This document shows positions 1 to 42,879 of a DNA stretch of 42,879 bases, piece by piece. The notes beneath the pieces are model-generated. The model searched no databases, had not been told where the DNA came from, and worked only from the letters and a program-made list of their open reading frames with translations. The position numbers were made by a program, and so were the translations under genes. The stretch comes from Kiritimatiellia bacterium (GTDB lineage Bacteria; Verrucomicrobiota; Kiritimatiellia; B70-G9), in NCBI GenBank assembly GCA_029934055.1, contig JAOZMZ010000006.1:1-42879 (forward strand), in the 5' to 3' direction. Position 1 is the first letter of the stretch. Every line of letters begins with the position of its first letter.

Positions 1-388
1 AGGGGGACTCGGCAGCCACCAGGGCCAGGGGTTCACCGGCATAGAAAACCTCGTCGGTCGCCAGCAGAGGCATGTCCTCCACCAGCGATGCCACGATGTT
101 GCGCCCGGGAATATCGGCGGCGGTCACTACAGTTATCCCGCTCCAGTCGAAGGCCGGATCCGGCGTACAACCGCGGATGCGGCCGGCCGCGACCGGCGAA
201 CGCACGACGCGCGCCCACAACATTCCGGGCAGGGTTATGTCGTCGGCGTACCGCGCCCGGCCGCTGACCTTACCGGCGGCGTCTTTCCTTATCAGGCTGC
301 GCCCGACATAACCGGGCGACTGTGCGGAAGGCTGCAAAACATGTGCTCCTTTACGATCTCCAAAGTAGCGCGCCCGCCCACGGGGCAT
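1..388 (-). CDS. Xanthine dehydrogenase/aldehyde oxidase family, molybdopterin-binding subunit (N-terminal part; gene runs off the window start)
   Basis: Not in the ORF track because it is edge-truncated. My minus-strand translation from ATG 388..386 reads MPRGRARYFGDRKGAHVLQPSAQSPGYVGRSLIRKDAAGKVSGRARYADDITLPGMLWARVVRSPVAAGRI...ITVVTAADIPGRNIV...DEVFYAGEPLALVAAES. This is the typical N-terminal a/b-hammerhead signature of XDH-family Mo subunits (GKxxYxxD, RSP.AHARI, TAADIPG, GEPVAxVAAE). The exact start (ATG 388 or TTG 337) is uncertain. Confidence 0.7.
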   Translation of the reverse strand, partial: MPRGRARYFGDRKGAHVLQPSAQSPGYVGRSLIRKDAAGKVSGRARYADDITLPGMLWARVVRSPVAAGRIRGCTPDPAFDWSGITVVTAADIPGRNIVASLVEDMPLLATDEVFYAGEPLALVAAESP

Positions 389-439
389 CAATCCGAAAAA
401 AGAAAAGCGGGGATGGAAACGCCTCTTTCACCCATCGAA

Positions 440-1309
440 CTATACGTTGAAATACGGGTTGTCCCTGTCTTCATCCGACTGCGGCTCGCCGTACGGCACG
501 GTCCGGGCGGCGAGTTCCGCGCGGCGTGCGGCGCGGGCCTCTTCGTCCGCCGGCCGCCGTCCGGCGAGAAGCTGCTGGCAATACCGGAAAAAAAGATTGG
601 GGTGACTCGGCGAGATGAACACCGGCCGGGGATTGTCGTAGAGCCGGATCCGCAACAGGGCCCGCATCGAGGTCGCTGCATAAAAGGCCGACGAAACAAA
701 ATCGCCGCGATCGGCCCGCACGATTCCTTCTATCTCGAAGAACGGAAGGGGCATGATATAAGTCCAGCCTTCGATGAGGATACCCTCGCCGCAGGCCCGG
801 TAAACGCGCGGCGGATAGAAAAGCGGATGAATCTTGAAAATCAACTCGGCCAGATAGGTGCGATCGAAGTGCGGCGGCAGGGAAATGTCCCATGATATTC
901 CCCGGAAACGCCGCAGATGCCGCCGCTTACGCACCCAGGCGACGACAAGTACCGCCGCCTGCACGCCGGCAATCCATCCCAGAAACCCCTCCAGCGAACC
1001 GGTGCCCAGGGTACAGATTCCATAGCGGCTGCCGAAGCCGTAGACGCGGAAATAGCCGACCCCGGCGAAAAGGGTCGGAGAAAGCAGATGTATGAACGGC
1101 GTGGAGACGTATTCGAGCGTCAGGCTCGCCCAGACCACGTGCAGAAAATACATTCCCCCGATCACCAGCGCCCAGAGGTAGCCGTGTCCCAGAGTCCATC
1201 CCGAAAGCGCCCGCTGCCAGAAGGAAGCCGCATGCTCCGCCGCGCGTTCCGGGAAAAACACCATGCAGAACGGAAAGAGAATCGAGCCGACGACAAACAG
1301 GAGAACCAT
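440..1309 (-). CDS. Hypothetical polytopic membrane protein with a soluble C-terminal domain
   Basis: ORF 440..1420. Several hydrophobic helices (MVLLFVVGSILFPFCMVFF, LWALVIGGMYFLHVVWA, FLGWIAGVQAAVLVVAWV) are followed by a ~150 aa non-hydrophobic tail. The track start at 1420 is TTG, so I chose the first ATG (1309). No family recognised. Confidence 0.55.
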   Translation of the reverse strand: MVLLFVVGSILFPFCMVFFPERAAEHAASFWQRALSGWTLGHGYLWALVIGGMYFLHVVWASLTLEYVSTPFIHLLSPTLFAGVGYFRVYGFGSRYGICTLGTGSLEGFLGWIAGVQAAVLVVAWVRKRRHLRRFRGISWDISLPPHFDRTYLAELIFKIHPLFYPPRVYRACGEGILIEGWTYIMPLPFFEIEGIVRADRGDFVSSAFYAATSMRALLRIRLYDNPRPVFISPSHPNLFFRYCQQLLAGRRPADEEARAARRAELAARTVPYGEPQSDEDRDNPYFNV

Positions 1310-1595
1310 TGCCTCCAGCTCCCAAGGCCAGCCGGGCGGAACCCAGCGCGAAGTGCTCTTCGTTTTCACCGGCCTGCCTCCATGTTTCCCGAAGCGATTG
1401 CCTCGAAGACGCAAGTTCAACCTTACCCCTCATCACCAGCGCCTTCAAGCTCGTTGCAGATGCCCCGGCATCCATCTCCGGCAAGGCCCTCCGCCCACCG
1501 ACCCTTCCGGGGGAAACTGGTTATCGTCTTGCGCCCCCGCATAATTCTGTTATCTGAATGGATCTATGCGCTCACATCAAGAAGGGAGCCCAGTC

Positions 1596-3008
1596 ATGCG
1601 ACATACGAAAATCGTATGCACCATCGGACCTGCATCGTCGGATCCCCGGCGCATCCGGTCCCTGATCGAGGCCGGCATGAACGTCGTCCGCCTCAATTTC
1701 TCGCACGGCACGCACGCCGAACACGCCCGCGTGATCGCCGCCGTCCGCGAACAGGCCGCCGCCCTCCAGCGCCCGGTCGCCGTGCTCCAGGACCTGAGCG
1801 GACCCAAGATCCGCATCGGCGAAATACCGGACGGCGAAATAACGCTGCGCAGCGGCCAGCCTTTCACCCTGACCACCCGCAACGTTCCCGGCGACGAACA
1901 CAAGGTCTCGGTCTCTTATCCGCAGCTACCGCGTGAACTCAAACCGGACGACCCGGTCCTGCTCAGCGACGGCACGGTGGAATTGGAAGTGGTCGCAACG
2001 AGCGAAACCGAAGTCCGCTGCATGGTGGTCATCGGCGGCCGCCTGAGTTCCCACAAGGGCATCAACCTGCCGACCAGTTCGCTCAGCCTGCCGGCCCTGA
2101 CGGAAAAGGACCGCACCGATCTGCTCTTCGGTATGGCCCACGGCGTGGACGCCGTGGCCGTATCCTTCGTCCGCCGCGCGGCGGATATCGAGGAAGCCCG
2201 CAAGCTGATGGACGCCCATGAGGCCCATATCCCCCTAATCGCCAAGATCGAAAAACACGAAGCCCTGGACAACCTCGACGAAATCATCGCATCCGCCGAC
2301 GGGGTAATGGTCGCCCGCGGCGACCTTGGAGTGGAAATACCGATCGAAACCATTCCACGCATGCAGAAGATGATCATCCAAAAGGCCGTGGCCGCGGCCC
2401 GGCCGGTGATAACCGCCACCCAGATGCTGCGCTCGATGGTGAACAGCCCCCGCCCCACGCGCGCGGAAGTCACCGACGTGGCCAACGCCGTGCTCGACGG
2501 CAGCGATGCCGTGATGCTTTCCGAGGAAACCGCCGTCGGACATTATCCGACCGAAGCGGTACGCATCATGGACCGCACCCTGCGGGACGCGGAAACCATC
2601 TTCCCACACGGCATCTGGTTACAGAGCCATGCCCCGAAAGCCGGCGTAAACACGGCCGCGGCCGTGGCCTACGCCGCCTGCGACCTCGCCGAACGGGTGA
2701 ACGCCGCGGCCATCATCACCTGCACGCAGTCGGGCAGCACCGCCTGCCAGGTGGCCCGCCTGCGTCCCGCCCAACCGATCGTGGCGCCCTCGCCCGATCC
2801 CCGCACACGACGGTTCCTGAACCTGGCATGGGGCGTGGTTCCCCTCGCCCTTCCGGCGGTACATGACAGCGATGAGCTCGTGCAGCAGGCCGTTCGCGCC
2901 TCCGTCAGCGCCGGTATCATTCAGCCGGGGGCAAGGGTCGTGGTCACCGCCGGAGTCCCCCTGCAGACGCCCGGAACCACCAACTTCATCAAGGTGACCA
3001 CCGCCTGA
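1596..3008 (+). CDS. pyk: Pyruvate kinase
   Basis: MRHTKIVCTIGPAS...MNVVRLNFSHGTH...LQDLSGPKIRIG...MVARGDLGVEIP...TQMLRSM...PTRAEVTDVANAVLDGSDAVMLSEETA are canonical PK motifs. ATG 1596 is preceded by AAGGGAG, and the 10 upstream codons of the track ORF were dropped. Confidence 0.95.
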   Translation: MRHTKIVCTIGPASSDPRRIRSLIEAGMNVVRLNFSHGTHAEHARVIAAVREQAAALQRPVAVLQDLSGPKIRIGEIPDGEITLRSGQPFTLTTRNVPGDEHKVSVSYPQLPRELKPDDPVLLSDGTVELEVVATSETEVRCMVVIGGRLSSHKGINLPTSSLSLPALTEKDRTDLLFGMAHGVDAVAVSFVRRAADIEEARKLMDAHEAHIPLIAKIEKHEALDNLDEIIASADGVMVARGDLGVEIPIETIPRMQKMIIQKAVAAARPVITATQMLRSMVNSPRPTRAEVTDVANAVLDGSDAVMLSEETAVGHYPTEAVRIMDRTLRDAETIFPHGIWLQSHAPKAGVNTAAAVAYAACDLAERVNAAAIITCTQSGSTACQVARLRPAQPIVAPSPDPRTRRFLNLAWGVVPLALPAVHDSDELVQQAVRASVSAGIIQPGARVVVTAGVPLQTPGTTNFIKVTTA

Positions 3009-3040
3009 AGACAACCATCGAGAGTTGCGGGCGCGGAGAG

Positions 3041-3244
3041 TTACAATTTCTGTGACGAGTCACCGTGCGTTTCCCAAACCTCGACGTCACGATGGATACG
3101 GACATCATCGGCCGGCGAACGGCGGCGCTTCCGCTCGGCCTCGAGTTCCGCAATCCTGCGATTGAGCGAATCAATCTGGTTCTTCAGAAGAATCACCCAC
3201 ATCAGGAACAGCAGCGTCGTCAAACAGAAAAGAAACTCTCTCAT
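3041..3244 (-). CDS. Small membrane-anchored coiled-coil protein (hypothetical)
   Basis: 67 aa with an ATG start. An N-terminal TM helix (FLFCLTTLLFLMWVILL) is followed by a heptad-like helix (NQIDSLNRRIAELEAERKRR). It lies 36 nt downstream of the KTSC gene on the same strand. The RBS is weak. Confidence 0.35.
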   Translation of the reverse strand: MREFLFCLTTLLFLMWVILLKNQIDSLNRRIAELEAERKRRRSPADDVRIHRDVEVWETHGDSSQKL

Positions 3245-3280
3245 CGCCCGTTACCCCGGTCAGATACCCGGCGCCCGCCC

Positions 3281-3586
3281 TCACCACTTGTGAAAACGGT
3301 ACTTCTCGCGGATGTTGTTGTGGAAAAAGGCGCCCTTCGAATCGGCCACCATGAATTTTTCATATACCTCGGAAGGAACATCGTAGTAGTCGTAGACATC
3401 CCCGCTGTCGAACGCCAGCGTGAGAGTCCGGGTGGCGGCGTCGTATCGGACACTGTCCAGAACGCTCGATTTTACCGGCACGAATCCTTCCATCTTCCCC
3501 GCGGCCGTGCGCCCGCATCCGGCGGCGACCATGAGCCCCCCAAGCAGTACCAACGTCCAGAGAGCCGTTTTCCATGAAGCTTTCAT
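3281..3586 (-). CDS. KTSC domain lipoprotein
   Basis: The internal ATG at 3586 is preceded by GGAGGTG. Signal peptide with lipobox (LLGGLMVAAGC). The C-terminus SVRYDAATRTLTLAFDSGDVYDYYDVPSEVYEKFMVADSKGAFFHNNIREKY matches the KTSC domain pattern. The 107 upstream codons of track ORF 3281..3907 are Arg/Ser-rich and look non-coding. Confidence 0.75.
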   Translation of the reverse strand: MKASWKTALWTLVLLGGLMVAAGCGRTAAGKMEGFVPVKSSVLDSVRYDAATRTLTLAFDSGDVYDYYDVPSEVYEKFMVADSKGAFFHNNIREKYRFHKW

Positions 3587-3635
3587 CAGCACCTCCAACT
3601 CAACCTTCGCTCCTCCGGCCAGCACCAACCCCCTC

Positions 3636-3664
3636 ATCTTATCAGCCGGCACCCGCCGCGGCAA
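3636..3664 (-). promoter_or_regulatory. Candidate sigma-70 promoter for the KTSC gene (TTGCCG-17 nt-TAAGAT)
   Basis: Minus strand reads TTGCCG cggcgggtgccggctga TAAGAT, about 50 nt upstream of ATG 3586. Motif match only. Confidence 0.3.
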
Positions 3665-3734
3665 GCGCCGCCTGAGCCCCTGCGCGGTGAATCCCGTATG
3701 CCCTCCCCCCTGAAAATGCTCCGGCCGAAACCCG

Positions 3735-4613
3735 TCAGTCAAAGACAACCGTCTTGTTGTGATAGACGAGGATCTTGTTCTGCAGGTGCGACCATACCGC
3801 CCGGGCGAGGACCATCTTCTCCAAATCACGCCCCTTCCGGATGAGATCATCCACGGTGTCCTTGTGGCTGACATGCATGATATCCTGGGCGATGATCGGT
3901 CCCGCATCCAGTTCCACGGTGACGTAGTGACTGGTTGCGCCGATGATCTTGACGCCGCGCGCGTAGGCCGAGTGATACGGGCGCGCCCCGGGAAACGCCG
4001 GCAGGAAGGAATGATGAATGTTGATTATCCGATTGGGATACGCCGCGACCATTTCTTCGCCGAGTATCTGCATGTAACGCGCCAACACGATGAAATCCAC
4101 CTTGCGCGAACGCAGAAGCTCGAGCTGGCGCCGTTCCTGTTCGGCGCGGTTTTCCGGCGAGACGGGCATATGATGGAATTCGACGCCGAAACGTTCCACC
4201 AGGCCGGCGGGATCCGGATGGTTACCGATCACCAAGGGCACTTCCACTTTCCATTCGCCGGACTCGACCCTTGCAAGGAGATCGAATACGCAGTGCGGCA
4301 GGCGCGAAACAAAGATCGCCATGCGCGGCGTGTAGTCCGAGAAATGCAGCCGCCAGTTCATGGCGAAACGTTCGGCGACCGCACGAAAGGCCGCCGGTAT
4401 CTCGTCCCGCGGCAGGCCGAAACCGGCCAGTTCCCACTCGATGCGCATGAAGAAAACGTTCTCCTCGAAATCGACATGCTGATCGAGATGGACGATATTG
4501 CCGCCGTGTTCCGCCAGGAACCCGGTAACCGCCGCATCAATTCCCTCGCGATCGTTACAGGATATCAACAGCGTGGCCGTCGTCGTCGGCGCCGGACGTG
4601 TACTCTCGTGCAT
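3735..4613 (-). CDS. purU: Formyltetrahydrofolate deformylase
   Basis: N-terminal ACT domain (ATLLISCNDREGIDAAVTGFLAEHGGNIVHLDQH) plus a formyltransferase core (IINIHHSFLPAFPGARPYHSAYARGVKIIGATSHYV). ATG 4613 has GGAGG 7 nt upstream. Confidence 0.9.
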   Translation of the reverse strand: MHESTRPAPTTTATLLISCNDREGIDAAVTGFLAEHGGNIVHLDQHVDFEENVFFMRIEWELAGFGLPRDEIPAAFRAVAERFAMNWRLHFSDYTPRMAIFVSRLPHCVFDLLARVESGEWKVEVPLVIGNHPDPAGLVERFGVEFHHMPVSPENRAEQERRQLELLRSRKVDFIVLARYMQILGEEMVAAYPNRIINIHHSFLPAFPGARPYHSAYARGVKIIGATSHYVTVELDAGPIIAQDIMHVSHKDTVDDLIRKGRDLEKMVLARAVWSHLQNKILVYHNKTVVFD

Positions 4614-4648
4614 GATGCAACCTCCCTGTCGCGTGCTCTCCGCCCGCC

Positions 4649-5797
4649 TCACTTTTCATTGAGCATGTACGTCACGTGCGGAGTGAACAGCCGCGATTCC
4701 ACCAGAAAGGCATCGTGTCCCTTGTCGGAATGAACGGTGATGTGTTCGCAGGTCACGCGTGCTTTTTTCAGGCGGCCGACGAGTTCTTCCTGCTCCTCCG
4801 GGTAATAACAGACGTCGGAGTCGATACTGAAAACCAGGAACCGCTGCCGCCGGCAACGGCGGAAGAGGGCATTGTAGTTCGTGGCCCCCGCATCCTTGAG
4901 CAGGTCGTAGCGCTGCCACATCTCCATGATCCGCAGATAGGTGTTGGCGTCGAAACGCCTGACGAACTTGCGTCCCTGGTGGAGAATATAAGACTCCACC
5001 GGATGACTGATGCGGTAGCGCCGCAGGTCCTTCTCGCGCTGAACGACCTCGGCGCGCGCCCGCCGGCTCATCGCGTCGAGTGATACAAATGTCTTATGGG
5101 AAATCATCCGTGCCAGGGCCAGCCCTTTCAGCGGCGGGCGCCCGTCGTAGTAGTCGCCGCCGTTGAAGTTGCCGTCCTCCTCGATCGCGTAGATCTGCTC
5201 GAAATTGTGGATGCGCTGCAGAATGGTGACTCCCAAACCGGAAGCCACGGAGATCACGCGACCAACACGCTCCGGATAGCGCACCGCGAGGTTCAAAGCC
5301 AGCATGCCGCCCAGCGAGCCTCCCACCACGGCGTGAAGCCGTTCGATGCCGAGATGTTCGATCAGCCGCATCTGGCTGTCTACCACGTCGTTGGCGGATA
5401 TCGCCGGGAAACGTCCGCCGTACGGTTCGCCGGTGGCGGGATTGATGGAACGCGGCCCGGTGGAACCGTAGCAACCGCCGAGATAGTTCGCGCAGATCAC
5501 GAAAAAGCGGCGCGTATCCACGGCCCGACCCGGCCCGATGAAATCATTCCACCACCCGACACGACATTCGTCCGTCCACAGGCGGCCCACACCGGGCACG
5601 GACGGATTGTAGCCCGCCGCATGCTGGCTCCCGCTGAGAGCATGAAACACGAGCACGGCGTTGTCGCGCTCCTTCGAGAGGCGGCCGTACGTCTCGTAGG
5701 CCAGCCGCACCGGACCGAAACGACGTCCGCTCTGCAAGCGCATGCGCCCGGACGGGGTTTCACCGAAGGTGAAAAATTTCGTGCGTACTTTCTCCAT
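4649..5797 (-). CDS. metX: Homoserine O-acetyltransferase
   Basis: LAYETYGRLSKERDNAVLVFHALSGSQHAAGY...WWNDFIGPGRAVDT..FFVICANYLGGCYGSTGP...VVGGSLGGM are the MetX alpha/beta hydrolase signature. GGAGGGAG RBS. The start lies 3 nt after the metY stop. Confidence 0.9.
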   Translation of the reverse strand: MEKVRTKFFTFGETPSGRMRLQSGRRFGPVRLAYETYGRLSKERDNAVLVFHALSGSQHAAGYNPSVPGVGRLWTDECRVGWWNDFIGPGRAVDTRRFFVICANYLGGCYGSTGPRSINPATGEPYGGRFPAISANDVVDSQMRLIEHLGIERLHAVVGGSLGGMLALNLAVRYPERVGRVISVASGLGVTILQRIHNFEQIYAIEEDGNFNGGDYYDGRPPLKGLALARMISHKTFVSLDAMSRRARAEVVQREKDLRRYRISHPVESYILHQGRKFVRRFDANTYLRIMEMWQRYDLLKDAGATNYNALFRRCRRQRFLVFSIDSDVCYYPEEQEELVGRLKKARVTCEHITVHSDKGHDAFLVESRLFTPHVTYMLNEK

Positions 5798-5800
5798 GGC

Positions 5801-7084
5801 TCATCTCCCTCCGGCGGCCGCCAGCGCCTGCTCGATGTCGGCCAGGATGTCGTCAATATGTTCCAGTCCCACGGACAGCCGCACCAGCCCCGGTGATATC
5901 CCCGCCGCGCGTTGCTGCTCGGCGTCCAGCTGCGAATGCGTCGTGGTCGCCGGATGAATCGCAAGGGTGCGCGCGTCCCCGACGTTCGCCAGATGCCGGA
6001 TGAGCTTGAGCGCGTCAATGAAGGCCGCCCCGGCCTCGCGACCGCCGCGGATGCCGAAGACGACCATTCCGCCGAAGCCGTTGGCGAAGTAACGCCGCGC
6101 GGTTTCATGGGACGGATCATCCTCCAGCCCGGGATAACGCACCCATTCGACGCGGGGGTGCTTCCGCAGATAACGCGCGGTCGCCAGGGCGTTCTCGCAG
6201 TGACGCTGCATGCGCAGCGGCAAGGTCTCGATACCCTGTATGAACAGCCACGCGTTGTCCGGGGAAATGCACGCCCCCAGGTTGCGCAGGGATACCAGAC
6301 GCATGCGGACCACGAAGGCCACCGGCGACAACTCGCCCAGATCGGTGGCGTAGCGGATGCCGTGGTAGCTCGGATCGGGCTCGCTCAGCAAAGGGAACTT
6401 GCCGCTCGTCCAGTCGAACTTTCCGGAGTCAACCACTATACCCCCGATCCCAGTGCCGTGCCCACCCAACCACTTGGTCAGGGAATGCACCACGATGTCG
6501 GCACCATGCTCGATCGGCCGCAGGAGATACGGCGTGGCAAAGGTGCTGTCCACCACCAGCGGCAAACCGTGGGCATGCGCAACATCGGCGATCGCCGCTA
6601 TGTCCGCCACGTCCAGGCCGGGATTGCCTATGGCTTCGCAATACACCAGCTTGGTGCGCTCGGTTATCGCCTTGGCGAAATTGTCCGGATCACCCGGATC
6701 GACGAAATGCGTGCGGATGCCGAACTGCGGCAGAATATCGTGGAACTGCGTGTAGGTGCCTCCATAGAGATTCCGGGCGGATACGACCTCGTCCCCGCTG
6801 CGACACAAGTTTATGATCGCATAAAATATGGCGCTCGTCCCGGAAGCAACCGCCAGCGCGGCCGCCCCGCCCTCCAGCGACGCAACCCGTTTCTCGAGCA
6901 CGTCCTGAGTCGGATTCATCAGGCGGGTATAGATGTTGCCCGCCTCTTTCAGGGCGAAAAGATCCGCCGCATGCTTGGTGCTGCGGAACACGTAGGAGCT
7001 CGTGCGGTATATCGGCACCGCCTGCGAAAGCGTCGCCGGGTCCGGCTCCTGGCCGGCATGCAGGCATTTCGTTTCCAGCTTCAT
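5801..7084 (-). CDS. metY: O-acetylhomoserine sulfhydrylase (PLP-dependent)
   Basis: [33 protein letters not shown]...[13 protein letters not shown] (PLP lysine motif) are typical MetY/Cys-Met metabolism features. ATG 7084 is preceded by GGAGGAAG, and the upstream 36 codons of the track ORF were dropped. Confidence 0.9.
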
Positions 7085-7220
7085 GTTTCTCTTCCTCCAT
7101 CCCTCGCGCGGAACCGCACCTCCAACCTTCCCGCGCCCGCCATGCGATTTCGACCGGCACTGCGAAGAGTTCGCTCCGCGGGAGGGCCCCAATCAAACGC
7201 CTCTTTGACCTGACCGGGGG

Positions 7221-7257
7221 AAGAGAAAAGCCAGTGATTGCTCCTCGTCGGAGCCAC
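7221..7257 (-). terminator. Candidate riboswitch expression-platform hairpin plus U-rich tract
   Basis: Minus-strand RNA GUGGCUCC GACGA GGAGCAAUCAC (GUG/CAC and GCUCC/GGAGC pairings with a 3-nt bulge) is followed by UGGCUUUUCUCUU. Its 5' arm abuts or overlaps the P1 3' strand of the SAM aptamer, as expected for a terminator/antiterminator switch. Confidence 0.4.
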
Positions 7258-7360
7258 ATCGTCCCCGCCTTCCAGCGAGGCTGGCTTTGACACCTTATCC
7301 CCTGCAAGGACAGGTTGTCGGGCGGTCAACGGGCCAGATCCCTCACGCCTCTCTCGATGC
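7257..7360 (-). promoter_or_regulatory. SAM-I (S-box) riboswitch aptamer
   Basis: Minus strand reads CAUCGAGAGAGGCGUGAGGGAUCUGGCCCGUUGACCGCCCGACAACC...AAGGUGUCAAAGCCAGCCUCGCUGGAAGGCGGGGACGAUG. It reproduces the S-box core: P1 CAUCG/CGAUG, AGAG, AGGGA, GGCCC, UGA, CAACC, GGUGnCAAAnCC, and P4 hairpin CCAGC-CUC-GCUGG. It sits ~170 nt upstream of metY. Confidence 0.85.
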
Positions 7361-7425
7361 CTTCCCGCCCGGGAGCCTGGTGCGCGTGTGCTCCCGAGCC
7401 GGTTGCATATTACTCTATGCTCATT

Positions 7426-7453
7426 AGCATACTCCGGAAAAACATCCGTGCAA
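7426..7453 (-). promoter_or_regulatory. Candidate promoter of the riboswitch-metY operon (TTGCAC-16 nt-TATGCT)
   Basis: Minus strand reads TTGCAC ggatgtttttccggag TATGCT, about 65 nt upstream of the aptamer. Motif match only. Confidence 0.3.
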
Positions 7454-7508
7454 GGCAATTACCCCGAATATTAGGCACGCAATCGGACGTTGCACACCCG
7501 CACCGGAC

Positions 7509-8414
7509 GTGTATGCTGTCAGGGTGCGGTATCCATCACCGAAAAATCGCAACGTCGTGGTCACCGGCTGTTCCTCGGGAATCGGCGCGGCCACCGCCCG
7601 CCTACTCTCGGAACAGGGCTGGCAAGTCATCGCCACGGCCCGCCGGCCGGACGACCTGGAACGCCTGCGCATCCAAGGACTGACCGCGGTGCCCCTGGAC
7701 CTGGCCGTGCCCCAGTCGGTGGAAAACGCGGCCGCCGAAATCCTCCATCTCTGCGGGGGGCGTATCGGGGCCCTGGTCAACAACGCCGGATTCGGGCAGC
7801 CCGGCGCGATCGAGGATCTCGAGCGCGCCGAAATGCGGCGTCAGTTCGATGTCAACGTCATCGGCCTGCAGGATTTCACCAACCGTTTCATTCCGGCATT
7901 CCGCCTGCAGGGCGCCGGGCGCATCGTCAACGTCAGCTCGGTGGTCGGCAGAATCGCCCTGCCGTTCCTGGGAATCTACTCCGCTTCCAAGTTCGCCCTG
8001 GAAGCCATCTCGGATGTACTCCGCGTCGAACTGCGCGGCAGCGGAATCTCCGTAAGCATCATCGAACCGGGACCGATTGCGACACGCTTCGGCGAAAACG
8101 CCACCCGCGCCGCCCGCATTCTGCTGGAAAAGAAATCGTCGCCGTTCGCGGAAGCCTACCGGCGATACGTCGAAAACAGCATCGAGCGCCCCTCCTGGAT
8201 GGAGCGCTTCCGTCTGCCCCCCGAAAGCGTCGCGCGGGCGGTGCTGCACGCCCTCGAAAGCCGCCGGCCGCGCCGGCGTTATCCGGTCACTTTTCCCGCG
8301 GTGGTCGGCGGAATCCTCCAGAGGTTCGCTCCCTATGCCCTCATCGACCACCTGTTGTGGAAACGTCTCTGTACCCGCGTTCCCCGCCGCAGTTCCCCGC
8401 CTCAGGAAATCTGA
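7509..8414 (+). CDS. Short-chain dehydrogenase/reductase (SDR) family oxidoreductase
   Basis: VVVTGCSSGIGAATA (TGxxxGIG), NNAG, and SSVVGRIALPFLGIYSASKFALE (YxxxK) are classical SDR motifs. The start is GTG at 7509; a later GTG at 7524 is also possible. Confidence 0.85.
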   Translation: MYAVRVRYPSPKNRNVVVTGCSSGIGAATARLLSEQGWQVIATARRPDDLERLRIQGLTAVPLDLAVPQSVENAAAEILHLCGGRIGALVNNAGFGQPGAIEDLERAEMRRQFDVNVIGLQDFTNRFIPAFRLQGAGRIVNVSSVVGRIALPFLGIYSASKFALEAISDVLRVELRGSGISVSIIEPGPIATRFGENATRAARILLEKKSSPFAEAYRRYVENSIERPSWMERFRLPPESVARAVLHALESRRPRRRYPVTFPAVVGGILQRFAPYALIDHLLWKRLCTRVPRRSSPPQEI

Positions 8415-8436
8415 AGCGCAGAAGCGGGCGCACCCC

Positions 8437-10017
8437 TCAACGCCGGGCCCGCACCAGGGCGGAAAAAATCTCGCGTAATTCCGGACAGCGCAACACAGCC
8501 GCCGCAGCGGCATAACTCAATATGCCCACAGCGACACTGGCCAGAACACCCGCCGCTGCAGCCGCTTTTCCTCCCGTATGCGGCAAGAGGGTCCCCAGGG
8601 CCTTCTGAAAAAGGAACACACACACCGCCATGAAAAACGCCGCCACCACCTGGCGCAACCCGGAAAGCAACACCCTCCGCCAGCCCGGCGACCCGATGCA
8701 TGCCTGCAGGCGTACGCCCAGCATGAGCGCATAGAAACTCTCCGCAATAACCGTGGCCGCCGCCAGGCCCGCGTGCTTGTAGTAAAGCGGCCAGGTACAA
8801 ACGAAGAGGACGTCCAAGAGAATGTTCAGCCCAACGGTCACCACCCCGATCCTGACAGGCGTGCGCATGTCCTGGCGGGCGTAGAAGGCCGGTACAAGAA
8901 CCTTGTTGGCACTGAAAACCACCAGCCCGGGGGCGTAGCAGGCCAGCGCCACGGCCGTCAAATCCGTGGACTGGGCCGTGAAATTGCGCCACTGGTAGAT
9001 CATCTCCACGATCGGATGCGCCATGATCAGCAACCCCGTCGCCGCAGGAATCATGAAGAAAAAAACCTGGCGCAAACCATGATTCAAAGAAGATTTCAGC
9101 TCCTCCAGGTCGCCGCCCGCCGCATGACCGGAGTACGTCGGCAACAGCACCGTCCCCAAGGCGGTTGCGAAAATGCCCAGCGGCAGATAGATCATCCGTT
9201 CACTGAAAAAAAGCGCCGCCGGCGCCCACGGTCCGACGGCCAGCGCCAGCAGGCGGTCCACGACGACGTTGAACTGAGTCACCGCAAGACCCAGCGCCGC
9301 CGGAATCATCAAGCGCAACATCCGCACCAGGCGCTCGTCACGCCGGAAGACATTCCCGATACCAGTGAGACGGAAACCCCTCCGCCACAGCGCCGGCAAC
9401 TGCATTCCCACCTGAAGAATCCCGGCCAAGACCACCGCCCAGGCAACCACGCGGACCGCCGCCGCCTGTCCCCCGCCGAGGCGCGGGACGACAGCAATCA
9501 GGGCCGTGATCCATACGATGTTCAGCACGCACGGCGCCGCCGCCGGAACGGCGAAATGCCCGCAGGAATTGAGAACGGCCATCGCCAGCGCCGCCAGACA
9601 TATGAAAATCGCATAGGGAAGCATTATCTGCAGCATCCGCAGGGTCAGCGCGGCCTTGCCGCCGGGCTCGCAGAAACGCAACGCAATCGCCGCGGTCGCC
9701 CAACCGATCAACACCAGCAGGCCGAGCACCACGGCCAGGAGAATGAAAACACGCCCCGCCAACGACCACGCCGACTTCTCTCCGTCGCGCCGGCGGGCCT
9801 CGATGAAAATCGGAATAAACGACGCCGAAAGCGCGCCCTCGCCGAAAAGACGGCGGAACAAGTTGGGAATGGTGAAAGCCACCACGAAGGCCGACATCCA
9901 TACGGATGTGCCGAACAACCCCGCCATGAGTATGTCCCGCACCAGGCCCAGCAGCCTGCTCACTGCGGTCCAGAAACCCACCACACCTGCCGAACGAATG
10001 ACGCGGCTCTTTTCCAT
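8437..10017 (-). CDS. murJ: Lipid II flippase MurJ
   Basis: MEKSRVIRSAGVVGFWTAVSRLLGLVRDILMAGLFGTSVWMSAFVVAFTIPNLFRRLFGEGALSASFIPIF is the MurJ/MviN N-terminal signature, and the rest of the protein is largely hydrophobic throughout, consistent with a polytopic MurJ. Start set at ATG 10017, dropping 89 Arg-rich upstream codons. Confidence 0.9.
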   Translation of the reverse strand: MEKSRVIRSAGVVGFWTAVSRLLGLVRDILMAGLFGTSVWMSAFVVAFTIPNLFRRLFGEGALSASFIPIFIEARRRDGEKSAWSLAGRVFILLAVVLGLLVLIGWATAAIALRFCEPGGKAALTLRMLQIMLPYAIFICLAALAMAVLNSCGHFAVPAAAPCVLNIVWITALIAVVPRLGGGQAAAVRVVAWAVVLAGILQVGMQLPALWRRGFRLTGIGNVFRRDERLVRMLRLMIPAALGLAVTQFNVVVDRLLALAVGPWAPAALFFSERMIYLPLGIFATALGTVLLPTYSGHAAGGDLEELKSSLNHGLRQVFFFMIPAATGLLIMAHPIVEMIYQWRNFTAQSTDLTAVALACYAPGLVVFSANKVLVPAFYARQDMRTPVRIGVVTVGLNILLDVLFVCTWPLYYKHAGLAAATVIAESFYALMLGVRLQACIGSPGWRRVLLSGLRQVVAAFFMAVCVFLFQKALGTLLPHTGGKAAAAAGVLASVAVGILSYAAAAAVLRCPELREIFSALVRARR

Positions 10018-10054
10018 CACCTGCGACAACCTGGTTGAATCCGTCGCCGACCTT

Positions 10055-10876
10055 TCACCAGCCCGTCCCCGCGCCCTCCATCCCGAAAAGCTCCCCGTCC
10101 CACAACGACAGGGCGCGTAACCCCGCCAGCCCGTGGCGGGTCGGAAATATGCGCAGGCGGTGTCTTTGCGTCTGGAGATCGTCCAGCGCCGGGGAAAGAG
10201 GGTCAGCCACGCCGAAAACGTCCGCCAATACATGTCGTTCCCAGACACCCGTCGCGCTGGTGATCTCCTGCTCACTCCGCCCAAGTTTCATCTCCGGGTT
10301 GCAGATGCCCCGGCCGCAATCATGAATGGCCAGGAAGGCCGGCTGATCATATTCCAGAAAGGACCGCACGACATCCTCGATCAGACGATAGGGACGGGCA
10401 TCGAGAAAAACGATCTGCGGCTTGATTGCATCGAATATCTCGGAGGCCGCCCGGCCGGTGATATCCTCCAATACCAGTTCGACCTCGTTCCTGTTGCAGT
10501 AGCGGAGTTCGTCGACAATGTCGTAACATCTCATGCGCGGTTTCAATCCCAGCAAATGGGCTGCATCGAGGATCTTGCGGGTGGACTCGCCGTACTGGGT
10601 CCCGATCTCCACTATCGAGGTGGGTCGCAGCCCCATCATCGCCACGAAAATAATCCAGAGTTCTTCGAAACACAGCGACTTCTTCTCCCGCATCCTCCGC
10701 CGGTACCCCATTCGGCGGTACCACCGGGAGTAACGACGGAACAACGGCCGCAGCCGCCGCACATCGCTCTCTATGAAATCCGCGGTCGCGGCCAAAAGTC
10801 GGCGGTGACTCGTCCGGCGGGGATACTTCGGGCGGAACCCGTCCCCGCGCGATCCACCGGAATGCCGTGCATTCAT
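10055..10876 (-). CDS. Class I SAM-dependent methyltransferase-like protein with an Arg-rich N-terminus
   Basis: IVEIGTQYGESTRKILDAA...CYDIVD...IVFLDA resembles motifs I-III of the Rossmann methyltransferase fold (CmcI/O-MT-like). ATG 10876 has GGAGGAG upstream. Function is inferred from weak motifs only. Confidence 0.6.
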   Translation of the reverse strand: MNARHSGGSRGDGFRPKYPRRTSHRRLLAATADFIESDVRRLRPLFRRYSRWYRRMGYRRRMREKKSLCFEELWIIFVAMMGLRPTSIVEIGTQYGESTRKILDAAHLLGLKPRMRCYDIVDELRYCNRNEVELVLEDITGRAASEIFDAIKPQIVFLDARPYRLIEDVVRSFLEYDQPAFLAIHDCGRGICNPEMKLGRSEQEITSATGVWERHVLADVFGVADPLSPALDDLQTQRHRLRIFPTRHGLAGLRALSLWDGELFGMEGAGTGW

Positions 10877-10954
10877 GCTCTCCTCCACGTCAAAATTCTC
10901 CGCAACAGAGCCGCCCTCATCCTGCCCCAGGCGGCTCTTCCCTTGCAAGGGCCT

Positions 10955-12004
10955 TCAGGTCTCCCGCAGACCTTCGGCCGTCAGCCCATCCAAGAGATCC
11001 GCCAGGCGGGATGCGATAATCGGCATGTCGAATCTTTCGGCGACGGTCGCCCGGCCGGCCGCCCCGATCCGACCGCGTAACTGTACATCTTGCGAAAGGC
11101 GGTGCAGGACTTCCACCCAATTCTCGTCTGTGCGACAGAGAAAACCGTTCTTCCCGGAGCTGATGATCTCCTTGACGCTTCCCACCGCCGAACAGACCGC
11201 CGGTATGCCGGCCGCCATGTATTGCAGGGCTTTCAAGGCACATTTTCCCCGGGTCCATTCGTCGTCCGCCAAGGGCATCAAGCCGATATCGAATTCCAAC
11301 AGGTCGGCCACCTCACTGGCACGCGACCACCTTCGGACATCCACGGCGATACCCGGAAGGTCCACGTCGCCATCGGAGACCACCATCACCCGGAAACGTA
11401 ACCCCTCCCCGGCCAGCCGTCTCAATGCCCGGCCCAAGGCTTCAAGATACCGGTGATTCACGCGGCTCCCAATCCACCCGAAAACCGGGACGGCGGACGG
11501 ACGGGCCGCTCGGTATGGATAGCTCTTCATATCTACACCGGTAGGCACCACTTCCACCCGGCGCGCATAGGTCCGCGCATAGTCGGCCAGGTAACGATTG
11601 CCCGCAGTTACCAGGTCCGCCGCCTGCATCACCGCCGTCAACCGCCGTTTCACCCGCCTGCGCGTCGGCCAGGAACGCCGGCTCTGCGACGTGAAAACAG
11701 CATCGTCATAGTCATATACGAGCGGCACTCCCATCCGCGAGAGAGCCCGCAGGAAAGTTACACTGAAAAGTCTCTTCTGGATTACGACCGCCGCCGCCCC
11801 GTGCACCCGTTCGAGGAAGCGGCGCTCCTCCGCGTATCTGGCGGGCAGCCGCCGCCAGCCGCCGGCGCACGGCAGCGGAGGCACTATTTCCACCTCAAAT
11901 CCACGGCGCTCGAGATATACCGCGGGGTCATAGACCCGGTACCGCGCGCTCGCTCCCTCCTGATCCGATATTGTAAAAAAAACGACGCGCCGCACCATCG
12001 TCAT
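10955..12004 (-). CDS. Glycosyltransferase (GT-B fold, family 1/4-like)
   Basis: C-terminal GLMPLADDEWTRGKCALKALQYMAAGIPAVCSAVGSVKEIISSGKNGFL is the GT1/GT4 EX7E-type nucleotide-sugar motif. The start ATG 12004 overlaps the upstream stop (ATGA). Confidence 0.8.
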   Translation of the reverse strand: MTMVRRVVFFTISDQEGASARYRVYDPAVYLERRGFEVEIVPPLPCAGGWRRLPARYAEERRFLERVHGAAAVVIQKRLFSVTFLRALSRMGVPLVYDYDDAVFTSQSRRSWPTRRRVKRRLTAVMQAADLVTAGNRYLADYARTYARRVEVVPTGVDMKSYPYRAARPSAVPVFGWIGSRVNHRYLEALGRALRRLAGEGLRFRVMVVSDGDVDLPGIAVDVRRWSRASEVADLLEFDIGLMPLADDEWTRGKCALKALQYMAAGIPAVCSAVGSVKEIISSGKNGFLCRTDENWVEVLHRLSQDVQLRGRIGAAGRATVAERFDMPIIASRLADLLDGLTAEGLRET

Positions 12005-13134
12005 CCCCGATCTTTCCGACCGGTCTCCTCGAGAACATCGAGGAACCGCGCACTGCAGCTTTCGATCGAGAAGGCGGCCGCGGTCGCCGCCACGTCCTCG
12101 GGCGAGACACCTCCCGCGGATGACCATCCCACCACCTCGCGAACGGCCGCCACCATCTCCGGAATACGGTCCGGACGCGAGATCACCGCACCGTTCTTCC
12201 CCCTCTGCACGATCTCCGCCGCCCCGCCGAAGACCGTGGTCACCACGGGCGTCCCACATGCAATCGCCTCAAGGACGACATTCGGAAAGGCGTCAAACCA
12301 AGTCGGTAACAGGAATATGTCGGCGGCCCGGTAAAGCGGGGCGAGATCCGCCTGGGGGTTCAGAAAGCGCACGCGCCTGCTCAATCCAAGTTCTTGAGTC
12401 TGGCGCCTCCAATGAGTCGTCGAATCGCGTCCGACCACCAGGAGGAAGACTTCCGGAAGGTGAACAAGCGCCTGCAACAGGTTCTTCAATCCCTTGCGCC
12501 GGAAGCCGCTGCCGGCGAAGAGCGCCAGGACGAGATCCTCCGGAACGGCGTATCCGGCGCGAATCCTCCGGCGGGCCTCATCACGTCCGGCCGGTGAAAA
12601 ACGCTCGTGATCCACACCGTTGTATATCACGTCTATCCGCGGCGCCCCATCGCCGTAAACCCTCAGAATGTCGTCCCGCACCATGCGCGAATTGGCAACA
12701 ATCCGCCGGACGGCGCCGACACAGCGCCGTTCAAGCGCGATGATCGCCCGCTGCCCGGGCAAATGCTCGTTCAGCAGGCAGCGCATGCGCGGCTCAAACA
12801 AGCGCCTTCTCTCCAGCCACACGCGATGAACCCCTTCCCCCGCCCGCCATATGTCCTGGTACTCGGTGCGGTCAAAACTCAGACTCACATCAAACTGATT
12901 GCGGTGCAGAAAATCGGCCGCGGCCGCGGAAAAAGACCGCATCCGCAAGGCCCTCGTCGCGCGCCGGTGCGAAAGAACATGCACCCGATACCCATCATCC
13001 CCGGCCGGCGGCCAGTAACCCGTCAACAGGTGAACTGCGTGACCACGCTCAACGCAGGCGTGCATCAGGCACGCCAGGACACCCTCGCCGCCGCCGAAGG
13101 GAACGAACTTTTGCTTGATAAAGGCGATCTTCAC
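12001..13134 (-). CDS. Glycosyltransferase family 4 (WaaG/RfaG-like)
   Basis: VKIAFIKQKFVPFGGGE...FLLPTWFDAFPNVVLEAIACGTPVVTTVFGGAAEIVQRGKNG is a GT4 signature. The GTG start at 13134 overlaps the upstream stop (GTGA). The track's longer start at 13302 would overlap the GT2 gene by 170 nt. Confidence 0.8.
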   Translation of the reverse strand: MKIAFIKQKFVPFGGGEGVLACLMHACVERGHAVHLLTGYWPPAGDDGYRVHVLSHRRATRALRMRSFSAAAADFLHRNQFDVSLSFDRTEYQDIWRAGEGVHRVWLERRRLFEPRMRCLLNEHLPGQRAIIALERRCVGAVRRIVANSRMVRDDILRVYGDGAPRIDVIYNGVDHERFSPAGRDEARRRIRAGYAVPEDLVLALFAGSGFRRKGLKNLLQALVHLPEVFLLVVGRDSTTHWRRQTQELGLSRRVRFLNPQADLAPLYRAADIFLLPTWFDAFPNVVLEAIACGTPVVTTVFGGAAEIVQRGKNGAVISRPDRIPEMVAAVREVVGWSSAGGVSPEDVAATAAAFSIESCSARFLDVLEETGRKDRG

Positions 13135-13928
13135 CGCCCCCCCCCACCGGAGTCCGGCTTGCTCCGCCCGCGGTTGTATTCGATCTCCCAAATCTTGGCG
13201 TATTTCATCGCCACGCCGAAGGCACTGATCCCGGAAATCAGCAAACCCCGGAATCCGTCCAGGAAACCGAGTTTCAGGAAATAGCCCTTGAAAAAACGCC
13301 AAGGCGGCCGCACGAAAAAATCACGCCAGCGGAATGGAATCCCAGAGGCATGTTTTTCTTGGGCGGTTATCGTGGTGAATCTGTTCAATGTCCTCAGGTG
13401 CTCTTCAATACTCTCATAAGTATAGTGATTCAGGTGTCCGTGAAGCGTCTTTACCGGGCCGTCCACGACGACGTGGTCGTGCGGCTCGCGCCCCGCGCTG
13501 CGCCCCCTCTCTTTCAAAAAAAGGCGCAACTTGATATCAGGATACCAGTCACCGTGATAAATCCACTTGCCGAGATAGAACACGCGGCGCGGAAACTGGT
13601 AGCCCACGAAAGGACCCGTGCCGCGCTCGAACTCCTGCAATATCTCTTCCCGCAGTTCATCGCTGACCTCTTCGTCGGCATCCACGAAAAGGATCCAGCA
13701 ATAACGCGCCATTTCCCGGATGAGATTCTTCTGGCCGATATACCCGAGCCATTCATGCTGGTAGACCCGATCGGTGTACTCCCGCGATATTTCCACGGTC
13801 CGGTCGCTGCTGAAACTGTCAACCACTACGATTTCGTCGCACCATGTCAGGCTTTCCAGGCAACGCCTGATATTGCGCTCCTCGTTTCCCGCAGTCACAC
13901 ATGCAGAAATTTTCGGTCTTGTTCCCAT
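13131..13928 (-). CDS. Glycosyltransferase family 2 (WaaE/KdtX-like LPS core type)
   Basis: ISACVTAGNEERNIRRCLESLTWCDEIVVVDSFSSDRTVEI...ILFVDADEE is the GT2 DxD architecture, with the domain order typical of small LPS-core GT2 enzymes. Confidence 0.85.
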   Translation of the reverse strand: MGTRPKISACVTAGNEERNIRRCLESLTWCDEIVVVDSFSSDRTVEISREYTDRVYQHEWLGYIGQKNLIREMARYCWILFVDADEEVSDELREEILQEFERGTGPFVGYQFPRRVFYLGKWIYHGDWYPDIKLRLFLKERGRSAGREPHDHVVVDGPVKTLHGHLNHYTYESIEEHLRTLNRFTTITAQEKHASGIPFRWRDFFVRPPWRFFKGYFLKLGFLDGFRGLLISGISAFGVAMKYAKIWEIEYNRGRSKPDSGGGGR

Positions 13929-13931
13929 CGG

Positions 13932-14939
13932 TCAATGCACCCCTGTCCGCTCGATCACACGTTCCAAGCGGCGGTAGACCGTCTCCGGCTGAATCAGGGC
14001 GAGACGCCGCCGCGCCTCCAGGGAATCCCGGGGCACATCACGGCCGACTCCTCCCGGCGTCCGCACCACCTCAACCACCCGGCCCAGCGGCCCGGTCACC
14101 TCCGGATCGGTCACTCCGAAAATCACTACCACCGGTGTGCCTACCGCCGCAGCCACGTGCGCGCCGCCGCTGTCGTTGGCCACCGCCGCCCGACAAGATT
14201 GCAACAGCGCCGCAAAAAGGTCCAGCCCGCCCCGCCCGGCAAGACTGCGCGCCCCCCGGCCGATGCCTTGCGCCACTTGCCGACACAGTCTTTCCTCGCC
14301 CGGCGCGCCCAGTACGGCGATGCCGGCCCCCATGCCGGCCCGCAGAAGGCGCCCGAGCTCAATGAAATGTTCCGCCGGCCAACGCTTTGAAGGACCCCGC
14401 CCGGCTCCCGGAACCAGGCCCACCCGCGGCTCGTCCAGTCCCTCCAACAAAGCCTCGGCCCGCCGGCGTATTGCACCGCCGATCTCCAGCGCGGGATACT
14501 CCAGCCCGCCGGACGCCGCGGATTCCGGTGCCAACAGGCCCATGTATTCCCAGGCCTGATGGCGGCGGGCAGCATCCGCAACCTGCCGCCGCACCTCCGT
14601 CAGCATCCAGTCGCGCCCGTGTCCCGGAAACCCGATCCGCTCGGGTACCCGTGCCAGATATGGAACTAACGCGGAACGAAACGAATGCGGCAAGACGTAG
14701 GCCCGCCGCACCTGCGAATCCCCGACCGCCCGCGCCGCCCTGACAGTCCCCCGCATGCCGGCCCGCAACTCGATGAGCCGATCCGGAACCGCGTGCAGCC
14801 GCCACAGTGCCGCCACCTTCGGTTTCACCAGCATGATCACCCTCGTTGTGGGATTCATTCTGCGGAAGGCCTGCAATGCCGGCATGCTCATGATACCGTC
14901 ACCGACCCAATTCAGCCCGCAGACCAGCACTTCATCCAC
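13932..14939 (-). CDS. LPS heptosyltransferase (GT9, WaaF/WaaC type)
   Basis: VLVCGLNWVGDGIMSMPALQAFRR...NDSGGAHVAAAVGTPVVVIFGVTDP are GT9 heptosyltransferase motifs. GTG start with a GGAGGTG RBS. Confidence 0.85.
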   Translation of the reverse strand: MDEVLVCGLNWVGDGIMSMPALQAFRRMNPTTRVIMLVKPKVAALWRLHAVPDRLIELRAGMRGTVRAARAVGDSQVRRAYVLPHSFRSALVPYLARVPERIGFPGHGRDWMLTEVRRQVADAARRHQAWEYMGLLAPESAASGGLEYPALEIGGAIRRRAEALLEGLDEPRVGLVPGAGRGPSKRWPAEHFIELGRLLRAGMGAGIAVLGAPGEERLCRQVAQGIGRGARSLAGRGGLDLFAALLQSCRAAVANDSGGAHVAAAVGTPVVVIFGVTDPEVTGPLGRVVEVVRTPGGVGRDVPRDSLEARRRLALIQPETVYRRLERVIERTGVH

Positions 14940-14967
14940 GGCAACACCTCCGGGCAGTCAGCCCGTA

Positions 14968-16188
14968 TCAGCGGAAACATATCCGCGCAATACAGTCATT
15001 GAAATCTTCCTCCCCACTCAGCAACTGAATTTCGACGCGCAGGAAGAAAAGCGGTATGTCGCGCCGCGCCACACGCGGAATGCGGACGGCATCCTTTTCA
15101 GTGGTGATCACCGCCTCGGCGCCGGCCTGCATGCCGCGGTTGATCACGTCGATGATTTCCTGCTCGGCATAACGGTGATGGTCGGCATAGCGCTCCCGGT
15201 ACACCACCTCGGCCCCGAGCCGTTCGAGTTCCTCTTCGAAACCCCAAGGCGCGGCTATGCCCGAAAGTGCCGCAACCTTGCGCCCCTGCAGGTATTCCAG
15301 CCCCTCCCGTTCGGCCGTATACACGTTCTGCAGGTAGCGGGGATGATGCCGGCATTCGGATACCTCAGCCGATGTGTTCCAGCGCCGCAGCTCGCGGCGC
15401 AATTCCTCGGCCCCGTCTCCGTCGGACTTGGTAATGAAAATGAACCCGGCCCGCCGGATGTTCCGTACCGGCTCCCGCAATATTCCGCGCGGCAGAACAT
15501 GGCGGTTGCCGAAAGGATTGGTGCGGTCCACCAGAACGATATCCAGCCGGTGCTTCAATGCCAGGTACTGGAAACCGTCATCCAGTATCAGCGTGTCACA
15601 ACCCAATTTCTTGATCGCATGCTGCCCCGCCTTGACCCGGTTCTTGTCCACCAGAACCGCAACCTTCGGCAGATTGGCCGCCAGCATGTAAGCCTCGTCG
15701 CCGGCCGCCGCCGAATCCAGCAAAAGCCGCCGTCCGTCAGATACCACCAGCGGCTCGCGCCGCCGGTCGCGGAACGTGATCTTCTGCACCAGGCGCTCCC
15801 ACAAGGGCGGCTTGACGCTCTTGTAACCGCGGCTGAGAATCGCCACCTTGCGCCCGCTCTCCTGAAGGGCCCGCGCGAAGATCTCGACGATGGGCGTCTT
15901 GCCCGTCCCTCCTACAGTAAGATTCCCCACGCTGACGACCTGGCACCCAAGCGTGTGATGCCGCAGGATGCCGTGGGTATACAGCCACAGCCTGATCTGA
16001 ACCGCCGTCGCATACAGGTGCGAGAGTTGCTTGAGCAGCCACCGCAACAATGCGGCTACTCTCCCGCGCTGACGTCCTTCAATGACGCCCAGCAAATAGG
16101 TTTCCGCCCGTTCGAGTCGTGTCTGGCTCACGGCAAATAATCCAAATCGTTGACCTTCAGCCGCCTCTTTCTTACGGCATGTTGCCAT
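14968..16188 (-). CDS. lpxK: Tetraacyldisaccharide 4'-kinase
   Basis: [40 protein letters not shown] is the LpxK P-loop signature. The track start at 16200 is TTG, so I used ATG 16188. A downstream GTG (VSQTRLER) is also possible. Confidence 0.9.
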
Positions 16189-16223
16189 CCCCGGCGACAA
16201 CCCGTCAAGTTGCGCACACCCGG

Positions 16224-16252
16224 TTGCTACGCCCGACGTTTTCTGCTATTAT
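16224..16252 (+). promoter_or_regulatory. Candidate sigma-70 promoter (TTGCTA-17 nt-TATTAT) for the mini-sigma/trmB unit
   Basis: TTGCTA cgcccgacgttttctgc TATTAT sits in the lpxK-divergent spacer, followed by RBS GAGGA and GTG 16275. Confidence 0.5.
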
Positions 16253-16274
16253 CCTCCACCGAGGATACGACGTC

Positions 16275-16637
16275 GTGAAAATATCTCTCAAACTCGACGA
16301 ACTGCGCCGCGAAGACGAGGAAAGCGTGAACGTACGGACGTTCGAACGCCTGCTGAGCGCCGTGCGCCAAGGCGACTTCCAGGCCCGCGAGGCACTCCTC
16401 CAGGAATACATGCCGCTCATCACCCGCTTGGCTCGCAAGCGCGCGGGTGATGCAGCCACATCCAAAGTCAACAGCCTCATCGAGGCCGGGCGCCAAGGCC
16501 TCTTTTCCGCCGCCCGTCATTACCGCATCTCCAAGGGGCCGGCCCACTTCAAACTCTACGCGCTGGAGTGTATCGAAAAATACATGGACCGTTCCGCGCG
16601 CCCGGGATTTTTCCAGCGCCTTCTGGGGCGTTGCTGA
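16275..16637 (+). CDS. Sigma-70 region 2-only protein (truncated sigma-like, ~120 aa)
   Basis: AREALLQEYMPLITRLARKRAG....SLIEAGRQGLFSAARHYRISKGPAHFKLYALECIEKYMDRS aligns by eye with sigma-70 regions 1.2-2.3 (LRLVVSIAKKY...DLIQEGNIGLMKAVDKF...GYKFSTYATWWIRQAITR). The protein ends there. No region 3 or 4 is present in any frame before trmB. GTG 16275 has GAGGA 9 nt upstream. Confidence 0.6.
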   Translation: MKISLKLDELRREDEESVNVRTFERLLSAVRQGDFQAREALLQEYMPLITRLARKRAGDAATSKVNSLIEAGRQGLFSAARHYRISKGPAHFKLYALECIEKYMDRSARPGFFQRLLGRC

Positions 16638-16644
16638 CCCGCCG

Positions 16645-17259
16645 ATGAAAGACCCGGTTCCACTCCCGACCAGCCTGCGTATTCTGCCGGACGACTGGCT
16701 CAATCCGCTGCCGCTGGACCGTATCTTCGGCCGCCGGGCTCCGCTCGAAGTCGATATCGGCTGCGGCAAGGGACGCTTTCTGCTGGCCCACGCCGCCGCC
16801 CACCCGGAAACAAACTTCCTCGGCATCGAACGCATGCTGCGCCGTTTGCGTAAGGTCGATCGGCGCGCCCGCCGGCGCCGGCTCGACAATATCCGCCTCC
16901 TGCGGGCCGAAGCTTACTATACCGTGAGCTATCTCATACCGGCCGAATCAGTTACCGCTTACTATGCCTTCTTCCCGGATCCATGGCCCAAGAAACGTCA
17001 TCAGCGTCACCGCCTCTTCGACGCCCGCTTTATCGATGCACTCCACCGGACGCTTCGAACGGGTTGCGCTTTCCACTTCGCTACGGACCATATCCCCTAC
17101 CTCGAAGCCGTCCGGGAACTCGTCGGTAATGATCCGCGCTTCGAGGAAATCACCCCGTACCTACCCGCCGATGATGAAAAAACAAACTTCGAACTGCTTT
17201 TCGAAGGGAAAAAGACTATCGGACGCTGTTCCTTCCACAAGGTCGGGCGAACCGGCTGA
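16645..17259 (+). CDS. trmB: tRNA (guanine-N7)-methyltransferase
   Basis: LEVDIGCGKGRFLL...NFLGIE...YAFFPDPWPKKRHQRHRLF are TrmB motifs. ATG 16645 lies 8 nt after the preceding stop. Confidence 0.9.
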   Translation: MKDPVPLPTSLRILPDDWLNPLPLDRIFGRRAPLEVDIGCGKGRFLLAHAAAHPETNFLGIERMLRRLRKVDRRARRRRLDNIRLLRAEAYYTVSYLIPAESVTAYYAFFPDPWPKKRHQRHRLFDARFIDALHRTLRTGCAFHFATDHIPYLEAVRELVGNDPRFEEITPYLPADDEKTNFELLFEGKKTIGRCSFHKVGRTG

Positions 17260-17264
17260 AGACA

Positions 17265-18956
17265 TCACTGCAACGGCACGGCGCTGTCACTGTCCGGCAC
17301 ATCCACGACCGCCGCTTTCAACAAGTCCGCCGGCTCGGCGTAACGATCCTGGAGAATGCCGTCGTAGAAAACACTGATCACATATCCATAATATTCCCGT
17401 TCGCGTCCCGTCTCCGCCTTTTCCTTCTGCCTGAGACCATGCGGAACCATCCAGGCCGCACTCAACGCGCGGCGGCGCCCGACACCCCATTTGCCCTTCA
17501 TTTTCAACTCCCTCGCCGGAACCAACCCCGTCGTCGCCGCAATCTCCCCGTTCGATTCGACGCGGTCGAAAAAATCAACCAGCACCCTGACATCTTCCGC
17601 CCGGATCGAAGCCCTGCCCGAACGCCGCCGCAATACGAAGTTCACCACACGCATATCATCAAACTCGGAACCCGAAGGCCCGACCCTCTCCATCCGTACG
17701 TCCTCGATCCGAATCCTCCGCGGCAAGCGCTCTCCCCCGGAAGGCGCCTTCCTCCTCCTGACCGAACGCCGCAACGCCTGCTCATGCGCCACCCGTTGAC
17801 GCTCCGCCGCGGCAAATTTCTGCCACGGCCCCACCGGCGCCCTCTTGATGATCCCCGCCCACTGTTCTCCGGCTTCGTCGAGCATCCCGCGGCTTTCGAA
17901 AAGCCGCGCGCGCTCTACGTAGGCCGGGAAAAAATCAGGGACGATAAGCTGGATCCTTTCGAGCTCATCGTCCGCCTGCGGAAAGGTGTGGCGCTGTATC
18001 TCGAGACGTGCCTCTTCCAGCATGTCAGCCGCCAGATCGTACAACGGATTGTCACCGCCACCGGTGAAGTCGGGCTCCTCAAGTCGTTTTCCGGCGGAAG
18101 CACCGGCAACGCCGGCCGCCGCCGTGGTGACTTTCTCGGTCCGGGTGGTCACCCCTCCCGCCGCCACGCCGGCCTTTTCCGGCCCAGCCCCCTCCTGTCC
18201 CACCGCGGGCCGCACTCCTGCTCCCGCCGAGGGAGTTTCTGTTGCACCGGATGCGCCCGCCTCGCCGGAATCTTTCCCCACCGTCAAGTTACTCGAAGCA
18301 CCACCGGCCGCCTGTATCCCGGTTTCCTCTTCAACAGCGGCCACGGTCACTGTCGCTACCGACGCAGGTTGGCCCGTGCCCGCAACAGCTCCCGTCGCGC
18401 CCGCGGCTTGGGCTCCCTCAGCCGTACCACCGACGGCCGCCGCTTCCACCGCAGAGGCTGTCACAACCGCCGATGTGCCTTGTGCCGACGCCTCTCCCGA
18501 ATCGGCAAAGCTCGCGACACCGCGATCGGCCCGCCAAAACGAAAGGACCACCAGGAACACAATCTCCAGAAGGACTACCAACGCCACGAGACCGAACGTA
18601 ATGCCCTGGACGTGTCCGATCCGGCGCGCCTGGTCGCCGCCCCCTTCCTTGACACGGTGAAACCTGATCCGAACCCCGCCCACCTCGATTTCATCGCCGT
18701 CCGCAAGTTCCGCTTCGTCGACATCCATCCCGTTGACGGTCAGGCGGCCGCTGCTGCTCAGGCGCTGAATGCGCACGCGTCCGGCGCTGTCCTCATCAAT
18801 GGAAAGGTGCTTCCAATCCACGCCCTCGTCATCGAGATGAATGTGACAAGCGCGGTCCCGCCCGATCAGAACCGTACCCTGACGCACGATCAAGCGCCGT
18901 CCCTGAAAGGGACCCGTCAAGAAAAGCAACCTGTACACCTGCCGCCTCCCGGGCAT
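17265..18956 (-). CDS. FHA domain membrane protein with an Ala/Gly/Thr-rich linker and an uncharacterised C-terminal domain
   Basis: The N-terminal ~100 aa are FHA-like (VLIGRDRACHIHLDDEGVDWKHLSI...RLTVNGMDV...GDEIEVGGVRIRF). Then come one TM helix (ITFGLVALVVLLEIVFLVVLSFW), ~140 aa of low complexity, a TPR-like helix pair and a ~180 aa beta-rich tail. Confidence 0.85.
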   Translation of the reverse strand: MPGRRQVYRLLFLTGPFQGRRLIVRQGTVLIGRDRACHIHLDDEGVDWKHLSIDEDSAGRVRIQRLSSSGRLTVNGMDVDEAELADGDEIEVGGVRIRFHRVKEGGGDQARRIGHVQGITFGLVALVVLLEIVFLVVLSFWRADRGVASFADSGEASAQGTSAVVTASAVEAAAVGGTAEGAQAAGATGAVAGTGQPASVATVTVAAVEEETGIQAAGGASSNLTVGKDSGEAGASGATETPSAGAGVRPAVGQEGAGPEKAGVAAGGVTTRTEKVTTAAAGVAGASAGKRLEEPDFTGGGDNPLYDLAADMLEEARLEIQRHTFPQADDELERIQLIVPDFFPAYVERARLFESRGMLDEAGEQWAGIIKRAPVGPWQKFAAAERQRVAHEQALRRSVRRRKAPSGGERLPRRIRIEDVRMERVGPSGSEFDDMRVVNFVLRRRSGRASIRAEDVRVLVDFFDRVESNGEIAATTGLVPARELKMKGKWGVGRRRALSAAWMVPHGLRQKEKAETGREREYYGYVISVFYDGILQDRYAEPADLLKAAVVDVPDSDSAVPLQ

Positions 18957-19108
18957 CCATTATCCGCCGAACGTAGCACTACATTCCTCCAAGATCGCCT
19001 GAATACGCGGCGGCCGCTCAAGGAATGTACTCCTCGAATTCGGGAAAAACCAAGAACCAAAACCAGCAACCCGCGGTGGAAAAATTCTCCAGCCGCCGGC
19101 CACAAGAT

Positions 19109-19300
19109 TCAATCGGGCTTTCTTCCGGACATTCTCTTCATCCGCCTGCGTCTTCCGGGAATACGCTCGTTCCGTTCAGGAACCGCGTAAATATCATGAA
19201 CGACGTCGGCAGGCACCGATTCAACCTCCCTCCCCTCTTCCTCAATCCCCCAAATCCGACAAAGATTCAAAAAACCCTCCGGCAAATCTCTTTCGTCCAT
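19109..19300 (-). CDS. Small hypothetical protein (63 aa)
   Basis: ATG 19300 with GAGGGG 5 nt upstream. It lies between tsaD and the FHA gene on the same strand. No recognisable family. Confidence 0.35.
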   Translation of the reverse strand: MDERDLPEGFLNLCRIWGIEEEGREVESVPADVVHDIYAVPERNERIPGRRRRMKRMSGRKPD

Positions 19301-19416
19301 TTCAACCCCTCGACTGTCCCTGAATCACAACCCTTTCCCACAACAACAGAATTACAGGTACCACCTTCGGCCTTCGGCGTCAAGAATCCCACTCATGTGC
19401 ACGCCATGTATGGCGG

Positions 19417-20460
19417 TCAAAGCCCCTTTCCGGTCGGCACGATACCTTCGTCCAATCGCGCCGCGCGCACACATGGCCACCCCGAACCAGCCAAACCTGC
19501 CACCATGGCGGCGTTGTCAGTGCAATAGGCCGGGTCCGCCAGCAGCAACTGCGCCCCGGCCTCATGCGCCGCACCACGTAACATCGCCCGCAAAGTCTCA
19601 TTGCGAATGACGCCGCCCACACATGCCGCATAGCGGGCCGATTCCGCTACAACCGCAGTCTTCAGGCGTTCGGCCAGCACATCGAAAACCGCTGCCTGAT
19701 AGGAAGCGGCCACATCCGCCAGGTGTTGCCCCAGAACACCCGGATGATCGGCCAAATAATACCGCAGGGCCGTCTTTACCCCACTGAAACTGAACCCCAG
19801 CGCCGGCCCCCCGTCACGGCCTCCCGCCCCCGTCCGCCCTTCCGGATAAGCCCGGGGAAAACGAACATACTCCGGGTCGCCGCCGCGGGCCGCCTTCTCG
19901 ATCTCCGGCCCGCCGGGATATCCCAACCCCAACAGGGCCGCACCCTTGTCCAAGGCCTCACCGGCTGCGTCATCCAAGGTGCCCCCGATCACCACCATCC
20001 GTCCGGGCGCATCCATTCGGATCAGCCGCGTATGCCCTCCCGAAACCAGCAAAGCCACCAGGGGACACACCGCCGCGGCATCGGGCGCATCCTCCCCCAG
20101 GAACAGGGCGTAAATGTGCGCATCAAGGTGACTTACCGTCAGCAGGGGAACGCCGAGCCGCAAACTCAATGCCTTCGCCGCCGTAACACCTACGAGAAGT
20201 GAACTCGCCAGCCCCGGCCCGCGCGTAACCGCCACCGTCTCAATCCGGCTCCAGTCCAGCCCGCCTTCAGTGAGCGCCTGCTCACAAATCGGGGGCAACA
20301 CTTCAAGATGACACCGTGAGGCGACTTCGGGAACCACGCCGCCGTAAGGCTGATGCCGGGCCACTTGAGAATAAACGATGTTGGAAAGCACGTCCCGTCC
20401 ACCGACGACAACCGCCGCCGCCGTCTCGTCACAGGAAGTCTCGATCCCGAAAACGATCAT
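19417..20460 (-). CDS. tsaD: tRNA N6-adenosine threonylcarbamoyltransferase
   Basis: MIVFGIETSCDETAAAVV...GVPLLTVSHLDAHI...LVSGGHT...GGVIRNETLR is the Kae1/TsaD signature. ATG 20460 overlaps the ctp stop (ATGA). Confidence 0.95.
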   Translation of the reverse strand: MIVFGIETSCDETAAAVVVGGRDVLSNIVYSQVARHQPYGGVVPEVASRCHLEVLPPICEQALTEGGLDWSRIETVAVTRGPGLASSLLVGVTAAKALSLRLGVPLLTVSHLDAHIYALFLGEDAPDAAAVCPLVALLVSGGHTRLIRMDAPGRMVVIGGTLDDAAGEALDKGAALLGLGYPGGPEIEKAARGGDPEYVRFPRAYPEGRTGAGGRDGGPALGFSFSGVKTALRYYLADHPGVLGQHLADVAASYQAAVFDVLAERLKTAVVAESARYAACVGGVIRNETLRAMLRGAAHEAGAQLLLADPAYCTDNAAMVAGLAGSGWPCVRAARLDEGIVPTGKGL

Positions 20461-21773
20461 CCCCCGGCCGCCGACTTGAAGGTCGTGCCCTTCACCGACC
20501 CGGCGTGTTTCTCGAAGATTATCACGCCCTTGAGCACGTCTACCGCGCGCTCCAGCTGCACGTCGGCGACCTCTTCGAGATCTTCTTCGCCCTCCTCGGG
20601 CGGTGCGTTCTTCGGCCGCGACCGTTTGATCAAAACCTTGCGCCAATCCTCCGCCGACATGGGAACCACAATGTCCGGTATGATGCCTTTGTCCTGAATC
20701 AGACGGTGGTCCGGCGTGTAGTAGTAGGCCGTCGTCAACCGAATCGCCGAACCGTCCTCCTCTGGCAACACGCTCTGCACGGATCCCTTCCCGAAACTCT
20801 TCTCACCGATGATGATGGCCCGCCGGTGGTCCTGCATCGCCCCGCTGAAAATTTCAGAGGCACTGGCACTCCCGCCGTTGATCAACACCGCCATCGGAAA
20901 GTCCACGTAATGCCTGCGCCCCCTGGCCCGGAATGTCTGCTGCTGGCGCGCCTTGCGTCCCTTGATGGAAACTATCACGCTGCCGCGCGGCAGAAACTTC
21001 TGGCTTACATCCACTGCGGCGCTCAATAGCCCTCCAGGGTTATTGCGCAAATCCACTATCAGCGCCCGCATCCCCTTCTCCAGCAGACCGTCCACCGCCT
21101 TCTGCAAGGCCCGCGCCGTGGGTTCGTTGAACTGTGTTATCCGCAGGTATCCGATCCCGTCTTCCAGAATATCGGCGTCCTTGACGCTCGGAACCTTTAT
21201 TTCCGCCCTCACGATTTCCACAGTGCGCACTTCCTGCGTCTTCGGCCGCAGAATCTTGATGGTCACCTTGGTCCCGGGTTTGCCGCGCAGACGCTTCACC
21301 GCCTGGTGCAGGGAAAGACCTTCAGTGCTCTCCCCGTCAATCTCAATGATCTTGTCACCCGCCATAAGTCCCGCCCGGAACCCGGGCGTGTCTTCCATCG
21401 GCGCCACTATCGTCAACACGCCGTCGCGCAGGCTGATTACGATGCCCAACCCGCCAAACTGGCCGGCCGTATCGTCTTTCATCTCCTTGAAGACTTCCGG
21501 ATCCATGAACTGGCTGTGCGGATCCAAGGAAGAAAGCATCCCGCGCAACGCCCCGTAAATCAGGTCCTTGTAGTCGGTTTTCTCAGCGTCGACATAGTTC
21601 TCCCTGACCTGCTCGAGAACCTTGGTGAACAAGGCCATGGTGTCGTAGGGCGATTCGCGCTCAGGCGGAGTGGCCTCTTTCGAATACAGGCGGAACCCCA
21701 CCATCAAATTCATACCCAAGACCAGGACCAGCACCAGCCAGCCCAATCCGCGCCGTGTCAACCTGGATCTCAT
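20457..21773 (-). CDS. Carboxyl-terminal processing protease (S41 family, PDZ-containing)
   Basis: PDZ (GLGIVISLRDGVLTIVAPMEDTPGFRAGLMAGDKIIEIDGEST) and S41 core (LIVDLRNNPGGLLSAAVDVSQKFL, INGGSASASEIF). Start placed at ATG 21773 (GAGAGG RBS, followed by a TM/signal anchor). The track start 21848 is GTG. Confidence 0.9.
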   Translation of the reverse strand: MRSRLTRRGLGWLVLVLVLGMNLMVGFRLYSKEATPPERESPYDTMALFTKVLEQVRENYVDAEKTDYKDLIYGALRGMLSSLDPHSQFMDPEVFKEMKDDTAGQFGGLGIVISLRDGVLTIVAPMEDTPGFRAGLMAGDKIIEIDGESTEGLSLHQAVKRLRGKPGTKVTIKILRPKTQEVRTVEIVRAEIKVPSVKDADILEDGIGYLRITQFNEPTARALQKAVDGLLEKGMRALIVDLRNNPGGLLSAAVDVSQKFLPRGSVIVSIKGRKARQQQTFRARGRRHYVDFPMAVLINGGSASASEIFSGAMQDHRRAIIIGEKSFGKGSVQSVLPEEDGSAIRLTTAYYYTPDHRLIQDKGIIPDIVVPMSAEDWRKVLIKRSRPKNAPPEEGEEDLEEVADVQLERAVDVLKGVIIFEKHAGSVKGTTFKSAAGG

Positions 21774-22081
21774 CGTGCGCCTCTCGTGTTGTCCATAGTC
21801 ATCATCGCTTCCGCCCCCCTCCACCATCATTCTGCCATGCTTCGACACCTCCGCATGGAAAAATGATCAATTCAATCACCTCTCCCGTTACGCGCCGCCT
21901 GACGCCGCAGCGAGTGCACGGCGGAAAACAGATCCACTTCAAATCCAGTCTAGACTACATGTGAACACCAATGCAACCCACCTTTGCCGCGCCCAAGACG
22001 TGCCCCGACCGACACTGGCTTGCTACCTGACCGCGACTGTAATAGATTGTTGGCCGATAGAACAAACCCTATCGGTTCGGC

Positions 22082-23302
22082 ATGCAGAAACAGAATCCAG
22101 AGCGACCCGCACCAACCGGCGGACCACATACCCCGCCGGCCGCTCAACTCTACCACCTCGAACCACCGGAGCGCCAGAGAACGGACGAGGCCAAAAAACC
22201 CGCCGATCAAAAACGCTGGCAGATGGTCAGGAGGACCCTTGCCCACCAGATTTTCATTTCCAACGTGCGCACGTTTTCGATCGTCGCCGGTTGCATGTTG
22301 GTACTCTTTGTCCTCGCACTCTATATCGCCCGTAAGACGTGGCAAATCAAACAGGACCATTCACCACCCGCCGAAGCCGCCGGCCCCGCGGCACCGGCCG
22401 AGCCGCCCGCTCGCACCATGCCCACGGATGCAGAGGACTCCAAGGATGGGGATGCGGCGGTCCCCCAGTCCCCTCAGCTCGACACCGAAGCAATGCGCAA
22501 GGCCGTCTTCCTGGCACGCCGCGGGAAAGTCCTCGACGATGCCGGCGAATATGCCAAGGCGGCTGAACGCTACCGCGACGCCCTGCGTGTCTGGCCGTAT
22601 CTGACCAGCGTGTGGACCAGTCTCGGCAGAGTGTACCTGCGTCTGGGCGATTACCGGCGGGCGCAACGCGCCCTGGAACGCGCCGCCGAAAACAACCCCA
22701 ACGACCCCAGCATTCTAAACGATCTCGGCGTGGCCTATCTCTTCCAAAACCGGCTGAGAAAGGCCCGCGACTTCTTTACAGCGGCGCGGGATATGGACAG
22801 CCGCTTCCCCGACTGCCACTTCAATCTCGCCCTCTGCCACCTGGCCGAGGGCGATCTTGATTCCGCCGAAGATTCCCTTCGGGAATTCCTGCACATCAAG
22901 ACCGACGATCCCCGCGCGCTCAAGGAGTTGGCCTACATCCAGGCCCGCCGCAACCATTACCGCGAAGCTTTCGAGACCCTGCGCAAGGCTATCTCCCAGG
23001 CTCCGGAATGGCCCGCGCTCTACTTCGATGCCGCCGCGGCGGCCGCTCTTATGGGGCACGTGGAGGACGCCATAAATTACCTCGAAAAGGCCGAGCCCCT
23101 CTCATCACCGGCGGCCGTCTATCAGATTTACCAACAGCCGGCCTTCAAGGAGATACGCCTGACCGACCTCGGCGCCGATTTCGAAAAGGACCTCGCAGAA
23201 AGAGCCCGGCGCCTCATCGCCCGCTCGGAAGAGAAAGCCGCTGCGCGGGTGCCCGACGAAACCCGACCGATTTCCTCAGTTTCAACCCCGATTCAACAGT
23301 AA
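22082..23302 (+). CDS. Membrane-anchored TPR repeat protein
   Basis: One TM helix (FSIVAGCMLVLFVLALYIA), a Pro/Ala linker, then several TPR units (YAKAAERYRDALRVWP, LGRVYLRLGDYRRAQRALERAAENNPND, LGVAYLFQNRL...). The start is uncertain (ATG 22082 or ATG 22223). Confidence 0.8.
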   Translation: MQKQNPERPAPTGGPHTPPAAQLYHLEPPERQRTDEAKKPADQKRWQMVRRTLAHQIFISNVRTFSIVAGCMLVLFVLALYIARKTWQIKQDHSPPAEAAGPAAPAEPPARTMPTDAEDSKDGDAAVPQSPQLDTEAMRKAVFLARRGKVLDDAGEYAKAAERYRDALRVWPYLTSVWTSLGRVYLRLGDYRRAQRALERAAENNPNDPSILNDLGVAYLFQNRLRKARDFFTAARDMDSRFPDCHFNLALCHLAEGDLDSAEDSLREFLHIKTDDPRALKELAYIQARRNHYREAFETLRKAISQAPEWPALYFDAAAAAALMGHVEDAINYLEKAEPLSSPAAVYQIYQQPAFKEIRLTDLGADFEKDLAERARRLIARSEEKAAARVPDETRPISSVSTPIQQ

Positions 23303-23504
23303 AGCGCAGGAAGGTGTATGCTTATTGATCAGGAGAGCGTCGCGGTAAGTTCCGCCGCAGCTGTAGGGCATCGGTTGTGTTCCTGCTCAACCCCGTCCCG
23401 CATCGTCCGGCAGCCGAGACGTGGCCCGCCCGCATGCTCTCGTCTGAATAACATTTCTCAATTTTGTTCGTGAAAAGTTCGTACTGGTTACCTAATTAGG
23501 ACAA

Positions 23505-24617
23505 TTGATCATGCCGAAAGAAAGATCCAAGGACATCTACGAAACCCGCTGGCCGCATGAGCAACCCCAGGGATTCGTCCGGCGCGGACAGCGCTCGATA
23601 TATTTCGACCTGGCGAAACAGGCACGCGCCTGGCGCCGGCGCACGATCATGCTGACATCCCTGCTGTTCATCGTGCTGGCGGCCATCGGCGTACTTTCGA
23701 TCATCAGTTCCCGTCCTCACGAAATCAATCCTCCGCCGTCGCGACCAGCGGCCTCTCCTAAAGAAAACATCCTCAACGTCAGCCGTGTCTCCCGCATCCA
23801 GATCACACCCGAGGCCTCGCTCCTCATAGACGAACTCGGCAACCAACCCGCCCTTGAGCCACCCGCGGAAGCCAGCGCCCCTTTCGATACACGCTGGCTG
23901 AAGCAGGCTGCTTACTATCTGGTGACGGCCGAGAAAGCCTATCGCGACGATCGCATGGAGGACGCCCTCAGATATTTCAGCAACGTTTTGAAAATATTCC
24001 CCGACCTGCAGGGCGTGCAGCGCTATTTGGGTCTCATATACCTGCGCCTGCAGGATTATTCTTCGGCGGCCGTGGCGTTTGAGAAGGCTTCCCGCGAAAA
24101 CGCCGCCTCGGCGGGCGTCGCCAATAATCTCGGGGTGGCGTACCTGGCCCTCAAGGACTATCTCCGCGCCGAACAGTATCTCAAGCGTGCCCTTGCATTG
24201 AAACCGGACTATGACCCCGCGATCCTGAACCTGGCCACCCTTTACATCCGCCGCAATGACAAGGCTCAGGCCGCCGTCTATCTAAGCCGCTACCTTCAGG
24301 TCAAACCCGGAGATATCAAGGCAGCCCAAACCTATGCTTCCATCCTGATGGACATCGGCAAGTGGGACCAGGCGGTGGTCTGGCTCAAACGCGTCTGCGA
24401 CAGCGTACCCAGCCTGGCCCCGGCTTACTTCCGGCTGGCCCAGGCATTGGCACATACCGGACATGATCAGGAAGCCATCGCCACGCTCCGGCATGGCGCC
24501 ACGCTTATCGACCCGCGCAAGGCACTCGCCTGGCTCTCGGCCGGATCATTCGATCCGATCCGCAAACATCCGGACTTCCAAAAGCTCGTGTCGGACCTCA
24601 GCGCAGCCGGCAGGTAA
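23505..24617 (+). CDS. Membrane-anchored TPR repeat protein (paralog of 22082..23302)
   Basis: Same architecture: cytoplasmic tail, TM helix (LTSLLFIVLAAIGVLSIISS), linker, TPRs (LGLIYLRLQDYSSAAVAFEKA, LGVAYLALKDYLRAEQYLKRALALKPDY). The C-terminal ...FDPIRKHPDFQKLV parallels ...QQPAFKEIRLTDL in the neighbour. Confidence 0.8.
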   Translation: MIMPKERSKDIYETRWPHEQPQGFVRRGQRSIYFDLAKQARAWRRRTIMLTSLLFIVLAAIGVLSIISSRPHEINPPPSRPAASPKENILNVSRVSRIQITPEASLLIDELGNQPALEPPAEASAPFDTRWLKQAAYYLVTAEKAYRDDRMEDALRYFSNVLKIFPDLQGVQRYLGLIYLRLQDYSSAAVAFEKASRENAASAGVANNLGVAYLALKDYLRAEQYLKRALALKPDYDPAILNLATLYIRRNDKAQAAVYLSRYLQVKPGDIKAAQTYASILMDIGKWDQAVVWLKRVCDSVPSLAPAYFRLAQALAHTGHDQEAIATLRHGATLIDPRKALAWLSAGSFDPIRKHPDFQKLVSDLSAAGR

Positions 24618-27018
24618 ACCGCCCGCCCCCACGGGGAAAAACCAGTTCGACCACATCATCCCCGCGCACCTCGACAATACAATTTCCATCCGGCCGGCCC
24701 TGCCGATAGGATTCCCACCATCCATAGCGCAGTCCGGCCGCCTGCAACCAGCGCCGCGGGTAGCCGATCCCGCCGTTCACAATCAGGAAAGGACGATAGG
24801 CCCGCAGGAACGCCGCCTCCCGTGGCCCCGGCGATTCGTTCATGTAACGAACAAGCACCACTTCACGACGGCCGCTGATTTTTCCCATCGCGGACAGGCC
24901 CTGCACCAATCGCGGAGGCGCCGCACCCGCCAGCATGACGGCAACCCCACCACGTTCCAATCGCAGTACGAGCGCCGCCGCACCCGCTCTCCGCGAAATG
25001 ACACCCTTGCGCGGTGCCAGTATCTCCCACCACACCCCTCCCGGCCATTGCCCCTGCATCCCGCTGTGAGCATACCGCACCTTAACGTCTCGCCGCCGTG
25101 CTTCCGCCAGGAAAAGGTCAAATGTTCGCGAAGAGACCGCAGACGCCGCATACCAGATTTCATCAACCTTCATTCGTTGCAGCAACTCGACCGCACCCCC
25201 CATACAGGCCGAGATCGGCCGGCTGACCACAAACACCCGCAGCCGGTTGCATCCCCTCCGGTGTAATTCTCTGAGTATCCTGCGGGTGCTCGGTCCCCTG
25301 CCGCTGTCCACCAGCACGTCCGCCGTTCCCGGCAGATCAATCAGGACCGGCAGCGTGTCACCGCCGTCGAAAACAGTTACGCTCGCCGTACCCCTCGTCC
25401 CGATCAGCGACAAAACAACCGCAGACGCCGCCAGGCCCGTCACGGCGGCCCGCCGCATGCGTCTCTTCCCAGTGACGATCGCCAGAATGCTGCCGTACCA
25501 GACAAGCAGGAACCACACCGGCGGCGCGCGCACGTACATGTGGCCCCACGGCACCTTCCCCAGCAATTCCACGACCTTGAGCAGTAATCCCGCGAAAACC
25601 ACATTGGCGTTGTTGAACACCCCCGCCAGCGGAGGAACCGCAAAACCCGCCACCAGCGCCAAGCATCCGGTGAACACCACAAGAAAAGCCCCCGGGACCA
25701 CAAGAATGTTTCCCACGGCGGCCGCCGGTGAAAATGTATTGAAATAGTACGCCGTCAGCGGAGCTGAAAACAGCCACGCCGCAAGAGATATACACCCCAG
25801 CCCGACAACCCCCGCCGCCGCTCGATACAGTGCCCTGCGCGCCACCCCGGAACCGCCGGCCGACCACGGCTCCTCAACGGGCACCAGAGAACCGACTCGA
25901 CCCGCCCACGGCAAGAACAGCATGATCCCCGCCACCACGGCAAATGACATCTGAAACCCGGGCTCCAGAATCTGACGCGGCGCAAACAACAGGATCAACA
26001 ACGCCGCCGCCGCCAACGCCGAGGGACCATCCGGGCGCCGCCCGAACAGCGGCGCCGAAAAGAACAACAAGGCCATTATGCATGCCCGTACGGCACTGGC
26101 CTTCATCCCGGTCGCCAGCGTATAAACCAAAAGGATCGGAGCAAGACCGGCAATCCACCAGCGCCGCGATAAGCCGAACGCCCGCAGCATGCCCACCGCC
26201 AAAGCCGCAATCATCCCCACGTGCAATCCCGAAATGGCGAAAATGTGCAATGTCCCCGTCAGCGCAAAGTCCCGCCGCACACGTTCCGGCAGGGCATCGC
26301 GATACCCCAGCAACAGCGCCCGCAGGAGCCCCGCCTCCACCCCTTCACCCTCAATCCCCATGCCGAGTATCTCCGCGCAATGCCTGCGGCCGCGCAGGCA
26401 GGCCTCCACCAAGAAATTGCCATGCCCACCCGCCAGGCGACGGTACTGCCCCCGCCCCACCCTCATGGTGTATCGCCGCAGCGGCGCTGCTCCTTCGCCG
26501 GCCGTCAATACCCCGCTCAATTCCATTCGATCCCCATATCGCGGCCTTCCCCCTTCCTCGTCTTGCCGCAGATATACCCGCACAACTCCTGCGGCTCTCA
26601 TGAGACTCCCATCCCGGTCGAAACCGTCCACCCGGAAAGGAAAGCGCCATACTCCGCCATTCTCCGCCCGCCTGCCGGCCTGTACGGGGTCACCGCCGAC
26701 AACCCCCGTCAAACGCACATATTCCCGTCCGGCACTCACACGTCGCCCCAGGTCCAGCGGGGAGACCACTCCGGCATTCGCCGCCGCCGCCGCTCCTGCG
26801 GCACAGGCCACCGCGGCGTAGACAAAAATCAACCCGCCCATCCTGCGGTATAGCAAAATCGCTCCCACACCGGACGCCATCCCCACGAGAACGAACGCCA
26901 GGATCCTTTCCGGTGAAAAAAGCCCGCAAGAGGTCCCCACGGCATAAGCCGCCGCCAATCCCACCAGCGGCCGTCGGATGAAAAACTCATATTTCACCGA
27001 GGACCTCCCCCCCCACAT
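24598..27018 (-). CDS. comEC: ComEC/Rec2 family DNA internalisation channel protein with a C-terminal metallo-beta-lactamase-like domain
   Basis: N-terminal OB/DUF4131-like region, then a polytopic core with LTGTLHIFAISGLHVGMIAAL (ComEC competence motif), then a C-terminal soluble domain. The start is ambiguous (track TTG 27024, ATG 27018, or GTG 26997 with a GGGAGG RBS). The 3' end overlaps the convergent TPR gene by 20 nt. Confidence 0.85.
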   Translation of the reverse strand: MWGGRSSVKYEFFIRRPLVGLAAAYAVGTSCGLFSPERILAFVLVGMASGVGAILLYRRMGGLIFVYAAVACAAGAAAAANAGVVSPLDLGRRVSAGREYVRLTGVVGGDPVQAGRRAENGGVWRFPFRVDGFDRDGSLMRAAGVVRVYLRQDEEGGRPRYGDRMELSGVLTAGEGAAPLRRYTMRVGRGQYRRLAGGHGNFLVEACLRGRRHCAEILGMGIEGEGVEAGLLRALLLGYRDALPERVRRDFALTGTLHIFAISGLHVGMIAALAVGMLRAFGLSRRWWIAGLAPILLVYTLATGMKASAVRACIMALLFFSAPLFGRRPDGPSALAAAALLILLFAPRQILEPGFQMSFAVVAGIMLFLPWAGRVGSLVPVEEPWSAGGSGVARRALYRAAAGVVGLGCISLAAWLFSAPLTAYYFNTFSPAAAVGNILVVPGAFLVVFTGCLALVAGFAVPPLAGVFNNANVVFAGLLLKVVELLGKVPWGHMYVRAPPVWFLLVWYGSILAIVTGKRRMRRAAVTGLAASAVVLSLIGTRGTASVTVFDGGDTLPVLIDLPGTADVLVDSGRGPSTRRILRELHRRGCNRLRVFVVSRPISACMGGAVELLQRMKVDEIWYAASAVSSRTFDLFLAEARRRDVKVRYAHSGMQGQWPGGVWWEILAPRKGVISRRAGAAALVLRLERGGVAVMLAGAAPPRLVQGLSAMGKISGRREVVLVRYMNESPGPREAAFLRAYRPFLIVNGGIGYPRRWLQAAGLRYGWWESYRQGRPDGNCIVEVRGDDVVELVFPRGGGRFTCRLR

Positions 27019-27031
27019 ACCCAACCCCCGT

Positions 27032-27883
27032 CTAAACTTCCCCCGCTATCAGTTCCGCACGCACCCGTTCGCCGCCCGCCCGCAGATTCAAAGCCTGGTG
27101 CCTGCCCACCGTAACAGCCTTCTCCAACGCCGCATGTACGAAATCCTTGGCAAGACGTACGGATTCATCCAATAACAGGCCACGCGCCAACAGAGCCGTC
27201 AGCGCCGCCGAAAACGCGCAACCCGACCCATGCGTCTCAACACCCTCCACCCGCGCAGCAACAAACATCCGCTCTTCCCCCTCATCGAACAGCGCATCCA
27301 CAACCTCACCACCCGGGAGGTGTCCGCCTTTCACCACACAGGCCACGTCATAGCGCCGGCCGATCTCGCGGGCTGCGGCCATCATGTCGTCGCCGGATGA
27401 GATCGCATGACCCGCCAAAATCTCGGCCTCATGCAGATTCGGGGTCACCACCCGGGCCTGTGGCAACAACTCGTTGCAAAGCGCTTCTTCGGCATCCGCC
27501 TTGAGAAGCCGCGCCCCCGACGTCGCCACCATCACGGGGTCCACCACCAAAATCGGAATTCCTTCGCGCACGTCTTCACCCGCTACGCTCCGAATTATTC
27601 CGGCTGAATAGAGCATCCCCGTCTTGGCAGCCCCGACCGGAAAAGCATCGCACACCGCCTTGATCTGCCGAACCACGAATTCGGGGGGAAACTCCTCGAT
27701 GCCGTATACGCCCGATGGATTTTGTGCCGTCGCACAACTCAATGCCGAAGTACCGAAAACATCCAAAGCTGCAAAGGTCTGCAGGTCCGCCTGGATCCCG
27801 GCCCCTCCGCCGCTATCCGAACCTGCGATCGTCAAGGCAACCGCAGCCGATGAAACGGAATTTTCGTTTTTCTCCGGCATCAT
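27032..27883 (-). CDS. thiD: Hydroxymethylpyrimidine/phosphomethylpyrimidine kinase
   Basis: [40 protein letters not shown]...[11 protein letters not shown]...VKGGHL...[13 protein letters not shown] is the ThiD ribokinase-family signature. Confidence 0.9.
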
Positions 27884-28038
27884 GCCACCAGCCTAGCCCG
27901 AAAACACAGTGGGTCAAGCCATTCATGCGCGATGCCGCTGCTCGTACTCATCCGCCCCCGCGCGCACCTTCGCCCTCCGCTTGCCTCCCCATACAGCACC
28001 TGTTATGCTCGGTCATTCGATTTGCTGTGAGGTTAGAT

Positions 28039-29217
28039 ATGTCGAAACACCGCCTTCTGCGATCGGGTCCTGTCCGCTTCACTTGGGGCATCCCACTCCC
28101 AGCCATACTGCTCATGCTCGCGCATAACCCCGCGAGCGCCGGCGCCGAAACAAACCCGCCTCCCGCCTCAACCTATTCTTCCGGAATTGCAAGTCCGGCG
28201 CCGGCCACGAATGAAACCCTGTCTCTGATCCGCGCCGAAGGCAATAGCCGCTTGGCACTGCGCCGGGATCCGCTCGACCAAAACACCCTTTCAGAACTCC
28301 TCGGGATCTACCAGCACGGCAACGACGCCCTCATGGCCTGCATAACGGCCAACTTCGCCGCCGAAATATATCCGACCAACGAATTCTTCGCCTCTCGGAA
28401 AAAAGAACTGATCTCTTCACTCCAGCCGCGCTGGCGTGACGAATTTCCTGCCAATGATGCGCGCGTCGAACTGGAAAAAATCTCGCGCCTGATGCGTCAA
28501 GCTGTCGAACAGGGCCGCCACGGCAGCTTCACCGCCGTGGAACTCCGCCTGCGTTCACTGGCATCCCGCTTCCCCTCCGACCCCGACGTTCTTTTCCGGC
28601 TTGGAACACTCTATTACGTTTCGCGGGAGTGGACCATGGCCGCAGCTCTCAACCTATACGCCGCACAACACGCTCGCGCCGGTCGAAACATATTCATCCA
28701 CAACTACGTCGCCGCCATGGAGAACATCCATGCCGCCGATTTCGCCCTGACATTCCTCAAGCAACGTCTTCAGGAAAAGCCGGACAACCCATTCCTCCTC
28801 GCCGAGACCGCCCGCCTCGCACACCGCATGGGAAAAACGTCCGAATGCCTGCGTGTAACCGCCAAATGGACGGCAGCAGCGCCCAGAGACCCCACCGCCT
28901 GGTTCACCCGCGGTCTCGTCCTCTATGAAGATGCACGGCTGGAAGACGCCGAAAGCGCTTTCGCCCGGGCCGTCCGCCTGCCCCGCCCGCCGGCACAGGC
29001 CTATGCCTACCTGGCCCGCCTGGCATTGCAACGCGAAGATCTCGAACAGGCGAAAAGTTGGTTCCGGAAGTTCACAGAACTGCGCCCCCCCGAAGAAGTC
29101 CGCAAGGCACTCTCATCTCCTCCACTCGACCGTCTGGCGCCATTCTTTGCGGATGCGCCCGCCGGCCGCGATTCCTCCCACACCCCCACTGCTCCCGCAC
29201 CCCGCCCGGAGGACTGA
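28039..29217 (+). CDS. Secreted TPR-like repeat protein
   Basis: ATG 28039 with a GAGG RBS. Signal-peptide-like N-terminus (IPLPAILLMLAHNPASAGA) and a helical repeat body ending in clear TPRs (WFTRGLVLYEDARLEDAESAFARAVRL, AYAYLARLALQREDLEQAKSWFRKF). The 108 upstream codons of track ORF 27715.. overlap thiD antisense and were dropped. Confidence 0.7.
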   Translation: MSKHRLLRSGPVRFTWGIPLPAILLMLAHNPASAGAETNPPPASTYSSGIASPAPATNETLSLIRAEGNSRLALRRDPLDQNTLSELLGIYQHGNDALMACITANFAAEIYPTNEFFASRKKELISSLQPRWRDEFPANDARVELEKISRLMRQAVEQGRHGSFTAVELRLRSLASRFPSDPDVLFRLGTLYYVSREWTMAAALNLYAAQHARAGRNIFIHNYVAAMENIHAADFALTFLKQRLQEKPDNPFLLAETARLAHRMGKTSECLRVTAKWTAAAPRDPTAWFTRGLVLYEDARLEDAESAFARAVRLPRPPAQAYAYLARLALQREDLEQAKSWFRKFTELRPPEEVRKALSSPPLDRLAPFFADAPAGRDSSHTPTAPAPRPED

Positions 29218-29327
29218 TGCGCCACCCGGCCGCACCCGGCACCATTCCAGATGTCGGTCAACAATACGGCGGCTTGCATCCGGAATATTCACCGGCAGTA
29301 CACTCCGCCGACACGCATACTTCTTGC

Positions 29328-31271
29328 TCACTCTCCCGCCGGACCGTCGGCTCGCGTCACCCCGGCAGGTGTCTTTTCCTCCAGTAGACGGCGACAACGC
29401 CTGAGTTCCTTGTCGCGCGGGTTGTAAGCATAGCCCTCCTGCAACGCCTTACGCGCTTCTTCGGGCCTGCCAGAAGATGCCAGGCAAATCGAAAGATTCC
29501 TCCACAGAAATGCTCGGTGGCGGTAGGTCTCGGCAAGGACCCTGTATATCTCCGCCGCACGCCTGTAATCCCCGCACTCCATGTAGAATCCCGCCGTCCC
29601 CAACAGCCGCCATGAAATCGGCGCCAGCCCACCCGGCAGGCGCGGACGCCGGCTCCCCCGGCGGCATTCCTCCAGCGCCGCGTCTATCAGGTGCATTCCT
29701 TCCGGCGCCTTCGCCGCCAACCAACGTGAAAGATCCGGCGTCTGCCGGCCCTTTCGGATGAACACTGCCGACGTGCCATCGAAATATACCAGCCGCCAGT
29801 CGGCCCGCCGATTCAACTGTGCCGCAAAACGAATCCCGTCAGCGAAAACCGTGTTCACAAGGGCCGCATCCAGGCCATAACGCGCCACAAGTCTATCCCA
29901 GGCATGCGGCTTCAGCGCCAGGGCCGCCCGATACGAACGGAACGGCTCCGGACTGAAAAGTGTGCTCCGCCCGTCCATGAATACGCGGCGCTCCGGCAAG
30001 GCCCACTCGAGATACCCCCCGTCACCATAGAAGTTGAAAGTTCTGCCGGGGAAGTCCGGGTGTTTCATGACCTTCACCGCGTAACATGGAAAGACGTCCC
30101 GCTTGACCCCCAACCCTATGCTCATGCCGCTGCCCAACCACCCGTAATAACGGTTGCTCAACAGCAGCCACAGTACTCCCAGCGCCGCAATCCCATAACC
30201 CTTCCATACCGCCTTCAGCACGCGCCCCGGCCCGCGCGCCACAACCCCACCGATCACATCCGCCGTTTCCCCCAGCGAAAATGCAAGGAAGGGCATCCCG
30301 AAAGTCGCCAGCTGGTCAAGAAAGCGCACCGAGCGCCAAGTCGCCGCAGCACTCCAGATCATGAGCAGCATCACGGCTACCGGAATCCTGCGCCGTGCCG
30401 CCGCAAATCCAGCCGCGCTTACAATCAGCACACCCGTTATCAGCCACCTGATGTGCGGCAACCCGAAAGTGCCCGAGAACGGCGACTCCCATTCCACGAT
30501 GAACGCACGCGCCGGATCGTTCCAATGTGCCAGCAACGTTCCATATATGCGCACGCCGAACGGATTCACCAGCGTCGCCCCCAAAGTGAGCAATCCCAGA
30601 AACATCAGTCCCCGGCAGCGCACCACGCCGGCCAGCCACCTCTCTCCGGCCAAACGCCGCCGCAGTATCCGCTCCGCAAAATAGGCGGCGACAACCATCG
30701 GCCCCAATATGAAAGTAGGACTCAAATTTGCCCATACTGTTTCCAACAAAGCCAGTCCGAGCAACGTCCCGATCGGCACACTCTCATGTCCTTCACTTTC
30801 AAGGCGCGAAAGCCGGTCCATGAACAGCATCGAAATCGGCAGCGTGAGCAGATGTGGCCGCACCGTCATCCGCGGCGCGAGAGCAAACACGCAAACCAAC
30901 AACGCCCAGCCGGCCGCCGCCGGAGCCGCATAGCGCCTGGCAACCCGGTAGGCCAAGGCCAAGGCCGTCACCCCCGCGGCGGCATGCAGCAGTGTCAACA
31001 ATACCGGACCTCCGAGACGATAGAACGGCTGCAACAGCAACTGGTAAAGCCATTCGAATTCCAGCCAAGGACGTCCCTGCATCGTAAAAGAGAAATGATC
31101 CATCACCGGAATCCGACCGGCCTGCAATATCCAGCGACCAGTAGCCAGATGCCTCCACAAGTCGCGGCTGACCACCGGATGCATCCCCGCCGCCGCACCC
31201 GCCGCCAGAAGCAAAATCGGCCCGGCCCCGCGCCTCCAACCCGCTACTGCACTCTTTATCGCTTTGCTCAC
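29328..31271 (-). CDS. Polytopic membrane protein with C-terminal TPR repeats (GT-C/ArnT-like glycosyltransferase fold suspected)
   Basis: About 12 hydrophobic helices. The first periplasmic loop motif is DLWRHLATGRWILQAGRIPVMDHFSFTMQGRPWLEFEWLYQ. The C-terminus carries TPRs (AGFYMECGDYRRAAEIYRVLAE, LSICLASSGRPEEARKALQEGYAYNPRD). GTG start. The fold assignment is an inference. Confidence 0.75.
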   Translation of the reverse strand: MSKAIKSAVAGWRRGAGPILLLAAGAAAGMHPVVSRDLWRHLATGRWILQAGRIPVMDHFSFTMQGRPWLEFEWLYQLLLQPFYRLGGPVLLTLLHAAAGVTALALAYRVARRYAAPAAAGWALLVCVFALAPRMTVRPHLLTLPISMLFMDRLSRLESEGHESVPIGTLLGLALLETVWANLSPTFILGPMVVAAYFAERILRRRLAGERWLAGVVRCRGLMFLGLLTLGATLVNPFGVRIYGTLLAHWNDPARAFIVEWESPFSGTFGLPHIRWLITGVLIVSAAGFAAARRRIPVAVMLLMIWSAAATWRSVRFLDQLATFGMPFLAFSLGETADVIGGVVARGPGRVLKAVWKGYGIAALGVLWLLLSNRYYGWLGSGMSIGLGVKRDVFPCYAVKVMKHPDFPGRTFNFYGDGGYLEWALPERRVFMDGRSTLFSPEPFRSYRAALALKPHAWDRLVARYGLDAALVNTVFADGIRFAAQLNRRADWRLVYFDGTSAVFIRKGRQTPDLSRWLAAKAPEGMHLIDAALEECRRGSRRPRLPGGLAPISWRLLGTAGFYMECGDYRRAAEIYRVLAETYRHRAFLWRNLSICLASSGRPEEARKALQEGYAYNPRDKELRRCRRLLEEKTPAGVTRADGPAGE

Positions 31272-31388
31272 ATGCTCATAATCCCACGGAACTTACTGGC
31301 CAACAACAAGATATCATTCTCTATCCACGTCCGGCCCCCCAGTCCCCGCCCGGCCGGCCGCCGGCCTGATTTTTCTGCATTACAGGTC

Positions 31389-31417
31389 TTGACTATCAGC
31401 CCGTTCAAGTCAATAAT
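31389..31417 (+). promoter_or_regulatory. Candidate sigma-70 promoter (TTGACT-17 nt-AATAAT) for the PEP-CTERM gene
   Basis: TTGACT atcagcccgttcaagtc AATAAT lies in an AT-rich patch ~50 nt upstream of ATG 31468. Confidence 0.5.
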
Positions 31418-31467
31418 GTAAAACGTTTTAATAAACGATGGCTTGATGTGTGGAAAGGGTATCGGCG

Positions 31468-32418
31468 ATGAAGAAATTGCTTCCGATTCTCACTATTATC
31501 AGCCTTGGAGCGCTGGCGGGATGGTGTGCTGTGGTTGACTACGGCGCGGTCGACACCAGTGATACCCACCCGACCGTGGATGGATCTATAGGTGCAGGTG
31601 AATATGACCTCTCCGTAGCGGTACAAAATACAGGCTTCGGAGGGTTGTTCACTCATTTCTATGCGGACAGCGATGGAGAAAATCTATACTTCGGCGTAAA
31701 GTACAGCTCGTCCTTCGTAGACAACAACGCCATCGTCATCTATCTGGACAGCGATGCAGAGAAAAACCAGTCCTCCGTCTACGCGGGCGCGCGTTATCTG
31801 AGCGACGTAACCGACAACAGTAACTTCACTGAAATGTCGGCCGCCTTCCAAGGCAACAAAGACGGAGATCAGAACAATGATCCCGGATGGGGAACCGGAC
31901 CGAATTCATATGTCTTCGACGCCGACTTCGCTTTCGTGGTGGACGGTTACGCCGGTAACATCAGCGGCACCGCTACGGGTGATGCGGGCGACGGGAACCA
32001 GATGGCGTGCTACGGCTTCGACGTCGCTGATCTGAGCGATCTTGATTGGATCAGTTTCACCTACGCCAACAGTGACGGTAACGGCGTAGCCGAGTTCAGC
32101 ATCGCCATTTCGACGATGACCAATTACGCCCCCGCAAGTCTGACCGGAATCCTGAGCACCAATCCGGGCAACTATGAGGTGTATTTCTCGGCCCTGCTCC
32201 TCAATGCCGACAATGCTTGGCTGAGTAACGAATCCGTTCCGGCCGCCCACACATCCCAGGGCAACGGCTACATTGATGTCGTCAACGTCGGATCCTTCAA
32301 CTGGACGGTCAACGGCCCCGGGGACGGCGCCGTCCCCGAACCTCATACGGCCACATTGGCGATCACCTTCGGCCTCGTGCTGGTAGGAATCCGCCGCCAT
32401 CTGCGTCGCAAGGCCTGA
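31468..32418 (+). CDS. PEP-CTERM sorting-domain secreted protein
   Basis: N-terminal signal peptide (MKKLLPILTIISLGALAGWCA), an Asp/Gly/Asn/Ser-rich beta-type body, and C-terminal VPEP + TM (HTATLAITFGLVLVGI) + basic tail (RRHLRRKA), which is the exosortase sorting signal. GC is noticeably lower than in the flanks. Confidence 0.85.
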   Translation: MKKLLPILTIISLGALAGWCAVVDYGAVDTSDTHPTVDGSIGAGEYDLSVAVQNTGFGGLFTHFYADSDGENLYFGVKYSSSFVDNNAIVIYLDSDAEKNQSSVYAGARYLSDVTDNSNFTEMSAAFQGNKDGDQNNDPGWGTGPNSYVFDADFAFVVDGYAGNISGTATGDAGDGNQMACYGFDVADLSDLDWISFTYANSDGNGVAEFSIAISTMTNYAPASLTGILSTNPGNYEVYFSALLLNADNAWLSNESVPAAHTSQGNGYIDVVNVGSFNWTVNGPGDGAVPEPHTATLAITFGLVLVGIRRHLRRKA

Positions 32419-32596
32419 CGATAACAGTGCTCTCCCGCGTAGGCACCGGCGGGCAGCGTGTACCGCAAATCTCCATATGCGGTGATGACGCGAACCGTGT
32501 CTGCAGTCGGCCTGATTGTTACTAACTCGACAGCCTGCCGACTGTAGAATCCAGATAATTCGACATTTGAGCAGAGCGTAGCCCTACCGCAAGAAT

Positions 32597-34405
32597 TCAC
32601 CCCCTGATGGCGGCCAGGCGGCGCCCCAGTTCCGCCCCGATGGCCTGGACAAGACGGACGTCCCGGCGACTGAAGCGGCGCGGGTTGTGAATCGCAACCA
32701 GAAAGATGTCGCCGCTGCGGACCAGCGTCAGTGGTCGGCCCTCAATAAAGACCGTAAGAGATTCAAGTCCGCCCATGTCGAGTTGCTTTATGTACCAGGC
32801 GATTTTCTTGTAAATCTGGGGCGCGAAAGCCCCCAGCGCTTCACTGTGATCATCTTCCCAGCTTGATGTCACCAGGTAGCCTTCACGGTGCGCCACTACG
32901 CAACCCTCGAAACTCTCAATGGTGGCGAAGCGCGCGGCCACGCCGCGCACATCCGGCAACCCATCGCGGGTATGCCCCAATATCATGTTGATCACGCCTG
33001 CATTGCGGAAAATATCTTCGCGCAACTTTATTCCTGTGATGCGTTCAAAGGTCTGCCGGCCGAGACCCGGTACGCGTGCCAGGTCCAGAAGGTTGAAGAA
33101 CGGTCCATTCTTCGAACGGTCGGCCACAATCCGCTCCGCCAGGCGCCTTCCCACACCGTCCAGCCGCCGTGCAATCTCATCGGCCCCCGCACTGTTGAGA
33201 TCCATACCCTTGAGAAACAGGTAGGCGCGTTCTTCCATCTCCTCGGCAAACACGGGCGGCACCTTCTCGCCGACGGACTCCTCCTTGCCCTCCTCCGGCA
33301 CACCCTGTACAAGCTCAGCCGCCGGCGCGCTTGGCGTCGAAACCACCGTACCCGTATCCACGGCGGCTGCCGGGGATTCCTCAGCCCCGGCGCCCTCCGC
33401 CGAAACCTCAAGCGGCTCGGCCGCACGCCCCTCTTCCGCCTCCGGCGCACGGGCCTCAGCAGAAAAAGCCGCCGCCTCCTCCACCGCTTCCTCGGCTTCC
33501 TTTGCTTCCGCCGGTAACCCGACATCTTCTTCGACTGCGGCAGCTGCCGGCTCCTGGTCGGACATCACCGTCGCTTCCTCCGAAACTTCCTCAAAGCTCT
33601 CGGCAACCTTCGACTCCTCTGCCGCCGGCTCCTCCTCCACACCCGCCGCTGCTTCCACCACTTGGGGCCCAACCTCCTCGCCCTCATGCGAGACCCCCTC
33701 TTCCGAGACAGCCCCTTGCGCCGCGGACGCCTGTGTCTCAGGACCGGGCTCCGCAACCGCACCACTCGTCTCCACAGTCACCTCTCCGGCCGCCACTTCC
33801 CCGCCTGCTCCGGGTGTAAACAAATTGGGAAGTTCTTCCGGAATTGAAACCTCTTCCGACGACATCCGCTTTAACAGTTCATCTTCAGGTATTGCACTGA
33901 CCACCGCCGCCAGCGGCAAGGTGACCTCTTCTTTGGCATGTGCCACCCACCCGTCGGCCATGAATTTGTCCGGGATTTCGGAAACCACGTCCGATACCAC
34001 CGCACTTACGCGCCCGCGTGCCAACTGATCGAACACATCATGTACCACAACCCCAACTTTTATCCCGGCCCGGGATGCCTCCGCAGGATCACGCAGGATA
34101 CTTTCCGGCAGGGTGGTGGCCAGGTCGCTCAAGGATATCTCAAGGGTCATGCTCTGTTCGGATATGGCCGTGCTTCCCCCTTCGTCATCATCCTCCCCGA
34201 TGATCTCATTGATCTCGGCCAGCTGCCGCCGTATCCTGTCGAGCTGACCGAGTTCCGTCTCTTCGCCGGACTCCTCGGATGGAGCCACAGCCGGAGAGTC
34301 CGCAGAAGAAGAATCAGCATGCGTCCCGCGTGGTTCCTCTTTCGCTGAAGGAACCTTTTCCTCCCCCTTGACGCCGTGCCTGAAAATGTTACCCAAGAGT
34401 GACAC
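32597..34405 (-). CDS. Acidic multidomain protein: N-terminal repeat region, Glu/Ala-rich disordered linker, ComEA-like helix-hairpin-helix module, C-terminal Roadblock/LC7 domain
   Basis: HhH: LNSAGADEIARRLDGVGRRLAERIVADRSKNGPFFNLLDLARVPGLGRQTFERITG (ComEA C-terminal pattern). Roadblock-like tail: VRGVAARFATIESFEGCVVAHREGYLVTSSWEDDHSEALGAFAPQIYKKIAWYIKQLDMGGLESLTVFIEGRPLTLVRSGDIFLVAIH. Start set at GTG 34405, 7 nt after AGGAGG; the track start 34465 is TTG. Confidence 0.8.
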   Translation of the reverse strand: MSLLGNIFRHGVKGEEKVPSAKEEPRGTHADSSSADSPAVAPSEESGEETELGQLDRIRRQLAEINEIIGEDDDEGGSTAISEQSMTLEISLSDLATTLPESILRDPAEASRAGIKVGVVVHDVFDQLARGRVSAVVSDVVSEIPDKFMADGWVAHAKEEVTLPLAAVVSAIPEDELLKRMSSEEVSIPEELPNLFTPGAGGEVAAGEVTVETSGAVAEPGPETQASAAQGAVSEEGVSHEGEEVGPQVVEAAAGVEEEPAAEESKVAESFEEVSEEATVMSDQEPAAAAVEEDVGLPAEAKEAEEAVEEAAAFSAEARAPEAEEGRAAEPLEVSAEGAGAEESPAAAVDTGTVVSTPSAPAAELVQGVPEEGKEESVGEKVPPVFAEEMEERAYLFLKGMDLNSAGADEIARRLDGVGRRLAERIVADRSKNGPFFNLLDLARVPGLGRQTFERITGIKLREDIFRNAGVINMILGHTRDGLPDVRGVAARFATIESFEGCVVAHREGYLVTSSWEDDHSEALGAFAPQIYKKIAWYIKQLDMGGLESLTVFIEGRPLTLVRSGDIFLVAIHNPRRFSRRDVRLVQAIGAELGRRLAAIRG

Positions 34406-34787
34406 CTCAACACCTCCTGCGATTCGCCGCTTACCATCAATAAATCTACAACATTTCGGAAGCAATTAACATGCCACCGATGGTTTTCCCCGCTCTCTTC
34501 TTGATATGCCGGCGCCACCATGGACTCTTCTTTAGCAGACCCCGCAGGTAGGCGCCCCCCGCCTGTTTGCTGAAGCCGTGCAAGACCCTTGGCTGCGGAT
34601 CACCCTGTCAATTTCGCATTTATGCAAAGTAACACTTCACCTTTGAACTGAAGGAACCCGGCTCTCCGCGACAGGATCCCACCCGCGAGTGCTTCCTCTC
34701 CGGGCGGCATCACGTGCAGCGACACCATATCTGTCAATCCAGTAGCCGCCACTCCCACCGCCCGCCCGCCGGCCGTACCGATCCGCC

Positions 34788-34815
34788 CATCCGGCGCGTC
34801 ATCCGGAACATCCGG
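34788..34815. repeat. Three direct copies of CATCCGG (spacing 12 and 9 nt) in the mglA upstream region
   Basis: CATCCGG is read directly at 34788, 34800 and 34809. The last two copies occupy the position where a -35 element would sit relative to the TGcGATAAT element. Confidence 0.5.
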
Positions 34816-34826
34816 ATATCCCGCGA

Positions 34827-34835
34827 TGCGATAAT
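34827..34835 (+). promoter_or_regulatory. Candidate extended -10 promoter element (TGcGATAAT) for mglA
   Basis: TG-n-GATAAT lies ~60 nt upstream of GTG 34896. There is no good -35 element; the CATCCGG repeats sit there instead. Confidence 0.3.
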
Positions 34836-34895
34836 GGCTTGGCCCGCGGCATGATTTCTGCTCTTATGCGGTTAGATCGTTGTGGAGGTGATACC

Positions 34896-35537
34896 GTGGC
34901 GTTCGTCAACATGGCCCGCAAGGAGATTGCTTTCAAGATCGTCTATTACGGCCCCGCCCTCGGCGGCAAAACTACCAATCTGGAACAGATACACGGGGCC
35001 ATACAGCCTGAATCCCGCGGAGAGTTGACCATTCTCTCGACCCGTCAGGACCGCACCCTCTTCTTCGATTTTCTGCCGCTTCGTTCGGATATAATCCGCG
35101 GATTCTCTTCCAAGTTTCAACTCTACACTGTACCCGGACAGACGATTTACAATGAAACCCGTAAGCTCGTGCTGCGCCATGTGGACGGCATCGTATTCGT
35201 AGCGGATTCCCAGTGGGAAAAAATGGAAGACAACACGCTCAGCTTTCAGAACATGCAGGACAACTTGCGCGAACAAAACACCTCGATCGATCAGATTCCG
35301 TACGCTCTGCAGTACAACAAACGCGACCTTCCCAACATCGCACCGGTCCACTACATGGACTTCCTGCTTAACCGCCGTCGCGTGCGCGTACCCCGTTTCG
35401 AATCGATCGCCATCGAGTGTCGCGGCGTGTTCGAAGCGCTCAATACGGTTTCCCGCATGGTCTTGGCGGCTTTCATCCGCGAACACCGCCTCGGTCACGG
35501 GGAACTGCCCGAAGACGTCTGCATTTCAAAAGAGTAG
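34896..35537 (+). CDS. mglA: Ras-like small GTPase MglA
   Basis: [32 protein letters not shown]...[16 protein letters not shown]...[33 protein letters not shown]...[14 protein letters not shown]...[14 protein letters not shown] is colinear with my recollection of Myxococcus MglA ([63 protein letters not shown]). GTG 34896 has GGAGG 7 nt upstream and restores the conserved N-terminus. Confidence 0.92.
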   Translation: [213 protein letters not shown]

Positions 35538-35542
35538 GGCGA

Positions 35543-36025
35543 ATGTATTATTCAATGACCAGAGAGCTGAGCGAAAAAATCGAAACCCTCCTATCCGACC
35601 TGCTCGTGCGGGCTGAAGCCGACGCAGTATTCCTGTGTGACCGCGGCGGCAACATCATGGCCCAGAAGACCACCGAACACTATGTTCACGAAGAAAACAT
35701 CGCAGCCCTGGCCGCCGGATCTTTTTTCGCCACCAGGGAACTTGCACGGTTGATCGGCGAACCGGAATTCAAGTATATTTTCCACCGCGGAGACCGCACC
35801 AGTATCTACATGCAACATACCCCGCTGGATATGTTGCTGATGGTGGTATTTGGAAAGGCCTCCAATCCGGGCATCGTGAGGCTGTACGCGGAGGAAACCG
35901 TCCGTTCCCTGGCCCCGCATATCGAGAAAATCGCCGGCCCGGATGAGACAGTGGGCCTGAATATCGAAATAGACCGGAGTCAGGAACCTTTCAAACGTGC
36001 AACCGAGCCCGAAAAAACAGGATAA
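35543..36025 (+). CDS. mglB: Roadblock/LC7 protein MglB (MglA GTPase-activating partner)
   Basis: ADAVFLCDRGGNIMAQ...NIAALAAGSFFATRELARLIGEPEFKYIFHRGDRTSIYMQ...MLLMVVFGKASNPGIVRLY parallels my recollection of Myxococcus MglB (AKVVFLVDKNGQLIS..LASLTAGNVAAMGGLAKLIGENEF..FHEG..LVVIFD..LGLVRL). It starts 5 nt after the mglA stop. Confidence 0.88.
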   Translation: MYYSMTRELSEKIETLLSDLLVRAEADAVFLCDRGGNIMAQKTTEHYVHEENIAALAAGSFFATRELARLIGEPEFKYIFHRGDRTSIYMQHTPLDMLLMVVFGKASNPGIVRLYAEETVRSLAPHIEKIAGPDETVGLNIEIDRSQEPFKRATEPEKTG

Positions 36026-36827
36026 CCAAAAAAACGATTCGGAAGCCTCCGCTGCCGGCGGACCCCCTCCCGGACACGGCAGCGCGGAATATTTCCTGCT
36101 CCTGATGGGAGTCGTCATTCCCTTGCCGGAAAACAAGGAAACCGTACTGGGCCGCGATGAAGACTTGTGTGACGTGGTCCTCGTTGATCACCGTGTCAGT
36201 AAACGTCACGCCACGATCTTCTTCCGCAGCGGCCGATTCTTCATAAGTGACCTCGAAAGCCTCAATGGCACCTTCCTCAATGGACATCAGCTCAAACAAA
36301 CCGCTCCGTTGGTCGCCGACGATGAAATCCTGATAAGGCCCTACAAGATATCATTTGTGGGAAGTGACCATCCGGAAGTGGCCCGCACATCCCGCCGCGT
36401 GTTGGTTTCCAACGCCAGCCGCCATTCCGGCCATTTGGCCGGATCACTGGAAATATTCTCCGTGATAGACGTAATTCAATTGCTGAATGCAACCCGCCAG
36501 AACGGCATCCTGCGCATTACCGATTCCCACCGCCGCGGCGCCAGTCTCGTTTTCGCGGATGGCGAAATAATAGCCGCCACCTACGGGAAACTAGCCGGTG
36601 AAGAGGCGGTCATCGCCGTAGTCCCTCTCCACGAAGGACACTTCGACTTTATGCCGGGGCCACCCCCGAAAACGCCCATCCCCATCCCCAAGAAAACACT
36701 CACCCTCCTCCTGGAGGGCTGTCGGCGTTTGGATGAAGAACGTCCGGCACAAGAAAGCGGCCGGACTGAGGACGAGAAACTCGGCCCGCGCACCCGCCGT
36801 ATCGTCCGTATTTCCGGAAGGAAATGA
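35997..36827 (+). CDS. FHA domain + DUF4388 (PATAN-type) domain protein
   Basis: FHA: TVLGRDEDLCDVVLVDHRVSKRHATIFFRSGRFFISDLESLNGTFLNGHQL. DUF4388-like: GSLEIFSVIDVIQLLNATRQNGILRITDSHRRGASLVFADGEIIAATYGKLAGEEAVIAVVPLHEGHFDF. The only in-frame start I found upstream of the FHA core is GTG 35997, which overlaps mglB by 29 nt. Confidence 0.8.
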   Translation: MQPSPKKQDNQKNDSEASAAGGPPPGHGSAEYFLLLMGVVIPLPENKETVLGRDEDLCDVVLVDHRVSKRHATIFFRSGRFFISDLESLNGTFLNGHQLKQTAPLVADDEILIRPYKISFVGSDHPEVARTSRRVLVSNASRHSGHLAGSLEIFSVIDVIQLLNATRQNGILRITDSHRRGASLVFADGEIIAATYGKLAGEEAVIAVVPLHEGHFDFMPGPPPKTPIPIPKKTLTLLLEGCRRLDEERPAQESGRTEDEKLGPRTRRIVRISGRK

Positions 36828-36841
36828 ATTCCGTAGAGAAT

Positions 36842-38032
36842 TCAATTTCGGACTGCTCCCCTTTCACCTTCCTCCAATACCCGATAGACCTCCCGCACCT
36901 TGTGCTTGAAACTTGCCAGACTGTAACGCGCCGCAACCCTCGCCACCGCCTCCCTGCCGAGCGCCGCCGCCAGCAGCGGCTCCCGGATCCCCCGTAAGAT
37001 ACCCGCCGCCAGGTCTCCGGCCTGGGGATTGACCAGAATCGCACAATCCTGATCCAGAACCTGGGTGTGAGTATCCAGACGCGTCGCCACGATCGGACGT
37101 CCGCTCTGCATGTAGGTGTATATCTTCAAGGCCGTATTTTCACCCCGTATCCGCGGCGAAACCAACACCGTGGCCGCCGTCATGAAAGCCGCCATCTCAT
37201 TCATCGGACGCTTGCCGGCGAAAATGCATACATCCCCCAAATCAAGATCGCTCGCCACTGCCCGCATACGTTCCACCTGCTCGGGCTCGCCCCCCGCCAG
37301 AACAAAACGCACCGCCGGCTCCCGTTCATGAACCAGACGGGCCGCCCGGATCAACAACTCCACCCCCTGGTAACTCTCAAAGTTACCCGTGTAGACGACC
37401 GCCGGTTCATCTCCCAGCCCGAGTTCCTCCCTCAAGCGCCGCGCGCCTTCAATGTCATCCTGAAAAGATGCCTGAATGGGTGCATCTTCGATCTGGACCA
37501 CCCGCGCCGACGGACATCTGCGGCGCACCTCGTCCGACAACCGCTTGCACACGGTCAACACAACGTCCGCGCGGCACATCGCCCGCTTCTCCAAATGTCG
37601 CACCAGTCCGATCACCGGTGCGAGAGTCACGAACCCCGTATACTGCAACTGGTCCGAAATACAGGAATCCATGTCGTATACCAGCCGCGCCCCCGCCATA
37701 CCCGCCAACCATCCGGCAAAAAAAACAGATTCCTCAACCGCATGAATCACATCGTAACCTTCCCGTCGAACAAGACCGAAAGCGTGCAGAAACATGAGAA
37801 GGTCCAAGGGGATCTTGGCCAGTGAAGGGCCCACTTTCACGTCTCGGACAGCGGGCGGACGCCTTACACGATGGATGCGGACCCCGGGTATCTCCAGATC
37901 TTCCCCGAAAGGATAACACAGCAGATCAACCCGGTGCCCGGCTTCCGCCAGGGCGGTAACGACGTTGCGTATATTGATCGGTGTACCGCGAATCCGGAAA
38001 AACGGCTGCGGCGCCAGAAACAACACCTTCAT
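36842..38032 (-). CDS. Glycosyltransferase family 4
   Basis: MKVLFLAPQPFFRIRGTPINIRNVVTALAEAGHRVDLL... and C-terminal VLVSPRIRGENTALKIYTYMQSGRPIVATRL are GT-B/GT4 features. ATG 38032 was chosen over the track start 38062. Confidence 0.85.
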   Translation of the reverse strand: MKVLFLAPQPFFRIRGTPINIRNVVTALAEAGHRVDLLCYPFGEDLEIPGVRIHRVRRPPAVRDVKVGPSLAKIPLDLLMFLHAFGLVRREGYDVIHAVEESVFFAGWLAGMAGARLVYDMDSCISDQLQYTGFVTLAPVIGLVRHLEKRAMCRADVVLTVCKRLSDEVRRRCPSARVVQIEDAPIQASFQDDIEGARRLREELGLGDEPAVVYTGNFESYQGVELLIRAARLVHEREPAVRFVLAGGEPEQVERMRAVASDLDLGDVCIFAGKRPMNEMAAFMTAATVLVSPRIRGENTALKIYTYMQSGRPIVATRLDTHTQVLDQDCAILVNPQAGDLAAGILRGIREPLLAAALGREAVARVAARYSLASFKHKVREVYRVLEEGERGAVRN

Positions 38033-38282
38033 TTTCTCTTCCTGCTGCAGGGCGACCGTCATTACACGGAACCGAATGCATTATTCACGCTCTGCTTGAA
38101 TAATCCACTACAATGATGCCACCGGAAACGCCCACACCCGCCCGCATGAGACCGGCCCGGAACAATATCTACACGCAAGCCCCGTATTCTACGGGAAACC
38201 TGCAGGGAAAAAGCCCCGCACACTGAGGCCCCTCATTCCCACAATTCGTACGAAATCCGGCAAATTCCCCTCTCATACATAT

Positions 38283-38311
38283 TTGACAACTCTCGCCACC
38301 CCTCATACTAT
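38283..38311 (+). promoter_or_regulatory. Near-consensus sigma-70 promoter (TTGACA-17 nt-TACTAT)
   Basis: TTGACA actctcgccacccctca TACTAT lies ~40 nt upstream of ATG 38350, which itself has a GAGGGA RBS. Confidence 0.55.
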
Positions 38312-38349
38312 CGCTTTCATAAAGCTGACAGCATCGCGAGGGAAGAACC

Positions 38350-39177
38350 ATGGCCAAACTGTTGAAGCCGCTGATCGTAGTTCTGCTCGTCCTCAGTATC
38401 GTTTCCCTGGTCTTGGGAATAATGCTCTTCGGCCGCAGAGAAGTCCTCAAAGGCCGCGCCGCAAAATTTGAAGACGCCGTAGTCAAGTTCGCGGAAAAGA
38501 TCCATTTCGAACAGCTTGACCGACAGATGTTGCAGGACTACGCAGCAATGCAAGTACCCCTCGAGCATCTGGCGGCCTTTGCCGACAACCAGTATGAAAA
38601 ACTTCAGAATACCATCCAGGACTTGGACAAGACCCGCGGCGAACTACAGCAGGCCACCAACCGTATCGTCGAACTGACCGCCCATCTGGAGGAAACCCAA
38701 CAGAAAGTCACAGAGCTGCAGGATCAGCTCGAGGCCAAAGACGTCGAACTGGCACAGGCCAACAGCCGCGTCGACCAGTTGACGCAGGACAAGAGTCTCC
38801 TCGAGGAGCAAGTAAGCAAGCTCAATGACAAACTCGTGGCGGCCGAAGAACAAACCCGGGACCTGCAGGACCAGGTGACAACCCTGGAGAATACCGTTCA
38901 AGACATGGAGGTACGCCTGGGCGAACGCTTGGCGGCCCCACTGCCCAAAGGACTCTCCGGCCACGTTCTCGTCGTCGATCCATATTGGAATTTCGTAGTC
39001 CTGGACATCGGCAGCAAGGACGGACTGGCGCCCAGCGCCGAAATGCTCGTGCACCGCGGCGAGAAGCTTGTCGGAAAGGTCCGCATCAGCTCAGTCAAAG
39101 AGAAAATGGCGATTGCTGAAATCGTGAGCGACTGGGAACAAGTCCCCATACGGGAGGGTGACTATGTTCTCTACTAA
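38350..39177 (+). CDS. Membrane-anchored coiled-coil protein with a C-terminal MreC-like beta-barrel-type domain (hypothetical)
   Basis: N-terminal TM helix (LLKPLIVVLLVLSIVSLVLGIMLF). About 130 aa of heptad-rich Gln/Glu/Leu sequence follow (LQQATNRIVELTAHLEETQQKVTELQDQLEAKDVELAQANSRVDQLTQDKSLLEEQVSKLNDKL...). The tail is GHVLVVDPYWNFVVLDIGSKDGLAPSAEMLVHRGEKLVGKVRISSVKEKMAIAEIV...IREGDYV. Confidence 0.8.
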   Translation: MAKLLKPLIVVLLVLSIVSLVLGIMLFGRREVLKGRAAKFEDAVVKFAEKIHFEQLDRQMLQDYAAMQVPLEHLAAFADNQYEKLQNTIQDLDKTRGELQQATNRIVELTAHLEETQQKVTELQDQLEAKDVELAQANSRVDQLTQDKSLLEEQVSKLNDKLVAAEEQTRDLQDQVTTLENTVQDMEVRLGERLAAPLPKGLSGHVLVVDPYWNFVVLDIGSKDGLAPSAEMLVHRGEKLVGKVRISSVKEKMAIAEIVSDWEQVPIREGDYVLY

Positions 39178-39295
39178 AACCCTTGGTATCTTGGCTTTGA
39201 TAGCCGCCGTCTGTTTCCTGATGCTCATCGGGCTTCAGGTGGCGGAACTCCGCGGATACGCGAGCGCTTCCGTCAGTGCCGCTGCCGGCAAGTGA
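39164..39295 (+). CDS. Small single-pass membrane protein (43 aa, below the ORF-track cutoff)
   Basis: My translation: MFSTKTLGILALIAAVCFLMLIGLQVAELRGYASASVSAAAGK. ATG 39164 has GGGAGGG 5 nt upstream and overlaps the end of the coiled-coil gene by 14 nt. Confidence 0.45.
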   Translation: MFSTKTLGILALIAAVCFLMLIGLQVAELRGYASASVSAAAGK

Positions 39296-39304
39296 AACCA
39301 TCCC

Positions 39305-39484
39305 ATGCAATCCTCGAAGTACAGCCGTTGGATCCGTGTCCTGCCTATATTGCTCGTCTTGGCGGCCGCAACCGGTTGCGCGACCGTCGGCAATGAAGCC
39401 GCCCCGGAATCCGATATTCCTTGGAATACACCCCAGCCTTGGGAAGGTGCTCCCATGATTCCGGGACTCAACGGCCAGATGTGA
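39305..39484 (+). CDS. Small lipoprotein (59 aa, below the ORF-track cutoff)
   Basis: My translation: MQSSKYSRWIRVLPILLVLAAATGCATVGNEAAPESDIPWNTPQPWEGAPMIPGLNGQM. It has a signal peptide plus a lipobox-like AATGC. It starts 9 nt after the preceding small ORF. Confidence 0.5.
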   Translation: MQSSKYSRWIRVLPILLVLAAATGCATVGNEAAPESDIPWNTPQPWEGAPMIPGLNGQM

Positions 39485-39510
39485 GCCGCCCGCGACGGGC
39501 GACCCGAGAG

Positions 39511-40407
39511 TCAGGACGTCCGCTTCTTGCGCCCGCGCCCGATGCCCAAATAGTCGGCGATATTCGCCCCCGTGACGACACGCGGCAATATTGATCCCGC
39601 TCCGGCGGTCATGAGCACCTGGACCCCGGGACCATGCCCCGTCAAACGGGAATCACAGTGAATTATCAGCCCGATGCTCACCGCACCTCGGCGAAAACCA
39701 AACCCGAAACGGCAATCCTGATCCATCAAGGCAACGATGTCACCAAGACGCAATCCATCCAGACCGTGCTCGCGCAGGGCACCCATATCCTGCGTCTGAA
39801 TATCATAGTCGCCCTTGAAGCTGTCGTTCTGTCCCACACCGGAACCCATCAGCTCCGGTGGTACCACGGCCGCCACCGGGACTTCCACACGCCCCCCGCT
39901 GCGCAGCCGCACTCTCATGCGCCGTAACAAGCGCGGTGACATGCCGAAAAACTTGATCCCCGGCGCATCCAACAGACTCAATCCGGTCCCCCATGCTCTG
40001 ATCAAAACCTTGTCGTCCATGGTCAGACGTCCCATCACATCCTCCGGAAAATCCACCAGGACATGCTCCACGCCGCCATGACGCCCCGTGACCACACCCC
40101 AGCGGCCGGCTGCCGCCCCGCTGATCAGACGAACCCGATTGCCGACGCATGCGTAAGCATTGAATGCCCGGTTCGGATTGGCATCAAGATGCTCCCGGGA
40201 TGCAGTCAGCGATACCCCCGGCTCAACATGGTCCCCCTCCCACCCAAAAGCCGGGTCCCCTACACGCACATTGTAAGTAATCCCCCCTACCGCCGGAAGT
40301 ATTGCGCACGTCCCCTCCTGGGTGACCTCCCATCCGTAACACTTGGGCGGCATCACCGCCCCCTGCACGGCCATTTCCACCAGGGTGCCTTCGTTCGTAC
40401 GCAACAC
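39511..40407 (-). CDS. DUF4438 domain-containing protein
   Basis: MLRTNEGTLVEMAVQGAVMPP...ILPAVGGITYNVRVGDPAFGWEGDHVEPGVS... matches my recollection of the DUF4438 family (N-terminal L+TN...LV...V.G.V). GTG start with GAGGG 9 nt upstream. Confidence 0.75.
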   Translation of the reverse strand: MLRTNEGTLVEMAVQGAVMPPKCYGWEVTQEGTCAILPAVGGITYNVRVGDPAFGWEGDHVEPGVSLTASREHLDANPNRAFNAYACVGNRVRLISGAAAGRWGVVTGRHGGVEHVLVDFPEDVMGRLTMDDKVLIRAWGTGLSLLDAPGIKFFGMSPRLLRRMRVRLRSGGRVEVPVAAVVPPELMGSGVGQNDSFKGDYDIQTQDMGALREHGLDGLRLGDIVALMDQDCRFGFGFRRGAVSIGLIIHCDSRLTGHGPGVQVLMTAGAGSILPRVVTGANIADYLGIGRGRKKRTS

Positions 40408-40427
40408 TTCCCGCCGCCCTCAATCAC

Positions 40428-40502
40428 TGGAGGCGCGGACCGGATTCGAACCGGTGAATACAGGTTTTGCAGACCCGTGCCTTACCACTTGGCTACCGCG
40501 CC
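40428..40502 (-). tRNA. tRNA-Cys (GCA)
   Basis: Minus strand GGCGCGG UA GCC AAGUGGUAA GGC A CGGGU CUGCAAA ACCUG UAUUC ACCGG UUCGAAU CCGGU CCGCGCC U CCA gives a full cloverleaf. It has anticodon GCA, discriminator U73 (the Cys identity element) and an encoded CCA. Confidence 0.93.
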
Positions 40503-40728
40503 TCCGTCCAGGTAATTCTGATTATTTCCGCGACCGCCCCGGCTCCAATCCGTACAATCCCTGCCGAAATCCTTATTCGATTTCAGCCGGACCGTGAGTA
40601 AACAGGCTGTAAACCCATCCACTCGCCGTACCGGAACGATGACGGCTGTCGTTAATAAAACAGATAACACCGAAATTTCCAGTGAAAAAATGCACCGCCG
40701 CAGCGTCCGGGAGAGAATTCCGGCATGA

Positions 40729-41481
40729 ATGATGCTAAACAGTAGATTTGTGAATACATCGGCACTAATCATTAAGTCGGACGGACGGCGCTCCCCGGCG
40801 CGAAACAGGCTTGGCTGCCGCCTGCGGATTGCCCAGTTCCTGGGACTCCTCCTTTTCCTGAACGCCTGCAACTGCCCCGCTGGCCGGCGCTCGGCATTCC
40901 GGCAGCCCACTCACTATAAAGGGTACCGGCGCCTCCACCTCATCGCCGAACCTCGACTGGTAACCGACGAATACATATCCCCGGAAGAAAAAGCCCGCCA
41001 GGTCTTCGCATGGGGCCCGTTTGGGGCCGAATGGCGCTTCATGCCGGCCGATTTCCGGAAAAGTCAGGCCGGATTCGACTTCGCGGCGCCCTGCGACCTA
41101 TCCAGCCACCGCAGTGAAACCGTCCTGAGCTTTGCCATGAAGCCCCATGCCGCGGACTATTTCCTGGATATCGCCCTGCTGGATGGCCGCCATGGCGATG
41201 ACCGCGTCCTCACCAGCGTGAACATCCACAAATTCCGACTCTGGAAGTACGGTCGCTGGGCCCATTACGGTATACCCCTGACGGCCTTCGGGAACAAAGG
41301 GCGACTACTTCACGAAGGAACCGCGTCTTCCAAAAGATTTCCCGTGGACTGGAAGAACATCGACGGCATACGTCTCATCTCTCACACAAACGTCGAATGG
41401 AACGGCTTCGTGATCATCCGCAACCTGCAGTTCGGCCCCGTCCCCCTGGGTATGCGGTTGCGTTCCGCCATTCCCGACTGA
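40729..41481 (+). CDS. Hypothetical secreted protein or lipoprotein
   Basis: Signal-like segment IAQFLGLLLFLNAC, then a ~190 aa beta-rich body with conserved-looking aromatic residues (WRFMPADF, FRLWKYGRWAHYGIPL, VIIRNLQFGP). No family recognised. A carbohydrate-binding-module-like fold is only a guess. Confidence 0.6.
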   Translation: MMLNSRFVNTSALIIKSDGRRSPARNRLGCRLRIAQFLGLLLFLNACNCPAGRRSAFRQPTHYKGYRRLHLIAEPRLVTDEYISPEEKARQVFAWGPFGAEWRFMPADFRKSQAGFDFAAPCDLSSHRSETVLSFAMKPHAADYFLDIALLDGRHGDDRVLTSVNIHKFRLWKYGRWAHYGIPLTAFGNKGRLLHEGTASSKRFPVDWKNIDGIRLISHTNVEWNGFVIIRNLQFGPVPLGMRLRSAIPD

Positions 41482-41493
41482 CGGTGTACCGCC

Positions 41494-42522
41494 TCAGCGC
41501 ATGTCGCGTGGCGGCGCGGTCGACTCCCGCTTGGACAATGCCCCGGCTATCAATTCCCTCCCCGCATCCAGCTCTCCACGGAAAAGCTGTAACACCACTT
41601 CGCAGGCCCGCCGCCCGAGGGTGTAAAGAGGATGGTGCACCGTGGTCAGCCCCGGCGTAGTAAAACGCGCATCCGGTATATCATCGACCCCCATTATCGA
41701 TATATCCTCAGGCACCTTCAGCCCATGCGTATGCACGTACCGCATCGCGCCGATCGCCATACGGTCATTGGCGGCCATGATCGCCGTTATTGACTGCGAC
41801 TCGGATAAGAGCTTCTCGGCCGCCCGGAATCCGTCCTCTTGACTCCAATCCCGTCCGCCTTCGGTCACCACGATATCCTTCTCCCGGCAGCCCCGGCAGG
41901 TACAGGCCGCTATGAACGCGTCCCGGAAATCCCGCCCGGTATATGTATTTACACCGGCGATCAACCCTATCCGGCAATGTCCCAGTCCGGTCAGGTGCTC
42001 CGCCGCCTGCCGTGCAGAATCCTTGTAGTCGATCATTATGTAATTCAGATCCGTATCAGGGTAATAGTGGTTGACCAAGAGAAACGCGTCTTTGCGGCCG
42101 TCGAATTCCTTCAGGTAAGTGTCCTCCATGGAAGAGGCGATAAAGAGCATCCCGTCCACCCGCCGCGTCTTGAGGATATTGAGGTACTCGCGATTCTGCA
42201 CGAACTTGCGGTTGGCTACGTCCAACATGACCTTGTAATCGTGTTCGGATGCGTAGTCATAGATCCCGCTTACTATTTCCCCGAAATATATATCAGCAAA
42301 TACGTGTCTCAAATGGGGTACAACTACGCTTACCATCCGGCTGGACCGCGACGCCAGCGCCCGCGCCTGCATGTTCGGCTGGTAGCCGAACTTTTCGACC
42401 GCCGCCAGAACCCGCGCCCTCGTCTTGGCACTGATCCGCGGACTGTTGTTGAGTACCAGCGAAACCGTGCTCAGGGAAACGCCGCACTCCCGCGCAATAT
42501 CGCTTATCGTCGTGCGTTTCAT
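41494..42522 (-). CDS. LacI family transcriptional regulator
   Basis: MKRTTISDIARECGVSLSTVSLVLNNSPRISAKTRARVLAAVEKFGYQPNMQARALA is the LacI/GalR HTH, followed by a periplasmic-binding-protein-like sugar-binding core. Confidence 0.92.
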   Translation of the reverse strand: MKRTTISDIARECGVSLSTVSLVLNNSPRISAKTRARVLAAVEKFGYQPNMQARALASRSSRMVSVVVPHLRHVFADIYFGEIVSGIYDYASEHDYKVMLDVANRKFVQNREYLNILKTRRVDGMLFIASSMEDTYLKEFDGRKDAFLLVNHYYPDTDLNYIMIDYKDSARQAAEHLTGLGHCRIGLIAGVNTYTGRDFRDAFIAACTCRGCREKDIVVTEGGRDWSQEDGFRAAEKLLSESQSITAIMAANDRMAIGAMRYVHTHGLKVPEDISIMGVDDIPDARFTTPGLTTVHHPLYTLGRRACEVVLQLFRGELDAGRELIAGALSKRESTAPPRDMR

Positions 42523-42821
42523 ATCAGCGTGTCAGCCTTGACTGTCGATTCAGAAAAGCATAGAGCCAGACCGCAGTCAAGCGGTTAACCCAATACGGCG
42601 ATTATGTACCGCCAAGACGCTGCTCAGACCAAACCACCCACCCTCATCAAGGCCGTCGGCGGCCAATCGTTCCATCCCCGGCGGGTGCGAAATCCAAGCC
42701 GCGGATCGCCATACCGACCACCCGGCCCGACGCCGCCCGCAGGCAAAAACAATCGTTAGCTTTTTTGTTGCCCGTCGCGGGCGTTGTGCTAATTTACCGC
42801 ACATGCCTCTGGAAACTAGGT

Positions 42822-42879
42822 GACCCCATCGTCTAGCCAGGTCCAGGACATCAGGTTTTCATCCTGAAAACACGGGTTC
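42822..42879 (+). tRNA. tRNA-Glu (UUC), 3' end cut by the window edge
   Basis: GACCCCA UC GUC UAGCCAGGUCCAG GAC A UCAGG UUUUCAU CCUGA AAAC ACGGG UUC... is colinear with E. coli tRNA-Glu (GUCCCCUUCGUCUAG...). The anticodon loop gives UUC. The T-loop and acceptor 3' strand lie outside the window. Confidence 0.85.

Follow-up and report, generated by a model that had tools for sequence, protein, structure and literature searches.

The closest described systems

The locus described here is best compared with the MglA-MglB modules of Myxococcus xanthus and Thermus thermophilus. MglA-family proteins carry a TVPGQ motif, in which Thr replaces the usual G3 Asp and the catalytic Gln is included. In the M. 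xanthus system, the Roadblock paralogue MglC binds both MglB and RomR (PMC4719450, PMC7949163, PMC10329633). A gene neighborhood linking MglA/MglB to PATAN domains has already been published (PMC4316618, citing Makarova 2006), and PATAN binds the N-terminal domain of PilB1 as well as PilC (bioRxiv 10.1101/2021.06.11.447907).

The window, that is, the whole stretch of DNA analyzed, spans 42.9 kb from an uncultured Kiritimatiellia-type bacterium; it is apparently an entire contig, and the genomic scope ends there. Translation of open reading frames (ORFs) combined with domain profile searches recovered all four genes of the original prediction with the domains claimed for them, and we conclude that the locus is a genuine MglA/MglB small-GTPase polarity switch. 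It is a variant of the Mgl polarity module specific to its lineage and probably steers a type IV pilus-like machine. The analysis shows which domains are present and how they fold, that the genes are co-conserved, that promoter motifs are enriched, and that pil genes adjoin the module in relatives.

MglA and MglB

The mglA gene (34896..35537, + strand, 213 aa) was identified from its PDB match and motifs. Query residues 21 to 212 align with M. xanthus MglA (PDB 6h17; E = 1.8e-59) at approximately 57% identity by manual count on that alignment, and the translation contains the P-loop GPALGGKTT, DRTLFFDF with the intrinsic Arg of switch 1, YTVPGQ, and YNKRD. Five nucleotides separate the mglA stop codon from the start of mglB (35543..36025, + strand, 160 aa), which encodes a Roadblock GAP homologue matching both Robl_LC7 (6.8e-9; 35.8 bits against a gathering score of 23) and PDB MglB 6hjm (8.4e-14), although its 56.9 bits against the NCBIfam MglB equivalogue lie below the cut-off of 200. 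The 6h17 and 6hjm matches bear out the original MglA and MglB calls, and the two genes are adjacent in 56/56 PVC loci.

The locus thus resembles the M. xanthus and T. thermophilus modules in its MglA (overall identity to M. xanthus, TVPGQ, intrinsic Arg, and NKRD), in the adjacent MglB Roadblock gene, and, among relatives, in a link to type IV pili. It differs in a C-terminal MglA tail about 15 residues longer than that of M. xanthus, in its putative sigma-54 promoters, in its origin within the PVC superphylum, and in gene order, with mglA preceding mglB whereas mglB comes first in the myxobacterial loci of our set. No RomR, RomX, RomY, or Frz genes were seen at the locus. The M. xanthus MglB residues A64 and G68, which we take to be needed for MglA binding, align with Phe and Glu here; with both presumed contact positions changed, the details of the MglB-MglA interface may differ from those in M. 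xanthus.

Conservation of the module across relatives

Diverging from mglA across a 490-nt spacer (34406-34895), the length given originally, is the gene for a 602-aa protein with helix-hairpin-helix (HhH) and Roadblock domains, hereafter the hub (32597..34405, - strand; supported by the ORF, Pfam, an AF2 model, and the database gene call). Comparative analysis showed the four genes to be co-conserved. Of the conditions originally named as refuting the proposal, neither the first (no co-conservation) nor the second (a hub C-terminus that does not score or fold as Roadblock) was borne out. All four genes stand in the same order in 11 other loci, 3 of them picked via the hub rather than MglA, and in this reciprocal test all three hub-selected loci carried MglA-MglB-FHA/PatA_N. 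Among PVC loci with enough upstream sequence, the hub is divergent from mglAB in 34/45, versus 0/24 loci from other phyla. Hub-mglAB adjacency persists from Kiritimatiellia to Lentisphaeria, a class-level divergence, while other neighbors change.

Synteny also points to a possible fifth component, a 275-aa protein (38350..39177, + strand) with a transmembrane (TM) helix at the N-terminus, a coiled coil, and, at the C-terminus, a small barrel that has a weak MreC-like match. In the window, a GT4 gene lies between this gene and the module; in L003, L006, L009, L022, L085, and L087, the TM coiled-coil gene directly follows the FHA-PATAN gene, and its product is 42-46% identical in L085 and L087.

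The FHA-PATAN protein

The fourth gene encodes a 276-aa candidate adaptor (35997..36827, + strand), in which Pfam places an FHA domain at 36141-36335 (+ strand; 3.6e-18, 66.2 bits against a gathering score of 20.7) and a DUF4388/PATAN domain (PF14332, residues 148-248) at 36438-36740 (+ strand; 2.2e-18, 66.9 bits against 25). The 29-nt overlap with mglB that had been reported stands, because no ATG/GTG/TTG codon other than the GTG at 35997 precedes the first FHA strand. This overlap is not conserved: the longest ORFs permit 44 nt in L001/L002, and in other relatives the two genes are separated by 2 to ~60 nt. The tightness of mglB-PATAN spacing on the same strand is conserved.

The predicted phospho-threonine-binding residues G52, R53, S68, H71, and N90 (GR, SxxH, N) do not vary across 9 orthologues, in keeping with the original assignment of FHA as a phospho-threonine reader, and Ser/Thr kinases are encoded within 8 kb in L014, L019, L021, L040, L046, and L050. 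The idea that FHA is a fixed feature of the module did not hold. Of the 34 PVC loci whose flanks are long enough on either side, 15 have a PATAN gene flanking the module, and its N-terminal input is interchangeable among relatives, being FHA, PAS-PAS, MshEN-REC, or no identified domain; L020 encodes the REC-containing variant MshEN-REC-PATAN at the equivalent position.

In its DUF4388/PATAN domain the protein is like PixG, PixE, and PatA (PATAN-REC) and the products of published MglAB-PATAN neighborhoods, here encoded beside mglAB. PatA-type proteins have a C-terminal REC domain, whereas the window protein carries FHA N-terminal to PATAN and relatives swap in PAS, MshEN-REC, or Roadblock. Pfam found no REC domain in the window protein, which rules it out as a PatA-type response regulator. 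PATAN is likely an output domain directed towards PilB/PilC.

Links to type IV pilus genes

Among the larger ORFs of the whole window, Pfam scans found no pil, glt, frz, or rom genes, in line with the reported lack of motility genes near the module. The accompanying claim of a self-contained module of unknown output has to be revised, as hub-mglAB adjoins pilB in sister lineages and PATAN is a published PilB/PilC-binding output domain (bioRxiv 10.1101/2021.06.11.447907). Specifically, pilB adjoins the hub in L016, L019, L029, and L035/36, in Victivallales/Lentisphaerae relatives. It is followed by pilC in L016 and L029, a REC-sigma54 activator lies beside pilC in L029 and L016/L088, and a type IV pilin is encoded in L016/L088, the one locus read further. 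A TPR-MshEN protein is encoded between hub and pilB in L016, L019, and L029, and the gene after mglB encodes a T2SSE ATPase in L033 and L079. Adjacency to pilB is the minority arrangement, at ~5/40 hub loci, and the module lies beside pilB in only 2/80 PVC pilB loci. This minority status and the lack of pil genes in the 42.9-kb contig were counted against a pilus-switch reading. The cultured members of Kiritimatiellia and Lentisphaerae known to us are cocci without motility, and a front-rear polarity of the classical motility type may thus have no place in them.

On balance, we favor, with somewhat better than even confidence, a PVC-lineage MglA/MglB spatial switch that sets the place or the time of activity of a type IV pilus-like (PilB/PilC) machine. 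MglA would alternate between GTP and GDP forms, with a predicted MglB Roadblock dimer as its GAP. The hub would form a second Roadblock platform, its long acidic linker joining the HhH pair and the N-terminal domain, and by analogy with MglC and RomR in Myxococcus it may bind MglB or MglA and localize or tune the switch. The PATAN protein would be the adaptor to the pilus motor, in analogy to the binding of PilB and PilC by cyanobacterial PATAN domains. In the window lineage, FHA reading of phospho-threonine may gate this adaptor, and Ser/Thr-kinase signaling would therefore feed in. All contacts between the proteins, like the GAP and scaffold roles and the pilus output of the source genome, are inferred from these features.

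A self-contained four-component signaling module whose output is neither pili nor motility, such as cell-envelope or polysaccharide biogenesis or coccoid cell division, is an unlikely alternative that nonetheless accommodates several observations: the window is devoid of pil genes; the genes around the module there relate to the envelope (GT4, MurJ, LpxK, and a PEP-CTERM protein); the TM coiled-coil protein with its weak MreC-like barrel match is co-conserved; and the majority of PVC pilB loci are without the module. These envelope neighbors, however, vary across relatives, and the functional neighbors that recur outside the module are limited to pilB/pilC, MshEN-domain proteins, a sigma-54 activator, and kinases, while PATAN has documented pilus-motor partners.

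Roadblock domain of the hub and the divergent spacer

The hub start codon at 34405 agrees with the database gene call and with the MSxL N-termini of homologues. The protein comprises a conserved N-terminal domain, an acidic disordered linker, a ComEA-like (HhH)2 module, and a C-terminal Roadblock; its pI is 4.4, and it is predicted to be cytoplasmic, with no membrane segment (the top 19-residue Kyte-Doolittle hydropathy is 1.09). The linker (residues ~185-384; 33254..33853, - strand), delimited by pLDDT and composition, is 24% Glu and 21% Ala, and its pLDDT is <50 across most of its length, with a short predicted helix at residues ~300-318 scoring higher.

The original prediction placed a second Roadblock/LC7 domain at the C-terminus of this protein, and AF2, Foldseek, and profile searches converge on the same assignment (residues 486-601, including an extra C-terminal helix; 32603..32950, - strand). 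As a single sequence it reaches 21.9 bits against Robl_LC7, slightly below the gathering score of 23, and 21/70 hub-family members match at E <= 1e-3. The hub-family profile picks up the solved Roadblock 7f8f (5.4e-12) as well as dynein LC7 and LAMTOR2. The AF2 model has the topology a-b-b-a-b-b-b-a with pLDDT mostly 80-93, and all 50 of the listed Foldseek PDB matches are Roadblock proteins (p14/MP1, LC7, Asgard Roadblock, MglB), with target-normalized TM scores of 0.44-0.71.

As a second Roadblock protein associated with MglAB, the hub is like MglC, and like RomR, whose corresponding region is acidic/Pro-rich, it has a long disordered region between folded modules. MglC, however, is a stand-alone domain of ~120 aa, whereas the hub fuses an N-terminal domain, (HhH)2, and Roadblock, and this multidomain 602-aa architecture rules out that it is MglC; the two are analogous rather than members of one family. 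RomR, which has an N-terminal REC domain followed up by Pro-rich and Glu-rich regions, is ruled out as well, since Pfam finds no Response_reg domain in the hub and only the acidic disordered linker is similar. Homology to MglC or RomR beyond the Roadblock fold was not found, nor was any MglC-named chain among the sequence and fold matches. In encoding a Roadblock platform and a small Ras-like GTPase together, the locus also recalls eukaryotic Ragulator/LAMTOR and Asgard Roadblock-GTPase pairs, and by sequence the hub Roadblock is best matched by Asgard Roadblock, LC7, and LAMTOR2. Unlike those pairs, the hub is a bacterial multidomain fusion, for which GEF or scaffold activity would be hypothetical.

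The spacer was evaluated for sigma-54 promoters, defined as a GG-N10-GC element at a suitable distance upstream and conserved in orthologous loci, and such elements were found on both sides. On the hub side, the -24/-12-type motif TGGCATGTTAATTGCT (34461..34476, - strand) lies 55 nt upstream of the start codon and is the sole 1-mismatch match in the window. Hub-sense motifs with <=1 mismatch occur in 9/40 loci, versus 0.18 expected from shuffles, and the three hub-selected loci have motifs with 0, 0, and 2 mismatches. A weaker sigma-54-like motif, CGGCATGATTTCTGCT (34847..34862, + strand), retains GG and GC 33 nt upstream of the mglA start. The YGGCAYG-N4-YTGCT variant also precedes mglA in L002, L003, L006, L009, L020, and L085-L087, and mglA-sense motifs with <=2 mismatches were seen in 9/40 loci versus 1.5 expected. 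Conserved sigma-54-type promoters point both ways in the spacer and appear to drive both transcription units, as expected under a PilR-type activator.

Shared divergent promoters raise the possibility, which we consider decidedly unlikely, that the hub is merely co-regulated with mglAB and stands outside the GTPase cycle, its Roadblock being the dimerization module of a nucleoid-associated protein. Roadblock is a generic dimerization platform, and the hub domain is nearer to LC7 and Asgard Roadblock than to MglB, which is absent from its profile matches; BLASTP detects no similarity to the window MglB. Against this, hub-mglAB adjacency outlasts class-level divergence while other neighbors turn over, stable divergent pairing usually indicates functional partners, and Roadblock-GTPase pairing recurs.

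HhH pair and N-terminal domain of the hub

The ComEA-like HhH pair (HHH_3, residues 400-458; 33032..33208, - strand; Pfam 6.6e-15) matches PDB ComEA 8dfk at 1.8e-5 and TIGR00426 at 1.1e-13. HHH_3 is present in 66/70 hub-family members scanned, and both G-x-G hairpins are kept, with G417 and G419 invariant and the PGLG hairpin conserved. DNA uptake usually runs through type IV pili. We give little credence to a role in competence or DNA handling, in which MglAB would position or gate a DNA-uptake pilus and ComEC rather than motility, with the hub as a cytoplasmic DNA binder: the family-wide hairpins and a ComEC gene 5.6 kb away, syntenic in L006, L009, and L085, speak for it, but the hub lacks both a signal peptide and a membrane anchor whereas ComEA works in the periplasm or outside the membrane, the ComEC synteny is confined to the closest relatives among housekeeping genes (ThiD, TsaD, CtpA), and no dprA, comF, or recA is linked to the module. 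The pilus-switch reading, for its part, leaves a cytoplasmic HhH DNA-binding module without a purpose, which was counted against it.

Hub homologues are named "ComEA-like" in several databases, and the predicted (HhH)2 DNA-binding module with its conserved hairpins is indeed shared with ComEA. ComEA proteins, however, are ~100-250 aa long, whereas the hub is three to five times longer, cytoplasmic, and Roadblock-fused. On the full-length comE model the hub reaches 28.9 bits, where the cut-off is 152, which, with its length and its lack of a hydrophobic segment, rules out that it is ComEA; the name is a misannotation for the whole protein, which appears to be undescribed.

The original prediction had included neither the N-terminal domain of the hub nor the sigma-54-type promoters and the co-conserved TM coiled-coil gene. 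The N-terminal alpha/beta domain (residues ~85-182; 33860..34153, - strand), delimited by AF2 and conservation, consists of four beta-alpha units in the AF2 model and is duplicated in some relatives. Its pLDDT is >90 in the full-length model and 83-90 when modeled alone. Searches returned no Pfam family and no fold match in the PDB (best Foldseek E value, 2.5), and a profile of the domain retrieves 376 clusters at 50% identity.

Gene content of the MglA-MglB locus

Reading frame calls and Pfam searches confirmed the four genes and the domains originally attributed to them. The gene for the acidic hub protein of 602 amino acids (aa) occupies positions 32597 to 34405 on the minus strand, and its start at 34405 agrees with the 602-aa database gene call and with the N termini of homologues. 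It diverges from mglA (34896 to 35537, plus strand) across a spacer of 490 nucleotides (nt), matching the predicted length. The GTG start of mglA aligns with the MSFINY start of Myxococcus xanthus MglA, and mglB (35543 to 36025, plus strand) begins 5 nt past the mglA stop codon. The fourth gene (35997 to 36827, plus strand) was assigned a GTG start at 35997, the sole ATG, GTG, or TTG codon 5' of the first FHA strand; because of this start it overlaps mglB by 29 nt, as had been proposed.

Pfam detected HHH_3 (6.6e-15) in the hub, where Robl_LC7 was borderline at 21.9 bits against a gathering score of 23, Robl_LC7 (6.8e-9) in the mglB product, and both FHA (3.6e-18) and DUF4388 (2.2e-18, the PatA_N or PATAN domain) in the fourth product. 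Arf/Ras matches to the GTPase were weak. Its description as a clear MglA ortholog was borne out by alignment with M. xanthus MglA (E = 1.8e-59, approximately 57% identity by manual count) and by retention of the MglA hallmarks GPALGGKTT, the switch-1 Arg, TVPGQ, and NKRD. The adjacent mglB product likewise matched a solved MglB (E = 8e-14). In the clade of the window, MglA ends in a tail of approximately 15 residues (HRLGHGELPEDVCISKE, 35480 to 35537) that M. xanthus MglA does not have, and tblastn alignments run through this tail only in the closest 20 or so loci.

Architecture of the hub protein

Hub homologues share a constant architecture. A conserved N-terminal domain (duplicated in some) is joined by a disordered linker, rich in acidic residues or Pro, to the (HhH)2 module, and the chain closes with a Roadblock domain. 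An AlphaFold2 model, built on a shallow alignment of 12 sequences, predicted two confident folded regions with approximately 200 disordered residues between them. The C-terminal region was modeled with Roadblock topology plus a terminal helix, and all 50 of the PDB matches listed by Foldseek were Roadblock proteins, including MglB of Thermus thermophilus and M. xanthus. A profile of 33 sequences of this domain also found a solved Roadblock protein (5.4e-12), followed by dynein LC7 and LAMTOR2. The hub thus ends in a second Roadblock domain, as expected, on the evidence of both fold and family profile.

The N-terminal domain (residues ~85 to 182) was modeled as four beta-alpha units (pLDDT above 90). 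It falls outside every Pfam model, and Foldseek returned no meaningful PDB fold match. When 1.84 billion cluster representatives were searched with a profile, 376 clusters of this family were recovered at E ≤ 1e-3, mostly of 500 to 800 aa. HHH_3 was present in 66 of the 70 members scanned, and Pfam recovered only HhH in the long proteins with multiple repeats of the domain. The hub has no hydrophobic segment and a pI of 4.4; it is cytoplasmic, and its (HhH)2 module, of a DNA-binding type, is a constant feature of the hub. The name "ComEA-like" carried by homologues fits the HhH module only. Literature searches on HhH-Roadblock/MglB proteins or on MglA in Lentisphaerae found nothing relevant. 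MglC and RomR of M. xanthus would be analogues of the hub, not homologues (PMC4719450, PMC7949163, PMC10329633).

Conservation of the gene set

Domain profiles made from the window proteins were mapped onto 80 MglA loci. Among GTDB species genomes, the nearest MglA relatives, at no more than 76% identity, belong to metagenome-assembled genomes (MAGs) of uncultured Kiritimatiellia and "Verrucomicrobiota." Within the PVC superphylum, the hub diverges from mglA-mglB in 34 of the 45 loci with at least 2.5 kb of upstream sequence; it was absent from all 24 loci of Myxococcota, Prosthecobacter, Sumerlaeota, and other groups. An FHA-PATAN gene lies 3' of mglB in eight GTDB loci (L001 to L006, L009, and L022). 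In a reciprocal test, all three metagenomic contigs picked through hub homologues carried the hub divergent from MglA-MglB-FHA/PatA_N. The set is therefore co-conserved, and it is not only mglAB that travel together.

A possible fifth gene (38350 to 39177, plus strand) encodes a 275-aa protein that runs from an N-terminal transmembrane (TM) helix through a coiled coil to a small C-terminal barrel with a weak MreC-like match. In six relatives, such a TM coiled-coil gene comes immediately after FHA-PATAN; the window has a GT4 gene between it and the module. A PADLOC search for anti-phage defense gave no matches for the four module proteins and only generic coiled-coil matches for the fifth.

Interchangeable inputs of the PATAN partner

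Of the 34 PVC loci with sufficient flank on both sides, 15 have a DUF4388/PATAN gene next to the module. The other domain of this partner changes between loci: FHA in the clade of the window, PAS-PAS in L015 and L019, MshEN-REC in L020, and a long N-terminal region with no identified domain in L007 to L014. In L025, L026, L027, and L032, the partner is a PATAN-Roadblock fusion, a single 235-aa protein directly after mglB; these four loci also have an additional MglB-like gene upstream of mglA. FHA is thus one among several interchangeable inputs. This qualifies the original prediction that the FHA domain implies Ser/Thr kinase input, which may hold for the window's clade but is not a fixed property of the module. 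The FHA domain is probably functional: its phospho-Thr-binding residues (Gly-Arg, Ser-x-x-His, and Asn) are invariant in nine orthologues, and Ser/Thr kinases are encoded within 8 kb of the module in several relatives.

A second FHA protein of 563 aa is encoded at 17265 to 18956 (minus strand), with FHA at residues 12 to 101 and no Pfam match in the remainder; nothing homologous turned up in the related loci. This protein could be part of the Ser/Thr kinase signaling network of the module.

Type IV pilus genes beside the modules of some relatives

Pfam scans of the remaining large reading frames agreed with the earlier observation of no pil, gliding (glt), frz, or rom genes in the window, which appears to be a complete contig of 42,879 nt. 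The scans showed housekeeping and envelope genes, ComEC, TPR proteins, the second FHA protein, and a PEP-CTERM protein. When all reading frames around hub loci were clustered and the recurrent ones scanned with Pfam, the sole recurrent functional neighbors were type IV pilus-type genes. In three Victivallales/Lentisphaerales MAGs (L016, L019, and L029), the hub is followed by a TPR-MshEN protein and then a PilB-type ATPase (MshEN plus T2SSE); in L016 and L029, PilC (T2SSF) and a REC-sigma-54 activator come next, and a type IV pilin (PDB PilA/geopilin match, 1e-8) lies further on in L016, read as one locus with L088. A single strand of L035/36 carries hub, PATAN, a gene of unknown function, and pilB, and L033 and L079 have a T2SSE ATPase 3' of mglB. 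A 357-aa frame between hub and pilB in L016 was rejected as a shadow frame because it is Arg/His-rich and without matches; the real gene at this site encodes the TPR-MshEN protein on the opposite strand. A PilM identity for a 351-aa frame of L088 was not confirmed by PDB sequence search.

Among the best 80 PVC loci of a pilB scan, the module lay beside pilB in only 2, a minority arrangement, but by a rough estimate the adjacency is still approximately 10-fold commoner than if each genome had a few such ATPase genes placed at random. Same-type PilB homologues are common in Kiritimatiellia MAGs, and none of the assemblies in these top 80 had the exact four-gene set. The rarity of this adjacency and the gene content of the window would suit an output unrelated to pili; set against the recurrent pilus-type neighbors of relatives, we consider this unlikely.

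Sigma-54-type promoter motifs in the divergent spacer

The window's best match to the sigma-54 consensus, TGGCATGTTAATTGCT (34461 to 34476, minus strand, one mismatch), is correctly oriented for the hub gene and sits 55 nt ahead of its start. A weaker sigma-54-type motif with three mismatches faces mglA (34847 to 34862, plus strand) and is the same variant as in relatives. Hub-sense motifs with at most one mismatch occurred in 9 of 40 loci, where shuffling predicted 0.18 (maximum of 3 in 300 shuffles); allowing up to two mismatches raised the number to 12 of 40, where 1.5 were expected. In mglA sense, 9 of 40 loci had a motif with no more than two mismatches. Three independently picked loci had motifs in both directions. 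Rfam found nothing in the 490-nt spacer, and sigma-70 and terminator scans were at chance level. These sigma-54 motifs are consistent with control by a PilR-like enhancer-binding protein, and such a protein is encoded beside pilC in L029 and L088. A rival reading, mere co-regulation of the hub with mglAB through shared divergent promoters, we regard as quite improbable.

A putative polarity module for a pilus-like machine

No bacterial small-GTPase polarity switch is better understood than MglA/MglB; to our knowledge, almost all mechanistic insight into it comes from Myxococcus, where lineage-restricted RomR, RomX, RomY, and MglC complete the circuit. The locus and approximately 40 relatives point to a different, conserved PVC solution, with a Roadblock-HhH hub bearing an undescribed domain, plug-in sensor-PATAN adaptors, and sigma-54 control. 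The evidence best fits a lineage-specific Mgl polarity module steering a type IV pilus-like machine, in which the PATAN protein would act as motor adaptor, gated here by FHA and a kinase, and the hub as an additional scaffold or regulator of Roadblock type. In cyanobacterial PatA-type regulators, PATAN was shown to be the output domain and to bind the PilB1 N-terminal domain and PilC (bioRxiv 10.1101/2021.06.11.447907).

A bolder joint reading, speculative and unlikely, would place the hub in a new class of MglA/MglB regulators found only in Kiritimatiellia and Lentisphaeria. It would be a Roadblock platform tethered to DNA (the nucleoid), its N-terminal fold not seen before, and would serve as the third regulator (GEF, GAP modulator, or landmark) that lineages apparently without RomR and RomX are missing. 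Together with interchangeable sensor-PATAN adaptors (here kinase/FHA gated), it would let coccoid, non-rod cells position a pilus machine with respect to the chromosome. That the HhH hub works in competence or DNA handling, for which the HhH module itself might speak, is very unlikely. A ComEC competence channel gene (24598 to 27024, minus strand) adjoins ThiD, and synteny of this ComEC-ThiD block with the module extends to L006, L009, and the hub-selected L085, which is worth noting because the hub bears a ComEA-like HhH module.

Overall, the original observations stand, and their interpretation holds in part. The MglAB-PATAN core is already known, its neighborhood being reported in PMC4316618, which cites Makarova et al. 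2006; the novelty lies in the hub family, in a PATAN partner with FHA, in the swapping of sensor modules, in the sigma-54 promoters, and in the fifth gene, for a coiled-coil protein. The locus supplies concrete candidate proteins for biochemistry and a defined case of Ser/Thr kinase (FHA) input to an Mgl module. Should the hub prove to bind MglA or MglB, more kinds of Roadblock-GTPase regulation would be known from bacteria, with a bearing on the origin of eukaryotic Rag/Ragulator-type systems.

Other Roadblock layouts and features of the window

In seven Prosthecobacter/Verrucomicrobiaceae loci (L060, L066, L068, L073, L075, L076, and L080), a protein of approximately 900 aa is encoded immediately 5' of mglA in the same orientation; a C-terminal Roadblock is its only recognizable part, and a search of these loci showed no separate mglB. 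It is a different Roadblock-fusion solution. Loci of Sumerlaeota (L058, L059, L062, and L063) and Ignavibacteria (L079) share a further conserved layout, which combines one or two extra Roadblock genes with an extended MglA (330 to 400 aa), MglB, and a PATAN protein of 420 to 455 aa whose DUF4388 match is split; the PATAN gene lies 3' of mglB in Sumerlaeota and upstream in L079.

Elsewhere in the window, a SAM riboswitch (7253 to 7363, minus strand; 59.8 bits against a gathering score of 44.4) lies upstream of an O-acetylhomoserine sulfhydrylase gene (5801 to 7192), which is followed by an alpha/beta-hydrolase gene read as metX. An envelope biogenesis cluster (8437 to 16200, minus strand) encodes MurJ, two GT4 enzymes, a GT2, a GT9 heptosyltransferase, and LpxK. 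One tRNA gene is complete (40431 to 40502, minus strand) and another is cut by the contig end (42822 to 42879, plus strand). The PEP-CTERM-type protein (31450 to 32418, plus strand) was recognized by eye from its C-terminal VPEP motif and TM helix.

Follow-up and report, generated by a model that had tools for sequence, protein, structure and literature searches.

What does a bacterial protein do that joins a ComEA-type helix-hairpin-helix (HhH) module to a Roadblock/LC7 domain on a single chain, and whose gene lies next to genes for the MglA/MglB polarity switch? Such a gene occurs in the window analysed here, a 42,879-nucleotide stretch of DNA from a Kiritimatiellia bacterium (contig JAOZMZ010000006.1). 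A sequence-only reading of the window had taken the gene for an unusual domain fusion, had regarded its long acidic linker as typical of polar hub proteins and had proposed that it connects the MglA switch to DNA, either that of the nucleoid or incoming DNA.

Reading frame and N-terminal half

The gene (32597..34405, minus strand, stop codon included) is one intact open reading frame for a protein of 602 amino acids. From the N to the C terminus its modules are a hydrophobic-basic motif, a helix, an N-terminal module (N-module), an LPNLF motif, a disordered linker, an (HhH)2 domain, a connector and a Roadblock domain, all encoded on the minus strand. A Shine–Dalgarno sequence, AGGAGG, can be read at 34413..34418 (minus strand), 7 nt upstream of the GTG at 34405, and this spacing, together with the N-terminal motif that relatives share, makes that GTG the likely start codon. 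A longer start, TTG at 34465, was rejected on the same two grounds. Scans for promoters and terminators gave nothing exceeding background, and the gene was present in none of the RNA runs that were searched for it.

The long low-complexity middle of the gene contains alternative open reading frames on both strands, and some database members are short, with only the HhH and Roadblock parts in 200–240 amino acids (most of these look like contig-end fragments). Both observations would fit an artefact, either a frameshift that merged an N-terminal protein with a ComEA-like/Roadblock protein or a chance frame in low-complexity sequence. Against this, the complete architecture is kept in 105 representatives at 22–45% identity, and the Shine–Dalgarno sequence and GTG start coincide with the N-terminal motif that relatives conserve. 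In four independent metagenome samples, unitigs differ within the open reading frame by substitutions only, all of their indels falling in the intergenic region. A split into two genes by a frameshift, which had been raised earlier, is therefore not what full-length orthologues and an indel-free frame show, and an artefact is so improbable that we regard it as effectively refuted already.

No hydrophobic segment is present in the protein (the maximum Kyte–Doolittle 19-residue window, KD19, is 1.09), and neither a signal peptide nor a membrane span was found in its 602 amino acids; by these sequence criteria its location is cytoplasmic. It begins with the hydrophobic-basic motif MSLLGNIFRHGVK (residues 1–13; 34367..34405), a putative amphipathic helix for membrane targeting or partner binding. 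The pattern M-[SA]-[LF]-[LF]-x-x-[LI]-F-[KR] stands at the extreme N terminus of 50 representatives and presumably resembles the membrane-targeting sequence of MinE. Suggested by resemblance only, a membrane role is putative, and in the AF2 model the motif is not helical (pLDDT about 49). An amphipathic helix that is kept in the family alignment, LDRIRRQLAEINEIIGE (residues 51–68; 34202..34255), is helical in the same model with a pLDDT of about 70.

Two related segments had been noticed in the N-terminal third, and these extend to four beta-alpha units that form the two related halves of the N-module (residues 82–181; 33863..34162; pLDDT 96–98). Relatedness of the units and of the halves has hhalign probabilities of 84–94%, and the module occurs in one or two copies in the 105 family members. 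Searches with 45 members gave no match in Pfam; nor did the module match NCBIfam, find a relative in the PDB by sequence profile, or match any structure in the PDB or the viral BFVD with Foldseek. It is thus a new beta-alpha repeat domain of ~100 amino acids that belongs to no known family. The LPNLF motif (residues 192–196; 33818..33832), in which P193 and F196 are kept in at least 90% of the sequences of two family alignments, closes the N-terminal region.

Beyond this motif lies the disordered linker (residues ~197–389; 33239..33817), about 190 amino acids of Glu (25%), Ala (23%), Val (13%) and Pro-rich sequence with a pLDDT below 50 and a net charge of −44, in agreement with the ~200 low-complexity residues described from the sequence. 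Its interpretation as an acidic hub was rejected as a property of the family: linkers are net-basic in 14 of the 105 full-length members, and their lengths range from 34 to 403 amino acids. The linker behaves as a Pro/Ala/Glu-rich spacer that has no specific acidic hub motif.

The HhH and Roadblock domains

The next domain (residues ~396–460; 33026..33220; pLDDT about 97; net charge +4) is an (HhH)2 domain of the HHH_3/ComEA type, as the sequence-only reading had called it. Residues 400–458 match Pfam HHH_3 with an E value of 6.3e-15 (55.5 bits, against a cutoff of 27), and the model for the ComEA HhH repeat region, TIGR00426, is marginally missed at 51.1 bits against a cutoff of 53.1. Matches of the family profile include EEPD1 (8e-13), ComEA 8dfk (1.9e-9) and Tex (3e-8), and AF2 predicts a helix-rich domain with helices in residues 408–467. 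Among 127 members, N404, G417, A423, R430, G434, F436, L442, G447, G449 and G458 are conserved at 81–100%, both G-phi-G hairpins and R430 being kept throughout, and beyond the second hairpin come basic residues, a feature shared with ComEA. The conserved hairpin and core residues point to purifying selection on the module, which, judged by this pattern, probably binds nucleoid DNA. An ordered helical connector (residues 461–484; 32954..33025; pLDDT about 86), with helices at 463–467 and 469–476 and with L476 conserved in 85%, joins it to the Roadblock domain.

The remaining residues, 485–602 (32600..32953; pLDDT about 97), form a Roadblock/LC7 domain with a C-terminal helix. AF2 gives residues 485–601 the topology alpha-beta-beta-alpha-beta-beta-beta-alpha, and Foldseek matches this fold to an Asgard Roadblock protein, M. 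xanthus MglB, p14/MP1 and dynein LC7 with a probability of 1.00 and target TM-scores mostly of 0.64–0.84. By sequence the match to Pfam Robl_LC7 (PF03259; residues 493–571; E 1.4e-4) falls just under the cutoff, at 21.9 against 23 bits; one relative (P0007) has a precomputed PF03259 match, and the family profile finds PDB entry 7f8f at E 1.3e-4. Structure and disorder prediction, which had been proposed as a check, thus returned a folded N-module, HhH domain and Roadblock domain around a disordered linker, and neither the profile searches nor the models contradicted the earlier identification of the HhH segment or the tail.

We rejected the tail as an MglB orthologue: the NCBIfam MglB model (NF052242) gave no match to it, and hhalign of the family Roadblock profile against the neighbouring MglB family gave a probability of 8% (E 0.004). 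The domain and the neighbouring MglB family are so far apart that homology gives no indication of the domain's partner. Conservation specific to the family covers G501-C502, D508-G509, A526-x-x-P529-Q530-x-x-K533 on helix alpha2, and H573. In MglB, helix alpha2 makes the main contact with MglA (PMC3199381), and the conserved A-x-x-P-Q-x-x-K on alpha2 of the family protein hints at a candidate MglA/MglB-binding face.

A protein family beside mglA and mglB

The fusion is not a one-off, as its description as unusual had implied. Family searches yielded 167 clusters at E<=1e-30; among the top 156 proteins, 127 combine HhH and Roadblock in a single stretch, and the N-module is present in 105 of these 127 too, which sets the family size at a minimum of 127 clusters at 50% identity. 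These counts come from domain sub-alignments and an exhaustive search of representatives, which replaced a full-length search that, owing to low-complexity words, had given only 8 proteins; a word-indexed search with the N-module profile returned 5 fragments only, and a scan of genome contigs with the exact pattern 7 loci only. We found no description of the HhH–Roadblock combination in the searchable literature, consistent with the earlier impression that it had not been described. In databases, members already carry the automatic label 'ComE-like DNA-binding protein/predicted regulator of Ras-like GTPase'.

Chthoniobacteraceae and further Verrucomicrobiota have a sister family that is larger. 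Annotated as 'Roadblock/LC7 family protein' or 'hypothetical protein', it has the N-terminal motif, the N-module (usually in two copies), a disordered linker and the Roadblock tail, and its genes have mglA, mglB and a REC-PATAN gene as neighbours. Unlike the family studied here, it is without (HhH)2, and its gene points the same way as mglA-mglB instead of diverging from them. Because this sister family works without HhH, DNA binding would be an add-on and not the core function.

In the window, mglA (34896..35537, plus strand) is divergent from the family gene and encodes a Ras-like GTPase with the TVPGQ signature, matching M. xanthus MglA 6h17 at E 1.4e-59; after a check of start codon and Shine–Dalgarno sequence, the GTG at 34896 is its likely start. 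It is followed by mglB (35543..36025, plus strand), the Roadblock GAP of MglA, which matches M. xanthus MglB 6h5b at E 8.4e-14, Pfam Robl_LC7 at 6.8e-9 and NCBIfam MglB at 2.5e-15, the last below that model's cutoff (56.9 against 200 bits). Then comes an FHA and PATAN (DUF4388/PatA_N) gene (35997..36827, plus strand; Pfam FHA 3.6e-18, DUF4388 2.2e-18), which may actually begin with the ATG at 36105. A GT4 glycosyltransferase gene (36842–38062, minus strand) separates it from a gene for a 275-amino-acid coiled-coil protein (38350..39177, plus strand; generic coiled-coil matches only). At loci L001, L002 and L007 the coiled-coil gene comes straight after the FHA-PATAN gene, on the flank that does not face mglB, and it possibly belongs to the module.

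This arrangement recurs among Kiritimatiellae and their relatives. Of 12 informative loci, 11 have bona fide mglA and mglB directly next to the family gene, the synteny loci being L001, L002, L004, L006–L011, L013 and L015 for the family and L003 and L012 for its HhH-less sister; at L014 both mglA and mglB are missing within 10 kb. A PATAN gene is found near the family gene wherever the flank suffices, and is missing from L013. The MglA–MglB–PATAN gene neighbourhood has been described (Makarova 2006; Wuichet 2014), its PATAN association is also noted elsewhere (PMC4316618), and the same adjacency is present in the window and in relatives. The proposed tie to the MglA switch is thus borne out by gene linkage, by the matches of both mgl genes and by the recurrence of the arrangement. 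A link to pili is known from Synechocystis, whose PATAN regulators bind the motor of the type IV pilus (bioRxiv 10.1101/2021.06.11.447907). A PilB-like ATPase gene with an MshEN domain, directly upstream of the family gene and on the same strand, was tried as a shared neighbour and rejected, as it occurs at L013 only and not in the window or at other loci.

Proposed role and its alternatives

The reading we prefer, at a probability of roughly 55%, is that the protein serves the MglA/MglB polarity GTPase module in bacteria of the PVC group as a scaffold or adaptor, one that stays in the cytoplasm and is probably peripheral to the membrane, with its HhH domain probably on nucleoid DNA; encoded beside the switch, it may tie the switch to the chromosome. 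The Roadblock domain would dimerise, as Roadblock domains habitually do, and dock on MglA or MglB through the conserved alpha2 face, and since the locus has its own bona fide mglB it would act as an MglC-like adaptor rather than as a GAP itself. The N-terminal motif and the N-module might anchor the protein to the membrane, to a polar landmark or to the PATAN/type IV pilus motor side, (HhH)2 would bind double-stranded DNA irrespective of sequence and so couple the complex to the nucleoid surface, and the spacer, with a contour length of up to about 70 nm, could bridge membrane and chromosome. The nucleoid would then be the reference against which the MglA switch is positioned or its activity set, for example through confinement of free MglA-GTP to poles without nucleoid. 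The RomR/MglC/MglB complex provides a precedent for a Roadblock adaptor that works with a disordered scaffold (PMC10329633). A more speculative and rather doubtful version makes the protein a membrane-to-nucleoid tether, in which a dimeric HhH–Roadblock head on DNA would capture or regulate MglA/MglB while the other end, with the N-terminal motif and the N-module, grips the membrane or the PATAN/type IV pilus motor side, the chromosome serving as the spatial reference in a bacterial analogue of a Ragulator-type GTPase platform.

The HhH domain could instead handle incoming DNA at a type IV pilus/ComEC machine positioned by MglA/MglB. In favour of such a competence or DNA-uptake factor are the ComEA-type hairpins, the database label 'ComEA-like', the PilB-like ATPase gene at L013 and the presence of comEC (24598–27024, minus strand) 5.6–8 kb from the gene. 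This proximity, part of the earlier argument, is real, but tblastn with the window ComEC and ThiD against all loci gave matches in L001 and L002 only, the two closest relatives, with comEC missing from the flanks of all other loci, and four genes on mixed strands occupy the interval in the window; it thus lends no support to a role with incoming DNA, and we rejected the link. The protein shares with ComEA the HHH_3 (HhH)2 domain and its hairpin pattern. It differs in its presumed partners, which are cytoplasmic, and in scoring 29 bits with the full-length comEA model TIGR01259, far below the cutoff (152.35). ComEA acts outside the cytoplasmic membrane, and a protein with neither signal peptide nor membrane span or anchor is therefore not a ComEA competence receptor. 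Furthermore, DNA that enters via ComEC is single-stranded, whereas HhH motifs touch duplex backbones. We consider a role in competence quite improbable.

A scaffold of the same kind in which (HhH)2 no longer binds DNA and has become a protein–protein or structural module, for instance one that stabilises the Roadblock dimer or contacts a partner, would remove the link to the nucleoid altogether. Folds of the HHH_3 type can have roles other than DNA binding, and the ordered, conserved connector, the functioning of the sister family without HhH, the TIGR00426 score just under its cutoff and the adjoining acidic linker, which could mask a basic surface, all fit this alternative. It has to contend with a ComEA pattern that 127 members retain (both G-phi-G hairpins, an invariant Arg430 and, beyond the second hairpin, basic residues), with the positive charge of the domain, and with the fact that its best solved relatives, ComEA, Tex and EEPD1, are nucleic-acid binders. 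On balance we think that loss of DNA binding is unlikely.

Viewed as an adaptor of the MglA/MglB module, the protein can be set beside several known systems. It has the fold of MglB of T. thermophilus and M. xanthus, including the C-terminal helix after the core, together with a conserved alpha2 surface and a gene beside mglA; unlike MglB, it is four times longer, has three extra modules, is only marginally related in sequence and has a separate mglB in its own locus. With the M. xanthus pair of MglC, a Roadblock adaptor, and RomR, a response-regulator scaffold whose long disordered region is rich in Pro and Glu, it shares the combination of a long disordered, mostly acidic scaffold with a second Roadblock protein that would not be the GAP but would work with MglB, here on one chain, an analogy proposed for function only (PMC10329633). 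Unlike RomR, the family protein is without a REC domain (no Response_reg match in Pfam or NCBIfam) and has an N-module without known relative, and neither MglC nor RomR has a DNA-binding module. The eukaryotic Ragulator/LAMTOR complex, which serves Rag GTPases, offers a structural match of p14/MP1 to the Roadblock domain and perhaps a shared logic, a GTPase platform held by an N-terminal membrane anchor and a flexible tether; LAMTOR is multi-subunit, is anchored by lipidation of p18 and has no DNA-binding part, so that the relation is at the level of the fold only.

To our knowledge, the understanding of polarity control by MglA/MglB comes almost entirely from Myxococcus, with a smaller contribution from Thermus and Bdellovibrio. 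The PVC bacteria gain a large, conserved protein, probably an accessory of this switch, that has no description in the literature searched, and the family offers three handles for experiment: the predicted DNA-binding module, the Roadblock platform and the N-module, whose fold is modelled with confidence and has no known relative. The label 'ComEA-like competence protein' is misleading, as it would wrongly suggest natural transformation. We know of no described example in which a small-GTPase polarity module is linked to the chromosome; if the HhH domain does sit on the nucleoid, the family would provide such a direct physical link.

Gene integrity and domain architecture

The gene at 32597-34405 (-) is a single open reading frame without interruption, and its product is 602 aa in length. 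We favour GTG 34405 as the start over a longer version beginning with TTG at 34465, because an AGGAGG box lies 7 nt 5' of this GTG, all full-length relatives start at the equivalent position and 50 representatives have M-[SA]-[LF]-[LF]-x-x-[LI]-F-[KR] in common as their extreme N-terminal motif. Unitigs of four independent metagenomes (hydrothermal-vent and marine-sediment) cover the gene and show substitutions only within the ORF. The three indels among them are all intergenic and upstream, in the 490-bp region (34406-34895) that separates the gene from the divergent mglA and in which a simple scan found no sigma-70-like promoter. This makes a frameshift or chimeric assembly very unlikely; the one-gene reading holds, and an ORF that is really two genes or a frameshift artefact is effectively excluded.

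The sequence-only reading had described a ComEA-type helix-hairpin-helix (HhH) module joined to a Roadblock/LC7 domain, and both assignments proved correct. Residues 400-458 match Pfam HHH_3 well over threshold (E 6.3e-15), and the NCBIfam ComEA HhH-repeat model, at 51.1 bits, falls just short of its cutoff (53.1). Through this part, a PDB search with a sequence profile built from seven relatives matched EEPD1, ComEA, Tex and KIF22. An AlphaFold2 model computed from a family alignment of 79 sequences has a helical (HhH)2-type region at residues 395-460 (pLDDT ~97), followed by an ordered connector to the Roadblock domain at residues 461-484 (pLDDT ~86). Across 127 family members, N404, G417, A423, R430, G434, F436, L442, G447, G449 and G458 are 81-100% conserved, the pattern that would be expected of a working (HhH)2 domain; judged by its sequence, the predicted DNA-binding module firmly looks intact.

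The Roadblock assignment is marginal from sequence alone: the Pfam Robl_LC7 match at residues 493-571 has an E value of 1.4e-4 but, at 21.9 bits, stays below the cutoff of 23, and the PDB profile match through the tail, to the Odinarchaeota Roadblock 7f8f, has an E value of 1.3e-4. The predicted structure of residues 485-601 (pLDDT ~97) decides the matter: it has the order alpha-beta-beta-alpha-beta-beta-beta-alpha, and Foldseek matched it to solved Roadblock proteins, including Asgard Roadblocks, Myxococcus xanthus MglB, Ragulator p14/MP1 and dynein LC7, with probability 1.00 and target TM-scores mostly of 0.64-0.84. Family-specific invariants of the tail are G501-C502, D508-G509, A526-x-x-P529-Q530-x-x-K533 and H573; the third lies where helix alpha2 begins, and it is mainly through this helix that MglB contacts MglA (PMC3199381). 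The protein is not an MglB orthologue, as no MglB model matches it and a canonical mglB adjoins; hhalign of its Roadblock profile with the neighbouring MglB family gave a probability of 8%, with the beta1-beta2-alpha2 register correct.

The N-terminal region contains a beta-alpha repeat domain (the N-module, residues 82-181; pLDDT 96-98), which is compact and built from four units, each a beta-strand with a short helix. By hhalign, units 1, 3 and 4 are mutually related (probability 84-94%), as are the two halves (91.5%), and the two related segments seen earlier in the N-terminal third both lie in this domain. No relatives were found in Pfam (45 members searched), in NCBIfam, in the PDB by sequence profile, or in the PDB or BFVD by Foldseek, so that the N-module is a confidently predicted fold with no described relative. 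A conserved amphipathic helix (residues 51-68) precedes it and an LPNLF motif, with P193 and F196 near-invariant, follows. At the extreme N terminus, positions i, i+1, i+4 and i+5 of the motif are hydrophobic and basic residues come next, a pattern that resembles membrane-targeting N-terminal helices such as that of MinE; we treat this as a lead only.

Residues ~190-390 are predicted to be disordered (pLDDT below 50). The disordered, Glu/Ala-rich linker described from the sequence is thus real in this protein (~190 aa; 25% Glu, 23% Ala, 13% Val; net charge -44), whereas its acidity is not general: linkers range from 34 to 403 aa, are conserved neither in length nor in charge sign, and are negative in 89 and positive in 14 of 105 members. 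Across the family, the linker behaves as a Pro/Ala/Glu-rich spacer. As the protein has no hydrophobic segment (maximum Kyte-Doolittle 19-residue score, 1.09), we confidently predict that it is cytoplasmic.

A conserved family and its HhH-free sister

An exhaustive HMMER search of 1.84 billion representatives with an HhH+Roadblock profile returned 167 clusters (50% identity) at E<=1e-30. In 127 of the best 156 of the 167, the profile matched from HhH through Roadblock in one stretch, and 105 of these 127 carry the N-module in one or two copies; the remaining sequences are mostly contig-end fragments cut N-terminally or unrelated multi-HhH proteins. The fusion had been regarded as unusual, but it is no one-off, since at least 127 clusters carry HhH and Roadblock together. 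Five proteins of 200-230 aa (P0018, P0042, P0043, P0059 and P0091) consist of HhH-Roadblock only and have a Met at the start; they may be contig-end fragments or true short forms without N-module and linker. Named members come from metagenome-assembled genomes of Kiritimatiellae, Verrucomicrobiota and Lentisphaerota. One is labelled in IMG as 'DNA uptake protein ComE-like DNA-binding protein/predicted regulator of Ras-like GTPase', so annotation pipelines had already seen both domains; the literature searched contained no mention of the combination.

Chthoniobacteraceae and other Verrucomicrobiota, one of them with a complete 7.8-Mb genome, have a larger sister family (P0008 and P0163-P0281) of at least 248 clusters (90% identity), whose members carry no annotation beyond 'Roadblock/LC7 family' or 'hypothetical'. 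It shares the N-terminal motif, N-module, disordered linker and Roadblock tail, but lacks the HhH and usually has the N-module doubled. Because the sister family has the same architecture without it, the HhH is probably an accretion onto an older scaffold.

Genomic neighbourhood

The proposed tie to an MglA switch is borne out by the neighbouring genes. Divergent from the family gene are mglA (34896-35537; TVPGQ signature; E 1.4e-59 to M. xanthus MglA), mglB (35543-36025; E 8.4e-14 to M. xanthus MglB) and an FHA+PATAN gene, an arrangement repeated in L001, L002, L004, L006-L011 and L015 among the loci of relatives. Mechanical ORF starts are too long for both Mgl genes (window 34839-34898 for mglA; 35417-35545 for mglB). 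The most likely starts are GTG 34896 for mglA, which has its own Shine-Dalgarno sequence (GGAGG upstream) and aligns with the MglA N terminus (SFINY/AFVNM), and ATG 35543 for mglB, 5 nt past the mglA stop. In two sister-family loci (gene at 2299-4008 in L003 and 10001-11962 in L012), the gene immediately precedes mglA-mglB, and a REC-PATAN gene is also alongside. Neighbourhoods of MglA, MglB and PATAN were already known (Makarova 2006, Wuichet 2014).

Two distant members differ. In L013 (7239-13287; P0098), the family gene is directly preceded, on the same strand, by genes for an MshEN protein and a PilB-like (MshEN+T2SSE) ATPase, and mglA and mglB come after it. The cluster may be an operon that links these proteins with a T2SS-like or type IV pilus motor; a PilB-like neighbour was seen in no other locus. 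In L014 (10001-13623; P0157), a 574-aa MshEN(faint)+PATAN fusion lies downstream and neither mglA nor mglB is present within 10 kb; the GTPase may be a less constant partner than PATAN. Past the FHA-PATAN gene lies a 275-aa coiled-coil gene (38350-39177), found just past FHA-PATAN in three relatives (L001, L002 and L007), whose product may belong to the module; the intervening GT4 glycosyltransferase gene (36842-38062, -) looks like a local insertion.

Elsewhere in the window are a second FHA-domain gene (17265-18956, -; 563 aa, FHA/Yop-YscD_cpl at the N terminus and no domain assigned to the rest), ~14 kb from the MglA/MglB module; a cell-envelope cluster (8437-16200, -) with a MurJ flippase, 3-4 glycosyltransferases (GT4, GT2), a GT9 heptosyltransferase and LpxK, which indicates lipid A/LPS core biosynthesis; and a gene for a protein with DUF4438 N- and C-terminal domains (39511-40407, -; E 9e-54 and 2e-44), followed by a LacI-family regulator (41494-42522).

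A putative link between GTPase switch and chromosome

The proximity of comEC (24598-27024) had been taken as a functional hint, but comEC occurs near the family gene in the window and in the two closest relatives and in none of the other loci. Here the genes that separate the two, on mixed strands, are thiD, two TPR/membrane genes, one of them for a 647-aa multi-pass protein (29328-31271, -), and, between this last gene and the family gene, a gene for a 322-aa protein with no Pfam match and a PEP-CTERM-like sorting signal at its end (31450-32418, +; ...VPEPHTATLAITFGLVLVGIRRHLRRKA). We regard the proximity as local synteny without functional link. The protein has the (HhH)2 pattern of ComEA, including basic residues past the second hairpin, but it is not ComEA: it has no export signal or anchor, the full-length comEA model scores 29 against a cutoff of 152 and its partners are cytoplasmic. 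It is improbable that the protein handles incoming DNA at a pilus/ComEC machine, as the topology argues against it, comEC synteny is not conserved and transforming DNA in the cytoplasm is single-stranded. That the HhH has turned into a non-DNA structural or partner module is somewhat less remote, although still unlikely.

We instead see the protein, with confidence, as a conserved cytoplasmic accessory, with a Roadblock tail, of the MglA/MglB(/PATAN) module. The closest functional analogy comes from Myxococcus, whose polarity is set by a RomR/MglC/MglB complex containing the Roadblock adaptor MglC and the disordered scaffold RomR (PMC10329633); here, an MglC-like Roadblock and a RomR-like disordered scaffold are joined in one chain. 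In cyanobacteria, the type IV pilus motor is bound by PATAN regulators (bioRxiv 10.1101/2021.06.11.447907); together with the PilB-like neighbour in L013, this suggests that the output is control of pili or polarity.

The HHH_3 and Roadblock domains and the neighbourhood are of known kinds; the conserved family architecture, the putative DNA-binding insertion in a GTPase-platform protein and the uncharacterized N-module are new. As to function, we infer that the Roadblock dimer would dock MglA or MglB, and that the N-terminal region would be anchored to the membrane or to a partner. As the HhH-Roadblock connector is ordered, dimerization could pair two (HhH)2 units and raise DNA avidity. In the window orthologue, the acidic linker beside the +4 HhH could compete with DNA, which cannot be general because some members carry basic linkers. 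The hypothesis is directly testable by standard assays: the HhH would keep the complex on the nucleoid, and the MglA switch would thereby be positioned or tuned relative to the chromosome.
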